In this document: positions 1-62,907 of the stretch, in pieces
Numbering within the stretch: the stretch's first letter is position 1
Layout of the letters: each line of letters starts with the position of its first letter
Source of the DNA: an uncultured Candidatus Saccharibacteria bacterium
GTDB taxonomy: Bacteria > Patescibacteriota > Saccharimonadia > Saccharimonadales > CAIOMD01
Reading direction: 5' to 3'
Length of the DNA stretch: 62,907 nt
NCBI GenBank assembly: GCA_964566075.1
Contig: CAZMHJ010000001.1
Location: 9,890-72,796 of the forward strand
Notes under the pieces: model-generated
The model's database searches: none
What the model was told of the DNA's origin: nothing
The model's input: only the letters and a program-made list of their open reading frames with translations
Program-made: the position numbers and the translations under genes

Positions 1-2691
1 GCGGGCAATAACACCCTTGTTACCGTGACGTCCAGCTAACTTGTCACCAACTGCAACTTTACGCATTTGGGCAACAAACACCTGAATTTGCATAATCACA
101 CCTGCTTTAAGCTCATGGCCAGTGGCTCGGCTAAAGACTTTTACGCCAACAACCTTACCATGCTTACCATTGCTCATACGCTGAGATGTGTCGCGAACTT
201 CTTTCGCTTTTTCGCCAAAGATAGCGCGTAGTAGACGTTCTTCGCTACTAAGCTCTTGCTCACCTTTAGGGGTAATCTTTCCAACTAGGATATCGCCTGG
301 GTGTACTTCGGCACCAATACGGACAATACCGTCTTCGTCTAGATGACGAAGTGCTTCTTCTGAAACATTTGGAATATCACGAGTTACAACTTCTGGCCCA
401 AGTTTGGTTTCGCGAACTTCGGTCATGTAGTCAACAATATGTACGCTGGTAAAGACATCTTCTTTAACAAGTCGTTCGCTAATAACCACGGCGTCTTCAA
501 AGTTGTAGCCACCCCATGGCATAAATGCCACAAGCACGTCTTTACCAAGTGCGAGTTCGCCATTCTGGACACTCATACCTTCGATAAGAACATCACCAGC
601 CTTAACTGCGTCACCCGAGTTAACAACCACTTTTTGGTTGATGCTCGAACCTTCGTTGCTACGCTGGAAGTGCATTGGGTGGTAAGTCTTTTTAACCTTA
701 CCGTAGTCAACAACAACTTCATCACCACTTGCTTTGGTGACGGTACCGTTGTCTTCTGCAAGCACAATTTGGCCTGAGTTACGAGCCACGACAGATTCCA
801 TACCGGTACCAACGGTTGGTGCAGCTGGGTTAATCAGTGGAACTGCCTGACGTTGCTGGTTTGAGCCAATAAGGCTACGAAGCACGTAGTTCTTTTCAAT
901 ATAAGGAACAAGTGCGGCACTTGAACCGATAATCTGTTGTGATGCTGCGTCCACGTGAGTGACATCGTTTGCATCAACTTCTGCGGCAGCAAGACGAGCA
1001 CGAGCAGACACACGAGGGGCGATAAAGTAACCGTTGTTGTCAACTTCGGTACCTGCACCTGCAATAACTGCTTTTTCTTCTTCACTTGCGTCAAGATAGA
1101 TAACCTCTGTCGTAACCTTAGCCTTTACTGGCCAGGTAATCTTTGCTTTGACAGCTTCTAACTTTTTAACATCAGCGGCGCTAATAGTGGCGCCTTTTTT
1201 AACAATCGTTTTGCCTTTTTCATCTTCTAAATCTACAGCGGCAATGTGGCCAGCTGCATCTTTAGCAGGGACAGCGTTAATAACCTTACGATATGGTGTC
1301 TCCAAGAAACCATATTCGTTAATGCGCGCATAACTTGCCATATTAAGTACCAAACCAATGTTGGCACCTTCTGGCGTTTCAACCGCACAAATACGACCAT
1401 AGTGAGTCGCGTGTGCGTCACGTACTTCAAATCCTGCACGTTCGCGTGATAGACCACCAGGACCCATCGAACTAAGGCGTCGCTTGTGAGCGAGCTCAGA
1501 AAGTGGATTAATTTGGTCCATGAACTGGCTGAGCTGTGAACTTGCAAAGAATTCGCGGACAGCAGCAACAACTGGGCGAGCATTAATAAGCTGACCAGGG
1601 GTTACGGTTTCGATTTCGCTCATAGACATACGGTCTTTAGCGTTTCGTTCCATGCGAAGTAAACCGATACGGAACTGGCGTTGTACAAGTTCGCCAACCA
1701 ATTTCACACGGCGATTAGCCAAGCTATCAATATCGTCAGCTGGCTCTTGTGTGTTATTAAGTCGAATAACTTCAGCAACAATTGCAATTAAGTCTTCAAG
1801 ACGCATAACACGGTTTTCAACGGTGTTTGGTACGTCAAGGTCAAGACGCTTGTTGATTTTATAGCGCCCAACACGACTAAAGTCAAAACGCTTGAAGTTG
1901 TAGAACATGTTTTCTAACAAGCTACGAGCGTTATCAACGGTTGCAAGATCACCTGGGCGCAAACGACGATACACCTCAATCAAGGCTTCGTTGCTACCCT
2001 TAGCTGGGTCTTTTTCAAAAGTTGCGTCGATGTAGTTGAGTTTGCCAGTATCGACGTGCTTAACAGCGTCGCGGATAGCGGTTTCACTCATACCAAGTGC
2101 TTTAAATAAGGTAGTAACCGCAATCTTACGACGACGGTCAATCTTTACATATAATGCACCACTAGCAGCGGTTTCAAACTCTAACCATGCACCACGGTTT
2201 GGAATAACCTTAGCACCGTACAAACGGTGACCGCCATGATTTTCGCCTGTAAAGAACACACCCGGGCTACGAATAAGCTGGCTAACAACTACACGCTCTG
2301 CACCGTTGATAACAAAGGTGCCGCGGTTCGTCATCCATGGGTAGTCGCCTAGGTAGATTTCTTGTTCTTTTACTTCGCCTGTTACCTTGTTAGTCAATTC
2401 TACAACTGCCTTAAGTGGCGCGTCGTAGCTAACGTTATTTTCTCGGGCCTCAGATTCAGTAATCTTTGGTTCCTCAAAATGGTAACTCTTGAAACTTAAT
2501 GAAAGTTTGGTACCGGTATAGTCATCTATTGGACTTACTTCGGCTAAAAGCTCGCCTAAACCTTCGTCAACAAACCACTGGAAGCTCTTGTTCTGGTGGT
2601 CTACGAGGTTAGGCAGGCTGATATCATCACTTTTTGTGTAGTAGATGCGCTGCGATTGCGCAGTTGTACTCTTGGCTGCTGTCTTGGCCAT
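1..2691 (-). CDS. rpoB: DNA-directed RNA polymerase beta subunit, N-terminal 897 codons; the 3' end runs off the window start
   Basis: Minus-strand frame is open from ATG (2689-2691) to position 1. It is absent from the ORF track because no stop lies in the window. My translation starts MAKTAAKSTTAQSQRIYYTKSDDISLPNLVDHQNKSFQWF and contains GTFVINGAERVVVSQL, SQLSQFMDQINPLSELAHKRRLS and GLSRERAGFEVRD. Confidence 0.95.
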   Translation of the reverse strand, partial: MAKTAAKSTTAQSQRIYYTKSDDISLPNLVDHQNKSFQWFVDEGLGELLAEVSPIDDYTGTKLSLSFKSYHFEEPKITESEARENNVSYDAPLKAVVELTNKVTGEVKEQEIYLGDYPWMTNRGTFVINGAERVVVSQLIRSPGVFFTGENHGGHRLYGAKVIPNRGAWLEFETAASGALYVKIDRRRKIAVTTLFKALGMSETAIRDAVKHVDTGKLNYIDATFEKDPAKGSNEALIEVYRRLRPGDLATVDNARSLLENMFYNFKRFDFSRVGRYKINKRLDLDVPNTVENRVMRLEDLIAIVAEVIRLNNTQEPADDIDSLANRRVKLVGELVQRQFRIGLLRMERNAKDRMSMSEIETVTPGQLINARPVVAAVREFFASSQLSQFMDQINPLSELAHKRRLSSMGPGGLSRERAGFEVRDAHATHYGRICAVETPEGANIGLVLNMASYARINEYGFLETPYRKVINAVPAKDAAGHIAAVDLEDEKGKTIVKKGATISAADVKKLEAVKAKITWPVKAKVTTEVIYLDASEEEKAVIAGAGTEVDNNGYFIAPRVSARARLAAAEVDANDVTHVDAASQQIIGSSAALVPYIEKNYVLRSLIGSNQQRQAVPLINPAAPTVGTGMESVVARNSGQIVLAEDNGTVTKASGDEVVVDYGKVKKTYHPMHFQRSNEGSSINQKVVVNSGDAVKAGDVLIEGMSVQNGELALGKDVLVAFMPWGGYNFEDAVVISERLVKEDVFTSVHIVDYMTEVRETKLGPEVVTRDIPNVSEEALRHLDEDGIVRIGAEVHPGDILVGKITPKGEQELSSEERLLRAIFGEKAKEVRDTSQRMSNGKHGKVVGVKVFSRATGHELKAGVIMQIQVFVAQMRKVAVGDKLAGRHGNKGVIAR

Positions 2692-2882
2692 AAAAAAGCA
2701 GATCTCCTGTTATTGATTGATATGTTTTACCTTATTTTGCGCGCGAAGGTTAACTAAGCGGGTATTGTTTGAGCACTCGTGATTTGGAGACACGCGAGCA
2801 CTGGCCCGATTACACTACTTCTTAATACTAAGTCTATAGACTCTGTAAAACAATGTAAAGATTACTACTATGTAGTTTTTAC

Positions 2883-2938
2883 AACCTCTTTCGCCGTTTA
2901 CGGCTCATCAGTACGACTATTACATTCGTATAGAGATT
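2883..2938 (-). ncRNA. Type III hammerhead self-cleaving ribozyme, copy 1 (predicted cleavage between 2931 and 2930)
   Basis: Minus-strand RNA reads AAUCUCUA^UACGA-AUGUAAUAG-UCGUA-CUGAUGA-GCCG-UAAA-CGGC-GAAA-GAGGUU. The full catalytic core is present. Stems I and II are loop-closed and stem III is open. The stems covary with copy 2. Confidence 0.8.
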
Positions 2939-2939
2939 T

Positions 2940-2973
2940 CCGCCTCGAGGCCGAACTAAATGGCCTCGGGCGG
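2940..2973 (-). other. GC-rich 12-bp stem-loop (clamp A1) directly 5' of hammerhead copy 1
   Basis: Minus-strand CCGCCCGAGGCC-AUUUAGUUC-GGCCUCG(A)GGCGG. It is conserved with 4863..4896. No U-tract follows, so it is not a canonical intrinsic terminator. Confidence 0.7.
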
Positions 2974-2994
2974 AAGGTCTGATTGGTTTAATCG

Positions 2995-3162
2995 TTATTT
3001 GGGCCTGTATTTAATAGCAGCAGCAAGTGTCACTACCATTATCAAAAGCCCAAGTGCCGAAACGATGAATAGTGTCGGCACAATAGCTTGTGGCCAGAAC
3101 GAGTACTCCATACTGAGCACAAGTATGAAAGTTATGAAAGTGAGTACTTGAACAGCCTTCAT
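2995..3162 (-). CDS. Small membrane protein, 55 aa (hypothetical)
   Basis: Below the ORF-track size cutoff. ATG at 3160-3162 is preceded by GGGAGAAAT. Translation is MKAVQVLTFITFILVLSMEYSFWPQAIVPTLFIVSALGLLIMVVTLAAAIKYRPK, with two hydrophobic helices and TAA at 2995-2997. Confidence 0.55.
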   Translation of the reverse strand: MKAVQVLTFITFILVLSMEYSFWPQAIVPTLFIVSALGLLIMVVTLAAAIKYRPK

Positions 3163-3191
3163 ATTTCTCCCTTCACGTCAGGAGATGATGG

Positions 3192-3479
3192 TTACTTAAC
3201 CACTTGTTTTGACTCTCGCGTGAAAAGCAACATCGCGAGAGGCGATACAAGTGCACCAGCATAGAACCAATACGGTTCAACTACCGTACCAAGTCCAAAG
3301 AAGCACACTGTAAACACGATGAGCCCTAGCGCGATAAGGAGCCATTGCCATCCATTAAACACAAGAACGGGGTTACCCTGATAGTCGGGGTGGCCACGCT
3401 CAATTACGACAGCGAACAGCACGAACAAGCTCATGACTGCCCATGCAGTTGCGACTGCACACATCAGACCAGTCAACAT
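3192..3479 (-). CDS. Small membrane protein, about 95 aa (hypothetical)
   Basis: Track ORF 3192..3494 uses a TTG start. I prefer ATG at 3477-3479, preceded by GAGGGTGAGG. The protein has several hydrophobic helices. Confidence 0.6.
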   Translation of the reverse strand: MLTGLMCAVATAWAVMSLFVLFAVVIERGHPDYQGNPVLVFNGWQWLLIALGLIVFTVCFFGLGTVVEPYWFYAGALVSPLAMLLFTRESKQVVK

Positions 3480-3548
3480 GTACCTCACCCTCAACCTATA
3501 TCGACGATGAATACAGGTATTATATAGTAACTCAAAATTAAAACGACT

Positions 3549-3582
3549 CGCCCACTCGATATGTCTTTATCGAGGGGCGGGT
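3549..3582 (-). repeat. 34-nt palindromic repeat (hairpin B1), identical to 4341..4374
   Basis: cgcccactcgatatgtctttatcgaggggcgggt forms a stem of about 13 bp with one A/G mismatch. It lies downstream of CDS 3618..3932, and on the minus strand GUCGUUUUAAUUUU follows. Confidence 0.75.
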
Positions 3583-3617
3583 GTATGTTGGGTAAAGGAA
3601 CAGCTAGTGTCCATGCT

Positions 3618-3932
3618 TCACCCTGTCAGATTTTCACGCCTGTCGTCCGGCATGCGGCGAAGCCACTTGAGTTCCTGGAAGAATAGCCACGGCCCAACAA
3701 AGACCACAGCTATTCCAAGTATCTTGCCTTCGCTATCGAGAACCGAAGGCGCAAGCAAGAAGATGACCACCGCTACGAAGATGAACGTCACAGCAATCAA
3801 AGCAATCTGCTTTCGCTCAGGTGCGCTTAGAAGATCACGAGGCAACATCACGCCGTAATCAAGTGCAAAGGCGAGAGAGATTAGCCCATAGAGCACCGCG
3901 AAACTTGCCAGTGCACTCAGCACAAACTGCAT
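3618..3932 (-). CDS. Small membrane protein, 104 aa (hypothetical)
   Basis: This is the C-terminal part of track ORF 3618..4166. ATG at 3930-3932 is preceded by GGAGGACTC. The sequence MQFVLSALASFAVLYGLISLAFAL... is hydrophobic. The upstream part of the track ORF overlaps 3941..4216 and looks non-coding. Confidence 0.6.
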   Translation of the reverse strand: MQFVLSALASFAVLYGLISLAFALDYGVMLPRDLLSAPERKQIALIAVTFIFVAVVIFLLAPSVLDSEGKILGIAVVFVGPWLFFQELKWLRRMPDDRRENLTG

Positions 3933-3940
3933 GAGTCCTC

Positions 3941-4216
3941 CTAGTAGTCGTCTTCGTTGGGCAGATGGGTACGTTGTTCCTGCTTTATCTCTTCGATGAC
4001 TGGGATGTAGATAACCGGTAGTAACATGACCAGCGTGACGAGCCCTGCAAGTACCGCTCTTGGCGTCATGCGCAGCTCTGGCCACAGAATGATGAACATG
4101 GCCACGAGGCAGATTGACATGCTGGTGCAAGTCTTCGAGAATCGGTCGTACCACATGCCTCGCCACATGCGACGATGGACTTCAACAAACATAATCCGAA
4201 AAGGTACGGTTTTCAC
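3941..4216 (-). CDS. Small membrane protein, 91 aa (hypothetical)
   Basis: Track ORF with a GTG start preceded by GGAGGAG. It has two hydrophobic helices and an acidic tail. Its stop lies 8 nt before the next ATG. Confidence 0.6.
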   Translation of the reverse strand: MKTVPFRIMFVEVHRRMWRGMWYDRFSKTCTSMSICLVAMFIILWPELRMTPRAVLAGLVTLVMLLPVIYIPVIEEIKQEQRTHLPNEDDY

Positions 4217-4259
4217 AACTCCTCCGTAGGTGTAGGTAGGTGTTCGAAACTAGTTGCAT

Positions 4260-4288
4260 ATTTTACGATTTTTAAGCATTTTTGTCAA
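4260..4288 (-). promoter_or_regulatory. Sigma-70-like promoter for 3941..4216 / 3618..3932
   Basis: Minus strand reads TTGACA (4288..4283), a 17-nt spacer, then TAAAAT (4265..4260). Confidence 0.5.
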
Positions 4289-4301
4289 TTTTTAAGCAAT
4301 T

Positions 4302-4323
4302 GAAAAACGGCCCTTTTGGCCGT
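4302..4323 (-). terminator. Intrinsic terminator after CDS 4393..4737
   Basis: Minus strand reads ACGGCC-AAAAG-GGCCGU followed by UUUUU. Confidence 0.6.
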
Positions 4324-4340
4324 ATATAAAGTAAGTTCCC

Positions 4341-4374
4341 CGCCCACTCGATATGTCTTTATCGAGGGGCGGGT
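4341..4374 (-). repeat. 34-nt palindromic repeat (hairpin B2), identical to 3549..3582
   Basis: Exact 34-nt identity with B1. The stem extends to 4337. It lies 19 nt downstream of the stop of CDS 4393..4737. Confidence 0.75.
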
Positions 4375-4392
4375 TCAGCTTGTTCGTAGGCG

Positions 4393-4737
4393 TTAGCCCA
4401 TGTCATTCATGATGTCATCTACGATGCGCTTTGCCATCGCATTGTACTTTGCGTCTTCCTTGCGGAAGCGCCTGTACCAGAACACGGCGTCATAGATGAA
4501 CCATACGGTGACTAGAGCCACCACTACGGTGAAGATGGTGAAGAACGTCACGCGATCGGCAGGCATATCCCTGCCAAAACTCGTTGCCGATGTCATGACC
4601 ATACTGCCAATCAATCCTGCAGAGGCGAAAAATCCAGGGCCAGGCCTACCGTACTTCGTCTTACCCTTGAAGTAGCTCGCCACTCCGACAGCAATGAACA
4701 GCAATGCGAGAACCAGTGCCGGAATTCCTGCGCTCAT
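4393..4737 (-). CDS. Small membrane protein, 114 aa (hypothetical)
   Basis: Track ORF with three hydrophobic segments and a charged C-terminus. Confidence 0.65.
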   Translation of the reverse strand: MSAGIPALVLALLFIAVGVASYFKGKTKYGRPGPGFFASAGLIGSMVMTSATSFGRDMPADRVTFFTIFTVVVALVTVWFIYDAVFWYRRFRKEDAKYNAMAKRIVDDIMNDMG

Positions 4738-4779
4738 CAGATTTCCTATCTGTTAAAGGTACACTTACAAGCTAAATAT

Positions 4780-4807
4780 ATTATATCATCTTTTTTTGAT
4801 TATTCAA
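4780..4807 (-). promoter_or_regulatory. Sigma-70-like promoter with extended -10 for CDS 4393..4737
   Basis: Minus strand reads TTGAAT (4807..4802), a 16-nt spacer, then TGATATAAT (-10 at 4785..4780). The -35 overlaps the 3' strand of hammerhead stem III. Confidence 0.5.
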
Positions 4808-4861
4808 TCTCTTTCGTCGTTTACGACTCATCAGAACGACTACAAAATTCGTTGAGAGATT
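4806..4861 (-). ncRNA. Type III hammerhead self-cleaving ribozyme, copy 2 (predicted cleavage between 4854 and 4853)
   Basis: Minus-strand RNA reads AAUCUCUC^AACGA-AUUUUGUAG-UCGUU-CUGAUGA-GUCG-UAAA-CGAC-GAAA-GAGAUU. The core is identical to copy 1. There are compensatory pair changes in stems I and II. Confidence 0.8.
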
Positions 4862-4862
4862 T

Positions 4863-4896
4863 CCGCCACGAGGCCGATAATTATGGCCTCGGGCGG
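4863..4896 (-). other. GC-rich 12-bp stem-loop (clamp A2) directly 5' of hammerhead copy 2
   Basis: Minus-strand CCGCCCGAGGCC-AUAAUUAUC-GGCCUCG(U)GGCGG. Same stem as A1, with a different loop and a different bulged base. Confidence 0.7.
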
Positions 4897-4932
4897 GAAC
4901 AATTTCGGAGTTCGTGAAGACCTAGTGACAGA

Positions 4933-5253
4933 TTAAGCCGAGACCTGATCTGTCTGCTCGCTTTTGAGCACAGTACGGATGCGATCAACATTGAGGCCAA
5001 GCCCGTAGACCACATAACCGCACGATATGCTGAGTGGTATCCAGATCGCTAAGCCATAGCTTCCCTGCACGTGCATGAATATTGCAAACACAAGCACCGC
5101 ACTTTCCAGGACCAGCAGCCCGATACTACCCGCGAGGTAGAAGGATGCCCTGATGATGCGCGTCCGTTCAAGCACGGCTCGAGCGAAATTGATGCATGCA
5201 ATTGCACTCAGCATCAGACAGATGAAGAAAACCAAAACGATTGGTAGATACAT
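4933..5253 (-). CDS. Small membrane protein, about 106 aa (hypothetical)
   Basis: Track ORF 4933..5256 starts at GTG. The adjacent ATG at 5251-5253 has GGAG 8 nt upstream. The protein has three or four hydrophobic helices. Confidence 0.65.
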   Translation of the reverse strand: MYLPIVLVFFICLMLSAIACINFARAVLERTRIIRASFYLAGSIGLLVLESAVLVFAIFMHVQGSYGLAIWIPLSISCGYVVYGLGLNVDRIRTVLKSEQTDQVSA

Positions 5254-5304
5254 CACGATTACTCCAAAGTCCGTGGGCGTAGAGTCTCTACACCCAATAA
5301 ATAC

Positions 5305-5334
5305 ATTATATCATATAGCTTATGCTTTTGTCAA
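5305..5334 (-). promoter_or_regulatory. Sigma-70-like promoter with extended -10 for CDS 4933..5253
   Basis: Minus strand reads TTGACA (5334..5329), an 18-nt spacer ending in TGA, then TATAAT (5310..5305). Confidence 0.5.
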
Positions 5335-5354
5335 TAGTTTACCCCTGTTAATAA

Positions 5355-5382
5355 TATTAAAACAGCCCTATTCTGGGCTGTT
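5355..5382 (-). terminator. Probable terminator after clpP
   Basis: AACAGCCC-loop-GGGCUGUU stem about 27 nt after the clpP stop, followed by a U/A-rich tail. Confidence 0.45.
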
Positions 5383-5408
5383 TTTCAAGTACTACTAAGT
5401 GTCTAAAA

Positions 5409-5996
5409 TTAGCGTTTTTCGATAATTCCGTCTACGAGGCCGTATTTTTTGGCTTCTTCGGCAGTCATCCAGTAATCGCGCTCTACGTCTTTTTCGATTG
5501 TTGCAAGCTTTTGGCCCGTATTTTTGGCTAGAATTTCATTCAATAACTTCTTAAGGCGTAGCCCTTCTTTAAGGTCAATTTCCATATCGGTCACCTTACC
5601 ACGAGTGCCGCTGCTTGGCTGGTGAATCATGGCGGTGGCACTCGGCAACATAAAGCGCTTGCCTTTTGTGCCGCTACTCAATAGGAAGGCACCCATGCTG
5701 GCTTGTACACCGATACCAATGGTTTGTACGTCGCATTTTACAAACTGCATCGTGTCGTAAATGGCCATACCATCATAGACGCTACCACCTGGGCTGTTAA
5801 TGTAAAAGACAATATCTTTTTTAGGGTCTTCGGCTTCTAAAAAGAGCATCTGAGCAACTACAAGATTAGCAGTGTGCTCGTTCACATCCTCGCCCAAAAA
5901 GATAATGCGCTCTTTAAGCAGACGGCTGTAAATATCATAGGCACGCTCCATGCGGCCATCGTTTTCTATCACTGTTGGAATAAGCATGTTTTTCAT
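5409..5996 (-). CDS. clpP: ATP-dependent Clp protease proteolytic subunit
   Basis: IIFLGEDVN..., [14 protein letters not shown] and MIHQPS are ClpP blocks. The start is moved to ATG 5994-5996 (MKNMLIPTV...) because the track start at 6035 lies inside the CIRCE operator. Confidence 0.93.
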
Positions 5997-6021
5997 AGTA
6001 CTTATTATGCTACGCCACAAA

Positions 6022-6048
6022 TTAGCACTCGTCAAGCTTGAGTGCTAA
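6022..6048 (-). promoter_or_regulatory. CIRCE (HrcA operator) upstream of clpP
   Basis: TTAGCACTC-gtcaagctt-GAGTGCTAA is an exact match to the consensus TTAGCACTC-N9-GAGTGCTAA. On the minus strand a TTGACG hexamer lies within the element. Confidence 0.8.
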
Positions 6049-6416
6049 TCTTCATCGACACCACGGTACATTCTTGTATGCGTGCCATCTGGAGAAACAA
6101 TCCAAACATCATCTGTGTAGTGGTGCAGTTTTAGCTCACTTTCAACTTTTTCAACTCGAGCATGTGCCAGTAGTGATGCCATAGCAAAGGTGGGTACATC
6201 AACCGCAACCGACCATTTATTACCACTACGAGATTCATCGTACACTTCGTAGGTATTTGGATAATTCGGGACGGTTGGTTGAGCCTCGGTATGCTCTGGT
6301 TCTTCATCTACCTTAAACAGAAAGCTATCTCGTAAGAAAGTTGGCAAAATAGGCTTTGCGTTCTCTTTCGCACGCTCAGCAGTTTCTGATAAAAACCATT
6401 TATCTCGATTACTCAT
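6045..6416 (-). CDS. Hypothetical protein, 123 aa
   Basis: Track ORF with no motif I recognise. Its stop codon lies inside the CIRCE right arm. Confidence 0.55.
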   Translation of the reverse strand: MSNRDKWFLSETAERAKENAKPILPTFLRDSFLFKVDEEPEHTEAQPTVPNYPNTYEVYDESRSGNKWSVAVDVPTFAMASLLAHARVEKVESELKLHHYTDDVWIVSPDGTHTRMYRGVDED

Positions 6417-6454
6417 ATAGGTAGTATAAACATTCGTTGTTTAGTAACCATGAG

Positions 6455-6892
6455 CTATTTCAGCTCGTTGAGTATAGAAACTATGTGTTCCAATTCACCC
6501 GGCTGCTCTACATCACTGCGCCAAAGTTGTTTTGCTGGTAACGGCGTTTTCTGTACTTCGAGTTTGGTTATACCCGCTGCCTTGACTGAGTCATCAATCA
6601 TTGTTAGTAATCCAACGTAGGTTAACTGATTTCTTGCAATAACAGCGCGTATAACAACCATGTCTGTAGACTGTAAACCGCGCTGTAATTGCTGTGCCTC
6701 TATCTGCACAAATTCAGGCTTTCTTTGAATGTAGCCAATAAATCGAGCAGTATCATATTCATCTTCTTCTTGCTGAGGCAAATCTGCCCACCGGCTACCT
6801 TGAGCTAGTGCAACTTCTGCTAATAGTTTTACAATAGGCCGGACCACATGAGCCACCCGCATATTTGGATTATATCCGGGCAATGGTTTCAT
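6455..6892 (-). CDS. Hypothetical protein, about 145 aa
   Basis: Track ORF 6455..6928. I prefer ATG at 6890-6892 (MKPLPGYNPN...), 7 nt after the tig stop, which avoids a 29-nt overlap. Confidence 0.55.
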   Translation of the reverse strand: MKPLPGYNPNMRVAHVVRPIVKLLAEVALAQGSRWADLPQQEEDEYDTARFIGYIQRKPEFVQIEAQQLQRGLQSTDMVVIRAVIARNQLTYVGLLTMIDDSVKAAGITKLEVQKTPLPAKQLWRSDVEQPGELEHIVSILNELK

Positions 6893-6899
6893 GTTTACT

Positions 6900-8180
6900 C
6901 TATTTTGCGTAGCCAACAAGCTTCGCAATGGTCTTTTCGGTCAAGAGGCGTGATGCAATATCACGACGTGCTTCTGGTTTCTCGAGTTCGGCCTGCATTT
7001 GCGGGTCGGTGTATTGGCCCTTCATAATTTGCATGCGAATTTCGAGTTCTTCTGGGGTAACCGTTAGTTTTTCAGCCTCGGCAATTTCGCTGAGTACCAA
7101 GCCAGCCTTAAGACGTTCTTCGGCTGCTGGTTTAAGCTCTTTTTCGGTATATTCTTCTTCGCTTAAGCCACTATTTTTAAGGTATTCTTGAAATGTTTCA
7201 CCACGATACGATAGATTTTGCTTAAATTCACGGTCGACAATCTCTACTTGTTCTGCAAGTAAAGCTTCGGGGAGTTTAACCTTAGTCTTACCAATAAGTT
7301 CTTTAATAATAAGGTTTTCGAACTCTTGCTGAGCCTGACGCTCACGCTCAACACCTAGTTGCTTTTCAATATCAGCTTTCAGTTCGTCAACCGTCTTGAA
7401 TGGACCAACTTTAGCCGCAAACGCATCATTTAGTTCATCAAGCTTGGTTTCTTCGATTTTATTAACGGTTACCGTGAATGTTACTTTTTTACCCTGTAGG
7501 GCTTTTACACCGTAGTCTTTAGGAAACGGAATCGTAAACTCTTTGGTATCACCTTTCTTAAGGCCAATCACGTTGTCTTCAAACCCTGGGATAAAGGTAT
7601 TGCTACCAAGTGCTAATGGATAATCTTTACCGTCGGCATTGGCGATTGGCTCACCATTGGCATCTTTACCGGCAAAATCAATAAAGGCACGATCACCACT
7701 TTTGGCCGCTCGTTCTACTTCGGTATAGTCAGCGGCTTGGCTTTGCAGGCGACCAAGAACTTCTTTAACATCGCTGGCGCTTACTTTAGCTACAGGTTTT
7801 TTAACCGTAATTTTTTTATAGTCAGGCAGTGTAATCTTAGCGATTACTTCTACCTCAGCCGTAAATTCTAGCTCGGTAAATGGTACAAATTTTGTAAGCT
7901 CTACTTTGGGCTGTGAAACAACACGTAGTTGTTTTTCAGCAACAGCGTCGCCGTAATAATGATTAATTGCTTCGTCGAGCACCTCGGCCTGGAGTGTGTT
8001 CGGGTCGAGTTGCTTTTCTACGATTTCAAGCGGCACTTTGCCCTTGCGAAAACCAGGCACACTCACGCGTGGTGCGAGTTTTTCGACAACATGGTGCTTC
8101 ATGCTTGCTAAATCAGCTGCATTTGCAGAAATGGTTAGTTTAGTGACATTGTCTGAGATTGATTTAAGAGTTACTTGCAT
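6900..8180 (-). CDS. tig: Trigger factor (ribosome-associated PPIase chaperone)
   Basis: N-terminal GFRKGKVP signature, a central FKBP-like segment (FIPGFEDNVIGLKKGD), 426 aa. Confidence 0.92.
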   Translation of the reverse strand: MQVTLKSISDNVTKLTISANAADLASMKHHVVEKLAPRVSVPGFRKGKVPLEIVEKQLDPNTLQAEVLDEAINHYYGDAVAEKQLRVVSQPKVELTKFVPFTELEFTAEVEVIAKITLPDYKKITVKKPVAKVSASDVKEVLGRLQSQAADYTEVERAAKSGDRAFIDFAGKDANGEPIANADGKDYPLALGSNTFIPGFEDNVIGLKKGDTKEFTIPFPKDYGVKALQGKKVTFTVTVNKIEETKLDELNDAFAAKVGPFKTVDELKADIEKQLGVERERQAQQEFENLIIKELIGKTKVKLPEALLAEQVEIVDREFKQNLSYRGETFQEYLKNSGLSEEEYTEKELKPAAEERLKAGLVLSEIAEAEKLTVTPEELEIRMQIMKGQYTDPQMQAELEKPEARRDIASRLLTEKTIAKLVGYAK

Positions 8181-8226
8181 ACAAGAGGTAATTTTAACAT
8201 AATTTGGATTTTTTGCACAGTCAGGT

Positions 8227-8598
8227 TTAAGCGAATCTAGTTGTAACCTCTAGGCTGAGTCGTGTAACTGCTCCCTCTAGCGCGGCGCATAGCGCTCTAG
8301 CAGTTGAAGGCGATGTAAGCCCTCTGGCGCGATTCATGGTTACCGAATCATCACCTGCTAAAAACAGGTAACCGTTTCGTTGTAACCAAATCAGTGCACT
8401 GGCTAAATCTTCTTCTGAGGCAAACGGATAACGACCCGAATGCTCAGGGCCAAAGAGCATGTAATGATGCACGAGCGTTTCTAAGCTAATGACATCACCG
8501 TCTTTATCGGTACTTTGTTCTAAGCCGGTACTTAATAAAAAATGTACAACATCTGCTCGGGGCTTACGTGCTCCGAGCATCACTGCAGTCATATTCAT
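8227..8598 (-). CDS. Hypothetical protein, 123 aa
   Basis: Track ORF, 2 nt downstream of 8601..8807. No recognised motif. Confidence 0.5.
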   Translation of the reverse strand: MNMTAVMLGARKPRADVVHFLLSTGLEQSTDKDGDVISLETLVHHYMLFGPEHSGRYPFASEEDLASALIWLQRNGYLFLAGDDSVTMNRARGLTSPSTARALCAALEGAVTRLSLEVTTRFA

Positions 8599-8600
8599 AC

Positions 8601-8807
8601 CTACACACTTTCGGTGGTCGCAATAAATGCGAGCGGAGCTTTATCGATAAAAATTTGTGATTGTTGTGTAGTTGCCGGGAAAGTAAGTGCCTCATCAATA
8701 TGGTAATGACGGCGGCGTAACACTTCGGCACGCCTATGAAACTGTCCCTTTACTTGGTAGATGTTGTTTGTACGCTTGTTGGTTTTTGTAGATATATGAT
8801 TAGTCAT
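8601..8807 (-). CDS. Hypothetical small basic protein, 68 aa
   Basis: Track ORF preceded by GAGGAGGAGA. Forms a tight two-gene unit with 8227..8598. Confidence 0.45.
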   Translation of the reverse strand: MTNHISTKTNKRTNNIYQVKGQFHRRAEVLRRRHYHIDEALTFPATTQQSQIFIDKAPLAFIATTESV

Positions 8808-8850
8808 ATCTCCTCCTCAACGTTTCCGTACTATCACTTGTTTTTTACAT

Positions 8851-8881
8851 AAAAAGCCCAAAATAAACTTTTGGGCTTTTT
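8851..8881. terminator. Symmetric A/T-flanked intrinsic terminator
   Basis: AAAAAGCCCAAAA-taaac-TTTTGGGCTTTTT. On the minus strand it ends the hisS transcript or 3' region. Confidence 0.65.
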
Positions 8882-9036
8882 GTTTCTGCACTAACATACA
8901 AATTTAGAGTGGGTTCGCTACTAGCTCGACAATGTACAAGCGACCAACGTACGTACACTGCTTCGTTGCTTCTAAATTGTTAAAGTGCTCACACTTCTAC
9001 CTTCATTATACTCCGTGTCGTCAAGAAAGAAAGACA

Positions 9037-10311
9037 CTAGCGTAATTGGGCGATAATTTCATCCATCGAAAGGTGTTTTTCTTCACCACTTGCTAAATCT
9101 TTGAGTGCGTATTGATTATTCGCAAGTTCTTGATCACCAACAAATAAGACACGGCTATAGCCAGCTTTATCAGCACTTTTAATCTTCTTATCCATCTTGC
9201 GGTCAGTTGCATCAACGGCCACATGTATATCTGCAGCCCGCAGCTGGCCTAATAGGTCTTGCGCACCTGCATATACATCACCAATAAGTAATACAGCAAT
9301 ATCTACAGGAGAGACGAACTTAGGTATTAAATCATGTAACACTAAAAATTCGTGAATGGTCACATCACCCATACCAAATCCAACAGTTGGCACCGGTTCG
9401 ACACCAAATAAGCCTACTAAACCGTCGTAACGACCGCCACCAAACATGGATCGGTTATTATCCGGGTGGACATCCTTCATTTCAAATACGATGTCAGTAT
9501 AGTAATCAAAACCGCGCATTAAACTGATATCAAATGTTACATTTGTTACACCTGACCGCGCTAAAAGCATCTGGAGTTCGTGGACATGCTTGGCACTATC
9601 GTGAGCTTGTATATCTTGCGGTAATGCCTCAAAAGAAGTTACACGGAACACGTCATTAATTGCCTGCGCTTTATCACCAACAATTTCACCAAGAGCAGTA
9701 ATAAAATCAGGTTCTGACATTTTTTGGATGCGATCGACCAAGCGAATTACTTTTATACTGGTATCGTTATCAAGTGAAAACAGTTCGTTTAAAACAAAAT
9801 TTACCAGCTTACGGCTGTTAAGCAGGATTGTGTACATATCGCGCGTAGCACCAAACTGCTGCATCACACTATCTGCTACCATCACCAGCTCGTGATCGCC
9901 AGGCAAACCCGGTTCGCCAAATAGATCAACATTTAGTTGCCAGTGTTCACGTAAGCGACCACGTTGCGGACGCTCATATCGCCATAAATTAGGGATACTA
10001 AACCATCTTAGTGGGTATGCAAGTTCTTGACGCTTTGCAGCAACCATTCGGCTAACTGTGGGTGTCATTTCGGGGCGCAGTGTTACTTTACGACCACCCC
10101 TGTCTTCAAATACATAGGTCTGTTCATTTACAATCTCTTCACTTGTTTTAGCTAAGTAAAGTTCAAGCGGCTCAATAATTGAAGCGTCGTATTCTTCGTA
10201 ACCATACCGCTCAGCGACTGTACGCCAAGTATTAAAAATATAATCCTGTATACGCTTATCAGCAGGATAAAAGTCACGCGCTCCTTTATAGTTTTGTGTC
10301 GACAGTGCCAT
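9037..10311 (-). CDS. hisS: Histidine--tRNA ligase
   Basis: KGARDFYP, LRPEMTPTVSR, RYERPQRGRLREHWQ and GGGRYDGLVG are class II HisRS motifs. Confidence 0.93.
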   Translation of the reverse strand: MALSTQNYKGARDFYPADKRIQDYIFNTWRTVAERYGYEEYDASIIEPLELYLAKTSEEIVNEQTYVFEDRGGRKVTLRPEMTPTVSRMVAAKRQELAYPLRWFSIPNLWRYERPQRGRLREHWQLNVDLFGEPGLPGDHELVMVADSVMQQFGATRDMYTILLNSRKLVNFVLNELFSLDNDTSIKVIRLVDRIQKMSEPDFITALGEIVGDKAQAINDVFRVTSFEALPQDIQAHDSAKHVHELQMLLARSGVTNVTFDISLMRGFDYYTDIVFEMKDVHPDNNRSMFGGGRYDGLVGLFGVEPVPTVGFGMGDVTIHEFLVLHDLIPKFVSPVDIAVLLIGDVYAGAQDLLGQLRAADIHVAVDATDRKMDKKIKSADKAGYSRVLFVGDQELANNQYALKDLASGEEKHLSMDEIIAQLR

Positions 10312-10320
10312 AGTTGTCGT

Positions 10321-10623
10321 TTATTGTACCTGTTGTTCTAATTTGCCATGTACTAAAACATGCCAAACTGTTTTTGCTAATTGTTTACGCGGAACCTTTT
10401 TCATAAGAGCGAGTACTTGCTTACCTGCAATTAAAATACCAAGCAACCCAATTACTGTTTGGATAGCCATTATACAAAAGGTAACTTGACCTGTATCACT
10501 ATTACCTAGCCATTTTGCAATTGCTGGTGCCGCAGCCCAAATCGGTGCCCACCAAAAAACGATACACACTACCCCTATACGAAGCCTAAGGGGTGAAACT
10601 GATATATTTTCTTCTTTATCCAT
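10321..10623 (-). CDS. Hypothetical membrane protein, 100 aa
   Basis: Track ORF with two or three hydrophobic helices. Confidence 0.55.
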   Translation of the reverse strand: MDKEENISVSPLRLRIGVVCIVFWWAPIWAAAPAIAKWLGNSDTGQVTFCIMAIQTVIGLLGILIAGKQVLALMKKVPRKQLAKTVWHVLVHGKLEQQVQ

Positions 10624-10709
10624 TGATATGTAGTATACCGCGCCATATTACTATTGACCAACATCTCATAAGCGTGTTGAATTAAGATATCAGAAATAAG
10701 GAGGAACTA

Positions 10710-11435
10710 ATGGCAACATCTAATGATGCGCCGAGCAAGGATAGTGATTTTTTCACCCTTGTTGGTGAGGCATTTAAAATGTATAAGGAAAGCTGGGAAG
10801 CACTAAAGCTAAACCTGGCAACATTTATCCTAGCGGTTATTGTACCGGCTGGAATAATCATGCTCGGAGTATTTATCTCAGTCGTTTTAGGTTTGTTTAG
10901 TACTAATACTAGTGATAGTGGCTCTAGTCTAGGACTTATATTGGGCTTGTTGGTTGTTTTGGCCAGCGTAGTATTAGCGCTAGTTTTTGCACCAGCAATT
11001 ACCATTACCCAACTCGAGAGCGTAAAGGGCAAAAAAGTTCAGTTTAGCGAAGTGTTCGAACAAAGTAAAAAATATGTACTTCGATTTATTGGCCTAGGTA
11101 TTTTGGCAATACTGCTTATTGAAATACCAGCTCTTTTACTTTTCTTTACGATTTTCTTGTTCCCACTTGGTATCGCATGGATAGTAGTATCAGCATTCTT
11201 TTTAGTACTTGCACCATATATTCTCATTAATAAAGATCTTGGTGTTATTGACACGCTTAAGGCAAGCTTTGAAGTCACTAAAAAGAATTGGCAATGGGTA
11301 CTTGCTGCATATGTTGTGCTTGTTGCTGTTAACATAATCAGTGTCGTACCGTTTATTGGTTGGATTATTTCTTTAGTACTGTCCTTTATGTACTTCTGTC
11401 TTATTCCTCTTATTTACGTCAAAAAAATCAACTAG
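10710..11435 (+). CDS. Hypothetical polytopic membrane protein, 241 aa
   Basis: Track ORF with AAGGAGG 7 nt upstream and multiple hydrophobic helices. Confidence 0.7.
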   Translation: MATSNDAPSKDSDFFTLVGEAFKMYKESWEALKLNLATFILAVIVPAGIIMLGVFISVVLGLFSTNTSDSGSSLGLILGLLVVLASVVLALVFAPAITITQLESVKGKKVQFSEVFEQSKKYVLRFIGLGILAILLIEIPALLLFFTIFLFPLGIAWIVVSAFFLVLAPYILINKDLGVIDTLKASFEVTKKNWQWVLAAYVVLVAVNIISVVPFIGWIISLVLSFMYFCLIPLIYVKKIN

Positions 11436-11451
11436 TACAATCTGAACTGTT

Positions 11452-11485
11452 AAAAATACCGCCTCAGAATTGAGGCGGTATTTTA
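11452..11485. terminator. Bidirectional intrinsic terminator between convergent genes
   Basis: AAAAATACCGCCTCA-gaat-TGAGGCGGTATTTT. Confidence 0.7.
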
Positions 11486-11983
11486 TTTTGCTTGACGTAA
11501 TTGCATAATTTGGCGCAAAAGATCAGCTCTCTGTTCAACAGCAATAAAACGTTCTCTTCGTAGTGGGACTAATTGTACATTTTCTATTTGTTCTTTTTCT
11601 CGTCTGTAGCGTGATACCTCCATCGCCATCTTTGTAGTAAGTTTAGCTATATGCTCTTTGTCACTCCCCGTAAGTTTATAGGGGCTGTGATACTTTGCAT
11701 TTGTTTTAATGTCTTCTATTTGAAAGTGAAAACCTCTAACCTTATCCGCAATTGGTGAAAGAGTATTAAGGTGCTCATCAATAGTTTCATCGATACGTGC
11801 CATCTTTTGCTCCAATGCTTCTACCTCTGCTTGAAGCTCTTGAATTTTGGCCAGTGCTTCTGGGCTTACATCAGACTCATCAACAAAATCCGTCTTTTCT
11901 TGTTCATCTGGAATGAATTCTAAATCTTGTACCGGGTCTTCTGGCTCAGATGTATACGCATAATCTGATTCATGTGATGTCAT
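11483..11983 (-). CDS. Hypothetical protein, 166 aa, with acidic N-terminus and coiled-coil-like region
   Basis: Track ORF with no recognised catalytic motif. Confidence 0.55.
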   Translation of the reverse strand: MTSHESDYAYTSEPEDPVQDLEFIPDEQEKTDFVDESDVSPEALAKIQELQAEVEALEQKMARIDETIDEHLNTLSPIADKVRGFHFQIEDIKTNAKYHSPYKLTGSDKEHIAKLTTKMAMEVSRYRREKEQIENVQLVPLRRERFIAVEQRADLLRQIMQLRQAK

Positions 11984-12018
11984 AGATAAGTAATTTTACA
12001 ACTTTTTTGTTGTAAAGT

Positions 12019-13272
12019 CTATTTTATTGCAATTATAACTTGAGCGTTTTTGCCCCTGCGCAGCACAGCATAGCCGTTAATTGCGTCATCAGTGTCAAGC
12101 GTTGTTTTACTAAGTGGTATTTGCGATCCATTAACGTAAATTGCATTGCTGTCTAAAAATCGTCGAGCTTCACCCTTGCTACTTGCCAACCCAGCATCAA
12201 CTAGTGCGCCAGCCAGATCTACACCAGCAAATGCTTCAAACACACCCAGTTCATTTCCAAGCGCTTCGAAATCTTCAACAGTTAGCTCAGTGTACGCACG
12301 GGCACCAAACAGTACTTCGCTAATACGCTTAACACTCTCTGCGCGAGCTTCGCCATGGACAATCTTAGTAACTTCGTACGCAAGTGTTTTTTGCGCTAAG
12401 CGGCCGGCCTTGTCTTGTTCAAACTCAGTTATTAACGATTCTATTTCTTCTTTTGAAAGGAGTGTGTAAACCTTAAGGTAATCTGCAACACCTTCATCAT
12501 CAACATTAAGCCAAAATTGGTAGAACTGATATGGAGTTGTAAGCTCAGGGTCAAGCCATACTGCGCCTGCCTCACTTTTACCAAACTTTTTACCTGTTGC
12601 CTTGTTAATTATGAGCGGGGCACTCCAAATGTGAGCTTCTCCCCCCGCAATACGGCGAATAAGTTCAACACCCGCGATGCTATTCCCCCATTGGTCAGCA
12701 CCACAAACTTGCAGCGTTACTCCATGCTCACGATATAAATGCAAAAAATCATAACCTTGAATGAGCGAATAGCTAAATTCGGCATAGCTAATACCAGCGC
12801 CATCTTCACTTAATCTGCTTTGTACAAATTCGCGGCCAAGCATTTGCCGCATAGGTACGTGTTTACCAACATCACGCAAGAACTCAAGGTAATTAAGCCC
12901 CTTAAACCAGTCGTAGTTGTCAACCATCTCAACACTATAGCCAGCAAAAAGTTGTTGATATTGTGCTGCAATACCTGCTTTGTTGGCATCAACTTCTTCT
13001 ACGGTTTTTAAATCACGCTCTTCTGATTTACCATCTGGGTCACCAATTAAGCCGGTCGCGCCCCCAACTAATAAGATTGGTTTGTGACCAGCCATAATAA
13101 AATGACGAATCATCATACTCATCGCTAATTGGCCAATGTGCATCGATTTTGCACTTGGGTCTACACCCCAATAAAACGTTATCGGCTCGCCATCGAGTAT
13201 TGTTATGTCTTGAAACGTAGTTTGGTTTACAAAGCCACGCCACTGCAGTTCTTCTGAAAGTTTTGTATCCAT
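12019..13272 (-). CDS. tyrS: Tyrosine--tRNA ligase
   Basis: HIGH-like SMHIGQ, KMSKS-like KFGKSE and a C-terminal S4-like domain. The start is set to ATG 13270-13272 (MDTKLSEELQWRGF...). The track's N-terminal extension reads through a tRNA gene. Confidence 0.92.
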   Translation of the reverse strand: MDTKLSEELQWRGFVNQTTFQDITILDGEPITFYWGVDPSAKSMHIGQLAMSMMIRHFIMAGHKPILLVGGATGLIGDPDGKSEERDLKTVEEVDANKAGIAAQYQQLFAGYSVEMVDNYDWFKGLNYLEFLRDVGKHVPMRQMLGREFVQSRLSEDGAGISYAEFSYSLIQGYDFLHLYREHGVTLQVCGADQWGNSIAGVELIRRIAGGEAHIWSAPLIINKATGKKFGKSEAGAVWLDPELTTPYQFYQFWLNVDDEGVADYLKVYTLLSKEEIESLITEFEQDKAGRLAQKTLAYEVTKIVHGEARAESVKRISEVLFGARAYTELTVEDFEALGNELGVFEAFAGVDLAGALVDAGLASSKGEARRFLDSNAIYVNGSQIPLSKTTLDTDDAINGYAVLRRGKNAQVIIAIK

Positions 13273-13290
13273 ATCTGTTGTATATGGTAA

Positions 13291-13321
13291 CAAAACAAAA
13301 CAAAAACCCCAAAAAGGGGTT
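13291..13321 (-). terminator. Intrinsic terminator between tRNA-Leu and tyrS
   Basis: Minus strand reads AACCCC-UUUUU-GGGGUU followed by UUUGUUUUGUUUUGUU, ending about 20 nt before the tyrS ATG. Confidence 0.65.
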
Positions 13322-13328
13322 CTTGTTT

Positions 13329-13413
13329 TGGTACCGCGGAGAGGACTTGAACCTCCACGTCTTGCGACACTAGCTCCTAAGGCTAGCGTGTCTACCAATT
13401 CCACCACCGCGGC
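13329..13413 (-). tRNA. tRNA-Leu (anticodon UAG), class II with long variable arm, CCA encoded
   Basis: GCCGCGG-UG-GUGGAAUUGGUAGACAC-G-CUAGC-CUUAGGA-GCUAG-UGUCGCAAGACGU-GGAGG-UUCAAGU-CCUCU-CCGCGGU-ACCA. The cloverleaf was folded by hand. Discriminator is A73. Confidence 0.9.
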
Positions 13414-13435
13414 AAATTAGTACCGATACAATTTA

Positions 13436-13966
13436 TCAGATTTTTCGGTAAAAAACCAGCGTACCATCGCCGTAGTTTTTTTTGCTGATTAATTCTAGCC
13501 CTTCAAAATCGAAATCTGCGGAACCGGTTGGTTTTGATATAACCAATAGACCGTCTTTCGCCACGTTTGTTGCTACCTGTACGAGTTGTGTTGGGTGGAT
13601 ATCATCGTATGGCGGGTCGCAAATCACTATATCGTACAGTTTGTAGGGGTGATTTTTGCTGTAGCTAGCCGCATTCACACGCACTAACCTAACTTGTTCA
13701 TCGATGTTAAGTTTATGAATATTATTAGCGATAACTTTAGCAACGGTCACGTCAACTTCCGTAATGAGTGCTTTTTTGGCGCCTCTACTTATCGCTTCAA
13801 ACGCGATCGCTCCACTACCACCATACGCATCAAACACTGTTAAATCCGTAATATCGCCGAGCACATTAAACAAAGCTCCTCGCATTTTTTCGCTCATAGG
13901 GTGGGTTTTGTGGCTATGGGGGCTATCGAAGTTACGACCCCGTAGTGTACCGGCAATAATTCTCAT
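13436..13966 (-). CDS. rsmD: 16S rRNA (guanine966-N2)-methyltransferase
   Basis: MRIIAG...RG, DAYGGSGA (SAM motif I) and DPPY. Confidence 0.85.
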   Translation of the reverse strand: MRIIAGTLRGRNFDSPHSHKTHPMSEKMRGALFNVLGDITDLTVFDAYGGSGAIAFEAISRGAKKALITEVDVTVAKVIANNIHKLNIDEQVRLVRVNAASYSKNHPYKLYDIVICDPPYDDIHPTQLVQVATNVAKDGLLVISKPTGSADFDFEGLELISKKNYGDGTLVFYRKI

Positions 13967-14101
13967 ACCGTTTACAGATTACTGCTTTTCATATCAAGTT
14001 ACTAGTGACTTGTTGTTTTTATTCTTACGTGTTGTAATACTGCCAATGGTTTGTGGCAGATACGCCCTTTCCAACGCACATCGACAGAGAGGAACTGAGC
14101 C

Positions 14102-14713
14102 ATGAGGTACAAGTTCGACTCGGCCAACGCTCTGTCAGATGAGCAAAGGCGAGCCCTACATATCGAATCAAGACACGAATCTGCACTTGACATGGCGCTA
14201 CTCGGCATCGCGATTTACATCATCGCGAGCGTCGGGATCGTGTTGTGGGGGTCAAAGCTTGTTGCAATAGCAATCCTTCCCGTTCTAACTCTAGCGTGTG
14301 GAATGTGGACCCTTCTTGTCTGGAATAAGAAGCGCTGGTCAGAACATATCTACCAGCTGCTTGGTACCAAGCAAGAAACGGTGGATTCACTCGCTCAGCA
14401 GCACGAAAGCAATTACGAGCAGTGGATTAAGAACTCGTACTCACAGAACAGCCTCTACGCGGCGTCGGTCATGCTGGGATGTATGATCATCATTGTCAGC
14501 ATAGAAGCAATCGCAATACTGCTTGTACTTTTGGCTTACCTGCTTAATCTAGCTGCCAATTACGCCGACTATACCAGTGTCATATTGCTGTTTGTTGGTT
14601 TTGTAGGATTCGTGTATGGATGCTACTATGCTTTCCAATACTTGATGCACGCTTCTAAAGAAACCGTCAAGACAGTATCAGACTGGGTACGTCACCAGCC
14701 CTTCCACGCTTAG
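14102..14713 (+). CDS. Hypothetical polytopic membrane protein, 203 aa
   Basis: Track ORF with GAGAGGAA upstream and four or more hydrophobic helices. It is the only plus-strand gene in a minus-strand block. Confidence 0.65.
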   Translation: MRYKFDSANALSDEQRRALHIESRHESALDMALLGIAIYIIASVGIVLWGSKLVAIAILPVLTLACGMWTLLVWNKKRWSEHIYQLLGTKQETVDSLAQQHESNYEQWIKNSYSQNSLYAASVMLGCMIIIVSIEAIAILLVLLAYLLNLAANYADYTSVILLFVGFVGFVYGCYYAFQYLMHASKETVKTVSDWVRHQPFHA

Positions 14714-14720
14714 GTATTGT

Positions 14721-14748
14721 GGCGGGGGAGCTTACAAGCTCCCCCGCC
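14721..14748 (+). other. 12-bp GC-rich stem-loop after CDS 14102..14713
   Basis: GGCGGGGGAGCT-taca-AGCTCCCCCGCC. No U-tract follows. Confidence 0.6.
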
Positions 14749-14762
14749 CAACCTCTCTGTCA

Positions 14763-14800
14763 TTAACCACAAACTACAAAGCATTGCAGTTTGTGGTTAA
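14763..14800. other. 13-bp perfect inverted repeat
   Basis: TTAACCACAAACT-12 nt-AGTTTGTGGTTAA, located just after the stop of the minus-strand CDS 14804..15625. Confidence 0.6.
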
Positions 14801-14803
14801 TCT

Positions 14804-15625
14804 CTATATTTCGGCGCTCGCAATACCGGCGTCTTTTGCGGCCAAATACCAGGCTACTGTCACTGTTTTTGCCATTCGAGGCGCGAGTTCTTTGCGCACT
14901 TGTTGTGCCAGCTGTGGCGTCCAGCCACGTTTGTAGAACTGCTCATACATATCAAGCAGCGCAACTTCACGGGCAACACGTTTAAAATATTCGCTTAGGC
15001 CGATTTGTTCGGCTTTTTTTAGATCATATCGAGTTGGGGCAGCAATCAACCGAGTCATTGGTGCCATTACCATGGCTGCGCCCCATTCAAATAACGCGTG
15101 AGTCGTAAACAACCCCTTAGCGCCCCACATTTCCCAGTTCTTTTTAAATAATTCTCGTTTTGTGTCGGCTGGTATCACTACCTTTTTCATCACCGTTGTG
15201 CGGGTTTCTTTACCTTCACCACGCAAGCGTTTTAATTCTGCCTCAAACGGGTAATGGTGTGCCGGAGTAAGGCCATCAACAAGCGCATGCGCAAGCCAGC
15301 TGGCTTCAAAGGCAGCTCGCTCTACGTTTTTTTCTACCAAATTTGCCACTAGTTTTTCATAGTGAGCATCCATCTGTTCTAGCAACAAGCCATCATCGGG
15401 GTCAAATGGGTCGTAAAAGTGCCACGGTGCGTGCTCGCCATCTAATTTTGCCTTTGCACTATCAGGGCCATTTTTACCTTCAAAATGGAGAAGTAGGCGT
15501 TTTGACGGAAAATGTTTATCAGACGTAAGCAGCTCTTTTAACGCACCACGAGCAGCACGGTCGACCTTTTGATGGGCGCCTAAAACATTACCTGAAATAT
15601 TAGTTAGTGTAGAACCAGAATACAT
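14804..15625 (-). CDS. Hypothetical protein, 273 aa (His/Asp-rich helices; possibly a zinc phospholipase C-like fold, unverified)
   Basis: Track ORF. WLAHALVDGLTPAHH is the only suggestive motif. Confidence 0.55.
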   Translation of the reverse strand: MYSGSTLTNISGNVLGAHQKVDRAARGALKELLTSDKHFPSKRLLLHFEGKNGPDSAKAKLDGEHAPWHFYDPFDPDDGLLLEQMDAHYEKLVANLVEKNVERAAFEASWLAHALVDGLTPAHHYPFEAELKRLRGEGKETRTTVMKKVVIPADTKRELFKKNWEMWGAKGLFTTHALFEWGAAMVMAPMTRLIAAPTRYDLKKAEQIGLSEYFKRVAREVALLDMYEQFYKRGWTPQLAQQVRKELAPRMAKTVTVAWYLAAKDAGIASAEI

Positions 15626-15639
15626 GTGTGTTTGGCTGA

Positions 15640-17679
15640 CTAGTTTAAGTAGGTCAGCTTGCTTGCGCGCTGCACGCTTGCAGCGATTTGCTTATAGTGT
15701 ATCAGATTTTCCCCTGATTCGATAAACGTTTTAACGCCTGCCCTAGCCTTAGCAATAAGCTTTGTGTCGCTTAACTGGGCGATACGTAAATCAAGCGAAC
15801 CATGCTGCCGGGTACCATATATTGCGCCTGGGCCACGAATTTCTAAGTCGAGCTCGGACAGTTCAAAACCGTTGGTAGTACTGGCTATCGCGCGCATACG
15901 CTTAGACGGCGCACTGCTGTCAGTCATTACTAAATAACAGTGGCCTTTATGCTCCGCACGGCCAACTCGGCCACGTAATTGGTGTAGTTGCGCTAAACCA
16001 AATCTGTCTGCTCCCAAAATCACCATTACAGTTGCGTTTGCGACATCTACACCAACTTCAATCACTGTAGTCGAAACTAATACGTCTAGCTCGTGGTTGC
16101 TAAAGCGTTGCATAATGTCGTCCTTTTCGGCTGATTTCATACGACCGTGTAATAGCCCAATACGCCAACCTTTTAGTTCTTTTTGGGCTAGTTCTTTATA
16201 GGTTTTTTCGGCGCTAGCTACCTGTAACACATCACTTTCGTTAATGAGCGGGCAAACAATATATGCTTGCCTGCCTTGTTTTAATTCGTTGGTAATTGAC
16301 TCATACATTTGCTTGGTCGAATTAGGAGAAATAATAGAGGTTGTTACCCCAGCTCGTGTGCTTGGCGCCTGATCTAAAATACTGATGTCGAGCTCGCCGT
16401 ACACCGTTAACGCTAAGCTGCGCGGAATCGGTGTGGCCGTTAAGCAGAGTACATGGGGCATATGCCCTGCCTTAGTATGTAATTTTTGGCGTTGCTGCAC
16501 ACCAAATCGATGTTGCTCATCAACAATTACCAAACCTAAATGATGCCAATCAACGGATTCTTGTAAAATAGCGTGCGTACCAACAATGATGCTTATTTCA
16601 TTATTTTTAAGCCGTACTTTTAGCTCTTTTTTTGTTTTTGCTGGTACGCCACCCGTTAATAGTGCGACTTTGTTTGCAAGCGGGCTATGCGCAAGTACCT
16701 TAGCGAGTGTATTTGCATGTTGTTGGGCTAATAATTCGGTTGGTGCTAAAAATGCAACTTGCAAACCCGCCTCCGCCACCATCAGCGCTGCCATTGCTGC
16801 CACGACAGTTTTACCTGAGCCAACATCACCCTCGACTAACCGGTTCATCGGTTCATCACTATCAATATCTTTATATATCTGCCAAACTGTTTTGCGCTGT
16901 GCATCAGTCAAACTAAATGGTAAATTTGCGACAAATTCTTTGGCACTTTTTTGTTTAAACGGTACTGGCAATGCTTTAGCAAGCTGCGCTTCGGTACGAT
17001 TTGCATAGGCAGCCATCATAACAACAAATAGTTCTTCAAATCCGAGACGCTCTTTCGCTTGCGCCAGTTGTTCTGAAGAGTCGGGCATATGAATTGCTTT
17101 AAGCGCTTTTACCCTGCTTATCAGCTTTGCGTTTGTAACGATATTGGTTGGTAACGTTTCTGGCAAAGTGTCAATAACGGGGAGTATCTGTGCTACTAGT
17201 TTTCGCAGTAGTACTGATGTCAGCTGCCCACTTTCACGATAGGTGGGCAGAATACGCGCTGTATGCGCGTGAATCGTATCTTCAACTAGCTCAATGCTTG
17301 GATTAGTAATCTGTAATCTTTGATTCTGAAATACAAATTCGCCACTAATATAGTATGGTTTACCGGGCTGAATATTCTTTGCTCGGTACGGCTGATTAAA
17401 CCAAATTACTTTTACACGCCCCGTATCATCGTTAGCTACCGCCTCTGTTATGTGTAAACCTCTTCGAACACGACGCTCTTTTAGCTCGCTAAAGTGAGCC
17501 TGCAAGGTTACAAGGCCAGGTTTTAGTTGCCCAATATGTATGACATGCGAATAATCATCGTATTTGCGAGGAAAATAATCAATTAAGTCACCAATAGTAA
17601 CGAGCCCTGCTGTCGCTAAGCGTGCCGATACAACACTCCCTACCCCTTTGAGCTCTGTTAGTGGCGTGTCTACTGTCAT
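15640..17679 (-). CDS. recG: ATP-dependent DNA helicase RecG
   Basis: Wedge/OB N-terminus, GDVGSGKT (Walker A), DEQHRFG and QLRGRVGR. Confidence 0.93.
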   Translation of the reverse strand: MTVDTPLTELKGVGSVVSARLATAGLVTIGDLIDYFPRKYDDYSHVIHIGQLKPGLVTLQAHFSELKERRVRRGLHITEAVANDDTGRVKVIWFNQPYRAKNIQPGKPYYISGEFVFQNQRLQITNPSIELVEDTIHAHTARILPTYRESGQLTSVLLRKLVAQILPVIDTLPETLPTNIVTNAKLISRVKALKAIHMPDSSEQLAQAKERLGFEELFVVMMAAYANRTEAQLAKALPVPFKQKSAKEFVANLPFSLTDAQRKTVWQIYKDIDSDEPMNRLVEGDVGSGKTVVAAMAALMVAEAGLQVAFLAPTELLAQQHANTLAKVLAHSPLANKVALLTGGVPAKTKKELKVRLKNNEISIIVGTHAILQESVDWHHLGLVIVDEQHRFGVQQRQKLHTKAGHMPHVLCLTATPIPRSLALTVYGELDISILDQAPSTRAGVTTSIISPNSTKQMYESITNELKQGRQAYIVCPLINESDVLQVASAEKTYKELAQKELKGWRIGLLHGRMKSAEKDDIMQRFSNHELDVLVSTTVIEVGVDVANATVMVILGADRFGLAQLHQLRGRVGRAEHKGHCYLVMTDSSAPSKRMRAIASTTNGFELSELDLEIRGPGAIYGTRQHGSLDLRIAQLSDTKLIAKARAGVKTFIESGENLIHYKQIAASVQRASKLTYLN

Positions 17680-17832
17680 TACTACCAGTGTACGCTACTC
17701 AGCGTTTTATCAGCCAAAAAGTACAGACTATTACGTAATATATTGAGTAAAAAATCATAAGAATAATTACGTACAGCGACTAAAATTTGGTATACTGAAT
17801 CGTGATATTTGAGGTGAAATTTCAAGAGGATA

Positions 17833-20526
17833 ATGAGTAAGGATAACAACCGCCTTTCGGGTTTTAAGAGCCGAGCAAAACGAATGACAAAAAAGTCAGA
17901 TACTAATAAAGGGGTAAAGGTTAATCGAAGTGTGGGCGACCGCATAAAGGCCCACAAAGATGACCGTGCGCGAAAGCGTGCCGAGTATTTGTCGACCTTG
18001 CCAAAAAATCCTATAAAACGCTTTTTTTACCGTTTACAACCAAAGCGTTTATATAAATATTGGTTTAGCCGCGAGGGTGGCATTATGGCCCTCAAGGTAC
18101 TTGGTATTGGGTTTGCAGTTATCATGGTGCTTACCTTAGCTACTTTTGCTTATTTCCGTAAAGATTTACCAAAGAACATTACTGACCTTAAAACTTGTTC
18201 ACAGGGCGCAAGCACAACATACTACGACCGAACGGGCCAAACGCTGTTATGGGCAAGCTCGGGTGATGTAGAATGTTACCCCGTTAAGTTCGAACAAATC
18301 TCACCCTACTTACGAAATGCGGTAGTTGCTTCAGAAGACAAGGACTTTTATAAGCATGGTGGCTTTAGCGCACAGGGGTTATTACGTGCAGGCCTTAATA
18401 ATATTAAAGGTGGTAGCACCCAGGGTGGTTCTACCATTACACAGCAGTTTGTTAAAAACTCACTTTTGACTCAAGATCAAAAAATCTCTCGAAAAATTAA
18501 AGAACTTATTTTATCGATTGAGCTCGAAAGAAGTTATTCTAAAGACGAGATTCTTAACGCGTATCTTAACGAAATATCGTTTGGCTCAACCTATAATGGA
18601 GCCGAAGCGGCTGCTCGTGGTTACTTTAATAAGTCAGCCAAAGACCTAACTCTAGACGAAGCCGCTCTGCTTACGGCGATTATCCCAGCACCTACCTATT
18701 ATTCACCATACGGAAGACATACCGATGAGCTCGTACAACGCCAGCACTATAAGTTAGACCAAATGGTAGACCAAGGCTATATCAAAAAAAGTGACGCTGA
18801 TGCCGCAAAAAAAGTAGATACACTCGCAAAACTTTCGACCAGCCGCAATAAGTATAAAAATATTATTGCTCCTTACTTTGTACTTGAAGTACAAGAACAA
18901 CTAGAAGCCAAATATGGTGTAAACAATGTACAGCGCCAAGGCTATAAAGTCATCACTACACTTGATTTACGCCTTCAAAAAATTGCTGAGGATGTAGTTG
19001 CCAATACAATGCCAAAGGTTATTCGCAATAACGCAGATAACATGGCAGTAGTTGCAGAAGATGCGCAGACCGGGCAGGTTATCGCCCTAGTCGGTGGTCG
19101 CGGATTTGATTATCCGGGTTATGGCCAAAAGAACATGGCTACGACTCCTCGCAGCCCGGGATCAACAATGAAACCATATGACTACTCTTCATTAATGACT
19201 CAAAATAAGAGCTGGGGCGCAGGCAGTACATTATTTGATCTTAAGACCGATTTTGGTGGTTACTCGCCAGATGATTATGACCTTCGTCAGCCTGGTGCAA
19301 TGAGTATGCGTCAAGCGCTTGGAGGCTCGCGAAATATACCTGCAATTAAGGCTACTTATATAGCAGGTGTGCAAAATACTATAGATTTGGCAAAAAAGAT
19401 GGGTGTCGTCAGCGGTACATCTTGTGAACCAAATTGTGGTTTATCAGCTGCCATCGGTGATGGTAGCGAAATACGGCTGGACGAGCATGTTAACGGTTAT
19501 GCAACACTTGCCAGAGGCGGTAAATATAAGCCAAAAACGTATATGCTTAAAGTTTCTGACGCACGCGATACAGTTTTATACGAATGGAAAGATACTGCCG
19601 GCGAACAGGTGTTAGACCCACAGATTGCTTACATTGTTGCTGATATGATGAGTGACTCTAAAGTAAGCTACTTCGGTAATAATTATCGACTTAACAACGG
19701 TTGGAAATCTGCGCTTAAAACCGGTACTACCAATAACAAAGATAATGGATGGCTTATGGGCTATACTAATAAGCTCGTATTCGGATTATGGATGGGGCGT
19801 CAAAATGACAATAAAGCACAGTACAACTTTACAGATACCATATTAGGGCCAGCATGGAATAGTTTCATGACACAATCAAACAGTGTGCTGGGATATAACA
19901 AAGGTTCTGGTTGGACAAAACCTGCAGGTATTAAAACTGTATGTATCAATCAGACGACAGGTTACGCAACTACAAGTGGCGGTAATTGTGACATCTTCCC
20001 AAGTTGGTATCAACCACAATACCCTGATAGTAGTAAATCAGCTACCATTGATTCAGTCAGTAAAAAACTAGCTACCGAATGTACTCCTGAGCTTGCTAAG
20101 CAGGCTATTACTGGCGGTGGTATTCGCTCAGAATTGCCAACAAGCGATGCTATGTACAATAACTGGATTAAACCAATCCAAGCACGTTATGGAGGTTCAG
20201 GTGGTGGCGCCATACCTACTGATAAAGACGATGTTCACACTTGTGATCCTGCCGATAAACCGTCAATTAGCAACTTAACCATCACTCCCGCTGGAGCTGG
20301 CAGTTATAAGATAAGTGTTACTGTATCGCAAGGTAAAAGTCCGTTAACAACAGTTAATTTCAAGGCAAACGGTACCATTATCGACGGTGGTTCAGTCACC
20401 ATAACTGCTGGCGGTACGTATGATGTAACCTACACACCTACCGGCAGCGATCCAGTACAAATTACTGCTCAGGTTATTGATAGCGTCTTATATGATTCCA
20501 CAACAGACGCAAAGCAAATACCTTAA
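17833..20526 (+). CDS. Class A penicillin-binding protein (GT51 transglycosylase plus transpeptidase) with Ig-like C-terminal extension
   Basis: EDKDFYKHGG, GGSTITQQ, SPGSTMKP (SxxK), SRN and KTGTT. Has an N-terminal TM segment. Confidence 0.9.
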   Translation: MSKDNNRLSGFKSRAKRMTKKSDTNKGVKVNRSVGDRIKAHKDDRARKRAEYLSTLPKNPIKRFFYRLQPKRLYKYWFSREGGIMALKVLGIGFAVIMVLTLATFAYFRKDLPKNITDLKTCSQGASTTYYDRTGQTLLWASSGDVECYPVKFEQISPYLRNAVVASEDKDFYKHGGFSAQGLLRAGLNNIKGGSTQGGSTITQQFVKNSLLTQDQKISRKIKELILSIELERSYSKDEILNAYLNEISFGSTYNGAEAAARGYFNKSAKDLTLDEAALLTAIIPAPTYYSPYGRHTDELVQRQHYKLDQMVDQGYIKKSDADAAKKVDTLAKLSTSRNKYKNIIAPYFVLEVQEQLEAKYGVNNVQRQGYKVITTLDLRLQKIAEDVVANTMPKVIRNNADNMAVVAEDAQTGQVIALVGGRGFDYPGYGQKNMATTPRSPGSTMKPYDYSSLMTQNKSWGAGSTLFDLKTDFGGYSPDDYDLRQPGAMSMRQALGGSRNIPAIKATYIAGVQNTIDLAKKMGVVSGTSCEPNCGLSAAIGDGSEIRLDEHVNGYATLARGGKYKPKTYMLKVSDARDTVLYEWKDTAGEQVLDPQIAYIVADMMSDSKVSYFGNNYRLNNGWKSALKTGTTNNKDNGWLMGYTNKLVFGLWMGRQNDNKAQYNFTDTILGPAWNSFMTQSNSVLGYNKGSGWTKPAGIKTVCINQTTGYATTSGGNCDIFPSWYQPQYPDSSKSATIDSVSKKLATECTPELAKQAITGGGIRSELPTSDAMYNNWIKPIQARYGGSGGGAIPTDKDDVHTCDPADKPSISNLTITPAGAGSYKISVTVSQGKSPLTTVNFKANGTIIDGGSVTITAGGTYDVTYTPTGSDPVQITAQVIDSVLYDSTTDAKQIP

Positions 20527-20543
20527 GATTGTGTCCGCACTTC

Positions 20544-20573
20544 AAAAAACCGCTCTACAGTGAGCGGTTTTTT
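20544..20573. terminator. Bidirectional intrinsic terminator between convergent genes
   Basis: AAAAAACCGCTC-tacagt-GAGCGGTTTTTT. Confidence 0.7.
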
Positions 20574-20598
20574 GTATGTAATGGGTAGTATTGTCTGT

Positions 20599-21507
20599 TT
20601 ACTTATCAGCCATTTCATCGATAGCCGATAGCAAAGATGCCTCTCGATTTGTTGGACGTGGTCGGTTATTTTGATGCTGTTTTTGATTTGTTGGACGGCG
20701 GTATCGATGCTCAACAGTACCAGCAGGAGTTGTCGGTGCTTTCTGAGGACGACTTGGCAGCGGTTTTTGGACCGTGCGGCGAACTTTATCTACTGGCTGT
20801 TTAGTGATTGGCGTGGTTGGTTCAGTTGCAACTTTTGTGCCGAAAAGCATCTTGCCTGCAACAGTTTGATGGGTGCGTGTAATTTTTACCTTGACTGACT
20901 TACCAATGTCTCGCTTTGCACCGTCAATCACAATCATGGTGCCATCTTCCATGTAGCCAACTCCTTGGTCGCGGTTACTGCCTGGTTGGACAATCATAAT
21001 ATCGAATGCCTCGCCTGGTAGCGCCACAGGACGAAGTGCATGCGAAAGTTCATTGACATTCAATACTCGTATGCCTTCGATTGTTGCAACCTGATTTAAG
21101 TTAAAATCGGTCGTAAACAAATCGGCACCCGTTTTTTTAGCAAGTTTCACAAGTTTATCGTCGGTGGTGCTTGCTTGCACTTTTGTGCGCTCAATAGTCA
21201 GCGACACGTTTGGTTCGCGCTGTAATTGCTGTACAACCTCAAGCCCAAATCGGGCACGCTCGCGTTTGTGTGAATCGTTACCGTCCGCAAGTAGCTGTAG
21301 CTCGGCGACGATAAACTCAGGCACTGCAAGTTCGTACGGTACAAAGCCGGCCTTTGCCAGCTCTACTACTCGACCATCAATAAGTGCCGAACTGTCCATG
21401 AGTGCAACCTGCTGCTTACTCTTTTTTGGTACAATTCGTGGCCATTCTTTAACCACTACAATCGCGCCAATAACAATAATGGCGATTGTTTGAAATAAAT
21501 CTAACAT
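20599..21507 (-). CDS. PIN and TRAM domain membrane protein (YacL-like) with basic Pro/Thr/Arg-rich C-terminal tail
   Basis: N-terminal TM, a PIN-like segment (LMDSSALIDGRV...), a TRAM-like segment (GEAFDIMIVQPG...VKVKITRT), and the position next to radA. Confidence 0.75.
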   Translation of the reverse strand: MLDLFQTIAIIVIGAIVVVKEWPRIVPKKSKQQVALMDSSALIDGRVVELAKAGFVPYELAVPEFIVAELQLLADGNDSHKRERARFGLEVVQQLQREPNVSLTIERTKVQASTTDDKLVKLAKKTGADLFTTDFNLNQVATIEGIRVLNVNELSHALRPVALPGEAFDIMIVQPGSNRDQGVGYMEDGTMIVIDGAKRDIGKSVKVKITRTHQTVAGKMLFGTKVATEPTTPITKQPVDKVRRTVQKPLPSRPQKAPTTPAGTVEHRYRRPTNQKQHQNNRPRPTNREASLLSAIDEMADK

Positions 21508-21519
21508 ATAAATCCAATC

Positions 21520-22875
21520 TTATTCTTTTGATAAAAAGCTGTTGAGTGCACTGCGCACATCAGCCATTTGATGCAATTCTTTTGGCACTTTACTACCGCG
21601 AATTTTTGGCCCGATTGCATCGGTAAAGCCTAGTTTCTTTGCTTCGGCAATTCGTTTATCTGCCCATGGTACGTGCCGTATTTCACCGCTCAAGCCTACC
21701 TCACCAAACACGACGGCATCTTTTTTGAGCTGCATCCCTTTTGAAGCTGAGGCTATTGCCATACAAATCGCTAAATCTGCTGCAGGCTCGGTGATTTTCA
21801 TGCCACCCACAATATTAATATAAATATCTTTATCGGCAAGTTTTAGTTTAGTGCGGCGTTCGAGCATGGCGACTAATAAATTAAGTCTATTTAAATCAAT
21901 GCCTGCTGCAGCTCGTTTTGGATACCCGTAATTGGTTGTGTTAACGAGTGCTTGCACCTCTACTAAAATTGGGCGCGTTCCCTCTAATGTAGCCAGTACT
22001 ATCGAACCATCACTGAGTTGTCGTTCGGCTAATAGTGCTGCAGATGGATTATCGACTACTTGCAGACCCGTATCAACCATTTCAAGGATAGCTGCTTCGT
22101 TGGTAGAACCAAACCGGTTCTTGATACACCTCAGCACTCTAAAGCCACCGTAGCGGTCACCTTCGAGCTGGAGCACTACATCCACAGCATGTTCTAATAC
22201 CTTTGGCCCGGCAATACTACCCTCTTTAGTTACGTGACCGACTAAAATCAGGGCAGTCGTCGCTTGCTTCGCGGCTGCAGTCAGTAACTGCGTGCTATTG
22301 GTTACCTGGCTCACACTACCTGGAACTCCAGTAATTTCAGCGGCGGCAATCGTTTGAATTGAATCAACAATCACTAAATCATACTTATCGGTTGCGATGG
22401 TTGCCGCGATATCGTTTGCGCTGGTGCTACTGACAATATGTAAGTTATCGGCTAAAGCGCCCAGGCGTTGGCCACGCAAGCTCACCTGCTCTGGCGACTC
22501 TTCGCCACTCACGTATAGTACTTGCACTTTCTTGGCTGCGTTATACGCCAGCTGTAATAACAATGTACTTTTACCGATACCCGGTTGGCCAGCAATGAGT
22601 ACCACACTCGCTGGTACAATACCGCCACCTAACACTTCATCGATATCGGCGATACCAAGACTCAAGCGCTTGGTGCCTGTAAATGATTTTTTATCAAGCG
22701 AAACGGGCTTTAGTACGTTGCCACTCGCCAAAGCTTGCTCGGTTTTACTGCCACTGCGCAAATCGACCTGTTGCTCGAGCGTATTCCATGCACCACATAT
22801 GCTGCACTTGCCTGCCCAGCTCGAATGATTCGCGCCGCAGGCACTACATACATATGCCACTTTCGTCTTCGCCAT
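21520..22875 (-). CDS. radA: DNA repair protein RadA
   Basis: Zn finger CSACG...CSICG, GQPGIGKST, KNRFG and a Lon-like C-terminal domain. Confidence 0.93.
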   Translation of the reverse strand: MAKTKVAYVCSACGANHSSWAGKCSICGAWNTLEQQVDLRSGSKTEQALASGNVLKPVSLDKKSFTGTKRLSLGIADIDEVLGGGIVPASVVLIAGQPGIGKSTLLLQLAYNAAKKVQVLYVSGEESPEQVSLRGQRLGALADNLHIVSSTSANDIAATIATDKYDLVIVDSIQTIAAAEITGVPGSVSQVTNSTQLLTAAAKQATTALILVGHVTKEGSIAGPKVLEHAVDVVLQLEGDRYGGFRVLRCIKNRFGSTNEAAILEMVDTGLQVVDNPSAALLAERQLSDGSIVLATLEGTRPILVEVQALVNTTNYGYPKRAAAGIDLNRLNLLVAMLERRTKLKLADKDIYINIVGGMKITEPAADLAICMAIASASKGMQLKKDAVVFGEVGLSGEIRHVPWADKRIAEAKKLGFTDAIGPKIRGSKVPKELHQMADVRSALNSFLSKE

Positions 22876-22905
22876 ATCTCTAGTTTAACAGATAGTTAAT
22901 TTAGA

Positions 22906-23382
22906 TTATTTTGGTTCGTAGTATATCCTCATCAAATACCCATAGGTACCAAACTCGTCGATTCTGCCATGAAGTATCACATCATAAACATTCAAACTTT
23001 GAAGGGCTTCAACTTCCCTTGCGGCATAATCAAGAAAAGAGGATATACCAATATTAGGGTCTTCATCCATATCCAGCTCAAATAAGTGAACCTTCTGATT
23101 ACTTCTGATACGACTATTGTAAAGCCTATTCTCATCTGTTGGTGAGTTGCTTTTAAGAAGCAGGGCATCGTCTTGAATTTTCTTATCAGATTTTCTTAGT
23201 TTATACACCTCTAATTCAAGTGTTGGCCATGTACTATCATCCACTGCATTTGAAAGATATAAACTTACAGAACGAGCATATCCAACAGATTTAACATCAT
23301 GGGCAAGACTTTTTAGCATATCAGGTAGTGATACTTTGCGATTGGTGTTCCCTGCTTGAAAATAATGTGTTTTCATATTCAT
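22906..23382 (-). CDS. Candidate cognate immunity protein of the RHS toxin, 158 aa (hypothetical)
   Basis: ATG at 23380-23382 overlaps the RHS TAA stop (TAATG). The protein starts MNMKTHYFQAGN... It has no TM segment and no known motif. The track's longer start at 23451 lies inside the RHS gene. Confidence 0.55.
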   Translation of the reverse strand: MNMKTHYFQAGNTNRKVSLPDMLKSLAHDVKSVGYARSVSLYLSNAVDDSTWPTLELEVYKLRKSDKKIQDDALLLKSNSPTDENRLYNSRIRSNQKVHLFELDMDEDPNIGISSFLDYAAREVEALQSLNVYDVILHGRIDEFGTYGYLMRIYYEPK

Positions 23383-26300
23383 TACAATACTACTGCACAC
23401 ACCGGTGCCGCAACTAAACAACCAGGACTCAACACTTTTGCACCCCACCATATGGCTATTAGAACACTAGCCGCTGCAGCCGTACCACCCGCAGCTTTTT
23501 TTGCCTGCGGGCTTACGCTCGGTAGACCTCCCGATGGAAGTGATGGTGGCCCTTTTCTATTATTCTTGTCTTTCGACTCCCTTGATTGTCTTTCACCCCG
23601 AATTTTTTCATTATACTTTTGTTTTGCTTTTGCGCTGTTCCAGTCCTTGGAGTTGTATTTATTCTTACCCTCATTCCACGCTTTAAGCTCCTTGAAGTTT
23701 AGCTTTTTCTCCTGTGCCTGCTGACGACCTCTCTGTGCCCTTTGACCAGTAAGATCATAATCAGTTATGGGATTATTCACATAGGCATATGCATTGTCAG
23801 TACCGCCTTCTATTGGATCAACTTGTGCAAATCGCCCTATGCTTGCTAGATATACACGTGCTCCCATTTGTACCACAGGGATGCTGAAGTTTGATTCAGA
23901 TAGTTTCTGGTGTTGCCCAATGTACGAGTAGCTTGCGCCCCTATCGGCATTAGTCGGTGCTAATTGGCCATCAATCAATTCACCAAACGGCCCTGTAACA
24001 TTTGTGCTCAGTAATGAGCCATCTGCTTTCGTCATCGCAAAGTTATCGCCATGTATATTTGGCAAGCTAAACGTCATTTGCGCACTTGGGTCACTCGCGT
24101 TTGGTCGAATTGTAACAAGCACGTTACCAGGCAGTGTCACATACTTTTCGACTACGTTCCATGCATTGTCTCGTATGAAGTCTGGTGTGTCACCACTACC
24201 CGTAAAGCCATAGAAACTATCGCCAGCTGCACTCCATGTAAAGTTTGCAATACTGTTGATATATCGCCCCATGATGCGACCTTGTACATCTCGGGTATAA
24301 TAGGTTGCGATTCCATTACCAGTATCAGAAGTGTACTGAACCACACCCGTGTTTCTATCTGAGGCATCATATGCAAATCGTACTGGCAAGTTTGATGTTC
24401 CGATTGCTGTTGTATTACCGTGGTCATCATAGTCAACAACCGCAAGTGATGGGTCTGAGCCTGCTAGTAATCTGTCGGCGCTATCGTAACAATAGTTCGT
24501 TGTTTTACCATTTATTGTTTGAGTAGTGCGGTTACCATTTTTGCCAGCATTTAAGTTTGCACTCGTCTGTGCGCATTGTGCGGCAGTAGCAGTACCAAAC
24601 CCATAGCTATAACTATTAGTACCGATTGTGGCGGCTGTTAATCTCCCCCCACCGTCATATGTATAGCTCTTTGCTAAACCATTTTCGGTACCACTTATTA
24701 CATCGCCACTTACAGTTCTATTAACTTGGTCACTGATGATTGTTGAGCCATCGCCAAGGGTATATGATAATCCGTTCATACGACCAAGGTTGTCTCGTGT
24801 AATAGAGCCTAGCTTCTGCTGATTAGCAGTTGGGTACGCAACGCTTGCAATTCGGCTAAACGTATCATACGTTACCGTAGCCAATACAACTGAGTTGAGT
24901 GATTGAGATACTAGGCGATCGTAATCATCGTAAGTGTATGTTTCTGTACCAAGAGGACTAGCACGACTTACAAGATGACCAGCATTGTCATACGCACTTG
25001 TAGTTACGTTGCTATGTGTGTCTTTGTACGATATAACCCTACCGAGCAAATCTGTCTCAACTATAATAGATCCGTTTTGGTCTGTCGTACTAGTAACTAG
25101 TGGGTTACCGTTAACGGCATAGTTGCTACTTATCGTGCGGCCTGCTCGACCGTTTATATCAGGTATGACCGTCGAGATAACTCGCCCACGCGCATCGTAA
25201 TTTGTGCAAGTCCATGGGTCATTATTAAACTTTGTCGCCACTACCCTGCCTGTTGAATCATATATCGTTTCGCTAGTTCGCGGAGTTTGAGGGCCAACCC
25301 CATCTGGGTCAGGTTCTATCTTGCCCTTTGCGAAGCCAGCTTGGCTAACAGGTGACGAGTTGGCATCACATTCATTCTTTCGAACCTCAGTAGCGCCGTA
25401 GTACAGATAGGTATAGGTATTACCGCCAGGCATTGTCTTACTTGTTTGTCGCATTAAACTACCCGCTTGATAAGGCTCGTATGTGTAGCTTGTTGTTAGG
25501 TTAAGTCCGCCAACGTCCTCAGTTACTGATTTAGCCTGTGCAAGCTCGGGTTGTGCGCCATAATCTGTCTTTGTAGTACTATCACCTGTTTGGCTATCAA
25601 ATACCTTACTGCTAGTTGTAAGTGCGTAGACTGGCTTTACGAAAGTTGGCCTGCTTGTTCCAAGTCCGGCGTTTGTATCGGTAATTCCAGGTCCAGACAA
25701 CCATAGTTCTAGTGCTCCTTGGTTATATCCCGTATGGCCATACGCTAGCTCAATTCTATAGGGTTTACCAGCCTCGGCAGTAAATGTGGCAGTCTGCCGC
25801 TTTTGGGTTACTCCCTCTGAACGGGTTCCAAGATTATTAATTAAAACGTTATCGTTAACCGTTAATCTTGCGCCATCGTCGTTCCATATATTGTATGTAT
25901 ATGTTCCTGATTGTGGGAACGTAACCGTTCCAGTAGCTCTAAAACCGTAGCCGTAGTATTTCGCATCGGGATTTTTTACAATGTTCGTTGCCCATATTGC
26001 AGAGTTATCATTCCCAAAAATTACGAGATTACCGTCGTTCTGCATAACTAAACTTCCAGAAGGACGGCCAGATGTTGCAGAAGCCCAGGTTGCCACGTTA
26101 TTACCGTTATATATTACTAAGTTTCCATCACCCTGAAGTACAAGCCGGCAATTTGCGCCACTTGTATTTGATGCCCAAACTACACCACTTGGACCGTAGA
26201 TAACCAGATTACCATCAGTCTGCATTATGAGCCTAAACTGGCCATCTTCTGACCATATCGACTGATTTGTACCAAGTGTGCCGCCGACCAATAATGAGGC

Positions 26301-29300
26301 TGCGTTTGCTGTTTGATTATCGGGAGTGAATGGTACGGAGTCTAGTCTAAAATCTCTACCAAGCCAGCTCCTATCCTTGTTAGGTGTTATGCCTGTCGTG
26401 TGATATTTTGGTGCCCCTACAAGGCTTCCACCATCTTTTGTAACCACATAATTAAACCAGCTGACAGCTAGGCCATTAATGCCCTCGTCATAGTTTGTTT
26501 GGGTATGTGGAACTTGGTTAGTGTATGTCGCAAGCGGTTTACGGTCTGTACCAAACCATACAGATGGCGCCGGCCCATAGTTATCAATTGGTAAATCGTT
26601 TGCGTCGTAAATGGTTGTCGACTTTAACCCAGTTGCATCAGTCGATGATAACAATAAGTCTTTTACGGCGTCCCACTCTTGTTGTGTTGCGTTACCGTCT
26701 TTACCATAGTTTTTAACCGTTCTGTACAAGCTGTCGTATTCGACTCGTTGGCTATAACCTTTAGGCTCAACCTCTCCAACCTCATTAGTTTGGGTCGCAT
26801 TATTGAGGTAGTTATAGTTATGTTTTGCCCTAAAGCCACCTTCGGTTGCGCTTGGTAACGTAATTGAATTTGCACGGCCAACGACATCATAGTCTATTTG
26901 GCTTGTAACCGTACTGTTATCTTGTCTAATTCCAGCTGCTACCGCATCATATGCGAGTGATGACTGTTGTTGCACAAGCCGACCGAGTGCATCATATCCG
27001 AGTGTCGTTGTCACGCCACCTGGGCTTACAATACGAGCGAGTTGACCATTTTTATAGTACAAATAGCTTAGTTGTTGGTCTGTTGTTTTAAAAGCACAAA
27101 GCATATTAAAAGGTGGCTGGCTGTCATAGCCATTTGGTACCGAACCACAATTATTATCACCAGAATAGTACAATGTACCCATCCTTGTTTGGTCAGCGCC
27201 ATCCTTGATAGTTGTTAAGCGCGCTGGGGTACCATCGTAACCATATATGAGCGCCGTTGGCTTTCGGTCATCATTTGGCGTACTCGTACTCGTTAGTTGC
27301 CCCGCACTGTTAAAGGTATAGGTACGCCCATCACTATCTATTAACGTGTACGTGCTATCCGCATTCTTTGTTAAGAAGCCGTACTCATTAACAGGAGGCG
27401 TGTATGCACTACCATTCCATTTATATTCGTGCTGATCACCTTCGGCATCATATAAAATGACGCTTTGCGTTTGAATGTTTGCATAATCATACGCTAAATC
27501 ACCATCAGCATCTACACTCATTTGCCAGCCGTTTGGTAATGGATTAATTTTGGTGCTAAGCCATGCACTCGGAATAATTTGCTCGGCCACCGCACCCTTC
27601 ACGTAAAGCCCAAATGAAGCCGCTCCAAGATTCTCATAAAATTCTGCGGTTATAGGAATTGACTGCCCAGACGTTAGATTAACAGCCGGGCCGTATCCAA
27701 TACCTGAGCCAGTATCTTTCCAGTCATCCTGGTATGCAGAAGTGCCACCGTTTAGATATATTCTTGAACCATCATCGCTACTGGTGCCAAAGTAATAGGT
27801 TCCCGTGACCGGAGCGGTGAAGTAGCCAGTATACCGGGCTGCGAAATTATTAATTGGACCATATGGCATCGGTGAGCCCTCGCCCCAATTAAAGTTCATA
27901 TTTGTTTCACGCCTGGTTAAGAATGAGCTCATAGGGTCAGTTGGGAACGTTGGCGAGACTCCAGCTGAGGCACTAAAGTATCGGCCCATCAATCCATTAT
28001 TCTGCGATACGGTTTTGGGTTCGGTTCGTAGCCAATTTGTTTGAATCTGCTGCTCTACACCATCTATTCTTACGGCAACATAAAGATATCCATTCCCTGT
28101 TGCCTCGATATAGTCCATTTGCATCGGTACGATTTGACCCTCACTAAAGTAGCGAGAACCCATAGTCCAATTACCGTTACTACAACAACCTGCGCTAACA
28201 GCCGGTGTTGATTCGTTATTTAGATATAGTGCATAGTAATCATCTGCCGTAAATCCAAACTGATAATTACCGGACTTTGGTGCAATAAAGTAGCCCTTGA
28301 GTCGCATCGAAAAATTATCGTTATTAACGACTCCAGCCGCAGGCGTGCCCGTGTTCCATGGGAAGTTTAGGTTAGTCTCAATGCGACGAATCGCAGAGCT
28401 ACCCGACCACGAAGTGTTATTGTAATATTCCGCTGTTAAACCGGGTTTGCTGCGATACGGCGAATTGTAGTCAAAGCTTAACCCTATGTTGCCACCTAAT
28501 GCAGACATTGTGTGTGTGCCTGCACTTGTCACAACGTTACCAGTGGCTAAATTGACATCAACAGGCCCTCCGTCGTCAAAGCTTGCTGCGCTATCATTAC
28601 CCAGTCGTGCATCGTACTTAAATGATCGAGTCCATACGTTGATCGGTGACCCCCATCTATCACAGGTGCCACCAACATATTGGCCACACGAATCATGAGA
28701 ATAAACATGCCAGTAGTATGTTACACCGTCTTGTAGAACACCTTCTGGTACTGTCCATTGGGTAGAGCTTATAAGACCTGAGTTTATAACCGTGCCTGTC
28801 TCACCATCTTGACCAGTCGACACCCTAAAGTAGTACTGTATCGGGTCACCATCAGGGTCAGTACTTGGATTAACCTGCAACATTGGTTGATCAGTAACGA
28901 CAACTTGTTTATCAGCTGGTGATAGTGGCGTAGGTACTGAAGGAGTGCTATTGAAGGTATATTCAATCCAGCTATTATCGGCGTCAAAACCTTTCCAGGT
29001 TAAATATGCTCGCTCCTCACCATTTAGGATATACGTCGGGCCAGTATCACCAATATCTGCTTGCCTTTGTAGCAAAGCGGTCATACTAATATTGCCGTTA
29101 GTCCCAAACCATGCGCTGTGGCGCGGGCTTCCCCAATCAATACAGTTATAGCCCCAACAAGCGGCACGCGAAACTTCAGTGTATAAACCTTCTGTTGTGC
29201 CGATGCCAGACCTCTTATTTATAATCAGATTTGCACTTAGAATTTGCTTGCCAGGAAGTTCTGGCATCGAAACCCAAAAGACGGTTCGCCAGCCTTTCCA

Positions 29301-30479
29301 GCCATTGTTCGATAAATACCCAGCGTTCATATAACAAGAACTTGACGAACAAACATAGCCATCAGACTTATAGGCAGTATAGTTCCAGCTTACATTTGAG
29401 CTTCGACGCCACGATGGGTCGATAATTATCGGAAAATCAGCAGTTTTTTGTTGTTTAAGCCATCCCCCATCGAGTGTTACGGTAAGAACCCCATTCTTGT
29501 ACTCTTGGGTTGCCTTAGTTTCGCTAATAGGACCTTGTGTTTGGAGTGTAACAGATAACGGCGCGAGCTGCTGCTCGGTACCCTCTACATCAAAGCCACC
29601 ACTAGCATTCTTTTTTAAATTTGCACCGGTAACTTTAAATGCATAGCTCGTTGTCGCATTTGCAGTTTTAATAATGATATCTTCCTTAAGAGCCCCACCT
29701 TTAACCGTGTAGCGTAAATCGACACCATTCCATAGATCTTTATAGGTAACTGTTTGCTTACCATCCTCAGTCGTTACCACAGGCGTAACCGATTTTGCGG
29801 CGCCCACAGGGAAATATGCTAACTTCGTATTACCTGATTCAATACGAATCATGCCTACCTTGTCATCTGATTTTGCAAAACGAGCTTGCCAATCGTTTGC
29901 GGCAAGCTTGTAGGTATCTAGTTTTTGCGTCTTACCCTTTACGAACGCGATTGCTTTGCCGACAACATTTGTACTGTCAGCTGCATTTGTATCTTCAACA
30001 AGCGTATTGTCAATTTTTTCCCACTTACCATTTTTTTGATAGTTAACTCTATCAAAATATTTCTTTACTGTTTTTTGACCATTACCAAGATCAAATGATT
30101 CAGAGTTCTCGGTTCGCTCAGATACTATTTCCGCTTGCTTTGTTGGTGCACTTTGTTTAGTTGTAGGTGAAGGTGGGTTTGATCCAAGTGTAGTTCCCTT
30201 GCCGATAGCGCCATTTACCTCAGCAGCTTTTTGAGAAGCAACCGCTAGCGGTTGGGGAGTTTTTTTACCTGCAGCCAGAGCCTTATCGGTACTCGCAGCA
30301 ATAGAAAGAGCCAGCGAAGCGACCATGGCGACAACAAAAAACAGCGCCGTGAGACGCTGTTTTTGGGAGTTAACCATTCTTAATGGGCGCACAAAGGCGC
30401 CATTCACCACGTTAAATAGGGACACTTTTGGAATTTTGGCGGTGTTTGTGTGGATGCGCTTCAAATGCAAATGTGGCAT
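23382..30479 (-). CDS. Giant secreted RHS/YD-repeat protein (2,365 aa) with three PA14 domains, a bulb-type lectin domain and a short variable C-terminal tip
   Basis: N-terminal signal/TM segment (LTALFFVVAMVASLALSIAAS). PA14-like segments at about aa 680-815, 828-975 and 1505-1605. Three QxDGNLVIY/F repeats at about aa 1396-1500. Many YD repeats (YDxxGR...). The RHS core ends YAYVNNPITDYDLTGQ, followed by 119 aa. Confidence 0.9.
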   Translation of the reverse strand: MPHLHLKRIHTNTAKIPKVSLFNVVNGAFVRPLRMVNSQKQRLTALFFVVAMVASLALSIAASTDKALAAGKKTPQPLAVASQKAAEVNGAIGKGTTLGSNPPSPTTKQSAPTKQAEIVSERTENSESFDLGNGQKTVKKYFDRVNYQKNGKWEKIDNTLVEDTNAADSTNVVGKAIAFVKGKTQKLDTYKLAANDWQARFAKSDDKVGMIRIESGNTKLAYFPVGAAKSVTPVVTTEDGKQTVTYKDLWNGVDLRYTVKGGALKEDIIIKTANATTSYAFKVTGANLKKNASGGFDVEGTEQQLAPLSVTLQTQGPISETKATQEYKNGVLTVTLDGGWLKQQKTADFPIIIDPSWRRSSNVSWNYTAYKSDGYVCSSSSCYMNAGYLSNNGWKGWRTVFWVSMPELPGKQILSANLIINKRSGIGTTEGLYTEVSRAACWGYNCIDWGSPRHSAWFGTNGNISMTALLQRQADIGDTGPTYILNGEERAYLTWKGFDADNSWIEYTFNSTPSVPTPLSPADKQVVVTDQPMLQVNPSTDPDGDPIQYYFRVSTGQDGETGTVINSGLISSTQWTVPEGVLQDGVTYYWHVYSHDSCGQYVGGTCDRWGSPINVWTRSFKYDARLGNDSAASFDDGGPVDVNLATGNVVTSAGTHTMSALGGNIGLSFDYNSPYRSKPGLTAEYYNNTSWSGSSAIRRIETNLNFPWNTGTPAAGVVNNDNFSMRLKGYFIAPKSGNYQFGFTADDYYALYLNNESTPAVSAGCCSNGNWTMGSRYFSEGQIVPMQMDYIEATGNGYLYVAVRIDGVEQQIQTNWLRTEPKTVSQNNGLMGRYFSASAGVSPTFPTDPMSSFLTRRETNMNFNWGEGSPMPYGPINNFAARYTGYFTAPVTGTYYFGTSSDDGSRIYLNGGTSAYQDDWKDTGSGIGYGPAVNLTSGQSIPITAEFYENLGAASFGLYVKGAVAEQIIPSAWLSTKINPLPNGWQMSVDADGDLAYDYANIQTQSVILYDAEGDQHEYKWNGSAYTPPVNEYGFLTKNADSTYTLIDSDGRTYTFNSAGQLTSTSTPNDDRKPTALIYGYDGTPARLTTIKDGADQTRMGTLYYSGDNNCGSVPNGYDSQPPFNMLCAFKTTDQQLSYLYYKNGQLARIVSPGGVTTTLGYDALGRLVQQQSSLAYDAVAAGIRQDNSTVTSQIDYDVVGRANSITLPSATEGGFRAKHNYNYLNNATQTNEVGEVEPKGYSQRVEYDSLYRTVKNYGKDGNATQQEWDAVKDLLLSSTDATGLKSTTIYDANDLPIDNYGPAPSVWFGTDRKPLATYTNQVPHTQTNYDEGINGLAVSWFNYVVTKDGGSLVGAPKYHTTGITPNKDRSWLGRDFRLDSVPFTPDNQTANAASLLVGGTLGTNQSIWSEDGQFRLIMQTDGNLVIYGPSGVVWASNTSGANCRLVLQGDGNLVIYNGNNVATWASATSGRPSGSLVMQNDGNLVIFGNDNSAIWATNIVKNPDAKYYGYGFRATGTVTFPQSGTYTYNIWNDDGARLTVNDNVLINNLGTRSEGVTQKRQTATFTAEAGKPYRIELAYGHTGYNQGALELWLSGPGITDTNAGLGTSRPTFVKPVYALTTSSKVFDSQTGDSTTKTDYGAQPELAQAKSVTEDVGGLNLTTSYTYEPYQAGSLMRQTSKTMPGGNTYTYLYYGATEVRKNECDANSSPVSQAGFAKGKIEPDPDGVGPQTPRTSETIYDSTGRVVATKFNNDPWTCTNYDARGRVISTVIPDINGRAGRTISSNYAVNGNPLVTSTTDQNGSIIVETDLLGRVISYKDTHSNVTTSAYDNAGHLVSRASPLGTETYTYDDYDRLVSQSLNSVVLATVTYDTFSRIASVAYPTANQQKLGSITRDNLGRMNGLSYTLGDGSTIISDQVNRTVSGDVISGTENGLAKSYTYDGGGRLTAATIGTNSYSYGFGTATAAQCAQTSANLNAGKNGNRTTQTINGKTTNYCYDSADRLLAGSDPSLAVVDYDDHGNTTAIGTSNLPVRFAYDASDRNTGVVQYTSDTGNGIATYYTRDVQGRIMGRYINSIANFTWSAAGDSFYGFTGSGDTPDFIRDNAWNVVEKYVTLPGNVLVTIRPNASDPSAQMTFSLPNIHGDNFAMTKADGSLLSTNVTGPFGELIDGQLAPTNADRGASYSYIGQHQKLSESNFSIPVVQMGARVYLASIGRFAQVDPIEGGTDNAYAYVNNPITDYDLTGQRAQRGRQQAQEKKLNFKELKAWNEGKNKYNSKDWNSAKAKQKYNEKIRGERQSRESKDKNNRKGPPSLPSGGLPSVSPQAKKAAGGTAAAASVLIAIWWGAKVLSPGCLVAAPVCAVVL

Positions 30480-30544
30480 TTAGTGGGCTCCAGTTGTTAT
30501 GTAAATATTCGTCGTTGGTTAACTCCACCAATGACTTAAGCCGA

Positions 30545-30572
30545 ATTATAAGCAAAATTTCAGAAAATGCAA
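30545..30572 (-). promoter_or_regulatory. Sigma-70-like promoter for the RHS gene
   Basis: Minus strand reads TTGCAT (30572..30567), a 16-nt spacer, then TATAAT (30550..30545). Confidence 0.45.
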
Positions 30573-30696
30573 GTACTTTTTTGTCAAATTATATTTCACA
30601 AGTCCTAGGGGTGAGTACTATGAGCCATATAGACCATGTATAAAACACCGACGAGAAGCAGTGCTAATAATACTACCGTTCTGCGCCATTCTTGGT

Positions 30697-31317
30697 TCAT
30701 TGCTGTACTCCGATTGGTTTTGCGATTACAACAAGTCTATCAACTGGGTTCCAGAGTGGTGTACACGTATAGAGTGTCAAACGGGTATCAGTTGTTGGCG
30801 CTTCGACCTCAACTTGATGAGCTGTCACAACTTTTTTCTCGGTAACGGTGTAGTGATAGGTTGTCGAACCCCATTTAAGGTAAATATCATCACCGATTTT
30901 TATCTTATCAAGGTGATAAAAGGGCTGTACTACACTTGGGTTATACGAAAAACGATGGCCAACAATAACCGTATTTCCACCTTTGTTGGGTGTAGGAGTG
31001 GCCGGTCGATGCCATAAGCCTTTATCGACCGTTTTTTCTGCCGTCCCCTCGATAACTGGCGCTAGGGCACCAATGGCTGGAATGTATAGTTGATCAGGGT
31101 TTGTCATACCTGTGCCGGCATCTGACTGTCCTGATTCAGTTGTGGCTGAAGACTCAAACTGTGTTTGTGCTCCACTACTCGCAAACCCAGGCCTTGCGAC
31201 GGTAGCGGGGCCATTAAAAAAGTAATCGAGTTGCGGTATAAGTGGCGCCAACAATATAAAAACTGCAAGAATAATGACAAACACGGTAAGCATATCGTTG
31301 AGAGACCGGTGTGTCAT
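30697..31317 (-). CDS. Sortase family transpeptidase
   Basis: N-terminal TM, catalytic His (VIVGHRF), TLYTCTP (TLxTC) and a downstream Arg (VDRLVV). It starts 25 nt after the adhesin stop. Confidence 0.88.
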   Translation of the reverse strand: MTHRSLNDMLTVFVIILAVFILLAPLIPQLDYFFNGPATVARPGFASSGAQTQFESSATTESGQSDAGTGMTNPDQLYIPAIGALAPVIEGTAEKTVDKGLWHRPATPTPNKGGNTVIVGHRFSYNPSVVQPFYHLDKIKIGDDIYLKWGSTTYHYTVTEKKVVTAHQVEVEAPTTDTRLTLYTCTPLWNPVDRLVVIAKPIGVQQ

Positions 31318-31342
31318 ACTCTTGCAGTTCGTATGTTTTTAT

Positions 31343-34300
31343 TTATCGACGGCGACTAACCGCGAATGCTCCACCAAGCATTGTAATAACAAGGATATAT
31401 CCAAGTGCAGTCAACGAACCAGAGCCTGTATCAACAAGCACTTGTGGCTTTTCTACCGTAGTTGTATGCGTATCCGTTGCACACGCTGTAACCACATTAT
31501 TCTTTGGCAACTGGATTGAATCAGTCGACACCTTAAGTAGACTAATTTCTGGATTTACTTCTTCTTGCTGTGGTTCTGCGCCACAGGTTTTCACGGTGTT
31601 AACTATTTGAGCACCTTCGCTACCGGCAGGTATCGTGTAGTTTGCAGTGTAAATCCACGTTTCGTTTACATCGAGTTTGCCATCACTATTAGTATCACCA
31701 GATTTGTAGACTCCATTGCCAGCAACGTTGTCAGCTACAGTAATGGTATCAAGCGGTTCGTCACCCGTGTTGGTAACCGTAAAGGTGTACGTAACCGTGT
31801 CACCAACTTTAGCGTTTGCTGGACCTGTCTTCACGACCTTAATTGCTGGGTGTAACACATCGAGTGTATGCGTATCTGTTGCACACGTTTGCGTGCCTTC
31901 TTCGTCATCTTCGTTGTAGCTATAGTCGCGATAGATGTTCCAGTTATCACCATAGTAGTCACCACAGGCTGTTACCGTGTTATTAACATCTGCGACTTGA
32001 GGAGTAGGAATAGTATATTTTACCGTACAGTATGCCCAATCGCCCGGATCAAGCCATGTAACTCCGCCACAATCTGCAGTTCCAGCAATATCATCAACAA
32101 CACTTAGGTTATCGATATAGGTATCACCAGAGTTATACACCCAGAAAGTATAAGTAACGGTGTCACCTTCGTGAGCCGTAGCAGGGCCACTCTTGTACAC
32201 TTCAAGGCCAGGGTGTTGATTATCGTTGTTTGTTATCTTACAGGTCACCGAATCACCAAGTGCCAACGTTAGTTCGTTGCCATTAAGCTGTCCGCCAGTA
32301 CACCACCATTGTCCTTGCGTGTAACCGTCTGGGCCTGATTCGCTGAGTGTGTAAGTAACGTTTGCTACCGCAGTTACCGACTCTACACCATTTAGACCAT
32401 TTCCGCTAATAACATCGCCATCATCAGATGGGGTGGCTGAAAGCGTCCAGTCACTTGGGTCGTTTTCGCCATTATTATTGTTAATGACCGTTTTCTTAAG
32501 CGTAAGCTTAGGAGCAATTGCAGTGTTTGTGACAGTACAAGTCTTAGCATCACCAAGCGCTACAGAACCATCACAATCTTCTGAATATGCGACCGAGTAT
32601 CCGTTGTGGCTACCTTCGCTCACTTCGTATTCACCAACGTTCAACGTAACATCAGTACCAGCTACACTACCGGCAAACTCATCATTCGATACATTATTGC
32701 CATCAACGTACATAGTAAAGTTACTAGCAGTTGCCGTTCCACCAGTCTCGCCATTTATGACGTGTTTTACCACTGTTAATTTAGGCTGTACTGCAGTGTT
32801 TGTAATTGTACAGGTATAATCAGCACCGAGTATCAATGCAAGCGTACTTTTTACGATGCTTGTTACGTTCGTCTTGTTGTTAACACAACTCCAGTCACTC
32901 GCTGTAAAGCCTTTTACAGGGCCTGATTCGCTGAGCGTGTAGCTTCCTGCGTTAACATTACCACTCACTGGTGTAGTGCCTGATAGGTGCGTTGGTCCGT
33001 CAGCAGTAAGTGTCCATTCGCTCGTACTCACCTTTGCACCATACAGATTTTCACCAAGTTTTTTAACAAGTGTTAATGCGGCACTATTATCATCGTTTGT
33101 TGCAGTACAAGTAACTTCTTGTCCGCTTGTAATTGTAACTTTATTATCTGATACTTTTGCGCCAACACAGTCCCAACCAGTAAGTGTATAGCCATCTGGA
33201 CCTGTTGACTCACTGAGCGTATAAGTACCTGCTTTGAACGAGTCATTACTTACCGCGCCACCAGCGCCACTGATGGTTGTAGGGCCAGTTGCTGTCAGTG
33301 TCCAATCAGTTGGGTCTGCAGTACCACCATTATTGTTAACTACGTTTTTTACTAGTGTTAGCTTTGGTGCCTTGTCGTCATTTGTAATCGTACATGTCTT
33401 AGTTTCGCCATTAGAAATCGAAACATTAGTACAACCATCGTATGATGTTGCATAACCATCTTTGTTCGCTTGTGTTTCGGTTACGCTGTAGGTGCCTTTA
33501 GGCAGATTGTTTATCTGGTTTTCACCATTTGCATTAAACCATTGGGCAGCGCCACCGTTAACTGAAAAGCTAAAGTCTGTTGCACTTGCCGTGCCGCCGT
33601 TATCATTCTTAACAACTTTTTTAACGATGAGCTTAGCTGGTTGTGTAGTGTTTGTAATTGTACAAGTAACGTTTTGGCCAAGTGCAACTATTAGTTGGTT
33701 AGCTTGGAGTGTTCCACCGTTACACGACCAGGCGCTTGCGGTAATACCAGCAGTAGGACCTGTCTCGCTAAGTGTGTAGGTGCCAGCATTCACATTACTG
33801 TTACTTGCGCCACCCGCACCACTTACAACAGTTGGGCCAGTTGCTGTCAATGTCCACGCTGTTTTTGTAAGGCCACTATTAAATTGATCAACCAGATTCT
33901 TAACTAATGTTAGACCCGGAGCATCATCATTGTTAGTAATAGTACATGCAGTCGTCTGGCCGTTTGCAAGTGTGATTTTACCGTTTGTAACAGTTACGCC
34001 ATTCGTACATGTCCAAACACTTGCCGTATAGCCACTTGGGCCACCGGTTTCACTAAGAGTATAGGTGTCAGCCTTAAAATTACTACCACTGGTTGCGCCC
34101 GCACTACCAGTTGCGCCAGAGAGGTTGGTTGGTGATGCAAGCGCACCGGTTGCCTTGAGTGTCCAGTCGGTTGCGTTGGCGGTACCGCCATTATCTTTAA
34201 TTAAATTCTTGATGAGCGTTAGCGCTGGTGCTTTATCGTCATTCGTAACAATACAAGTCTTAGTTTCTCCTAGAGCAATAGTGCCAGAACAATCGGTGCC

Positions 34301-35860
34301 AAGCGACTTAGTGTATGCATTATCGGCATTTTCGTTAACACTGTATGAACCAGGGTTTAATGTCACCGTTGTGCCGTTTTCATCACCTGCAAAACTAGCA
34401 TTACTAACATTAGTACCGGTAACATTCATCGTAAAGTTAGCGGCTACTTTAGAACCACCGTTATCATTTACAACATGCTTTTTCACGATGAGTTTTGGCG
34501 CAACATCACTGTTGGTAATTGTACAAGTGGTTGTTTGGTTGTATGACACAACAACGTTCGTACATGTGTTACCAGTCATTTCGTAACCACCAGTATTTGG
34601 GTTAACCTCTGTTACTGTGTATGTACCCGTAGGTAATGTAACTGACTTAGAGCCATTGTTGCCAGTTGTATTAACAAAAGAATACTGCGTGCCATCAACA
34701 ATAAACGCAAAGTCAGCAGCTTTTTTGGTTCCACCATGAGTATTATTAACGACTTTATTAACCGTTAAGGTACCTTTTGTAGCTGTATTAATAAACTTAC
34801 AAGAAACAATATTATTTGCCGCTATTTGAATACCAGTGACTGCATCGCCGTTCTTTGAACCATTCGTGGCAGCACCTGTACAGCTTGCTGAAAGCAACGT
34901 GTAGCCTGTTTTTTGAGTCTCATTAACCGAGTAACCACTGGCAGCGTCAACCTTAACTGCTGGAGTCTTACCAGTCGCGTCGGTCTGGGTTGCTGCTGGG
35001 TTTGAGCCACCATTAATATCAAACGTCCAACCAGCACCTGCGAGCGTCTGATCGTTTGTTGTATTTAGGTTACCATCTGCATCGATATATTTAGTTGTTG
35101 TGATTGTTCCGCCACAAGTCTGGCTTGCAAAAGTAGCAAGACTGGCTGCGAGTTGGCTAAAGTCAGTTGTTATAACATCAGAAGTAAGTACATTACCTGT
35201 GTTTGCATTTGGGCCAGAGATAGCCTTGAGTCGGTCTAGCGAGCCACCCGTAAGACCAATACCAAGTGCGAGCATACGTGTACCGCCATTTTTTACAGTA
35301 TTAGCAGCAATAATTGCAGGATCAAGATGAGCGTTTGGTTGGCTCGTTGTTACACCGCCAACGGTATTGCTTGTTGTTGGGTCGCCATCGGTAGCAAAAA
35401 TAACAAGATTGGGGTTAGAGGTACCACTCGAAAAGGTACTATTAGCCTTAATAAGACCGTCTTCCCAGTTTGTATACCCACCACCAGTGCTAACAGAGTC
35501 AATTGCGTTATTAACCGTAGTAGTGTTGCTGGTGAAATTCTGAAGAACGGTCGCACTGGTTGCAAAACGAGTAACTGAAAATTGCGTAGGAGTTCCACTT
35601 AGCGCATTTGTAAATGCTTTTAAAGCAGCTTTAAACGAGCTCATTTCACTTGAGCTAATGCTATCTGAGTTGTCGATAACAATCGCAATGTCTAGACCAC
35701 ACGCCTGACTTAGCGTCGGGTTAGCAGCGGGAGTTGTGTTCGAAGCGGCGTTGGCCGTCCCCCCTAATAATGTAAGTGGCCCGAATTGAGACACCACAAA
35801 AAGTAACGTTAGTATTGCCCACCTGGCCCTACTAATAGGGTTATATGCTCGCAGCTTCAT
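31343..35860 (-). CDS. Sortase-anchored surface adhesin, 1,505 aa: vWA domain, about 10 tandem Ig-like repeats, 2 DUF11-like repeats and a C-terminal sorting signal
   Basis: The start is set to ATG 35858-35860 (AAGGAGG upstream; MKLRAYNPISRARWAILTLLFVV... is a signal peptide). MIDAS motif VIDNSDS. Repeats end in TCTITN-like motifs. The C-terminus is LVDTGSG plus a hydrophobic stretch plus RRR. Confidence 0.88.
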   Translation of the reverse strand: MKLRAYNPISRARWAILTLLFVVSQFGPLTLLGGTANAASNTTPAANPTLSQACGLDIAIVIDNSDSISSSEMSSFKAALKAFTNALSGTPTQFSVTRFATSATVLQNFTSNTTTVNNAIDSVSTGGGYTNWEDGLIKANSTFSSGTSNPNLVIFATDGDPTTSNTVGGVTTSQPNAHLDPAIIAANTVKNGGTRMLALGIGLTGGSLDRLKAISGPNANTGNVLTSDVITTDFSQLAASLATFASQTCGGTITTTKYIDADGNLNTTNDQTLAGAGWTFDINGGSNPAATQTDATGKTPAVKVDAASGYSVNETQKTGYTLLSASCTGAATNGSKNGDAVTGIQIAANNIVSCKFINTATKGTLTVNKVVNNTHGGTKKAADFAFIVDGTQYSFVNTTGNNGSKSVTLPTGTYTVTEVNPNTGGYEMTGNTCTNVVVSYNQTTTCTITNSDVAPKLIVKKHVVNDNGGSKVAANFTMNVTGTNVSNASFAGDENGTTVTLNPGSYSVNENADNAYTKSLGTDCSGTIALGETKTCIVTNDDKAPALTLIKNLIKDNGGTANATDWTLKATGALASPTNLSGATGSAGATSGSNFKADTYTLSETGGPSGYTASVWTCTNGVTVTNGKITLANGQTTACTITNNDDAPGLTLVKNLVDQFNSGLTKTAWTLTATGPTVVSGAGGASNSNVNAGTYTLSETGPTAGITASAWSCNGGTLQANQLIVALGQNVTCTITNTTQPAKLIVKKVVKNDNGGTASATDFSFSVNGGAAQWFNANGENQINNLPKGTYSVTETQANKDGYATSYDGCTNVSISNGETKTCTITNDDKAPKLTLVKNVVNNNGGTADPTDWTLTATGPTTISGAGGAVSNDSFKAGTYTLSESTGPDGYTLTGWDCVGAKVSDNKVTITSGQEVTCTATNDDNSAALTLVKKLGENLYGAKVSTSEWTLTADGPTHLSGTTPVSGNVNAGSYTLSESGPVKGFTASDWSCVNNKTNVTSIVKSTLALILGADYTCTITNTAVQPKLTVVKHVINGETGGTATASNFTMYVDGNNVSNDEFAGSVAGTDVTLNVGEYEVSEGSHNGYSVAYSEDCDGSVALGDAKTCTVTNTAIAPKLTLKKTVINNNNGENDPSDWTLSATPSDDGDVISGNGLNGVESVTAVANVTYTLSESGPDGYTQGQWWCTGGQLNGNELTLALGDSVTCKITNNDNQHPGLEVYKSGPATAHEGDTVTYTFWVYNSGDTYIDNLSVVDDIAGTADCGGVTWLDPGDWAYCTVKYTIPTPQVADVNNTVTACGDYYGDNWNIYRDYSYNEDDEEGTQTCATDTHTLDVLHPAIKVVKTGPANAKVGDTVTYTFTVTNTGDEPLDTITVADNVAGNGVYKSGDTNSDGKLDVNETWIYTANYTIPAGSEGAQIVNTVKTCGAEPQQEEVNPEISLLKVSTDSIQLPKNNVVTACATDTHTTTVEKPQVLVDTGSGSLTALGYILVITMLGGAFAVSRRR
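32216..35125 (-). repeat. In-frame tandem array of about 10 divergent units of 85-105 codons inside the adhesin gene
   Basis: Recurring ...(K/A)L(T/I)(L/V)VK..V.NDNGG(T/S)...W/F...G(T/S)Y(T/S)(L/V)(S/N)E...C(T/I)(I/V)TN... blocks. The DNA motif gtaattgtaca recurs. Confidence 0.75.
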
Positions 35861-36090
35861 AACCGCCTCCTTTAAATTGCAAAAATACAGCCAGCCTGTT
35901 CTGTCCGATTTTTCAGACAATGAGCTAGTTGTATTTTTATTTCTCCGATACCCACACAGAGGAGGTTTCGCCACTTGCTCCTGCTATACCTGGCGACCAA
36001 GTATTTGGTATAGCTATCAACGCGCTCTGTTATTTCTAAATATATTCCTTTTTTTGCAATATGCAACCATAAGCTTAATAAAAGTAAGTA

Positions 36091-37053
36091 TTATTGAGTT
36101 ATTGCATTCACGCGACTGTCGAGGCTCTGCGCCAGCCCCTGCTGTTGCAGCGCTAAACTATTGCGTGTTTCTACAATAGTATTGTATTGATCGATAAGTT
36201 TCTTGACTGCAATTACTTCTACGTTATAGCTGTTAACACGACTGTTATAGCTCGGAACCTGGTTGTTGTATGCCCGCGTTTGACCCGATTGTAATAATTG
36301 CTCCATTTGTGCTTTTTGAGAGGTCAATGACTTTTCAAGCGTATCAAGATCGGCTTCTCGTTTGGTGATTTCCGCTTTACGGAGCACTAAATCTGCATCG
36401 TATTTCTGTACTTGATCAGCGATATCTTCAAACACTTTTTTATATGAATTTGCCAATGTGACCACTTTTGATCTATCACTAAAATACTTTTCGTAGTACT
36501 GTTCAAGTTCGGGGCCAAGATTAGCATATTCGGTGCCAAGTATAGAATGAAGCTCGTTATCTTGTTCGCCTGGCTCAGATTTTTGATAACTAGCCATGAC
36601 ATCAGTTAAATGTGTGTCATTAATACGCTTATAGGCAGCATTAAGCAGTTCGTCAACATGTGCTTTTTCCTTAGCAGATAACCGTTGATATGCTGCGTGC
36701 AGCATTTCGTGAGCTGCAGTCACTTCTTCTACACCTTGTAGTTTAGCGTCTTCAACTTTAAACACGTAAATATTCGTGCCGGTATAACAACCAAGCACGA
36801 TGGTCTGTTCGGTAGATTTACATTCGCTGTTAAACGTAGAGCGATCGGATATTTTAGGGTCATTGACATATAGCAGCCTCCTACCGTAGGTATTCATACC
36901 ACTATTAGTCGCCAGCGTTGCAACTTCAGCGGGTGCTGTGTAATTACGCAACCTAGACCAATCGTAAAGATTATATCGATTTGTCCATACCAAACCAGCC
37001 GCCGTAAAAACCGTGACTAATACAAGCACTGACCCAAGTAATTTCTTTGGCAT
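36091..37053 (-). CDS. Membrane-anchored hypothetical protein, 320 aa, with HExxH motif and coiled-coil C-terminal half
   Basis: N-terminal TM (LLGSVLVLVTVFTAAGLVW). AAHEMLHAAY is a zincin-like HExxH. The C-terminal half is heptad-rich. Confidence 0.6.
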   Translation of the reverse strand: MPKKLLGSVLVLVTVFTAAGLVWTNRYNLYDWSRLRNYTAPAEVATLATNSGMNTYGRRLLYVNDPKISDRSTFNSECKSTEQTIVLGCYTGTNIYVFKVEDAKLQGVEEVTAAHEMLHAAYQRLSAKEKAHVDELLNAAYKRINDTHLTDVMASYQKSEPGEQDNELHSILGTEYANLGPELEQYYEKYFSDRSKVVTLANSYKKVFEDIADQVQKYDADLVLRKAEITKREADLDTLEKSLTSQKAQMEQLLQSGQTRAYNNQVPSYNSRVNSYNVEVIAVKKLIDQYNTIVETRNSLALQQQGLAQSLDSRVNAITQ

Positions 37054-37075
37054 TAGTTATAGTATACGAATTTTA

Positions 37076-39553
37076 TTACTCTTTGACGACCGAAAAGCTT
37101 AAGCCGTTTTTACCGGCGCCAACTTTAATAATGTCGCCATCTGTGTACGTACCTGCAAGCACTGCTTCAGCAACATGATCTTCAATAGTATCTTGGATAA
37201 GTCGTCTCATTGGTCGCACGCCATTATGGGCATCATAACCGTGTTCTAGTAACCACTCCTTTGCAGCACTGTTGAGTGTTAAGCCCATCTTTTTACGTTG
37301 TAAGCGAGATTGTAATTCGCTAATTTGCACGTCAATAATTTGTTTTACGTCGGGCTTTGTTAATGCACGAAAAACAATTATTTTATCGATACGGTTAATA
37401 AGCTCTGGGCGCATGTGCTTTTTTAGCTCATCATTTACCTTGCTCTTGTTTTCTTCGTGTAGTTGGTCGAGGTTCTTATCTTTACCGCTGCTCACACTAA
37501 AACCAAGGCCTGCTTCTTTCTGTAATAGATGTGCACCAATATTGCTCGTCATGATGATAATGGTGTTTCTAAAATCGACTTTACGACCTTTTGCATCGGT
37601 CAGTTCGCCATCCTCTAGGATCTGGAGTAGCATATTAAAGACTTCTGGATGTGCTTTTTCGATTTCGTCAAAAAGTACCAAACTATATGGCTGTCGCCGA
37701 ATTTTGTCAGTTAACTGACCACCTTCTTCGTAGCCAACGTAACCTGCTGGTGCACCAACAAGACGTGCAACGGTGTGACGCTCGCTAAATTCACTCATGT
37801 CTATTTTAATAAGTGCATCTTCGCGGCCAAAAAACTCGTGCGTAAGCACTCGGGCAAGTTCGGTCTTGCCAACACCAGTCGGACCCATAAAAATAAACGA
37901 ACCAATTGGGCGCTTTTCGCTACCAATACCAGAACGATTACGGCGAATAGCCTTAGCGACAGCCTCTATCGCTTCTTTTTGGCCAATGACATGACGACCT
38001 ATTTGCTGTTCTAGCTTCAATAAGTTTTTTGCTTCTTGTCGAACAATTTTACGCACCGGAATACCCGTTGCTTGGCCGACAACTGCTGCAATATCATCAC
38101 TGGTAAGGGTCAGTCGCTTGTGAGCAGCTGTTTTTTCTTTCAGCTCTTCAAGTTTTTCTTGAGCAGCGCTAATACGTTGCTTATACTTTGCCGCGCGTTC
38201 GTAATCTTCTTGCTCGACCGCATCATCACGACGTACCGATAGTAATTTAATTTCTTTTAGTAGGGTGCGGTATTCGGTTGGTGTTTTACCCTTATCAACC
38301 CGTAGGAGCGCAGCTGCTTCGTCGAGCATGTCGATTGCCTTATCGGGCATAAACCGGTCGTTAATATACCGGTCAGCAAAATAGACCGCGTCTTCGATAA
38401 CTTCATCTGATATTACGACACCATGGAACTGCTCATAGTGGCTTTTAAGCCCTTTTAGTATGGCAACTGTTTCGGGTACGGTCGTTTCTGGAACCACGAC
38501 CGGCTGGAAGCGACGTTCGAGCGCGGCATCTTTTTCGATATGTTTGTGATACTCACTTGTAGTAGTGGCACCGATAACTTGAATATGCCCACGCGCTAAT
38601 GCTGGTTTTAAAATGTTGCCTGCATCAATTGCACCTTCGGCAGCACCTGCGCCAACGAGTAGGTGCATCTCGTCTATAAAAACGATAATTTTCTTATCAT
38701 TGGTGAGTTCCTCCATCACCTTTTTAAGGCGCTCTTCGAACTCGCCACGATATTTCGTACCAGCAATCATGGCTGCAAGGTCAAGCATAACAATACGCTT
38801 ATCTAGTAAGCTATCTGGCACATCTTCAGCAATAATTCGCTGTGCTAAACCTTCAACAACTGCAGTTTTACCAACACCAGGTTCACCAATAAGTACCGGG
38901 TTGTTTTTACTACGACGGTTAAGAATGGTAATCATGCGCCGAATAGTAGCTTCGCGCCCAACTACTGGGTCGAGCTTGCCACTACTCGCAAGAGCCGTCA
39001 AATCGGTGCCAAAATATTCCAGTGCACTCTTGCCACCTTTTTTCTTCGTTCGGGTGGCGGTACGTTTTTGACCATCTTGCTCACTCTCGTATTGCTGTTT
39101 TTGCAAGAACTGCTCGAGCTCTTCAAGTAAACGATCTGTATCGACATTCATATCCTTTAATAAAACCGTAGCTCGCGCATTCTTTTGCATGAGCATACTG
39201 TATAGGATGTGCTCTGTACCACACATATCTTGATTAAAATCTTGGGCATAATCCCAACTCAACTTTAGGGCTAGCTTTGCCGTTTCACTAAGTCCTTTGG
39301 CGCCAAGATTAATAACGAGGTTTTTAGGTGTCAAATTAAGTGCAAGTTGAGCTCGCTGAAAGTTAATACCTGCCCCTTCGAGCATTTTAGCGGCAACAGA
39401 AGATTCTTGGCTTAATACTCCAAGTAAAATATGTTCGGTACCTACATAGGCGCTGCCTTGGGTACGAGCAATCTGGTCAGCCTGCTTAAGGCTTAAGAGT
39501 GCGTTTTCAGTCAAATGGTTCAAAAATTCTTGGAAATCTGGTGATTCAGGCAT
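37076..39553 (-). CDS. clpC: ATP-dependent Clp protease ATP-binding subunit ClpC
   Basis: Two Clp_N repeats, GEPGVGKT and GPTGVGKT Walker A motifs, a UVR-like linker, 825 aa. Confidence 0.92.
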
Positions 39554-39613
39554 GAAGTTTATACCTTTCTATTCCGGTTATACCCCCGGTAATATATTAA
39601 GTATAGCAATAAA

Positions 39614-39640
39614 TTAGCACTCGTCAATAACGAGTGCTAA
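39614..39640 (-). promoter_or_regulatory. CIRCE (HrcA operator) upstream of clpC
   Basis: TTAGCACTC-gtcaataac-GAGTGCTAA is an exact consensus match. On the minus strand, TTGACG inside the element, a 16-nt spacer and TATACT form an overlapping promoter. Confidence 0.8.
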
Positions 39641-39703
39641 TTTATTTGATAGCTATGCTCTTTTCTGCGTTTCTTTACAAAGAATACAAAAACGTAAAAC
39701 TGT

Positions 39704-40138
39704 TTAGCCCATCTTCTTTTTGAATCTTCTATAGGTGACAACTCCAGCAAGTGCGCCTACGATAAAAGGTGCTGCTAATAACGAATTGTTTATGGCTTCA
39801 AAGGTCGTGTGTGACGGCAGATTTGCCTGGGCTGTTGCTATTTGCTGATTGAGCACTTCTACCTTAGATTGCACACCAGCAGCTAGATCATTGTCACCAC
39901 TCTTGGAAAGGGTATTCAGCGCTGGCGTTAATGACGCTACATCTTTTTGTAGCTGATCAATTTCTGCTTTCTGCTCTTTATATCCTTCTGGTGAGGGTAC
40001 TGCAAATGATACAAGTATTGCAGGAATACCAACCGTTGCGGCTACCCCAATACCCGTAACCACCGCCAATCCTTCGGGTGTATGAAATACTGCTTCATAT
40101 AAGTCATCAACTGGTTCGGGTTGGCGTTCAACTGTCAT
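39704..40138 (-). CDS. Hypothetical protein, 144 aa, with two TM segments flanking a coiled-coil-like segment
   Basis: Track ORF, 4 nt after the nusA stop. Confidence 0.55.
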   Translation of the reverse strand: MTVERQPEPVDDLYEAVFHTPEGLAVVTGIGVAATVGIPAILVSFAVPSPEGYKEQKAEIDQLQKDVASLTPALNTLSKSGDNDLAAGVQSKVEVLNQQIATAQANLPSHTTFEAINNSLLAAPFIVGALAGVVTYRRFKKKMG

Positions 40139-40142
40139 GCGA

Positions 40143-41315
40143 TTACTCTTCTGAATCTTGGCCGTGCTCTTCGATAGCTTCGAGTAGACTGTTCTCTAGG
40201 TCGCTCTTTTTCTTAAGCTTTGGAGCGTTTACAGCTGGTACAACCTTTGCATCTTCGGCAACGATTTCTTTAACAGGTTGCTCGCTTTCAATATCAAGCT
40301 CGTAACCTGTTAGTTTGCTTGCCAAACGAACGTTTTGACCGCTTTTACCAATCGCAACTGATAATTGATCTTCAGGTACAATAACGCGGGCTTTTTGGTT
40401 CTTCTCATCTAGCTCTACACGAGTAACGTTGGTCGGGCTCAGTGCATTTGTAATATATTGCTTTGTTTCATCGGCCCAAATAACAATATCAATTTTTTCT
40501 TGTTCTCCAATTTCGCTCATCACTGCTTGTACTCGAGTACCATGACCACCAACAAACGTACCAACTGGGTCAACACCCTGGACCATGCTCGTTACCGCAA
40601 TCTTACTGCGAACACCTGCCTCGCGAGCAATCCCCTTAATAACAACAGCGCCGTTATCCATTTCTGGTACTTCAGCACGGAATAAATGTTCTAAGAACTC
40701 TGGACAACCACGGCTCACAATCAACTGGGCACCACGGAAACCGCGTTCAACATCCTTAAGGTATACCTTAAGACGTTGACCAGGATAATATCGCTCACCT
40801 TGGATTTGTTCACTCGCAGGCATAATACCTTGTGCTTTGTTGAGCTCTAAACGTATGAGTCGACCTTCAACGCGAGTAACCGTACCGTTAATAACGGTGT
40901 TTATCTTGTCTTCAAATTCAGCCATAACAATCTCACGCTCTGCTTCGCGCAATCGCTGTAAGATTACTTGCTTTGCAGTCTGAGCGGCTACGCGACCAAA
41001 GTTTTCAACTTTTTCTTCAATTTCTACGGTTTCACCAACTTTAGCATTCTTACGAATTACTTGCGCATCACCGAGACTAATCTGTAGATGCTCATTCTCA
41101 ACTTCATCAACGACTTCTTTAGTGATATATACAAAGACAGTACCATTGTTAGTGTTAATAACTGAGCGAACTTCTTGTTCGCGATCACCGTAATCGCGGC
41201 GCCATGCAGCTGCTAATGCCTGCTCGACTGCATCTTGTACCACTTCTTCGGGTAAGTTCTTTTCTTCGGCGATAGCTTTTACCGCCATTACGAGTTGTTT
41301 AGTTTCTAATTCCAT
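40143..41315 (-). CDS. nusA: Transcription termination/antitermination factor NusA
   Basis: S1 and KH domain blocks (GTVTRVEGRLIRLEL, SVAIGKSGQNVRLASKLTG). The start is set to ATG 41313-41315, with AAGGAG upstream. Confidence 0.9.
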   Translation of the reverse strand: MELETKQLVMAVKAIAEEKNLPEEVVQDAVEQALAAAWRRDYGDREQEVRSVINTNNGTVFVYITKEVVDEVENEHLQISLGDAQVIRKNAKVGETVEIEEKVENFGRVAAQTAKQVILQRLREAEREIVMAEFEDKINTVINGTVTRVEGRLIRLELNKAQGIMPASEQIQGERYYPGQRLKVYLKDVERGFRGAQLIVSRGCPEFLEHLFRAEVPEMDNGAVVIKGIAREAGVRSKIAVTSMVQGVDPVGTFVGGHGTRVQAVMSEIGEQEKIDIVIWADETKQYITNALSPTNVTRVELDEKNQKARVIVPEDQLSVAIGKSGQNVRLASKLTGYELDIESEQPVKEIVAEDAKVVPAVNAPKLKKKSDLENSLLEAIEEHGQDSEE

Positions 41316-41426
41316 CAAATTTCTCCTTATCTCATCAAAAAATCCGACCAGACGGCCGGACTCAGAACAATTAAATGGTATCATACTCTAAGACATTTTC
41401 AAATCTAACCAGGAATTTCTTTATAT

Positions 41427-43967
41427 ATGACTGAAGTCGCTCGCTTGTATAAATTTTTCAAACCTACTCGTTACGAACTACATGTAACCCCAAATGCACA
41501 AGCGCTCACCTTTAGTGGTTCAGTTACCATCGAAGGTACTCTTGCGCCAAAGCAAACAGCACTTCGTTTACATTCAAAAGACTTACATGTTACTGAAATT
41601 GCAATTGGTGCATCTCATCGTGCTTTTTCGCTAGATAACGAAAATGATGAGTTGATTATTGCATTACAGCAAAGCGACAAAGGCAAAATCCGCGTCAGTA
41701 TTGAGTTTGAAGGCACAATTACCAAACCAATGCATGGATTATACCCTTGTTATGCTCGCAATGGTGACGTTATCTTGGCAACTCAATTTGAAAGCCACCA
41801 CGCACGTGAAGTATTTCCTTGTATTGATGAACCAGAGGCAAAGGCAGTGTTTAGCTTAAGCCTAACCACCACTAGTTCTGATATCGTACTTGCAAACACC
41901 GAACCATTACAAGTGATGCGTGGCCCAGAACTGTCGACTACTGTTTTTGAAGATACACCCATTATGAGCACCTATTTACTTGCCTTTGTTACTGGCCCAC
42001 TCCATGCAGTTGAGGGCGAAACAAAGAATGGCACTAAGGTTCGAATTTGGGCAAGCCATGATAACGCAGATACTACAATGACATTTGCGCTTGATACCGC
42101 TATTCGCGCAACTGAATTTTTTAATGAGTACTTCGACACTCCTTATCCACTCAGTAAATGTGACCACGTTGCCCTACCGGATTTTAGCAGTGGAGCAATG
42201 GAGAACTGGGGTCTTATAACCTACCGCGAAGTTTGCTTAATTGTCGACCCACAAACAACTTCAACGAACACCAAAGAGTATGCCGCTACGGTGATAGCAC
42301 ATGAACTGTCGCATCAGTGGTTTGGCAACTTAGTCACTATGAAATGGTGGGATGACCTTTGGCTCAACGAAAGCTTTGCCACTCTTATGGAATATGTTGC
42401 CGTAGATGCACTGTACCCAGAATGGAACGTTATGCTTAGCTTTGCATCGCAAGAAGCTTTGAGCGCTTTTTGGCGTGACAGTATTCCAGGCGTACAAGCG
42501 GTTAAATGTACCGTTAATCATCCTGACGAAATTAGTACCCTTTTTGACCCTTCGATTGTGTATGCAAAAGGTGCCCGTTTACTGTTGATGGCTCACAACT
42601 TTGTTGGTAAAAATAACTTCCGTAAAGGCCTACGTCTGTACTTTAAACGTTTTGCATATGGCAATACAAAAGGTAGCGACTTGTGGCAAGCACTCGAGGA
42701 CGCCAGCGGCAAACAGGTCCAGAAATTTATGAATGATTGGATTGCAACTAACGGATTTCCTCTTGTACGTGTGAAACAAGATGGGCAATCACTGACACTA
42801 ACCCAGTCACGGTTTACGGATGCAACGGCTACCAGCGATGACACGACCTGGCCAGTGCCACTTGATCTTAAGCCCGAACAAACACCAAGCTTAGAATTAT
42901 TCACTGCAAAGCGTAAGAAGTATTCGCTCGGCTCAAGTCGTTTTGTGCGCCTGAACACAGAGGGTGCTCACTACTCTGTGCGTTATGAATCAGACGCCCA
43001 CCGCCAGTATCTTAAATCACAAGTCAAAGATGGTAGTATTCGCCCTCGTGAACGATTATTCATTTTGAATGACAGCCTCATGCAGGCGCGCGCTGGCTAT
43101 AGCTCAATCGCTGAAACAATGGAAATACTCGAAGCCCTTAGGGATGAGACAGAAGACCCGGTATGGGTCGTTATGAGCATGTGTATGGGTGATGCTAGAA
43201 CCTTAGTTGAGGGCTCAGAAGTACACGAATCACAAATGAAACAATTCGCGTGGCAATTGGTTGCGCATCAATACAAAAAACTTGGTTGGAAGAAGGATGA
43301 TAACGAAGACTTAACGACAACTAAAATGCGTGGTATTATTCTCGGACTAGCTACATACAGCGAAGAGCAACATGTCATTGATGCTGCACTTAACGAATAT
43401 GCTTCGTACAAGACACTCGAAGAAATGCCTGCAGATACCAGGCATATTGTACTAGCCGCTGCGGTCCGTCATGGCGGTGAAAAGGTCTTTAATCGTCTCT
43501 TTACGCTCTACCCAACCATTGCTAACCCAGAACTACAGCAAGACGTCTGTAATGCGCTTACGAGCACCCGTGAAGTCGCGTACATCAAACAATTACTCGC
43601 GCAACTGAAGGATGAAAACTTTGTCCGATTGCAAGATTTTGACCGTTGGGTTATTTATTTGCTCCGTAATCGCAAAGGTCGCACCGCAACCTGGAGCTGG
43701 TTTACGAAAAACTGGGTTTGGATTGTTGAAAACTTTGGTAGTGATAAATCTTTCGATAATTACCCTCGGTTTGCAGGACGTGTTTTTGGCACCGAAGCAT
43801 GGCTTGCAAAATATAATGAGTTCTTTGAGCCACTTAAATCTGAAATAGCCTTAAAGCGAAACATCGAGATTGGTGCTCAAGAGATAACAGCTCGTATCGC
43901 CTGGCGAAAGCGCGATGAAAAATCACTTGATAACTGGCTGGCAAGTCGATTTAATCAAGCAAAATAA
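41427..43967 (+). CDS. pepN: M1-family aminopeptidase N
   Basis: GAMENWG, HELSHQWFGNLVT...WLNESFA (HExxH-18-E), 846 aa. Confidence 0.9.
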   Translation: MTEVARLYKFFKPTRYELHVTPNAQALTFSGSVTIEGTLAPKQTALRLHSKDLHVTEIAIGASHRAFSLDNENDELIIALQQSDKGKIRVSIEFEGTITKPMHGLYPCYARNGDVILATQFESHHAREVFPCIDEPEAKAVFSLSLTTTSSDIVLANTEPLQVMRGPELSTTVFEDTPIMSTYLLAFVTGPLHAVEGETKNGTKVRIWASHDNADTTMTFALDTAIRATEFFNEYFDTPYPLSKCDHVALPDFSSGAMENWGLITYREVCLIVDPQTTSTNTKEYAATVIAHELSHQWFGNLVTMKWWDDLWLNESFATLMEYVAVDALYPEWNVMLSFASQEALSAFWRDSIPGVQAVKCTVNHPDEISTLFDPSIVYAKGARLLLMAHNFVGKNNFRKGLRLYFKRFAYGNTKGSDLWQALEDASGKQVQKFMNDWIATNGFPLVRVKQDGQSLTLTQSRFTDATATSDDTTWPVPLDLKPEQTPSLELFTAKRKKYSLGSSRFVRLNTEGAHYSVRYESDAHRQYLKSQVKDGSIRPRERLFILNDSLMQARAGYSSIAETMEILEALRDETEDPVWVVMSMCMGDARTLVEGSEVHESQMKQFAWQLVAHQYKKLGWKKDDNEDLTTTKMRGIILGLATYSEEQHVIDAALNEYASYKTLEEMPADTRHIVLAAAVRHGGEKVFNRLFTLYPTIANPELQQDVCNALTSTREVAYIKQLLAQLKDENFVRLQDFDRWVIYLLRNRKGRTATWSWFTKNWVWIVENFGSDKSFDNYPRFAGRVFGTEAWLAKYNEFFEPLKSEIALKRNIEIGAQEITARIAWRKRDEKSLDNWLASRFNQAK

Positions 43968-44292
43968 CTGTAGTTACCTGGGGTGGCTCGCCTGTCATTG
44001 CAATAACACCTAATTGCGCCCCACTGCGCCACTTTTTCTCTGTCATCCATACTTCGGCCGCAAATTGCATTTGTTGCTGTTTTTTAGCCGTAACAGCATC
44101 AAGCCCATCACCCCAGTTTGCAGATTTACGATACTTAACCTCAAAAAAATAAACTGTCTTTCTTTTTGTAGCAACAATATCAATTTCGCACCAACGCGTC
44201 CGCCAATTTTGCACGACAATTGTGTACCCTTGCTGTTCCAAATACTGAGCAGCAGTTGACTCTGCTCGACGACCAACTTCAGTTGTACTCAT
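43951..44292 (-). CDS. yraN: YraN/UPF0102 family endonuclease-like protein
   Basis: GExAExxAxxYL-like N-terminus and CEIDIVA...FFEVKYR. Confidence 0.8.
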   Translation of the reverse strand: MSTTEVGRRAESTAAQYLEQQGYTIVVQNWRTRWCEIDIVATKRKTVYFFEVKYRKSANWGDGLDAVTAKKQQQMQFAAEVWMTEKKWRSGAQLGVIAMTGEPPQVTTVILLD

Positions 44293-44843
44293 ACTGTTGC
44301 CACCCTTTTTTGCGGTAGCTTAAAAGAACGCCTGTGTAATATACAGTAACCATGGGTATGAATAGCTTCAGCGTGAAAGGCAGTGCCGTAACCAACGTGA
44401 CGTTCAAAATGATAGTTTGGATACTTGTCTGCTAGTTCTATCATAAGCTTGTCACGCGCTACTTTTGCACAGATACTTGCCGCACTAACCGCTGATACCG
44501 TCTGATCCGCTTTAATGCGTGTGGTAGCACCACTTTCGGGTGCGAAATTTATGCTGCCATCAATCAAAATTTCTTCACCAGGTTGTGGTTCTATTTCCTG
44601 CAAAGCTCTGGCAGTTGCAAGACGAAGTGAAGCCGCCAAGCCAATATCGTCAATTTCATCGGCGCTCACCCATCCATAGCCAACATCAGCCACCTCAACG
44701 ATTTGCTCGGCGAGCATTTGTCTTCTTTTGGCTGTTAGCAATTTTGAGTCTTTTAACCCCGGTACTGTTTTATGTAGTCTTGCCGCACAGACGAGTAAGG
44801 GCCCCGCCCAAGCGCCTCGGCCAACTTCATCAACACCGATCAT
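44289..44843 (-). CDS. rnhB: Ribonuclease HII
   Basis: GVDEVGRGAWAGPL, DSKLL and SAASICAK. Confidence 0.9.
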   Translation of the reverse strand: MIGVDEVGRGAWAGPLLVCAARLHKTVPGLKDSKLLTAKRRQMLAEQIVEVADVGYGWVSADEIDDIGLAASLRLATARALQEIEPQPGEEILIDGSINFAPESGATTRIKADQTVSAVSAASICAKVARDKLMIELADKYPNYHFERHVGYGTAFHAEAIHTHGYCILHRRSFKLPQKRVATV

Positions 44844-45640
44844 GTGCGAGGCCTTGCTGCTTGAAAAAGATTGTAGAACTCATCATACGTTAAACCACTA
44901 CTATGTATTGCTTTAGCGAGTCGTGTACCAACATAACGATAGTGCCACGCTTCGGGCGGATAACCAGTTATCGACTCCTTTTCTTCGGGGTAACGCAGTA
45001 TGAAACCGTATTTATAGGCGTTCTCTGCAAGCCACTGTGCACTGAGTTTATTTAACGAACAGTAGTTACCACAGTTATTAGGTTGATTATTAAAATCAAC
45101 GGCAAGACCAGTTTGGTGCTCACTTTGACCAGGCAATGCTGCAACGCCTTGGTCAACTTCTTTCGTTACTGCTGCCTGTTCTTCGCTCGAGCGATAGGCA
45201 CTGCGAACCATAAGATACACTCCGCTCGCTTCTGCAGCAGTCGTAAGGCTTTTTAGTGGCTCGATAAGCTCGTTGCGAACCATAAGTGGTTGATTATCAT
45301 ATGTCGACACCGTTATGGTGGTTAAAGAGGCTGGTTTGTAGCCAAGGGGGATGCTGTGAGCCCTGTTTACTAGTGTCCAAACATCATTATAATTCGTATA
45401 TTTATACACTGGCTCAACTAAAAATTGTTCTTTTGTACCCGGTACGGTGATGAACTGATATCGGTTATTTTCACTGGCTGCAGTTTGATCAACTCTGGCA
45501 AGAATATGTGCATATTGGTTTAGTATCGAACGTTTATATTGTTGAAGTAACCAAATGCTTGTAGCAACAAATGCTATTAATATAATCCAGCCAATGGTGG
45601 ATATATACAAATGGTTTTTATCTGTTTTTTCTTCTCCCAC
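44840..45640 (-). CDS. D-alanyl-D-alanine carboxypeptidase, M15B/VanY family
   Basis: N-terminal TM, SAYRSSEEQ, SEHQTGLAVD and EAWHYRYVG. Confidence 0.8.
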   Translation of the reverse strand: MGEEKTDKNHLYISTIGWIILIAFVATSIWLLQQYKRSILNQYAHILARVDQTAASENNRYQFITVPGTKEQFLVEPVYKYTNYNDVWTLVNRAHSIPLGYKPASLTTITVSTYDNQPLMVRNELIEPLKSLTTAAEASGVYLMVRSAYRSSEEQAAVTKEVDQGVAALPGQSEHQTGLAVDFNNQPNNCGNYCSLNKLSAQWLAENAYKYGFILRYPEEKESITGYPPEAWHYRYVGTRLAKAIHSSGLTYDEFYNLFQAARPRT

Positions 45641-45673
45641 AATACAAGTATTATCGCATGGACCAGACCAATC

Positions 45674-45702
45674 AAAAAACCTCCGCGGTGTGCGGAGGTT
45701 TT
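45674..45702 (-). terminator. Intrinsic terminator after rplS
   Basis: AAAACCUCCGC-acacc-GCGGAGGUUUUUUG on the minus strand. Confidence 0.7.
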
Positions 45703-45720
45703 ATAGCTATGCAAATATGT

Positions 45721-46236
45721 TTATTCTTCGTGAGCCTTAACAGCTTCTTCGAACTTCTTCTCTTCGGCGGCCTTTTCTATTGCTTTTTCTGCTTCAGCAG
45801 CTTGATGCGCTGCTTCCGCTTCTTCGTGCAACTTTGCCTCAGCTTCTTCTGCTGAAGTATCACGAATGGTGTTAACAGCATGCTTATCAAAGTCAACACC
45901 GGTAAGACGTGATGCTTTACCGGTTCGCTTACGCATATAGCTCAAGTAGTTACGGCGGACTTTACTTCGCTTGGTAACCTCAATTTTAAGAACGTTTGGG
46001 CTGTGAAGTAAAAAGCTTTTTTCAACACCAATACCACTAGCGATACGGCGAACTGTAATTGAACTCGTAAGACTTTGCTTACGGTCAGTACGAATAACGA
46101 GGCCTTCAAAAATCTGGACGCGCTCTTTATTACCTTCTTTAATTTTTTGGTGGACACGTACGGTGTCACCGGTCTTTACATCGACAACCTGGCTTTTGAG
46201 GTGCTTGGCTTCGATCTTTTGGATAACGCTTTGCAT
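45721..46236 (-). CDS. rplS: 50S ribosomal protein L19 with a C-terminal Ala/Glu-rich extension of about 55 aa
   Basis: FKTGDTVRV-like GDTVRVHQKIKEGNKERVQIFEG, RRIASGIGVE and RRNYLSYMR. ATG at 46234-46236. Confidence 0.9.
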   Translation of the reverse strand: MQSVIQKIEAKHLKSQVVDVKTGDTVRVHQKIKEGNKERVQIFEGLVIRTDRKQSLTSSITVRRIASGIGVEKSFLLHSPNVLKIEVTKRSKVRRNYLSYMRKRTGKASRLTGVDFDKHAVNTIRDTSAEEAEAKLHEEAEAAHQAAEAEKAIEKAAEEKKFEEAVKAHEE

Positions 46237-46349
46237 AACGATTAAAAATCCCAAACTTATTTACTAAAATTGAATCCAAACTAATATATCACATCTTGAG
46301 CAAAATGAAAAGAGTTGAGTGCATTTTTTTAAGATGACATACTAGGCGT

Positions 46350-47486
46350 ATGACGATTTATGACGAAGCCATGCAGGCTCACCTTAATTTACGTGGAAAG
46401 TTGCAAGTTACGACTAAAGTCCCACTTGAGTCAAAGCATGATTTAAGTATCTACTACAGCCCGGGAGTTGGTGCTGTGGCATCACATCTCGGTAATCATC
46501 CAGCAGATACACCACTCTACACTGGAACTAATAATTCTGTGGCAATTATATCTGACGGTTCGGCCGTACTTGGTCTTGGTAATATTGGGCCAGAAGGTGC
46601 GCTCCCTGTTATGGAGGGCAAAGCCATGTTGTTCAAGCAATTTGCGGGGATTGATGGTTACCCCATTGTTCTTAACACACAAGACCCGGATGAAATAATT
46701 AAGACCGTTGTAGCAATATCGCCGAGTTTTGGAGGAATTAACCTAGAAGACATCGCAGCGCCACAGTGTTTCTACATTGAAGCAGAACTGAAGAAACGGC
46801 TTCATATACCAATCATGCACGACGACCAACATGGCACCGCCATTGTAACGCTTGCGGGGCTTATCAACGCCTGTAGGGTTACTGGCCGCAACCTAACAAA
46901 GAGCAACGTAGTGATTGTGGGTGCCGGTGCCGCAGGCGTTGCTATTGCAAAATTGTTACATCAGTACGCACATCCACACATTATCGCGGTTGATAGCAAG
47001 GGCATTATCACTAATGGTCGCACAGATTTAAACGAAGAAAAAAAGTTACTACTTACCTTTGGCGATAAGAAGCAAAAAGATGGGAGTTTAGCTGATGCAG
47101 TAGCGGGTGCAGATATTTTTATCGGTGTTTCCAGGAGTGGCTTGTTAACTCCTGCTATGGTGCAAACTATGGCAAAAGACCCTGTTATATTTGCGATGGC
47201 TAACCCCGAACCCGAAATACTGCCAGACCTTGCCAAACAAGCCGGAGCAGCCGTCATTGCTACCGGACGTAGTGATTACCCTAACCAGGTAAACAATGTG
47301 CTAGCGTTTCCTGGGATATTCAGAGGTGCTCTTGATACAAATTCGCCCATTACTGATGCTCATAAAATCGCAGCAGCAGAAGCAATTGCGAGCATTGTAC
47401 GTAGTCCAAATCCTGAAATGATAGTACCAAGCGCGCTTGACGACAAGGTAGTACGAGCTGTATCAGCGGTCTTCGAGCGCAAATAG
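46350..47486 (+). CDS. NAD(P)-dependent malic enzyme (short, about 380-aa type)
   Basis: [31 protein letters not shown] and ANPEPEI. Confidence 0.88.
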
Positions 47487-48164
47487 TTCATCAATCGTCA
47501 CAAAACGATAGCCCTGCTTAGCAAGTGCTTCTGTAATCTGACGAACGGCCTCAACCGTTTGAAAGCGCGGTGCAGCTTTGGCATTAAATCCATCATGAAA
47601 AATAATGATACTGCCCGGACGTACAATCCGAAGCGTTCTTTTTACAATATATTTTGCATTAATTTGAAACGGTTCAAATGGATGTGAAAAGAGACCTGAA
47701 ATAGGTGTACGGTAGCCATGTTTTGCTATCGATCCGAGTAACCATGGCGTACGAAATAGCCAGGGGAAGCGATATAAATCAGTCTCGACCTTTTCATTAG
47801 CTAGCACCCGCTTTGTCTGTGTAATTTCATCACTGTAAAGTGGATCTATGCAGTAACGGTGAAACGCGTGACGATATGAATGAGCACCAATTTGGTGACC
47901 ACGAATTTGCATGTTCTTCACTACGCCTGGGTATCGTTCGGCATTTTTACCAACAACAAAAAACGTTGCCTTGCCCCCATGTGATTCTATTATGTCTGCG
48001 ATCTGCGAAGTGAACGGTTCGTTCGGGCCGTCGTCAAATGTCAACGCCACCACTTTCTGCATAGTACGTACACGCCAGGGCATACGGCTACTAACAGGTG
48101 CAAAGCAAAGCCAAGCAACGATTCCCAATAGCAACGCGATTATACCTAGAATGGTAAGCGCCAT
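47463..48164 (-). CDS. Polysaccharide deacetylase (NodB/CE4 family)
   Basis: N-terminal TM, LTFDDGPN and HSYRH. Confidence 0.82.
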   Translation of the reverse strand: MALTILGIIALLLGIVAWLCFAPVSSRMPWRVRTMQKVVALTFDDGPNEPFTSQIADIIESHGGKATFFVVGKNAERYPGVVKNMQIRGHQIGAHSYRHAFHRYCIDPLYSDEITQTKRVLANEKVETDLYRFPWLFRTPWLLGSIAKHGYRTPISGLFSHPFEPFQINAKYIVKRTLRIVRPGSIIIFHDGFNAKAAPRFQTVEAVRQITEALAKQGYRFVTIDELFALEDR

Positions 48165-48991
48165 AGATGATGCCTTACCACCTCAACCAAGATAACTGCG
48201 GCAACACCAGCAACAACCCATTGGGTCACTAAAATAGGAAGGTGTGCCAATTTATCTTCGGTTCTAATTGCCGGTGGTGGGCCAATTTTACTGTAGCCTT
48301 TTTTCTTTGTTTCCCAGACGCCATAACTATAGTAATAGCCAATGGTCATTACCATACTGTGTAAGAACCCTTGGTTGACTCGTCGGCTCGATGTATACAC
48401 AGGATTATGTAGTGTTATGTAGACACGCCCATTATGAATAAGTTCGTTTCGTACACCACGCTCATCAGCCCCTTGGTAAAATCGAGTGTCATAGCCAGAA
48501 AAAGCTGATTTTCTAAAACTAAGATTTGCAGCCGAGACATACACGGGGCGATGGTTTAAAAGCGATAACAACCACACACCTAGTGCTCCCATAGGTGGCA
48601 TAATTTTTGCCCACAACGGTGCTTTATAGAAATAATAATGCCCGGCAAGACCCGAAGCACCTGGGTGTGAATCAAAAAATGCACCAATATATTCAAGCCA
48701 ATCAGGCCTAAAAAATGAATCCGCATCTGTTGAAACAATAATTTCGCCTTTTGCAGCTTTAAGCCCAGCTTGCCGTGCATGCACTACACCCTGTTCGGTT
48801 TCTAGAATGACGCGAGCGCCAAAACGCTTTGCAACCGCTGGTGTATCATCAGTGCTTGCATTATCGACGACGATGATTTCATGCGATGGCGCATTTTCTT
48901 GTGCTTGTAACGATTTTAAACAACGTGGCAAAAAATCTGCCTCGTTATAGGCAGGAATGACTATGCTGATTTTTGGGTTCGCAGTTTTCAT
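48146..48991 (-). CDS. Family 2 glycosyltransferase with C-terminal TM segments
   Basis: ISIVIPAYNE, DNASTDDT and STDADS. Confidence 0.82.
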   Translation of the reverse strand: MKTANPKISIVIPAYNEADFLPRCLKSLQAQENAPSHEIIVVDNASTDDTPAVAKRFGARVILETEQGVVHARQAGLKAAKGEIIVSTDADSFFRPDWLEYIGAFFDSHPGASGLAGHYYFYKAPLWAKIMPPMGALGVWLLSLLNHRPVYVSAANLSFRKSAFSGYDTRFYQGADERGVRNELIHNGRVYITLHNPVYTSSRRVNQGFLHSMVMTIGYYYSYGVWETKKKGYSKIGPPPAIRTEDKLAHLPILVTQWVVAGVAAVILVEVVRHHLWRLPF

Positions 48992-49041
48992 GAACAGTCA
49001 GTGTTCAACACTTGAATACTATTTTCTCAATTTGTGCGCCG

Positions 49042-50640
49042 CTATGCAAGCACTCGCATAACTTCCTCTAGACTTGTTTCGCCAGCGAGCGCTCGTAATA
49101 CACCGTCTTGCAGTATCGTTAGCATGCCGTCTTTAACAGCAATTGCTTCGAGGCCAGCGGTGGTAATTTCGTTTGTTGGCCTTCGTAATTCTGCCTGTAA
49201 CGCATTCGTCATAAGTAGTAACTCACGTACAGCAAATTGCCCACTATATCCAAATGGATTTTCTGTTGAAGTTCCGGGTCGATAGAGTTGCACGTTCTCA
49301 AGATTAGGTCGCTCAATATGATCGGGTAAACTTGCAAGAACGGACTGAAGCCATGTTTTTGTTTGCTCATCAGGTTGATAAGGCTGTTTTGAAGCATCAT
49401 CAAGACGACGTAACAGTCGCTGAGCCGTCACAAGCCTTATGGCTGAAGTAAATAGTGGATTATCACCAATCGAGTCAAGCATACGTGTTAATGCGGCAGT
49501 AGCTGAGCTGGCATGGTAGGTAGAGAGTACTAGATGGCCTGTTAGTGCTGATTGTAGTGCTGTTTTAGCAGTATCATGATCACGAATTTCTCCAACCATA
49601 ATGACATCCGGGTCTAACCGAAGTACGGCTCTAAACTTTTCAGCAAAACTATCGTTGTCGTTGCGAGAGTCGACTGGTATTTGAGTTATGCCTTTTACAT
49701 AATATTCAACCGGATCTTCAAGTGTAATAATTTTGCGCTCAGGATGATTTAACTCGTTAAGCATGCTATACAGTGTGGTTGTCTTGCCTGAACCGGTTGG
49801 GCCAACAATTAAAACAAGTCCAGTTGGATGACTGATGATATCATCAATAATCGCTCGTTCGTCGTCACTCAGCCCGAGGCTTGAAAGTTGCATTAACTCC
49901 GGCTTTAGATTGAATAAGCGTAGTACAGCATCCATCCCGTAAATAGTTGGTACCGTTTCTACACGTAAGTTTACTGTCACTTCAGTGCCATCAGCGAGCT
50001 GATATGTGTTGTTGATATGGCCCGTCTGGGCATCAGGTGAGCTGGTAGAAATGTTGGCTACAATCGCAAGACTTGATAATAATTGGCGATATTTTTCCAT
50101 ACTAAGTTCTGCAACCGGGTGCAGAACGCCATCTACTCGAAACCGTATTCGTATATGGTCTTCTTCTGTTTCAAGATGAATGTCAGAAGCTTTTAAGCGA
50201 TACGCTTGCTGCACAATGTATGCAAGCATGTCATCTGCACGAACTTGGTTTAATGTTTGCGACACGACCGCAAGCTGATTAGTTGCGTCTGCAGCAGTAA
50301 GTGAAATATCTTGATAGATTACCTGTTTTGGCGGGTCATAGCGACGCATTACCTCGCGATAGCCCGCATCAGAAATGAGTGAAAAGACTACTCGCTGATC
50401 CGCAAATCGTTGTTGCAAGTTAGTCATCGTGGACTGTGAAGTAGTGTTCGTAATACCAAATTTAAGATTACTTTGATCAGAAAAGAGTGGAATAATCTTT
50501 AGCTGATATAGCTCAGGAACTGATAGAATATCAGGGTATAGTGGCACTTCTTGCGCAGAAGTATCTTCGTAAGGCAAGTTCAATAGTCGTGCACGACGCA
50601 ACGTAGATTGTTCTTCTATAATTCGAGCATCATCAGCCAT
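49042..50640 (-). CDS. pilB: GspE/PilB-family type IV pilus / type II secretion ATPase
   Basis: T2SSE N-domain, GPTGSGKTT, VGEIRD and a His box. I prefer ATG 50638-50640 over the track's TTG at 50661. Confidence 0.85.
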   Translation of the reverse strand: MADDARIIEEQSTLRRARLLNLPYEDTSAQEVPLYPDILSVPELYQLKIIPLFSDQSNLKFGITNTTSQSTMTNLQQRFADQRVVFSLISDAGYREVMRRYDPPKQVIYQDISLTAADATNQLAVVSQTLNQVRADDMLAYIVQQAYRLKASDIHLETEEDHIRIRFRVDGVLHPVAELSMEKYRQLLSSLAIVANISTSSPDAQTGHINNTYQLADGTEVTVNLRVETVPTIYGMDAVLRLFNLKPELMQLSSLGLSDDERAIIDDIISHPTGLVLIVGPTGSGKTTTLYSMLNELNHPERKIITLEDPVEYYVKGITQIPVDSRNDNDSFAEKFRAVLRLDPDVIMVGEIRDHDTAKTALQSALTGHLVLSTYHASSATAALTRMLDSIGDNPLFTSAIRLVTAQRLLRRLDDASKQPYQPDEQTKTWLQSVLASLPDHIERPNLENVQLYRPGTSTENPFGYSGQFAVRELLLMTNALQAELRRPTNEITTAGLEAIAVKDGMLTILQDGVLRALAGETSLEEVMRVLA

Positions 50641-50688
50641 ATACTGCACGTAGTATAGCAAGTAAGCATAAGCGTCGACAGCTATTTT

Positions 50689-51180
50689 ATGAAAGAAATT
50701 ATTGTAATTTTAGACGATATACGCAGTACCCATAACGTTGGGAGTATTCTACGTAGCTGTGATGGATTCGGTATTAGCACCGTGTATGCTTGTGGCTATA
50801 CCCCGTTTCCAAAGGTGCCAAATGATTCTCGCTTGCCACACGAACAGGCTAAGCTACATAACGCTATTGCAAAAACTGCCCTTGGGGCTGAAGAAACGGT
50901 ATCTGTTATTAGTGGTCAATCTGTGGCAGAAGTTGTGGCTACGAAACGACAACTAGGATACTGTATAGCTGCCCTAGAACAATCAGAATCTAGCATTCGC
51001 TTACCTGACTACACTGCACCCGATAAACTAGCGCTCATTGTTGGTAATGAAGTTTCCGGGATTAGCACTACCAATTTAGGCCTATGTGATGTCATACTAG
51101 AAATACCAATGATTGGTACTAAAGAATCTTTTAATGTTTCCGTTGCAACAGCAATTGCACTCTATCAGTTAACAACATAA
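50689..51180 (+). CDS. SpoU/TrmH-family RNA 2'-O-methyltransferase
   Basis: HNVGSILRS, LIVGNEVSGIS and IPMIG...SFNVSVA. Confidence 0.82.
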   Translation: MKEIIVILDDIRSTHNVGSILRSCDGFGISTVYACGYTPFPKVPNDSRLPHEQAKLHNAIAKTALGAEETVSVISGQSVAEVVATKRQLGYCIAALEQSESSIRLPDYTAPDKLALIVGNEVSGISTTNLGLCDVILEIPMIGTKESFNVSVATAIALYQLTT

Positions 51181-51184
51181 TACT

Positions 51185-51877
51185 ATGCACGAAGTACGAC
51201 CCCACATCCGAATTGGCCACTCTCTATTTATTAGTGGTGCATTTATGTTACTAGTGCTTGGTTTGCTCGTTGCACCACTTTCTACTATGCCGACCAAAGC
51301 ATTTGGGGTCAGCGATATTATTAATGGCAGTAATCAAGCACGCCAACAACTTAATAAATCACCTCTTACTGCTAGTGCTGATTTAATGAGCGCGGCACAA
51401 ATGAAGGCAGAGGACATGGCTAAGGGTCACTTTTTTGCGCATACCGCGCCAGACGGCACTGTTGCCTGGGATTACTTTAAAAAAGTGGGTTATAGCTATT
51501 CAGTTGCGGGCGAGAATCTAGCACTTACAAATCAGGGATCAGATGATGTTATCCAGGGTTGGCTTAACAGTCCGACTCACCGTGCAAATCTCCTCAGCGC
51601 CGACTATTCAGACATGGGTATTGGTATGGCTTCATTCGGGGATTATCAAGGCCATAAGAACACCTACGTAATTGTTGCATTTTATGGCAAAAGAGCCTCA
51701 AAGCAGTCACCGATTGCTGCTACCAGCCCCGCTGGTGGAACAACTTCACTGAAAACTTCGTTACTACCTATTTCGCCAGCTATCGTCATAAGTGCTTCAG
51801 TTGTACTTATGGTCGTGGGTATTACGCTTGAAGTACGACATATTCGTAAGCTCCATCACGCCAAGCACTTGGCATAA
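51185..51877 (+). CDS. Secreted CAP/SCP (PR-1-like) domain protein with C-terminal TM anchor
   Basis: GHFFAHTAPDG, GENLA and WLNSPTHRANLL. Confidence 0.8.
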   Translation: MHEVRPHIRIGHSLFISGAFMLLVLGLLVAPLSTMPTKAFGVSDIINGSNQARQQLNKSPLTASADLMSAAQMKAEDMAKGHFFAHTAPDGTVAWDYFKKVGYSYSVAGENLALTNQGSDDVIQGWLNSPTHRANLLSADYSDMGIGMASFGDYQGHKNTYVIVAFYGKRASKQSPIAATSPAGGTTSLKTSLLPISPAIVISASVVLMVVGITLEVRHIRKLHHAKHLA

Positions 51878-54800
51878 CTACTGAAACTTAACTTGCTCTT
51901 CGCCTACTAGGTTTTTGAGTGCCATTACTAAATCCGTACTATCGCTCACAAGTTGCGGTAGCTTAATAATTTGTTTCTTCGATTCACCGAGAACTAGCAC
52001 AGCTTCGTGGTTACCAGTATGTTCGTCAAGTAATCCCTTTAGCTGTTCGAGTGTGCTACTATCGCTTGCGTCTTTTAGACGAATATAGAGCCGCGCCTGG
52101 GCACTGTTCTCTGTTATCGCCTTTTGTGTTGTGCTAGGGTTATGGCCATTGCTCGGAATGGCGCGGGCAGCTTTTCTAACGCGTGCTTTCGGAGTGGTGA
52201 ATGATTGTCGTGCACCGGTCGGAGCATACGCTTTTGCTTCATCAGGAGTAACAATTCGTGCGCTATCTACTAGCAACTTTGCTTCTTGCATAACTACACC
52301 GGTTTTGTCAGTGCCATTTACTTTTGCAGTTACTAAAATAATTTTTTCTTTATTCCAAACATCTGTCGTATCCTTAAAGACTGTCGGGAACACCACGAGT
52401 TCTCGTTCATCACCAACAATGTCCTCTAATTTTACGAATGCCATTGGTTGTCCGTTTTTAGTCGTAATTTGACGAATGTCATTGATAGTGCCACCAACGA
52501 CAGCTGTTTTTCCATCATTTTCTGGTATCACCTCTGCAAGCAAAACAGTTTGCTCGGTTAAGAAAGAATCGAATGCTTCGAGTGGGTGACTCGATAAATA
52601 CAAACCAAGCAACTCGCGCTCCCATTGCAAATATTCGTGCTCACTATAGATTCCAGTACCAGTTGGAACTTCAATTAATATCTTTGGAGCGGTAACTTCA
52701 TCACTATCGCCAAACAAATCCGTTTGGCCAACTTTTTGTTCTTTATTGAGTTTTGCCGCCACTGCCAAAATGGTATCAAGGTGCTCAAGGAGCGCGCCGC
52801 GTTCAGCAAACCTATCAAATGCTCCGGCCTTAGTAAGACTTTCCCAGACTTTTTTATTGACGAGCCTATTATTAACTCTCGTAATAAAGTCTGCCAATGA
52901 GGTAAATTGCCCACCCTCGTCGCGCGCCCTGATAATTTCGGCAACTGCGCCATGGCCAACATTTTTGACCGCATCCATGCCAAAACGGATTTGCATTGGT
53001 TCGTCTTTTGTGTGGGGCACAACCGCAAATTCATGGAACGATTCATTGACGTCGGGTGGCAACACTTTAATACCCATGTGTTTACATTCGCTAATTTCAA
53101 TTGCCAGACGATCAGTATCATCATAGTCGCTGGTCATGACTGCCGCCATAAACGCAGCAGGGTAATGCGCTTTAAGATACGCAGTCCAGTACGCAATTAA
53201 TGCATAGCACGCAGAGTGAGATTTATTAAAGGCATAGTCGGCAAAACCCATCAGGTCTTGCCAGAACTTTTCCATTACCTCACGTGGTACACCGCTATGC
53301 TCGACGCCGCCATCTATAAACTGGACCTGCATTTTCTCCATGACATCGCGTTTTTTCTTACCAATTGCTTTACGAAGAGTGTCCGCCTCGCCACCAGTAA
53401 AGCCGCACACGTCCTTACTAATCTGCATCACCTGCTCTTGATACACTAAAACACCAAACGTCTTACCCAGCGCTGGCTCCATTGATGGGTGTGGCACACC
53501 AACCTCTTCAAGTCCATTCTTGCGCTTTACAAAGCTGTCAGTTAGACCAGCAGTGAGAGGGCCGGGACGGTATAACGCTGCCATGGCGATGATATCGTCA
53601 AAAACGGTTGGCTTTAGCTCACGTAAATAGCGTTTCATGCCAGAAGATTCAAGCTGAAAAACCCCTGTCGTGTCACCACGACCTAACAGCTGATAAGTTT
53701 TTTTATCATCAAGCGGCAGCGTATCAATATCGATATCTTTATCGTAGACGCGTTTAATAATACGCAAGGCGTTTTTTATTGTTGTTAAGTTTGACAGCCC
53801 TAAGAAGTCCATTTTAAGTAGACCAAGTTCCTCTATAGGACCCATTGGATACTGTGTAGACACAACACCCTTTTGAGCCATCTCGAGCGGAACGAACTTA
53901 ACGATTTCATCAGGCGCTATCACCACACCAGCAGCATGGATGCCATGGCTGCGTACTGTTCCTTCAAGCCGAATCGCCATATCAAATACCTGTTTGGCAG
54001 TTGGATTGCGCGCATACTCATCTTTCAGCTCAGCATTTTCTTGCAACGATTTTTCGAGTGGAATATGGCGACCTTGCACGGGTGGCGGTATCATCTTTGC
54101 TAAACGATCAGCATCGCCATATGGCACCTGTAACACTCGAGCAACATCTCGCACAGCTGCACGAGCAGCCATTCGACCAAAGGTAACAATATTAGCCACT
54201 CGGTCGCTGCCGTACTTTTCAACACAGTACTGTATAACTTCGTCACGGCGTGAATCTTGGATATCTATATCAATATCTGGCATGCTGATACGATCTGGGT
54301 TTAAGAAACGTTCAAAAAGTAGCTCGTACTTAAGTGGATCAAGTTCAGTAATTTTTAAACTGTAGGCAATAATTGAGCCTGCTGCACTGCCACGGCCAGG
54401 ACCAAACACAATACCATTATCCTTACCCCACTTAATAAAGTCCCAGATAATCAAAAAATAGCCGTTAAAGCCCATGGTATCGATAACACCTAGTTCGTAG
54501 GCAGCACGCTCTAAAATTTCTTTCGGTAGTGTTTTTTTGGCTTCTTCGATAGAAAGCTTGGTCGCCTCCTTTTCGGTTAACCCTCCGTAACGAAACGCTA
54601 GTCCTTTATACACCAGCTTATCAAGATAAGTTTTTTCAGTTTCACCGTCTGGTACGGGGAATTTTGGAATTAAAATTTTGCCGAGTTCAATCTCTATATT
54701 ACATCGGTCGGCAATGGCTTTAGTGTTAGTAATAACATCGGGGTAATCATTACCCCATCGCTCGATAATTTCGTTTGGGTTAGTGACATGCAATGGGTAG

Positions 54801-55564
54801 TCACGCAAGCTCATTCTTTTTTCATCACTTAAATACGCACCCGTGCCCACACAGAGTAGAATTTCATGTGCTTCTTGATCCTCATGCTGTAAGTAGTGAG
54901 CATCACAGGTCACAACAACGGGGATGTCGAGCTTTTTACCGAGTGCCAGCACTTTTTCGTTAATCGCCTGTTGCTCAGCGTTTGGAATAGGATTTTTGGG
55001 GTGGCCATGATCTTGAATTTCAAGGTAGTATCTGTCGCCAAATATTTCCTTATACCAACTGGCAATTTTTTCTGCCTCTTTATCTTGGCCTTCTTTAAAC
55101 GCATTACCGACTTCACCACCCATGCAAGCACTGAGCGCAATAATGCCTTCGTTATACTGCTCGAGTAACTCGTGGTCGATGCGTGGAAAATAGTAATAGC
55201 CGTCAAGGTTAGCGATAGTCGATAGCCGCATCAAGTTTTGATACCCCGTCATATTCATGGCAAGTAGTATCAAGTGAAAACGATTTTTATCTTTTTGTGG
55301 GTCTTTGTCTGTATGTTTACGGGCAGCTACGTAGGTTTCAATACCAATAATTGGCTTAATACCTCGGGCTGTTGCTTCTTTATAGAATTCAATGGTGCCG
55401 CTCAGAGTACCGTGGTCAGTCATGGCGACCGCTTGCATGCCACTGTCTTTGACAAAATCGAGCAACGCGCCAATCTTAGTCAGCCCATCTAGTAAGCTGT
55501 ACTGCGTATGGTTGTGCAAATGCACATAATCACTGGTCGCTAATGCGCCACCCGGTTTTGTCAT
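51878..55564 (-). CDS. dnaE: DNA polymerase III alpha subunit
   Basis: PHP domain (HLHNHTQYSLLDG), palm/fingers blocks, 1,228 aa. Confidence 0.94.
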   Translation of the reverse strand: MTKPGGALATSDYVHLHNHTQYSLLDGLTKIGALLDFVKDSGMQAVAMTDHGTLSGTIEFYKEATARGIKPIIGIETYVAARKHTDKDPQKDKNRFHLILLAMNMTGYQNLMRLSTIANLDGYYYFPRIDHELLEQYNEGIIALSACMGGEVGNAFKEGQDKEAEKIASWYKEIFGDRYYLEIQDHGHPKNPIPNAEQQAINEKVLALGKKLDIPVVVTCDAHYLQHEDQEAHEILLCVGTGAYLSDEKRMSLRDYPLHVTNPNEIIERWGNDYPDVITNTKAIADRCNIEIELGKILIPKFPVPDGETEKTYLDKLVYKGLAFRYGGLTEKEATKLSIEEAKKTLPKEILERAAYELGVIDTMGFNGYFLIIWDFIKWGKDNGIVFGPGRGSAAGSIIAYSLKITELDPLKYELLFERFLNPDRISMPDIDIDIQDSRRDEVIQYCVEKYGSDRVANIVTFGRMAARAAVRDVARVLQVPYGDADRLAKMIPPPVQGRHIPLEKSLQENAELKDEYARNPTAKQVFDMAIRLEGTVRSHGIHAAGVVIAPDEIVKFVPLEMAQKGVVSTQYPMGPIEELGLLKMDFLGLSNLTTIKNALRIIKRVYDKDIDIDTLPLDDKKTYQLLGRGDTTGVFQLESSGMKRYLRELKPTVFDDIIAMAALYRPGPLTAGLTDSFVKRKNGLEEVGVPHPSMEPALGKTFGVLVYQEQVMQISKDVCGFTGGEADTLRKAIGKKKRDVMEKMQVQFIDGGVEHSGVPREVMEKFWQDLMGFADYAFNKSHSACYALIAYWTAYLKAHYPAAFMAAVMTSDYDDTDRLAIEISECKHMGIKVLPPDVNESFHEFAVVPHTKDEPMQIRFGMDAVKNVGHGAVAEIIRARDEGGQFTSLADFITRVNNRLVNKKVWESLTKAGAFDRFAERGALLEHLDTILAVAAKLNKEQKVGQTDLFGDSDEVTAPKILIEVPTGTGIYSEHEYLQWERELLGLYLSSHPLEAFDSFLTEQTVLLAEVIPENDGKTAVVGGTINDIRQITTKNGQPMAFVKLEDIVGDERELVVFPTVFKDTTDVWNKEKIILVTAKVNGTDKTGVVMQEAKLLVDSARIVTPDEAKAYAPTGARQSFTTPKARVRKAARAIPSNGHNPSTTQKAITENSAQARLYIRLKDASDSSTLEQLKGLLDEHTGNHEAVLVLGESKKQIIKLPQLVSDSTDLVMALKNLVGEEQVKFQ

Positions 55565-55593
55565 GTACCCTCTCGTTCTTTGTTACTTCTTAT

Positions 55594-55625
55594 TATAAAA
55601 AACACTCGGTGATTTACCGAGTGTT
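55594..55625 (-). terminator. Intrinsic terminator after the ytxH-like gene
   Basis: AACACUCGGU-aaauc-ACCGAGUGUU followed by UUUUAUAAU on the minus strand. Confidence 0.7.
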
Positions 55626-55645
55626 TTTTGGTGTAAAATAAACTC

Positions 55646-56056
55646 TTAGTTATCTTTTAAGAAGTTTGCGAGTGCATCTTTCGCTTCGTTCGCGTTTTCT
55701 ACTGCGCGGCGGAGTTCTGGATCATCTGCTTCACCATCTTTTACAGCTGCAAGAACAGCTTTAGCCTTGTACTGTGCGTCTTGTGCATTTTCTACAAGCG
55801 TATCAAGCTCTTTCTTGCCACGTGCGCTCAAGTTTTGAGCCTTCGCACGTGCTTGGTCTACAAGCACACTTATCTGAGCTTGCAATGCGTGAATCTTTTC
55901 CTGCGCAAGCTTAATTGCACGGTCGGTTGCATCTTTAATATCTTGACGGGTTTCTTTACCGCTCTTTGGTGCAGTTAGAATACCAGCTACGTAGCCAGCA
56001 ACTAAACCAACAGCTAAACCAACGACGACGTTCTTTGCTGTATCTTGTTTGCTCAT
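55646..56056 (-). CDS. YtxH domain-containing protein
   Basis: The start is set to ATG 56054-56056, with AAGGAG upstream. TM plus APKSGKETRQDI signature, helical remainder. Confidence 0.78.
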   Translation of the reverse strand: MSKQDTAKNVVVGLAVGLVAGYVAGILTAPKSGKETRQDIKDATDRAIKLAQEKIHALQAQISVLVDQARAKAQNLSARGKKELDTLVENAQDAQYKAKAVLAAVKDGEADDPELRRAVENANEAKDALANFLKDN

Positions 56057-56081
56057 GGTAATAACTCCTTTACCCTTTAGT

Positions 56082-56333
56082 TTATTTGCGTCGAGCGCCT
56101 TGTACCGCACCCAAGATCACTTTAAGCATTGCAGCCGGACCGGCAGCATCCTTTAGTGACGTACTAAAAGACTCAACATTACCAACTATTACTTCGGCAC
56201 TATCAGCGACATTATTCGCCTTGCGCATAAACCGTATGATAAGGCTTGTAGCAATAATTGCAAGCACAAGAAATATCGCTAGGGTTACTGACAAGATAAT
56301 AACTAATATGCCATATGCATCATTTGGATTCAT
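56082..56333 (-). CDS. Small membrane protein, DUF948-like
   Basis: N-terminal TM followed by a helical segment. Pairing with a YtxH gene is typical. Confidence 0.6.
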   Translation of the reverse strand: MNPNDAYGILVIILSVTLAIFLVLAIIATSLIIRFMRKANNVADSAEVIVGNVESFSTSLKDAAGPAAMLKVILGAVQGARRK

Positions 56334-56355
56334 AATGACCTAATTATACCATGTT

Positions 56356-57234
56356 TTATTGATTTAGTCTAGTCTTTATATATTCTTTAAAATTTGGCCC
56401 TAGTTTTGGGTCAGCCAAGGCGTGGTCAACGATGGCCCTAAGGTAGCGCATTTTATCACCCGCATCATGATACACACCCTCAATAAAGCGACCGTCCACC
56501 TTACCTTGCTTTGCAAGCTCATTGATACTATCTGCGAGCACAATTTCACCACCGTGACCTATTTTTTCTTGCAATACAATCGGCAAAATATCAGATGTTA
56601 ACAGGTAACCGCCAACTGCAGCAAAGTTAGATGGTGCATTTTCTGGGCCCGGTTTTTCTACAAGTTGTGACACGTTAAATGTCCGGTCATCAAGCCTATC
56701 GGCAATATCTGCAATGCCGTATTTACTAGTATCTTTTGGTTCAACTTCGATTAAGGAGATTACCGAGTTACCGGTTCGTTCATACACTTCTAATAATTGT
56801 TTTGCGTGTGGCACTTCACTTCTAAAAAAATCATCGGCAAAGAACATATAAAACGGTTCTTCATCGCTGAGTAAATGCGAGGCATTAATGAGAGGGCGGG
56901 CATTACCCTTTGGCGTTCCTTTTTGGCGCAAATACACAAAGTTTGCGAGCTCGGCAATCTGCCTAATCTCGTCAGCTAGTTCGTCTTTACCCTTTGCGCG
57001 AAGCTCGTTCTCAAGTTCGTCCGATCGATCAAAATGGTCTTCTATCGCCCGCTTTGTGCTACCGGTCACGATAATAACATCGGTGACTCCACTCGCAACC
57101 AGTTGCTCAACAATAATCTGGATTACCGGCTTATCGATAATCGGCAGCATTTCTTTTGGCATGGCTTTGGTTTGCGGCAAAAAACGCGTACCAAGCCCCG
57201 CTGCAGCAATAATTGCTTTAGTTGGTTTTTTCAT
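56356..57234 (-). CDS. galU: UTP--glucose-1-phosphate uridylyltransferase
   Basis: AAGLGTRFLPQTKAMPKEMLPI. I prefer ATG 57232-57234 (MKKPTKAIIAAAG). Confidence 0.88.
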   Translation of the reverse strand: MKKPTKAIIAAAGLGTRFLPQTKAMPKEMLPIIDKPVIQIIVEQLVASGVTDVIIVTGSTKRAIEDHFDRSDELENELRAKGKDELADEIRQIAELANFVYLRQKGTPKGNARPLINASHLLSDEEPFYMFFADDFFRSEVPHAKQLLEVYERTGNSVISLIEVEPKDTSKYGIADIADRLDDRTFNVSQLVEKPGPENAPSNFAAVGGYLLTSDILPIVLQEKIGHGGEIVLADSINELAKQGKVDGRFIEGVYHDAGDKMRYLRAIVDHALADPKLGPNFKEYIKTRLNQ

Positions 57235-57775
57235 TACTTTGTAGCTCCCTGAGCTCATCAATTGCTAATAGCACACCAGCGCTATCACTCATTTTAAAGT
57301 TCTTTGCATTACCAATAAGCTCATCAATTGCAATCTCAATGGCTTCTGTAAACTCTGTGTCGTCGTTATGAGTGTCACCAACTTTGTAACATTCAATAGC
57401 CAGAAAATAATGATTTATAGCATTCGTGTAGGCATCTCTACATACTTTACCCAGATACTGAAGTGGCTTATCGGTTGTATAGCCCGTTTCTTCTTCGAAC
57501 TCACGCTTTGCCGCCTCTTCTGGCACTTCGCCTGCTTCAAGAAATCCACCGGGTAGTTCGTCGAATATTTCTTCTGGCCCAACTCTAAACTGACGAGCTA
57601 CGACAACCTTTAATGCTTTCGTGAGGCCAATAACCGCTATGTTCTGCGAGCTTTCAAGGCCAACGGTTGTAAATGTCTCGGTTTGACCATTTGGCAGTAC
57701 AAATGTTTTATCGACTAACCTACGAAAACCAACTTTGTGAAGTGTTGTCGGCTCTGCACGCTCCCATCGTTCCAT
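57218..57775 (-). CDS. NUDIX hydrolase
   Basis: Nudix box GGFLEAGEVPEEAAKREFEEETGY. Confidence 0.85.
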   Translation of the reverse strand: MERWERAEPTTLHKVGFRRLVDKTFVLPNGQTETFTTVGLESSQNIAVIGLTKALKVVVARQFRVGPEEIFDELPGGFLEAGEVPEEAAKREFEEETGYTTDKPLQYLGKVCRDAYTNAINHYFLAIECYKVGDTHNDDTEFTEAIEIAIDELIGNAKNFKMSDSAGVLLAIDELRELQSNEKTN

Positions 57776-57779
57776 GGTG

Positions 57780-59240
57780 TTACACTCCCAATTGTTTTTT
57801 TATAAGATCTTGGACTTTTGCAGGGTTGGCGCGGCCTTGGCTCAACTTCATAACTTGACCAACCAAAAAACCGATTGCTTTCATTTCGCCATTGCGTACA
57901 TCGTCGGCTGCCTTTTCGTTTTCACTCAGTACTTGTTCGACAATCATCACAAGCTCGCTGTCGTCAGAAATCTGTAATAGATTTTTTTCTTTAGCAACTA
58001 TCTCTGGTTCAGACTTATTAGTAATAATCTCACCCAAAATTTCTTTGGCAGCAGTTGAGCTGAGCTTATTTTCATCTACCATAGAGGCTAGTTTTACGAG
58101 CAGAGTCTGCGCCTCTGAAACCTGAGCCCAGCTAAGCTTTCCGTCGCCAACGTTACGCTGAAGTTCGCCAAGACACCAGTTCGCAATCGTACGAGCCGTT
58201 TTTGTATCATGTGCCTCTGTTGTATATCGCAACATGTCAGCAAGCTCAGGTTCCTCGAGAATGGTATTAATCTGTGCTGTATCGAGACCAAACGCACCAA
58301 AGCGTTCGCGTAGCGCAGGTGGAAGTAGTGGCATCGTTTCGGCGGTAGCTGTAACGACCGTTTTATCGATAGTAATCGGTGGAATATCAGGGTCGGGAAA
58401 ATATCGATAATCGTGTGCGTCTTCTTTACTTCGTTGGCTAAAGGTCTTTTGGCTATCATCGTCCCAACCACGCGTTTCTTGTACGATGGTTTCACCTTTT
58501 TCGAGTGCATCTATTTGGCGCTTAATTTCGTACTCAACGGCTTTTTCAACACTTCGAAAACTGTTTAGATTCTTGGTTTCAGTACGAGTACCCATGGCTG
58601 TCGGGTCCGTGCTGACACTCACGTTGACATCAAAGCGCATATTGCCATGATATAAATCAGCCTCTGAAACATCGGCGTACTTCATTAACAAATATAGTTC
58701 GTGTGCGTAAGCACGAGCTTCTTCGGCAGTATGTATATCTGGCTCCGACACAATTTCGAGCAGTGGTGTGCCTGCACGATTCAAATCAACAAGTGAATAA
58801 TCAGTGCCTGCAGGATGCGTACTCTTACCAGCATCTGCCTCAAGATGGGCTCGGGTTATGCGAACCGTTACGTATGAACCATCATCGAGTGGAGCTTCTA
58901 CAACACCAGCCCCCACTACCGGTCGCTCAAATTGCGTTATCTGATAACCAAGTGGTAAATCAGGGTAAAAATAGTGCTTACGGTCAAAATGACTGACTTC
59001 AGCAATTTCTGCCCTCAGCGCCAGTCCGGCACGGATTGCTAGCGTAACCGCTTCGCCGTTTAAAACCGGTAGTGTACCCGGCATACCAACGCAAAGAGGA
59101 CTTATGAGCGTATTTGGGGCAGCATCACGAGCGTCATTATTTACACCTGCAAAGAGTTTGGTCTTTGTCTTTAACTGTACATGGCACTCAATACCTATCG
59201 TTGGGTAGTATTTACCTTTTACTACATATTTCTCGTCCAT
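57780..59240 (-). CDS. gatB: Asp/Glu-tRNA amidotransferase subunit B
   Basis: IGIECHVQL, NRAGTPLLEIVSEPD and a C-terminal YqeY-like tail. Confidence 0.93.
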   Translation of the reverse strand: MDEKYVVKGKYYPTIGIECHVQLKTKTKLFAGVNNDARDAAPNTLISPLCVGMPGTLPVLNGEAVTLAIRAGLALRAEIAEVSHFDRKHYFYPDLPLGYQITQFERPVVGAGVVEAPLDDGSYVTVRITRAHLEADAGKSTHPAGTDYSLVDLNRAGTPLLEIVSEPDIHTAEEARAYAHELYLLMKYADVSEADLYHGNMRFDVNVSVSTDPTAMGTRTETKNLNSFRSVEKAVEYEIKRQIDALEKGETIVQETRGWDDDSQKTFSQRSKEDAHDYRYFPDPDIPPITIDKTVVTATAETMPLLPPALRERFGAFGLDTAQINTILEEPELADMLRYTTEAHDTKTARTIANWCLGELQRNVGDGKLSWAQVSEAQTLLVKLASMVDENKLSSTAAKEILGEIITNKSEPEIVAKEKNLLQISDDSELVMIVEQVLSENEKAADDVRNGEMKAIGFLVGQVMKLSQGRANPAKVQDLIKKQLGV

Positions 59241-59647
59241 TACAGTACCCCTAAATCCTTAAAGGTTTTATAGTAGCCCTGTAGTGCAGTTTTCATCTGT
59301 TTTTCGGTAGGCTCGTGCATGGTTTCGTGGACGATTTTGTTACGTAGTTTGTGGGCATTCCAGACTTCGTCACGGTGTTGTAATTTAGCTTTTGCACCAA
59401 TAAGTCGTTCGGCCATCGTGTTGCCACTGTAACCAAGGCATTTGAGTGCTTCGTCTAACAGCTTGTCAGCATGCACAATGCTCATAGGCTGGGTTTTCTT
59501 ATCTTTAAAAAGCAACATCACGTCGTTCCACTCATTTTTGAAATGTTCTTTATCGATGCCTTTTGGCGGGGTTCGGCCAATCAAACTAATAATAACCAAA
59601 ATAACAACAGCGGCAACGATAATTGCAATGGTGGCACCTATACTCAT
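59240..59647 (-). CDS. Hypothetical TM-anchored helical protein, 135 aa, between gatA and gatB
   Basis: Track ORF. Overlaps the gatA stop by 4 nt and the gatB start by 1 nt. AHKLRNKIVHE motif. Confidence 0.6.
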   Translation of the reverse strand: MSIGATIAIIVAAVVILVIISLIGRTPPKGIDKEHFKNEWNDVMLLFKDKKTQPMSIVHADKLLDEALKCLGYSGNTMAERLIGAKAKLQHRDEVWNAHKLRNKIVHETMHEPTEKQMKTALQGYYKTFKDLGVL

Positions 59648-61065
59648 ACTGCGAACTCCTCGTAGGCTTTAGCGAGTGCAAGTAGTTGTTTATCACCATG
59701 TTGTGGCGCCATAAGCTGTAGGCCAACTGGCAAACCATTACTCTCGCCTGCCGGTACACTTATTGACGGATTGCCGACAAGGTTGACGGCAACAGTCATA
59801 ATATCGGCTAAATACATCTGCAGTGGGTCATCAGCATTCTCCCCCAGCTTAAAAGCGGTCATAGGTGCGGTTGGGCCAAGCAAGAAATCAACGTCCTTAA
59901 ACGTTTCGGCAAATTCATTAATTAATTTTGTGCGAACCGTCTGAGCTTTCTTGTAATAGGCATCATAGTAACCGCTGCTCAGCACATAGGTGCCAATCAT
60001 AATACGACGCTTGTTTTCGGCTTCAAAGCCTCGTTCGCGCGCTTCTTCGTAGCTTTCATCGAGGTCTTTGGCATTAGGCACCGCCAACCCGTAGCGCTGA
60101 CCGTCATATCGACTCAGATTACTACTTACCTCGGCTGGAACAATAATGTAATAGCAAGCGAGCGCGAGTTTGAGTGAAGGCATACTAACCTCAACAATCT
60201 CCGCACCGGCTTTTTTGAACTTTTCAATTGCTGCTTCAATTTGTGTCTTAACACCAGCATCAAGTCCTTCACCAAAATATTCTTTAATAACCCCTATTTT
60301 CTTACCCGCAAGGTCTAGCTTTGGAGCATCATAACTTTCGGTATCTCTTTCGATAGTTGTGCCATCAAGTACATCACGACCACTCATAACGTCAAGTACA
60401 ATAGCAGCGTCTTCTGCGCTGCGGGTAAGTGGACCGATAACATCTGTTGAGCTAGCCATGGCAACAACACCATAACGTGAAACTAACCCATACGTAGGTT
60501 TTAGACCCACGACGCCACAAAAGCTGGCTGGCAAACGAATTGAGCCACCAGTGTCGGTACCAAGCGCAAACGGCACAATATCAAGCGCTACCGCAGCGCC
60601 AGAACCACCAGACGAACCACCTGGTACACGAGTTTTATCATGCGGGTTAAGGGTTGGGCCAAAGCCACTGTTTTCGGTTGAAGAACCATGCGCAAAGGCA
60701 TCAAGATTGGCCTTTGCGACCATAATGGCGCCTTCTGCCTCTAGCTTTTCGATTGCGGTTGCCTGAAATGGAGCCTCAAACGGCTCTAAAATATGACTCG
60801 CGGCAGTTGTTTTGGTGTCTAGGGTCAAAAAGTTATCTTTCGCAATAAAAGGTACACCAGCAAGTCGACCAACTTTTTTGCCAGCTTTTACATCAGCATC
60901 AATTTGAGTTGCTCGTTCTAGCGCACGTTTTTCGGCTGTTTGTAGCACAACATGATATTCATCCGTTTCTTGAATACGTGCTAAGGCCTTTTTGACGTTA
61001 TCAACAGCCGAAACTTTGCCAGCCTGTACGTCGGTGACTATTCCTTTTATTGACGCCCAGCTCAT
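59644..61065 (-). CDS. gatA: Asp/Glu-tRNA amidotransferase subunit A
   Basis: Amidase signature GGSSGGSGAAVA...GTDTGGSIRLPA. Confidence 0.93.
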   Translation of the reverse strand: MSWASIKGIVTDVQAGKVSAVDNVKKALARIQETDEYHVVLQTAEKRALERATQIDADVKAGKKVGRLAGVPFIAKDNFLTLDTKTTAASHILEPFEAPFQATAIEKLEAEGAIMVAKANLDAFAHGSSTENSGFGPTLNPHDKTRVPGGSSGGSGAAVALDIVPFALGTDTGGSIRLPASFCGVVGLKPTYGLVSRYGVVAMASSTDVIGPLTRSAEDAAIVLDVMSGRDVLDGTTIERDTESYDAPKLDLAGKKIGVIKEYFGEGLDAGVKTQIEAAIEKFKKAGAEIVEVSMPSLKLALACYYIIVPAEVSSNLSRYDGQRYGLAVPNAKDLDESYEEARERGFEAENKRRIMIGTYVLSSGYYDAYYKKAQTVRTKLINEFAETFKDVDFLLGPTAPMTAFKLGENADDPLQMYLADIMTVAVNLVGNPSISVPAGESNGLPVGLQLMAPQHGDKQLLALAKAYEEFAV

Positions 61066-61355
61066 CCAATCATCCTTTTAACCTTAAATAGGTTGTCCTG
61101 TTGGGCAGGAGCATTTTTAAGCAGATCTTGGGGCTTAACACCGTAATCAATTTCTTCGTCTGCACGCACTACATTCTGCAAACCTGTCACTTGGCTTGTT
61201 GGTTCTAAACCAGCTACATCAACATCTTGTAATTGTTCAACATAGGCCAAGATTGCGCTTAATTCATCTTGGTATTTGGCAACTTCTTCGTCAGTCAATC
61301 GTAAACGGCACAAGCGAGCAAGCTTACGTATATCCGCAGCACTAAATTTTGTCAT
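61062..61355 (-). CDS. gatC: Asp/Glu-tRNA amidotransferase subunit C
   Basis: LARLCRLRLTDEE...ILAYVEQL. Position directly upstream of gatA. Confidence 0.88.
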   Translation of the reverse strand: MTKFSAADIRKLARLCRLRLTDEEVAKYQDELSAILAYVEQLQDVDVAGLEPTSQVTGLQNVVRADEEIDYGVKPQDLLKNAPAQQDNLFKVKRMIG

Positions 61356-61615
61356 CGTAATTAAGTATACCCCGCCGTAAAAGCCGTCAGCAAGGGGTAA
61401 AAATTACAAACTGGCCATTTTAGACTTTTTATTCAACTTATGGTAAAATAGGTGTGAAACGTAAAGGCGTTTCAACACTGACAGAATATTGTTTCTGTCC
61501 TTTTACTGAATTGTTCTGGTCATGGTGGCCATAAAAACAGAACGCTGCAGTAAGAGAATGCATTTTTTAATGTGTTCTACCTATTACAAACCAATGTAAA
61601 AAGGAGACTCTTTTT

Positions 61616-62260
61616 ATGCGTGTAGAATTATCTACTCCGCAATGGGAGCATGGGCTTTCATGGCGTAAAAAAACTGCAGCAAGCGCTGCTGCATTTATAC
61701 TACCAATAGTGATGATGCCTGCTACTGAACAGCCATTACATATCACACAACAAACGACTGCAAGCGCTGCTTCAGAATTTAACGATGTATCAGACATTTA
61801 TGCTGCTAAACAGGCAGCTAGTCTTAATAGTCTTATTTCTGGTGATGTCGTAAAGACTCATCCGGCAACATTACCTCGCAGCATTGCTGAGGTAGCTACC
61901 AAAGAGTGCTTTGCAATTAACCCAAAGCGACTGCATCATACAATGCCTGAATATTATGACAATATCCAGCTCGCCTGTGAAATGGCGAAAAGTGAGCCTT
62001 GGGCAAAAACAAATTTTACCGCACAAATGAACGCACTCGTCTACGATTTATGGGACCCTGAGTCAGGCTGGAACCCACGCGCCGACAATCCTAGCTCAAG
62101 CGCCCATGGTATACCCCAGGCTTTGCCGGGTAGCAAAATGGGCCCTGGTTGGCAGTCTGATGCTAAAGCCCAAATTAAATGGGGATTACGCTATATTCGT
62201 AAGCTGTATGGTAACCCGATTCATGCAGTCGAAGTTCGTTCCACTCGTGGGTGGTACTAA
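61616..62260 (+). CDS. Secreted lytic-transglycosylase-like protein
   Basis: AAGGAG upstream, a signal-like N-terminus, and [27 protein letters not shown] resembling the transglycosylase-like domain of Gram-positive surface proteins. Confidence 0.65.
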
Positions 62261-62907
62261 AGTTTACTTTTTATTTCTGCAATAAGGTCGCGTAAATCCG
62301 CGGCCTTTTCAAATTCTAGGTTTGCGGCGGCTAAGTCCATTTGCGAACTTAGGTCGTTAATTAACGAGTTATATTCATCTTTCGGAATTTTATCTAAGTT
62401 AAGCTTGGCAGTTTTTGCTTCTTTGCTTTCGGCGCCTACGGCAGCACGTAGACTCTCATCAACACTTTTAACAATGCCCATCGGCGTAATACCATGTTTT
62501 GTGTTGTATTCTTCTTGAATGGCTCTACGACGATTCGTTTCGTCGATAGCCCGCTTCATACTACCGGTAACATGGTCTGCATACATAATAACGGTACCTT
62601 CAACGTGACGAGCAGCACGACCTATCGTCTGAATAAGTGCTGGTTCGCTCCGCAAAAAACCTTCTTTGTCGGCGTCTAAAATTGCCACTAGGCTGACTTC
62701 TGGCAAATCAAGGCCTTCACGCAACAGATTAATACCGACCAGCACATCGTATATACCAAGACGTAAGTCTCGTAAAATATCGGTGCGTTCAAGCGTATCA
62801 ACGTCACTATGAAGGTATTGGACCTTAATGTTGAGTTCTTCTAAGTATTCGGTTAAATCTTCTGCCATACGTTTAGTGAGTGTCGTCACCAATACTCTCT
62901 GATGCTT
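62257..62907 (-). CDS. uvrB: Excinuclease ABC subunit B, C-terminal part; the 5' end lies beyond the window end
   Basis: [22 protein letters not shown], helicase motifs V/VI ([23 protein letters not shown]) and a C-terminal UVR domain (FEKAADLRD). Confidence 0.93.

Follow-up and report, generated by a model that had tools for sequence, protein, structure and literature searches.

Rhs polymorphic toxins of Gram-positive bacteria that depend on the Sec pathway are represented by WapA of Streptococcus suis (PMC12704120). The WapA proteins of S. suis and Bacillus subtilis share several features with the 2,365-aa protein analyzed here (the query): a Sec signal at the N-terminus, YD/RHS repeats followed by an Rhs core, and a short variable C-terminus with an ORF directly downstream (an immunity gene for WapA, a candidate for one here). 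Their producers are likewise monoderm and lack a type VI secretion system (T6SS). The query differs from WapA in that no cell-wall-binding repeats were detected in it by Pfam, and in its addition of a tandem PA14 pair before the shell and a PA14/lectin head within the shell. The T6SS Rhs effectors RhsA (7q97), Tse5 (8cp6), Salmonella bongori Rhs (8qjc), and Tse15 (8uxt) share the two-Asp core with the query and are the best structural matches of its modeled shell, and Tse5 was the only sequence-level match in the PDB to the YD region. However, the query begins with a Sec-type signal and beta-sandwich domains, with no PAAR, VgrG-binding, or clade domain found before the cocoon by Pfam or NCBIfam, and its shell wall is interrupted by a two-domain insert of approximately 290 residues. 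Teneurins and the bacterial TLP (9ifo; PMC13018210) likewise pair a YD shell with surface exposure and variable adhesion domains, but the inserted unit of the query is PA14/lectin, and no FN-plug, NHL beta-propeller, or Tox-GHH was found in it by Pfam.

The lectin also has relatives outside the Rhs proteins. The lectin-like bacteriocins putidacin L1/LlpA and pyocin L1/L2 share the MMBL domain with the query (E values of 1e-22 to 1e-21) and possibly also its logic, in which a lectin would choose the target cell for a killing protein. These bacteriocins are stand-alone proteins of approximately 28 kDa with tandem MMBL domains, whereas the query has a single MMBL domain within a PA14 domain of a 2,365-aa RHS protein; membership in the LlpA/putidacin L1 family was therefore rejected, since the NCBIfam model LLB_putidacin (NF033557) matched only partially, at 86.5 bits against a cut-off of 275. 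Tandem PA14 domains also occur in 6qdi, with which the query aligns over both domains, and in RsgI3 (6qe7), an anti-sigma factor of Clostridium thermocellum. In RsgI3 they form the polysaccharide sensor of a signaling protein, as opposed to the proposed toxin module of the query. In CdiA of diderm bacteria, which forms a beta-helix filament exported by two-partner secretion, a receptor-binding region sets the target range, and a C-terminal toxin with its cognate immunity gene can be exchanged separately. To our knowledge, the CdiA receptor-binding regions of the known classes recognize outer-membrane proteins, not glycans. The fold and export route of CdiA are unrelated to those of the query, yet each appears to be a delivery protein that combines two parts, each of which can be exchanged separately. 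Finally, a 2,487-aa protein of Candidatus Teamsevenus rhizospherense received a single-sentence mention as a 'possible secreted toxin' (Starr et al. 2018, PMC6031116). Compared by its description, it very probably belongs to the same family as the query; that report does not include topology, lectin insertion, cassette exchange, or an analysis of distribution.

Gene organization and domain order

The window (the whole stretch of DNA analyzed, 62,907 nucleotides) contains an intact ORF whose product is identical to a JGI protein of 2,365 aa annotated as 'RHS repeat-associated protein'. The product opens with a Sec-type signal and a beta-rich stalk, followed by a tandem PA14 pair. Two sets of YD repeats come next, with a bulb-type lectin and a third PA14 domain between them, and the Rhs core and a tail of 119 aa form the C-terminal end. 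The features are as follows:

23382..30479, minus strand: whole gene for a PA14/lectin-bearing RHS polymorphic-toxin protein, 2,365 aa (intact ORF; Pfam and NCBIfam domain matches)
30273..30479, minus strand: putative N-terminal export signal, aa 1-69 (Kyte-Doolittle scan and sequence reading)
28470..30272, minus strand: Pro/Lys/Thr-rich disordered linker (aa ~70-115) and all-beta stalk (aa ~115-600) (Pfam, AF2, Foldseek)
28020..28451, minus strand: first PA14 domain, PA14a, aa 677-820 (Pfam PA14 64.3 bits, GLEYA 34.6 bits)
27555..27992, minus strand: second PA14 domain, PA14b, aa 830-975 (Pfam PA14 61.4 bits, GLEYA 33.0 bits)
26460..27524, minus strand: YD-repeat block 1, aa 986-1340, contributing the first portion of the RHS cocoon (RHS_repeat 40.8 bits in three stretches; AF2, Foldseek)
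26298..26450, minus strand: N-terminal strands of the third PA14 domain, PA14c, aa ~1344-1394, GLAVSWFNY...GAPKYHTT...PFTPDNQTANA (lectin-less homologues, profile-profile alignment)
25971..26297, minus strand: bulb-type (monocot mannose-binding, beta-prism II) lectin, aa 1395-1503, in a loop of PA14c ('site B') (Pfam B_lectin, phmmer against the PDB)
25605..25970, minus strand: C-terminal part of PA14c, aa 1504-~1625, with an NDDGARL motif (Pfam PA14 56.9 bits, profile positions 38-138)
23961..25559, minus strand: YD-repeat block 2, aa 1641-2173, contributing the second portion of that cocoon (RHS_repeat 44.0 bits in four stretches; TIGR01643; AF2, Foldseek)
23742..23960, minus strand: Rhs-associated core, aa 2174-2246, with D2221 (VDP) and D2242 (YDLTG) (TIGR03696 38.1 bits, cut-off 32.5)
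23385..23741, minus strand: C-terminal tail, aa 2247-2365, candidate toxin (variability relative to relatives; family comparison)
22906..23382, minus strand: downstream ORF, 158 aa, candidate immunity protein, soluble, pI 5.8 (start/stop overlap, co-variation with the tail)

In the whole-protein Pfam scan, PA14 scored 162 bits (E 9e-48; cut-off 24 bits) over three stretches, RHS repeats (PF05593) were matched at E 1e-12, and GLEYA and DUF7948 were also matched. The original prediction of three PA14 domains, a B_lectin, and RHS repeats thus agrees throughout with the Pfam and NCBIfam profile searches. Its further claim that four carbohydrate-binding modules are interleaved with the shell holds for the composite of PA14c and lectin, which is inserted in the shell, but not for PA14a and PA14b, which form a tandem pair on the N-terminal side of it.

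The N-terminus contains a hydrophobic segment (aa 41-65 in the Kyte-Doolittle scan), with its core at aa 43-63, followed by ALA|AG, and may be either a cleaved signal or a signal-anchor. Met35 is an alternative start that would leave a short, conventional n-region. The stalk, which is conserved across the family, includes DUF7948 (aa 188-298, 30.6 bits by Pfam) and an FnIII-like domain; its AF2 model is all beta (pLDDT 78, with the first 53 residues below 50), and its Foldseek matches to Ig/FnIII chains were weak. The PA14 pair was matched by known structures: aa 680-972 covered residues 3-290 of the 295 in the tandem-PA14 structure 6qdi (E 8e-19), and PA14b also matched 6qe7. A conserved DD motif is retained in all three PA14 domains.

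The cocoon and its core

In the AF2 model of aa 1047-2246 (pLDDT 83.3, pTM 0.75), both YD blocks, the second of which also matched TIGR01643 at 43.5 bits (NCBIfam), are predicted to fold into one closed beta-cocoon. The best Foldseek matches for the modeled shell were full T6SS Rhs cocoons (8qjc, 7q97, and 8cp6; E ~1e-33), followed by Tc BC components and teneurins. These alignments spanned approximately 1,270-1,320 columns for the 1,200 query residues and targets of approximately 1,040, leaving about 275 residues found only in the query, which is the size of the PA14c/lectin unit. Within the core, D2221 is invariant in family alignments, D2242 and G2245 are nearly so, and by homology the two Asp residues would be the catalytic pair of a self-cleaving protease. 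Self-cleavage would probably occur at this core, with the tail enclosed in the cocoon.

A lectin nested within a PA14 domain

The composite of PA14c and lectin is the sole unit that interrupts the YD shell. The third PA14 domain had been placed at 25665..25967; its identity as PA14 stands, but not its extent, since its N-terminal strands precede the lectin and the remainder continues downstream of it to 25605. It follows that the lectin is nested inside PA14c. In homologues without the lectin, the N-terminal segment, which is not recognized by Pfam alone, runs straight into the rest of the domain, and positions 5-148 of the family PA14c profile align with positions 12-141 of PA14a (probability 98.9%, E 1.6e-17).

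For the lectin, the B_lectin profile (PF01453) scored 39.5 bits on the fragment but 30.5 bits in the whole-protein scan, on either side of the cut-off of 32.4 bits. Searched alone against the PDB with phmmer, the lectin matched bulb lectins and lectin-like bacteriocins over its full length, among them SCAfet, putidacin L1, pyocin L1/L2, and GNA (E 3e-31 to 1e-15). The three predicted repeats were recovered at aa 1420 (QTDGNLVIY), 1449 (QGDGNLVIY), and 1480 (QNDGNLVIF), of which the first two are canonical QxDxNxVxY motifs and the third has Phe in place of the final Tyr. It had also been considered that the insert might instead be buried strands of the shell; it consists of recognizable lectin-type domains rather than shell strands. 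The C-terminal part of PA14c was modeled well by AF2 (pLDDT 82-93), and the lectin with low confidence (pLDDT 32-52). The head most likely points outward from the cocoon. Sugar binding is not universal among PA14 domains; the PA14 modules and the lectin of the query are proposed to bind glycans.

Family distribution and exchange of modules

The same order of parts was found in approximately 60 protein clusters and in over 70 species genomes. Most of these are Saccharimonadales, but Actinomycetota are represented as well, and the Actinomycetota sequences are interspersed among the others in a rough tree. The plan of the family is fixed: the N-terminal stalk and the PA14 pair come first, PA14c sits between two YD blocks, and the core and a short variable tail close the protein. 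B-lectins are present in approximately one sixth of the members and are inserted at three different places: that of the query, which was found in its own cluster only, and two others. In further members, the variable spot occupied by the head holds a beta-propeller of the PLL or FG-GAP type. Most lectin-bearing homologues, like the query, retain the sugar-binding QxDxNxVxY motifs. The architecture had been described as unusual, which is true of the insertion point of the lectin but not of the overall plan. It is the exact nesting of the lectin that is unique to this gene, while the design itself marks a large uncharacterized family that extends to Actinobacteria.

The closest relative, L002, is syntenic with the query locus and comes from a Saccharimonadales MAG whose RadA is 97% identical. 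The two proteins share 80-98% identity in the stalk and shell (84-98% in YD block 2) but only 28-44% in PA14c, and the lectin is absent from L002. The tails of the two proteins are unrelated, and at this locus the downstream ORF has been exchanged along with the tail. Since only these parts diverge, the query and L002 define two swappable cassettes, the head and the tail with its downstream ORF. The head is a hypervariable hot spot of module swapping.

The C-terminal tail and the downstream ORF

In the tail of the query, a strongly basic segment (pI 10.4) is joined through a Gly/Pro/Ser linker to a conserved hydrophobic end, WWGAKVLSPGCLVAAPVCAVVL. No Pfam match and no recognizable toxin fold or family was found for it, and the downstream ORF also had no Pfam match; word-index searches with either returned only the query itself. 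Even close relatives have completely different tails; family-wide, the tails are short and varied, and nuclease-type toxin domains (PF15650, PF15526, PF12106, and HNH) are annotated in some of them. The tail is 67% identical to that of one other protein (P0003), and related ends occur in two more (P0010 and L021).

The ATG of the downstream ORF overlaps the RHS stop codon as TAATG, and an alternative start at 23376 would give a protein of 156 aa. The ORF is 38% identical (E 5e-37) to the one downstream of P0003 at locus L001, which has the same tail type and, among the loci compared, is the only other one with a full-length tail match. At L021, where the tail shares mainly the hydrophobic end, the downstream ORF is unrelated to that of the query. 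Across 63 loci, tails were similar in 16 of the 18 pairs with similar downstream ORFs, against a background of 121 of 1,953 pairs, and the two elements therefore co-vary. This pattern makes the tail a candidate toxin and the downstream ORF its candidate cognate immunity gene, an assignment that draws on one other locus for the tail type of the query.

Proposed mechanism and alternative explanations

On balance, the query is probably a WapA-like polymorphic toxin of the RHS type that is exported by Sec, carries an exchangeable head for glycan binding, is paired with a cognate immunity gene, and is aimed at neighboring monoderm cells. The gene would be chromosomal in a Saccharimonadales bacterium living in wastewater, and its product would be exported by Sec. 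A single cocoon built from the two YD blocks would enclose the 119-aa tail, probably after cleavage at the D2221/D2242 core, with the beta-sandwich stalk and the tandem PA14 pair ahead of the cocoon and PA14c with its nested mannose-type lectin projecting, most likely outward, from the cocoon wall. The PA14 modules and the lectin would bind envelope glycans of a neighboring monoderm cell, which could be a competing Saccharibacterium or the actinobacterial host, and this binding would decide which cells are engaged. The tail would then be released into or onto the target membrane, while the 158-aa downstream protein shields the producer; the head and the tail-plus-immunity unit would be exchanged independently as two cassettes. 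Glycan-directed docking before toxin delivery, as originally proposed, is a reasonable reading that receives indirect support from module swapping in the head and co-variation of the tail with the downstream ORF. Weighing against the main reading, neither a cell-wall-binding nor a sortase signal was detected in the protein, its hydrophobic C-terminal end may instead be a membrane anchor, the tail resembles no recognizable toxin, and the third lectin motif ends in Phe.

Several other explanations must be considered. It is conceivable, though unlikely, that the machine is aimed at the actinobacterial host, with the head docking on envelope glycans that contain mannose or rhamnose, a membrane-active tail injuring or permeabilizing the host, and the immunity gene serving self-protection only. 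The producer is a Saccharimonadales bacterium, a cultivated Saccharibacterium cannot grow as an epibiont without glycan-binding surface proteins (PMC10633639), and the conserved hydrophobic end of the tail and the interspersed Actinomycetota sequences would also suit such a role. However, immunity genes and rapid turnover of tail and immunity are the signature of conflict among relatives with the same system, and free-living Actinomycetota without a host carry the same family.

It is decidedly unlikely that the protein is mainly an adhesin, in which a teneurin-like rigid cocoon would act as a scaffold presenting PA14 and lectin domains and the hydrophobic C-terminal end could be a membrane or envelope anchor instead of part of a toxin. 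The conservation of an Rhs core with both catalytic Asp residues (assigned by homology), the hypervariable tails, some with annotated nuclease domains, and the co-variation of the downstream ORF with the tail all argue against this explanation, even though four lectin-type modules, a long beta-sandwich stalk, and a tail with a hydrophobic end and no known toxin domain are what an adhesin might have, and teneurin and TLP cocoons are structurally related. The gene also adjoins a sortase and a SpaA/VWA pilus-type adhesin, but this neighborhood is confined to the lineage of the query rather than family-wide, and the hydrophobic end of the protein lacks an LPXTG-type signal or a following charged tail.

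PA14 domains and bulb lectins frequently bind eukaryotic glycans, and Tc BC components are structurally related to the query, so that a Tc-like insecticidal or anti-protist toxin might be envisaged. Such a role is highly improbable, as the protein and those of its neighbors that were examined showed neither a TcA-like partner nor a TcB beta-propeller/SpvB region, the tail is just 119 aa long, and the adjacent candidate immunity gene and the turnover of cassettes indicate bacterial targets. Lastly, the notion that an error of assembly or binning created the lectin insert by fusing two different genes, for which one could cite its absence from the closest relative and the lack of any other cluster with a lectin at site B, is hardly credible and is refuted as an assembly chimera, since the reading frame is continuous and both lectin junctions are crossed at ≥99% identity by independent DNA and RNA-library assemblies from at least five wastewater or sludge studies. 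The RNA-library contigs are long and even in depth, so they may reflect DNA carry-over. The lectin-bearing allele is genuine and occurs widely in wastewater and sludge.

Beyond the proposed role as a WapA-like toxin, a bolder and quite unlikely reading is that the PA14c/lectin head is a plug-in receptor-binding cassette that sets which cells can be engaged, within a delivery family traded between epibionts and their actinobacterial hosts. If this is true, one exposed spot on the cocoon would have taken up different lectin folds time and again, namely bulb lectins (at three sites), PLL-type propellers, and FG-GAP propellers, and the family would be a shared, fast-evolving weapon and host-range determinant in the arms race between epibionts and hosts.

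Domain architecture of the RHS protein

The RHS ORF at 23382..30479 (minus strand) is uninterrupted over 2,365 codons, and its product (the query) comprises the following parts, numbered by amino acid:

aa 41-65, N-terminal hydrophobic segment, followed by ALA|AG
upstream of the PA14 pair, all-beta region (stalk)
aa 677-820 and aa 830-975, PA14a and PA14b
aa 986-1340, first YD block
aa ~1344-1394 and 1504-~1625, PA14c
aa 1395-1503, B-lectin within PA14c (with PA14c, the head)
aa 1641-2173, second YD block (YD2)
aa 2174-2246, core
aa 2247-2365, tail

Matches to Pfam, NCBIfam and PDB sequences bear out, far beyond chance, the domain set of the original prediction, namely three PA14 domains, a B_lectin, RHS/YD repeats and a core. 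A Pfam scan of the whole protein recovered PA14 in three stretches (E 9e-48), as well as GLEYA, RHS_repeat and DUF7948, and placed B_lectin just below its cut-off (30.5 bits vs. 32.4). When the profile search was run on fragments, PA14a, PA14b and PA14c each exceeded the cut-off of 24 (64.3, 61.4 and 56.9 bits, respectively), B_lectin rose above its own (39.5 bits), and RHS_repeat matches flanked the insert on both sides. The Rhs-associated core exceeded its NCBIfam cut-off at aa 2174-2246, and its Asp residues D2221 and D2242 are conserved. Over its entire domain, the isolated lectin matched PDB sequences of bulb lectins, putidacin L1 and pyocins L1/L2 (E 3e-31 to 1e-15), and it carries three sugar-binding motifs (QTDGNLVIY, QGDGNLVIY and QNDGNLVIF); aa 680-972 aligned with the complete two-domain PA14 structure 6qdi.

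On all the features that could be tested, the shell of the query belongs to the RHS family. Identification of the query as a T6SS effector, Tc component or teneurin-like protein was rejected, since Pfam found none of their defining N-terminal or propeller domains, as was a lectin-like bacteriocin (86.5 bits vs. a cut-off of 275).

Nesting of the lectin and structure of the shell

The third PA14 was correctly predicted as a domain but not in its extent, as the predicted coordinates cover only the C-terminal two thirds. In approximately 50 lectin-less homologues, a 'GLAVxWYNY'-'GAPKLHTTG'-'PIT' segment directly abuts a segment starting 'DGYGFxATGK', and in the family alignment the query lectin falls between these two parts of PA14c. 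The contiguous PA14c profile matched the family PA14a profile over nearly its full length, first strands included (hhalign, probability 98.9%, E 1.6e-17). The N-terminal part of PA14c is not seen by Pfam alone, where the match of a 'spliced', lectin-excised PA14c reaches only to profile position 34; its assignment is therefore based on the family alignment and hhalign. Together, the contiguity in lectin-less members and the match between the PA14c and PA14a profiles establish a three-level topology: the lectin sits in a PA14c loop, and PA14c itself separates the two YD blocks. The proposed interleaving of the carbohydrate-binding modules with the shell does not extend to PA14a and PA14b, which form a tandem pair ahead of the shell.

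Residues 1047-2246 were modelled with AF2 from 31 homologues (pLDDT 83.3, pTM 0.75). The top Foldseek matches of the model were complete T6SS Rhs cocoons (8qjc, 7q97, 8cp6 and 8uxt; E about 1e-33), followed in the ranking by a bacterial teneurin-like protein, Tc BC components and teneurins. The alignment lengths indicate that ~925 positions were matched and ~275 residues were query-only; because the latter equal the PA14c/lectin unit in size, both YD blocks form one shell in the model, and this unit is extra to it. The lectin portion of the model is poor (pLDDT 32-52), since the homologues place their lectins elsewhere in the alignment. Given that the head consists of folded lectin-type domains and that the lumen is needed for the tail, we infer that the head points outward from the cocoon. 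The N-terminal region gave a confident all-beta AF2 model, for which Foldseek returned weak, generic matches to Ig/FnIII chains (E 1e-5 or worse, TM 0.18 or less) that allowed no specific function to be assigned.

Distribution of the family

A protein search identified 62 clusters of 2,000-2,800 aa (E below 1e-125), named 'PA14 domain-containing protein' or 'RHS repeat-associated protein' in their sources, and a one-genome-per-species scan found 528 stretches encoding a relative. Among the best 78 of these 528 loci, the majority are from Saccharimonadales or other Saccharibacteria MAGs and 16 are from Actinomycetota:

Arcanobacterium ihumii, A. pluranimalium, Actinokineospora, Allorhizocola, Kribbella, Streptomyces
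Raineyella, Jatrophihabitans, Amycolatopsis, Saccharothrix, Actinosynnema, Gandjariella, one uncultured Actinomycetota MAG

The order of parts is the same in nearly all of the clusters, and the architecture is kept in the best-scoring loci, Actinomycetota included; it is thus not the unusual, one-off arrangement originally envisaged. The family is already present in databases, yet uncharacterised: for PA14 with RHS in Saccharibacteria, the literature searched contained no treatment of it besides a single sentence from 2018, which mentions a 2,487-aa protein with RHS, YD, PA14 and galactose-binding domains beside an immunity gene in a rhizosphere Saccharibacterium (PMC6031116).

In a rough neighbour-joining tree of YD2, built without support values, several actinobacterial sequences stand among those of Saccharibacteria, and the Pseudonocardiales make up a separate clade. 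The actinobacterial loci (L003, L010, L011, L024, L028, L031, L051, L060, L067, L071-L073, L075 and L077-L079) are not contamination, because their GC content is native (0.59-0.72; 0.48-0.50 in Arcanobacterium). The interspersed tree and native GC suggest repeated transfer of the family between epibionts and the phylum that hosts the cultivated epibionts. Two family members per genome were observed in nine pairs of loci (L005+L020, L007+L036, L018+L026, L030+L057, L034+L049, L035+L044, L056+L059, L073+L078 and L077+L079), and the heads differ within some pairs (e.g., L005 with a lectin and L020 without). At ~7 kb per copy, two copies represent a notable investment for small Saccharibacteria genomes.

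Exchange of the head and the tail

The window is syntenic with the Saccharimonadales MAG locus L002, its closest relative, across ClpC, a 320-aa ORF, a SpaA/VWA adhesin, a sortase, the RHS gene, RadA (97% identical), PIN-TRAM and PBP1A. Identity between the two RHS proteins is 80-98% in the stalk and shell, 28-44% in PA14c and 10-20% past the core. The L002 protein contains no lectin, its tail instead consists of a Gly-zipper-like hydrophobic segment plus ~90 aa, and the small ORF ahead of RadA also differs. Because L002 matches the stalk and shell but not the head, the tail or the downstream ORF, the head on the one hand, and the tail together with the downstream ORF on the other, have each been exchanged in place.

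B-lectins were found in 11 of the 62 clusters and in 8 of 74 loci, with three distinct insertion points:

Point 1, just ahead of the 'DRKPLAAY' strand leading into PA14c: L007 and L023 (near aa 1330-1430 of their RHS ORFs)
Point 2, behind the first PA14c strand: the P0010 cluster group, L004-L006, L052 and both Arcanobacterium species
Point 3, ~45 residues beyond point 2: the query only

When aa 1331-1650 were searched exhaustively with HMMER against 1.84 billion cluster representatives, 16,939 matches were returned, of which only the query's own cluster covered the full 1-320; the other top matches to the insert were unrelated multi-lectin proteins. The PA14c of the query is 51-59% identical to that of lectin-less members vs. 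26-31% to that of lectin-bearing members, and its lectin is 44-55% identical to the lectins of the latter. Since PA14c resembles the lectin-less members and the lectin those of the lectin-bearing ones, the comparison suggests that modules were shuffled and not simply inherited together.

Point 1, ~30 residues upstream of PA14c, is a second insertion hot spot that holds a B-lectin or a beta-propeller depending on the member. PLL-type (Beta-prop_PLL)/DUF346 propellers of ~280 aa occur there in at least 10 clusters, where the PLL calls are precomputed annotations (PF26607) and local Pfam confirmation covers DUF346 and FG-GAP repeats only. Carriers of inserts at point 1 include the clusters P0003, P0008, P0012, P0019, P0034, P0047 and P0055, the last with an FG-GAP propeller. 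In the literature searched, a shell-inserted, module-swapping lectin head and three-level nesting are undescribed.

Candidate toxin and immunity genes

In the 119-aa tail, a very basic stretch (pI 10.4) is followed by a Gly/Pro/Ser linker and a hydrophobic end with two Cys, which is conserved in P0003, P0010 and L021; Pfam gave no family match to the tail. It is followed by:

22906..23382 (minus strand), downstream ORF, whose ATG overlaps the RHS stop codon (TAATG)

The product of this ORF is soluble (158 aa, pI 5.8) and had no family match. In a word-index homologue search, the tail found no match and the downstream ORF only itself; these results are put down to short queries beyond the reach of the tool, as known relatives at L001, the locus encoding P0003, were also missed. 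The P0003 tail is 67% identical to that of the query, and the ORF after it is 38% identical to the query's downstream ORF (E 5e-37). Across 63 loci, 16 of the 18 pairs with similar downstream ORFs also share similar tails, compared to a background of 121 of 1,953 pairs, and toxin domains (PF15650, PF15526, PF12106 and HNH) are annotated in some tails of the family. Because of this co-variation and these domains, the pattern is consistent with that of polymorphic toxin/immunity pairs, making the tail and downstream ORF of the query a candidate toxin and its candidate immunity gene. For the query's tail type, the pairing is based on one other locus (P0003/L001); L021 was rejected as a further pair, as it shares mainly the hydrophobic end and its downstream ORF is unrelated.

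As called in public data, the downstream ORF is 137 aa long (P0227). Since homology to the L001 ORF starts at residue 3 of the 158-aa reading, the more likely form is the longer one, whose start codon overlaps the stop of the RHS gene. A recurrent Gly/Ala-rich, Gly-zipper-like hydrophobic segment ('IPGPIGM...AAYAAAGD') followed by ~90-100 variable residues opens many family tails (P0002, P0004, P0007, P0019, P0022, P0024, P0026, P0027, P0030, P0036, L002 and others), and may be a shared membrane-entry module ahead of the toxin proper.

Genomic context and environmental occurrence

The window is a chromosomal core region encoding DnaE, RecG, GatA/B, TyrRS, HisRS, trigger factor, NusA and a PilB-like ATPase, with these further features:

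30697..31317 (minus strand), sortase
31343..35974 (minus strand), 1,543-aa adhesin
36091..37053 (minus strand), 320-aa ORF
12019..13407 (minus strand), mechanically listed TyrRS ORF, GTG start at 13407
13329..13413 (minus strand), tRNA-Leu

The 1,543-aa protein, encoded with the sortase immediately upstream of the RHS gene, has a VWA domain, approximately nine SpaA-type prealbumin-fold repeats, DUF7507 and a C-terminal LVDTG-type sorting signal with a hydrophobic stretch and RRR, features that characterize it as a Gram-positive-style pilus-tip or surface adhesin. The sortase and SpaA/VWA pair stands beside the RHS gene in L002 and not in the other family loci; the RHS protein was rejected as a sortase substrate, as it contains no LPXTG-type signal and this neighbourhood is confined to the query/L002 lineage. 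The 320-aa ORF (86% identical in L002; no Pfam match) encodes a protein with a hydrophobic segment at the N-terminus, an HExxH motif (HEMLH) and a long tail that is rich in Gln and Lys and probably coiled-coil, possibly a membrane-tethered metalloprotease. The true TyrRS start probably lies further downstream than 13407, as the tRNA-Leu overlaps the listed 5' end. A promoter/terminator scan of 22700..31400 yielded nothing usable, with sites no more numerous than in shuffled sequence.

Metagenomes from several studies, sampling wastewater, sludge, bioreactors and freshwater, contain the query allele at ≥99% identity. Both lectin junctions are crossed by independent contigs, ruling out the insert as a chimera. 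Three metatranscriptome-labelled runs contain 98% of the sampled words of the allele, suggesting that the RHS gene is transcribed, although contigs from RNA libraries could reflect DNA carry-over. These contigs break with short alternative tips at 22993..23022, 23714..23743, 24574..24603 and 28996..29025, with one break exactly at the core/tail boundary (nt 23742); the breaks could be co-existing strain variants with other tails or assembly-graph noise.

Proposed mechanism and significance

In the proposed mechanism, the query would be exported by Sec and cleave itself at the core, leaving the tail enclosed in a cocoon displayed on the beta-sandwich stalk. PA14a/b and the PA14c/lectin head would be exposed and bind envelope glycans of the mannose or rhamnose type on a neighbouring monoderm cell, either a rival epibiont or an actinobacterial host. 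The tail would then be released, its hydrophobic end possibly inserting into the target membrane, and the downstream protein would protect the producer. The query would thereby work like WapA-type Rhs toxins, with a two-cassette logic like that of CdiA.

Little is understood of how RHS toxins find and enter their targets when no type VI system fires them, and host choice and exploitation by Saccharibacteria is likewise an open question. This family offers a concrete, testable handle in the form of a cocoon whose lectin head and toxin/immunity tail are both exchangeable, and its lectin-bearing homologues in cultured Arcanobacterium species make laboratory testing possible. Should the head prove to bind defined envelope glycans, it would determine the target range of a monoderm RHS toxin and provide a marker for predicting the partners of uncultured epibionts.

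Follow-up and report, generated by a model that had tools for sequence, protein, structure and literature searches.

WapA of Bacillus subtilis is a Sec-dependent RHS/YD toxin of a monoderm bacterium, and the known WapA tips are soluble tRNases. To our knowledge, neither a basic hairpin nor a WWxxK-SPxCGP tail has been described among these tips. A 2487-aa RHS/PA14 protein with a neighbouring immunity gene was annotated in passing in a soil Saccharibacterium (PMC6031116). How toxins pass across the cytoplasmic membrane of Gram-positive-type target cells is incompletely understood; a speculative model put forward for the AbpT toxins, which Gram-positive bacteria secrete via Sec, combines a membrane-active helix with a cationic domain, import depending on membrane potential (PMC13460014).

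Small membrane-active domains are also known from other toxins. In Tse5 (RhsP1) of Pseudomonas aeruginosa, the C-terminal motif of the cocoon is an aspartyl autoprotease and the tip, Tse5-CT, is a 149-aa, non-enzymatic-looking and partly hydrophobic domain that inserts spontaneously into membranes (PMC9637101, PMC10684867). The LXG/T7SSb toxins TelE, EsxX and TspA come from monoderm bacteria and carry, close to their C-terminal end, a helix rich in small residues, and in the pairs EsxX/ExiAB and TelE/TipE the soluble immunity proteins, built of duplicated units, bind the C-terminal glycine zipper itself (PMC12744356, PMC10434224). Finally, Tox-WTIP is a pore-forming domain of RHS/PVC toxins with two TM helices and the signatures RxxR and Wx[ST]IP, found in Proteobacteria only (Zhang et al. 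2012, PMC3482391).

The RHS protein and its C-terminal tip

We analysed a 62,907-nucleotide stretch of DNA (the window) from an uncultured Candidatus Saccharibacteria bacterium, which encodes on its minus strand an RHS polymorphic-toxin gene of 2365 aa (23382..30479, from the ORF list and its translation). In order, the protein carries an N-terminal signal or anchor, DUF7948, three PA14 stretches, B_lectin, an RHS/YD shell, the Rhs core and the tip, as revealed by Pfam (PA14 at 9.3e-48 over the three stretches, RHS_repeat at 1e-12, B_lectin, DUF7948) and NCBIfam (YD_repeat at 2.7e-11, Rhs_assc_core). A TEN_YD-shell match was precomputed on an identical JGI protein, and the same 2365-aa sequence is also found in NCBI, in several samples altogether. 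Residues 35-69 (30273..30377, minus strand), read from the translation as MVNSQKQR-LTALFFVVAMVASLALSIAAS-TDKALA, have a hydrophobic core of -1.72 kcal/mol (simple Hessa sum) and are a putative Sec signal peptide or N-terminal anchor. RadA is encoded just downstream of the RHS locus and belongs to a cluster named Ca. Saccharimonadales. Elsewhere in the window we found no second RHS gene, no second tail and no orphan cassettes.

The RHS-associated core (TIGR03696) covers residues 2174-2246 (23742..23960, minus strand) with 38.1 bits against a cut-off of 32.5, ending in ...NNPITDYDLTGQ. It contains GRFAQVDPIEGG and ends in ...YAYVNNPITDYDLTGQ, the lineage version of the DPxGL autoprocessing motif; both GRFxxxDP and D-L-T-G are present, directly before the tip. 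This core motif is shown by 115 of the 120 nearest relatives, whose cores end in DPVNxxDL[TSD]G and diverge right after. Alignments of these 120 shells (35-67% identity) stop at the core, and the domains found behind it include HNH, Ntox21, Tox-REase-7/9, RNase and others.

With WapA and the soil Saccharibacterium protein, the window protein shares the signal peptide, the carbohydrate- or wall-binding domains, the YD/RHS shell, the polymorphic tip and the downstream immunity gene. The likeness to Tse5-CT-Tsi5 lies in the RHS cocoon, the C-terminal autoprotease motif, the short tip and the adjacent immunity gene. However, Tse5 is a T6SS effector with a PAAR-like N-terminus, whereas the window protein has an N-terminal signal followed by PA14 and lectin domains, and Tse5-CT possesses several TM and amphipathic helices, whereas in the window tip a polybasic hairpin is followed by a single Gly/Ala helix. 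Homology to Tse5 was not detected by the tip profile among PDB sequences at E<=1, by Pfam or by Foldseek. The best explanation is that the tip and the following ORF (22906..23382) form the toxin-immunity cassette of a Sec-exported, lectin-decorated RHS protein, WapA-like and belonging to monoderm-type cells.

The tip comprises residues 2247-2365 (119 codons, 23385..23741, minus strand, with the stop codon at 23384..23382), and after ...DYDLTGQ its translation reads exactly as the preliminary description had quoted it. That description had called the tip unrecognisable, which holds for curated libraries and word-indexed search: no Pfam, NCBIfam or PDB entry matched it, the tip alone gave no match in a word-indexed homology search, its profile found nothing relevant among PDB sequences, and the suggested structural check, Foldseek with the tip model, found nothing. 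Exhaustive phmmer, on the contrary, revealed a family, with 22 matches at E<=1e-3, all at extreme C-termini (about 20 related C-termini), and in 16 aligned tips W98, K102, S105, P106, C108 and C115 are invariant. Being conserved in a family, the pattern of the tip is more than chance. Nor is the tip unusually short for this lineage, contrary to what had been suggested: in the 115 nearest relatives, tip length has a median of 140 aa (range 4 to 210).

The preliminary description had also expected hypervariability after the core motif. Among the 120 nearest shells, the tail of the window tip was found in only 2 and its basic module in 5; the tips are thus hypervariable, and that of the window protein is a genuine polymorphic-toxin tip after the RHS core. 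One locus (L001) is an array of orphan cassettes with this tip type among them, and two others (L093, L041) retain a tail remnant of 32-39 aa and the immunity gene behind a different, newer tip. The last 119 residues are a real, uncatalogued toxin cassette. Hydrophobic helices occur in 67 of 109 tips of this lineage, usually N-terminal to the toxin domain, consistent with toxins generally requiring a membrane-active helper. Tox-WTIP likewise sits at the C-terminus of RHS scaffolds as a small, hydrophobic domain with no catalytic role, and we rejected this identity since the tip contains neither RxxR nor Wx[ST]IP.

The basic module and its immunity gene

The tip consists of three parts, a basic helix-loop-helix module, a disordered Pro/Gly/Ser linker and a Gly/Ala-rich helical tail. 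The basic module (tip residues 1-63, RAQRGRQQ...KDWNSAKAKQKYNEKIRGERQSRESKDKNN, 23553..23741, minus strand) is a predicted helix-loop-helix with a pI of 10.4 and 21 K+R against 8 D+E, and the last ~37 residues of the tip are Gly/Ala-rich and hydrophobic, as first described. AF2 and the family alignment place the helices at residues 16-24 and 31-59, with pLDDT of 92-95 over residues 11-40; K40 and K46 are invariant in the alignment, and E18, G25 and R51 nearly so. We recognised no catalytic site in this Lys-rich hairpin of ~60 aa, and nothing in the PDB matches its structure. Its HMM matched 11 tail-bearing loci and 5 RHS relatives, and the cassette is present in both Saccharibacteria and Actinomycetota. 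The linker (residues 64-82, GPPSLPSGGLPSVSPQAKK, 23496..23552, minus strand) is Pro/Gly/Ser-rich, gapped and unconserved in the alignment and variable in length and sequence across the family, with AF2 pLDDT below 50 over residues 61-87.

The next ORF (22906..23382, minus strand) is the cognate immunity gene and encodes 158 aa with a pI of 5.8. Its start codon ATG shares bases with the RHS stop codon (TAATG), so that both genes are translationally coupled, and its GC content is 36% versus 44% for the window. The protein lacks hydrophobic segments and consists of a strand-helix-strand-strand unit of ~65-75 aa duplicated in tandem; AF2 run on the single sequence gave the two halves at low confidence (pLDDT 55.6). 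We built an immunity HMM only from non-window proteins encoded downstream of basic-module tips, and among the 622 six-frame ORFs of the window this ORF was its sole match (E=8.6e-7, two domains), the next best standing at E=1.3. The ORF thus belongs to the immunity family linked to this type of tip, and it is predicted to protect.

We also looked for described relatives of this protein. The units gave no Pfam or NCBIfam match, the profile gave no relevant match among PDB sequences, and the best Foldseek hit of the low-confidence model was non-significant (E=0.07), GyrI-like proteins (SbmC, HEBP, BrlR) being among the weak matches. TipE and ExiAB (DUF5085) are likewise soluble cytoplasmic immunity proteins with duplicated strand-helix-strand-strand units, and the window protein is a tandem of two such units; its topology fits, with no match to DUF5085 in Pfam. 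Tsi5, in contrast, is a two-TM membrane protein (PMC10684867), whereas the window immunity protein is soluble and acidic.

We asked which part of the tip the immunity genes follow. This small acidic family was found at 8 of 8 basic-module loci and at none of 61 intact non-basic loci, as well as at 3 truncated tail remnants; as most of the immunity sequences had also served to build the HMM, the informative half of this comparison is the 0/61. The same family also accompanies a basic module that bears a different C-terminal end (L113/L114, E=1.2e-6), and Ntox37-like toxins are followed by HEAT-repeat or Cys/His-rich proteins. Downstream immunity genes therefore follow the domain ahead of the tail, not the tail. 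We propose that the basic module is the effector domain seen by the immunity protein.

A C-terminal tail shared by unrelated toxins

The last part of the tip (residues 83-119, AAGGTAAAASVLIAIWWGAKVLSPGCLVAAPVCAVVL-COOH, 23385..23495, minus strand) is a shared tail module, defined by its invariant positions and by DNA-pattern scans. It runs from a Gly/Ala-rich helix through WWxxK to SPxC-x6-C and ends exactly 3 residues after "CA", the family consensus being WWxxKxxSPxCGPxxxxCAxxΦ-COOH. AF2 models the tail as helical, with low confidence (pLDDT ~50-60). We searched for further copies in genomes and metagenomes with a hand-made degenerate DNA pattern. An in-frame C-terminus stopping exactly 3 codons after CA was found for 28 of 38 genome matches and 55 of 68 metagenome matches, and for none of the remaining 23; an alternative pattern from a four-sequence alignment gave 473 metagenome matches, none of which was confirmed. 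These 83 further copies come from Actinomycetota, Chloroflexota and Saccharimonadia. Their carriers are RHS proteins (by Pfam) or Ntox37-domain proteins of ~250-450 aa, and one carrier (P0137) has a WXG-like SWQG motif near its N-terminus. The domains ahead of the tail, for example Ntox37-like ones, are unrelated to one another. Five tails, consensus ones included, gave no Pfam or NCBIfam match even at E<=10, and we found no description of this tail in the literature.

Several known C-terminal elements were considered and rejected. A CaaX box does not fit, as the invariant Cys stands at -5 (C-A-V-V-L) and not at -4 in all 72 tails compared; nor does a lipobox, as the first Cys is always preceded by S at -3 and P at -2 and the element is not N-terminal but C-terminal. 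PEP-CTERM, GlyGly-CTERM, CGP-CTERM and similar signals are excluded by the lack of an NCBIfam match, and Cys-Gly-Pro here comes after the helix. The idea of a neighbouring enzyme dedicated to processing, or of an immunity gene specific to the tail, was also rejected: when all ORFs of the 83 loci were clustered, no gene family next to the tail was shared across toxin classes.

The window tail departs from the consensus in lacking GP after the first Cys (SPGCLVAAPVC versus SPACGPxxxxC), and it could be functionally weakened. Taken further, this deviation might indicate that the tip is a decayed, non-functional, low-complexity remnant left after the loss of the real toxin domain, as its Lys-rich, low-complexity composition, its lack of a visible catalytic motif and the existence of tail remnants at other loci would also allow. 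We find this very improbable, considering that full-length conserved members with invariant positions sit on diverged shells in two phyla, that AF2 folds the basic module confidently, that the immunity gene is intact and translationally coupled and that the identical 2365-aa protein recurs in several samples.

We asked whether the hydrophobic tail could itself be the toxin. The preliminary description had suggested a small membrane-inserting or depolarising effector, and the hydrophobic end is indeed a conserved element of membrane type; as a toxin of its own, on the contrary, it fits poorly with being common to at least 83 other toxins. In such a case the tail would be a lethal, oligomerising small-residue helix forming an ion channel or pore, and the basic module a solubilising or immunity-docking handle. 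RHS-encapsulated pore formers such as the 149-aa Tse5-CT are known (PMC9637101, PMC10684867), the tail helix is Gly/Ala-rich with a small-xxx-small-xxx-small pattern in 70 of 72 tails, and a hydrophobic C-terminal segment of some kind comes after every basic module. Soluble duplicated strand-helix-strand-strand proteins neutralise glycine-zipper LXG toxins (PMC12744356), and soluble immunity is therefore compatible with a membrane-acting tail; the window immunity protein has a similar topology, and GyrI-like proteins are among its weak Foldseek matches. Those Foldseek matches are, however, non-significant and come from a low-confidence model, and there is neither a Pfam DUF5085 match nor sequence similarity in the PDB.

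The tail-pore comparison with the LXG toxins is further weakened by the helix itself. A strict glycine zipper, (G/A/S)xxxGxxxG or GxxxGxxx(G/S/T), occurs in only 20 of 72 tails, and the (G/A/S)xxxGxxxG zipper of TelE, EsxX and TspA is absent from 52 of 72 tails and from the window tail, which has no GxxxG at all and which we consequently did not count as a strict glycine-zipper member. What defines the tail is the WWxxK-SPxCGP-x4-C-COOH motif, which, unlike the LXG element, is not a zipper; the scaffold is RHS/Sec rather than LXG, and immunity here tracks the basic module. If a conserved tail were toxic, its carriers would have to share an immunity protein, whereas the tail is near-invariant over three phyla, the immunity genes differ with the upstream domain (0/61) and no tail-specific companion gene was found. 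Ntox37 toxins with this tail, moreover, already possess a separate toxin domain. As the tail is common to unrelated toxins and immunity tracks the Lys/Arg-rich module, the membrane helix as toxin is the weaker reading, and we consider it doubtful.

The preliminary description had offered a producer tail anchor as its alternative. An invariant motif that always stands at the very C-terminus recalls sorting signals, and a hydrophobic tail restricted to monoderm-type phyla, with a sortase gene encoded in the window immediately upstream of the RHS gene, could suggest a producer-side anchor or an undescribed C-terminal sorting signal, keeping toxins on the membrane or wall until contact. The sortase, however, has its own canonical substrate adjoining it, a 1543-aa protein ending in LVDTG, a TM segment and SRRR. 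The "LPSGG" in the tip is unconserved and lies 14 residues before the helix, no motif stands directly before the helix, and there is no basic C-terminus (0 of 72 tails with K/R in the last 12 residues), which led us to reject a sortase sorting signal. The helix is only marginally hydrophobic, +3.0 kcal/mol here and +3.6 as the family median (simple Hessa sum) versus -0.17 for the TM segment of the neighbour, too weak for efficient stop-transfer; with no C-terminal basic residue either, the tail is not a stop-transfer anchor.

The distribution of the tail also disagrees with anchoring. All carriers of assignable architecture (RHS repeats, Ntox37-like, basic module) are polymorphic toxins; we recognised neither adhesins nor ordinary surface enzymes in this set. 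The tail is kept in displaced orphan cassettes and on Sec-type and non-RHS scaffolds alike, RHS autoproteolysis would sever the shell from such an anchor, no enzyme gene co-occurs and NCBIfam CTERM-type models are unmatched. A helix of this kind, confined to toxin cassettes and matching no known anchor or sorting family, makes a producer tail anchor a disfavoured and, in our opinion, unlikely explanation.

Proposed mode of action

What the data show is the family, with its modules, immunity linkage and distribution; cleavage, the direction of insertion and lethality belong to the proposed model. Considering this modularity, we favour a reading in which the basic module is the effector recognised by the immunity protein and is joined via the linker to a generic membrane tail, and we give it a probability of roughly one half. 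The tail is probably a shared membrane-insertion or entry module that engages the membrane of the victim. More tentatively, it may be an autonomous, cross-phylum membrane-entry (translocation) module for polymorphic toxins directed against monoderm bacteria.

In this model, the PA14 and lectin domains would bind the target surface, and cleavage after DLTG would free the tip from the RHS cocoon. We infer that the tail, made up of its Gly/Ala-rich helix, the interfacial WWxxK, the SPxCGPxxxxC turn and the fixed hydrophobic C-terminus, would then insert into the cytoplasmic membrane, which lies exposed in the monoderm target. The preferred topology would be cargo-in and C-terminus-out, because the positive-inside rule and the membrane potential favour this orientation for a basic cargo. 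The cationic hairpin would thereby either be held at the cytoplasmic face or be brought across to it, and there it may kill either as an oligomer that perturbs or depolarises the membrane or through binding to an anionic target in the cytoplasm. Kin cells would be spared because their cytoplasmic immunity protein would sequester the hairpin.

This combination of basic module and tail follows the same physical logic as the AbpT model. The AbpT helix, however, lies in an N-terminal BetaH domain and is freed by a partner protease, whereas the hydrophobic element here is at the extreme C-terminus, and the AbpT cargo is very cationic, unlike the tail cargoes other than the basic module. We considered whether all tail cargoes are cationic and rejected it, as only the basic class is: for the Ntox37-class cargo, the net charge per 115 aa has a median of -0.5. 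With such a non-cationic cargo, potential-driven import is therefore not the general rule of the tail.

Conclusion

In conclusion, the basic hairpin and its strand-helix-strand-strand immunity protein represent a newly defined small toxin module and immunity family. The tail is short, sharply defined, confined to monoderm-type phyla and not accompanied by a dedicated neighbour gene, which makes the question of entry directly testable. If the proposed entry role is true, the tail would serve as an "entry domain" that can be recognised in Sec-exported (RHS) toxins and in apparently T7SS-type (WXG-like) ones of Actinomycetota, Chloroflexota and their Saccharibacterial epibionts, by which unrelated cargo (predicted RNases, nucleases, the basic hairpin) would cross the target cytoplasmic membrane. 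If the tail only tethers, it would still provide an annotation rule for more than 80 uncharacterised toxin genes. The hairpin and its immunity protein would be a new family common to epibionts and to their host phylum; the occurrence of the cassette both in epibionts and in Actinomycetota, the phylum of known hosts, bears on competition or host interaction.

A polymorphic tip of ordinary length ends the RHS protein

The RHS polymorphic-toxin gene (23382..30479, minus strand) encodes a protein of 2365 aa by ORF translation, in which Pfam and NCBIfam models identified DUF7948, PA14 in three stretches, a B-lectin region, RHS/YD repeats and the Rhs-associated core. The core occupies residues 2174-2246, ends in ...YAYVNNPITDYDLTGQ and scores 38.1 bits with TIGR03696, above the cut-off of 32.5 bits. 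At the N-terminus, the translation reads MVNSQKQR-LTALFFVVAMVASLALSIAAS-TDKALA, a signal-like segment. The identical protein is encoded on an NCBI contig and, in three samples, on JGI contigs that keep the gene order, and RadA, encoded just downstream, has a cluster representative named Candidatus Saccharimonadales. The sole RNA gene found in the window, a tRNA-Leu (anticodon TAG, 13329-13413, minus strand), overlaps the start of the mechanical ORF 12019..13407, whose true start is therefore probably further downstream.

Reading the sequence confirmed the 119-residue tip (23385..23741) as quoted in the preliminary description. The tip had been called unrecognisable, which holds for Pfam and NCBIfam, where no family was recognised, and does not hold for exhaustive searching. 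A word-indexed homology search with the tip alone gave no match, while exhaustive phmmer against 1.84 billion representatives returned 22 proteins at E<=1e-3, all matched at the extreme C-terminus.

We also searched with the last 465 RHS residues and obtained 217 relatives, the best 120 of which were 35-67% identical and, where named, came mainly from Saccharibacteria/Patescibacteria and Actinomycetota. Most alignments to these 120 span about 74% of the query, and thus end at the Rhs core. Of the 120, 115 carry the core motif (consensus Y.YP.DP.N..DL[TSD]G). It is followed by HNH, Ntox21, Tox-REase-7/9, ribonuclease, DUF2599 and many unassigned sequences, which bears out the hypervariability after the core that had been anticipated. 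The suggestion that the tip is unusually short has to be dropped, as tips of this lineage have a median length of 140 aa (range 4-210), so that 119 aa is ordinary. Among the best 120 relatives, five have the basic module that begins the tip, and only P0032 and P0080 share its tail. An RHS polymorphic toxin whose immunity gene lies downstream is a known kind of system; a soil Saccharibacterium RHS/PA14 toxin has been mentioned in passing in the literature (PMC6031116).

In addition, a soil-metagenome contig (L001:1-4768) contains three successive orphan RHS C-terminal cassettes whose tips all differ (HNH-like, the basic+tail type of P0032, and Gly/Ala-rich). All three have a small ORF behind them, indicating a silent-cassette array.

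A basic hairpin joined to a conserved tail

Alignment of 16 tips (A1) revealed three parts: a basic module (residues 1-63, tip numbering), a variable Pro/Gly/Ser linker (64-82) and a tail (83-119) made of a Gly/Ala-rich stretch and a motif. In the basic module (consensus AQxGxQ...KDYNSAxxKQKYNEKxxGERxSR), the lysines K40 and K46 are invariant, and E18, G25 and R51 are almost so. Using A1, AF2 predicted it as a helix-loop-helix (residues 16-24 and 31-59), with pLDDT of 92-95 across residues 11-40; residues 61-87 were disordered, and helices at 79-104 and 112-118 had pLDDT of only ~50-60. Neither sequence search nor Foldseek gave a meaningful match of the tip in the PDB. As cargo of the tail, the window tip carries a polycationic segment of charge +15. 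To judge by the searched libraries and literature, the basic hairpin toxin module is new.

A second, unrelated kind of C-terminus, short and aromatic/hydrophobic, for example ...ILFWLVDTFGPWKYLNL or ...LWLIDLFFPFQLF, accompanies the basic module in the proteins P0132, P0138, P0139, P0140, P0052, P0082 and P0002 and at the locus L113:3001-4787.

The tail consensus in A1 is the Gly/Ala-rich stretch followed by WWxAKxxSPxCGPxxxxCAxx[LF]-COOH, in which W98, K102, S105, P106, C108 and C115 are invariant. That the tip is a decayed remnant is a less likely explanation. The window copy (23385-23450) reads SPGCLVAAPVC, without the consensus Gly-Pro, and retains the C-x6-C spacing and the C-terminal CAVVL.

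One relative, P0137, combines the same tail with an N-terminal region bearing a SWQG (WXG-like) motif and with an Ntox37 domain (PF15535). Considering this sharing, we scanned for the tail with a degenerate DNA pattern encoding W-x3-K-x2-S-P-x-C-G-P-x4-C-A. Results showed that 28 of 38 matches in one genome per species, and 55 of 68 in metagenomes, are in-frame C-termini with the stop exactly three codons past 'CA'; none of the remaining 23 is. Gly-Pro follows the first Cys in 14/15 other A1 tips and in 98% of 72 non-redundant tails, nearly all of which come from the scan that forced this position. At positions that the pattern left free, W is found at -21 in 88%, P at -7 in 68% and F/L at -1 in 87%.

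Hosts of the tail include Streptomyces, Amycolatopsis, Actinomadura, Kitasatospora, Knoellia, Solirubrobacterales and Acidimicrobiia, as well as Anaerolineae, Chloroflexia and Saccharimonadia. Large carriers are RHS proteins that in some cases also have PA14, Golvesin_C or DUF6531 domains, and the small ones, ~250-450 aa long, contain Ntox37-like HWDVQH...HTNV domains; an apparent PD-(D/E)xK-type nuclease motif marks another domain placed before the tail. Consensus tails matched no Pfam or NCBIfam model even at E<=10. Within the libraries and literature searched, this tail, widely shared at the extreme C-terminus, is above all what is new here.

Anchoring and sorting are less likely roles of the tail

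A tail holding the protein on the producer's own membrane had been offered as an alternative, and a sortase gene (30697-31317, minus strand) lies directly upstream of the RHS gene. This sortase does not need the RHS tip, because it is adjoined by its own substrate, a VWA + DUF11-repeat surface protein of 1543 aa (31343-35974, minus strand) that ends in a canonical sorting signal (VLVDTGSG, TM helix, SRRR). Moreover, the 'LPSGG' of the tip is not conserved in A1, and none of the tails has K/R in its last 12 residues. Hydrophobicity is weak as well: by a simple Hessa sum, which is approximate and ignores position dependence, the best 19-mer of the window tail gives +3.0 kcal/mol (tail family median +3.6, range 1.6-9.2), compared with -0.17 kcal/mol for the anchor of the 1543-aa protein and -1.72 kcal/mol for the RHS signal peptide. 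A producer-side anchor or sorting signal is thus less likely, and we rejected the tail as a sortase signal or a good stop-transfer anchor.

Other readings were also discarded: a CaaX box, by the Cys at -5; a lipobox, by S and P at -3 and -2; and a strict glycine zipper, whose motif is found in just 20/72 tails, GxxxG being absent from the window copy.

Immunity genes follow the toxin module and not the tail

Ntox37-like toxins with the tail have one of two kinds of downstream partner, a HEAT-repeat protein (~175 aa) or a Cys/His-rich one (~125 aa). Such partners, the latter with ...PH.LHYNPHTFPGRMGAYC..., were seen as downstream ORFs at L004, L017, L021, L023, L028 and L035, and also at L007, L022 and L032; in the 2012 catalogue, the immunity partner given for Ntox37 is Imm32.

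The proteins that follow basic-module+tail tips are small and acidic (pI 4.2-5.8) and show a strand-helix-strand-strand pattern, ...hF.h...LP.LLR.VA..lE.L....ILDVTF.......VTVYY. They are present as single units or in tandem, the latter as two genes at L039 and as fused domains at L090 and L031. An HMM built from non-window units only, searched against 622 six-frame window ORFs, matched a single one, 22909..23466(-), with two domains at E=8.6e-7, the runner-up having E=1.3. This is the region of the immunity ORF (22906..23382, minus strand), whose ATG overlaps the RHS stop codon (TAATG); JGI gene calls place its start 21 codons later (137 aa). Its GC content is 36%, that of the window 44% and that of the tip and adjoining radA 47-48%, a composition consistent with a horizontally acquired cassette. 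Within the libraries and literature searched, this immunity family is new.

Among tail-bearing loci whose downstream sequence covers 300 bp or more, the acidic family is present in 8/8 basic-module loci versus 3/64 others. In the three exceptions (L041, L053, L093), what is left is a tail remnant of 32-39 aa, for example ...LAWWALKVASPVCGPAVVVCAVGF, as at L093 (rc 12600-12719) and L041:718-816; these remnants lie behind another tip, which is intact and has its own immunity gene, and are themselves followed by an intact basic-type immunity gene. These remnants are footprints of tip displacement or replacement by recombination; intact non-basic toxins therefore have the acidic family in 0/61 cases. 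The family also lies beside the basic module with the aromatic-rich C-terminus (L113/L114, E=1.2e-6), where a row of small genes, including this member and a CdiI_N protein, resembles a poly-immunity locus.

The strongest rival explanation makes the tail itself a channel former like Tse5-CT, TelE and EsxX. EsxX and TelE are neutralised by soluble, duplicated strand-helix-strand-strand immunity proteins that bind the zipper (PMC12744356, PMC10434224), and the window immunity protein is predicted to have the same duplicated topology. Against this stand the 0/61 just mentioned, the presence of a separate toxin domain in most carriers and the lack of a tail-specific immunity gene, since clustering of all ORFs from 83 loci found no gene family accompanying the tail across toxin classes.

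A possible membrane-active helper of RHS toxins

A tail that is near-invariant across three phyla, combined with changing toxin domains and immunity genes is the pattern expected of a delivery or biophysical module, and is unlike a component under toxin-immunity arms-race selection. As the tail is found on Sec-type RHS proteins and on short non-RHS proteins (one WXG-like), a role at the target is likelier than one in export; it is limited to lineages having, or attacking, cells without an outer membrane. We propose that the tail would insert into the cytoplasmic membrane of the target and there tether the upstream cargo or aid its translocation. Given the positive-inside rule and the membrane potential, the polycationic cargo of this tip would preferentially end up on the cytoplasmic side, within reach of the acidic cytoplasmic immunity protein of kin cells, which could sequester it. 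Killing might then come about through an oligomer that depolarises the membrane, or because an anionic cytoplasmic target is bound. The speculative model put forward for AbpT toxins is related, in that it too combines a membrane-active helix with a cationic cargo and relies on the membrane potential (PMC13460014). A cationic cargo is not general among tail-bearing toxins, as the Ntox37 class before the tail has a median net charge of -0.5 per 115 aa.

Moreover, among the best 120 relatives, a Gly/Ala-rich hydrophobic helix (for example ...IPGPIGMASAAVSAAAYAAAGD...) is present in 67/109 tips of at least 60 aa, usually near the N-terminal end of the tip (median 18% of tip length), and in only 4 shells. 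It looks like a recurrent pre-toxin membrane element in the RHS lineage, so that a membrane-active helper is seemingly a general requirement in the nearest RHS lineage.

The same combination of basic module, tail and immunity gene is found as a cassette in loci of Actinomycetota type (L018, L039, L054, L097; GC 0.64-0.65) and of Saccharimonadia type (L031, L038, L090, L096 and the window; GC 0.44-0.54). Known hosts of Saccharibacteria belong to Actinomycetota. The presence of the cassette in both phyla suggests inter-phylum exchange or a common class of target.
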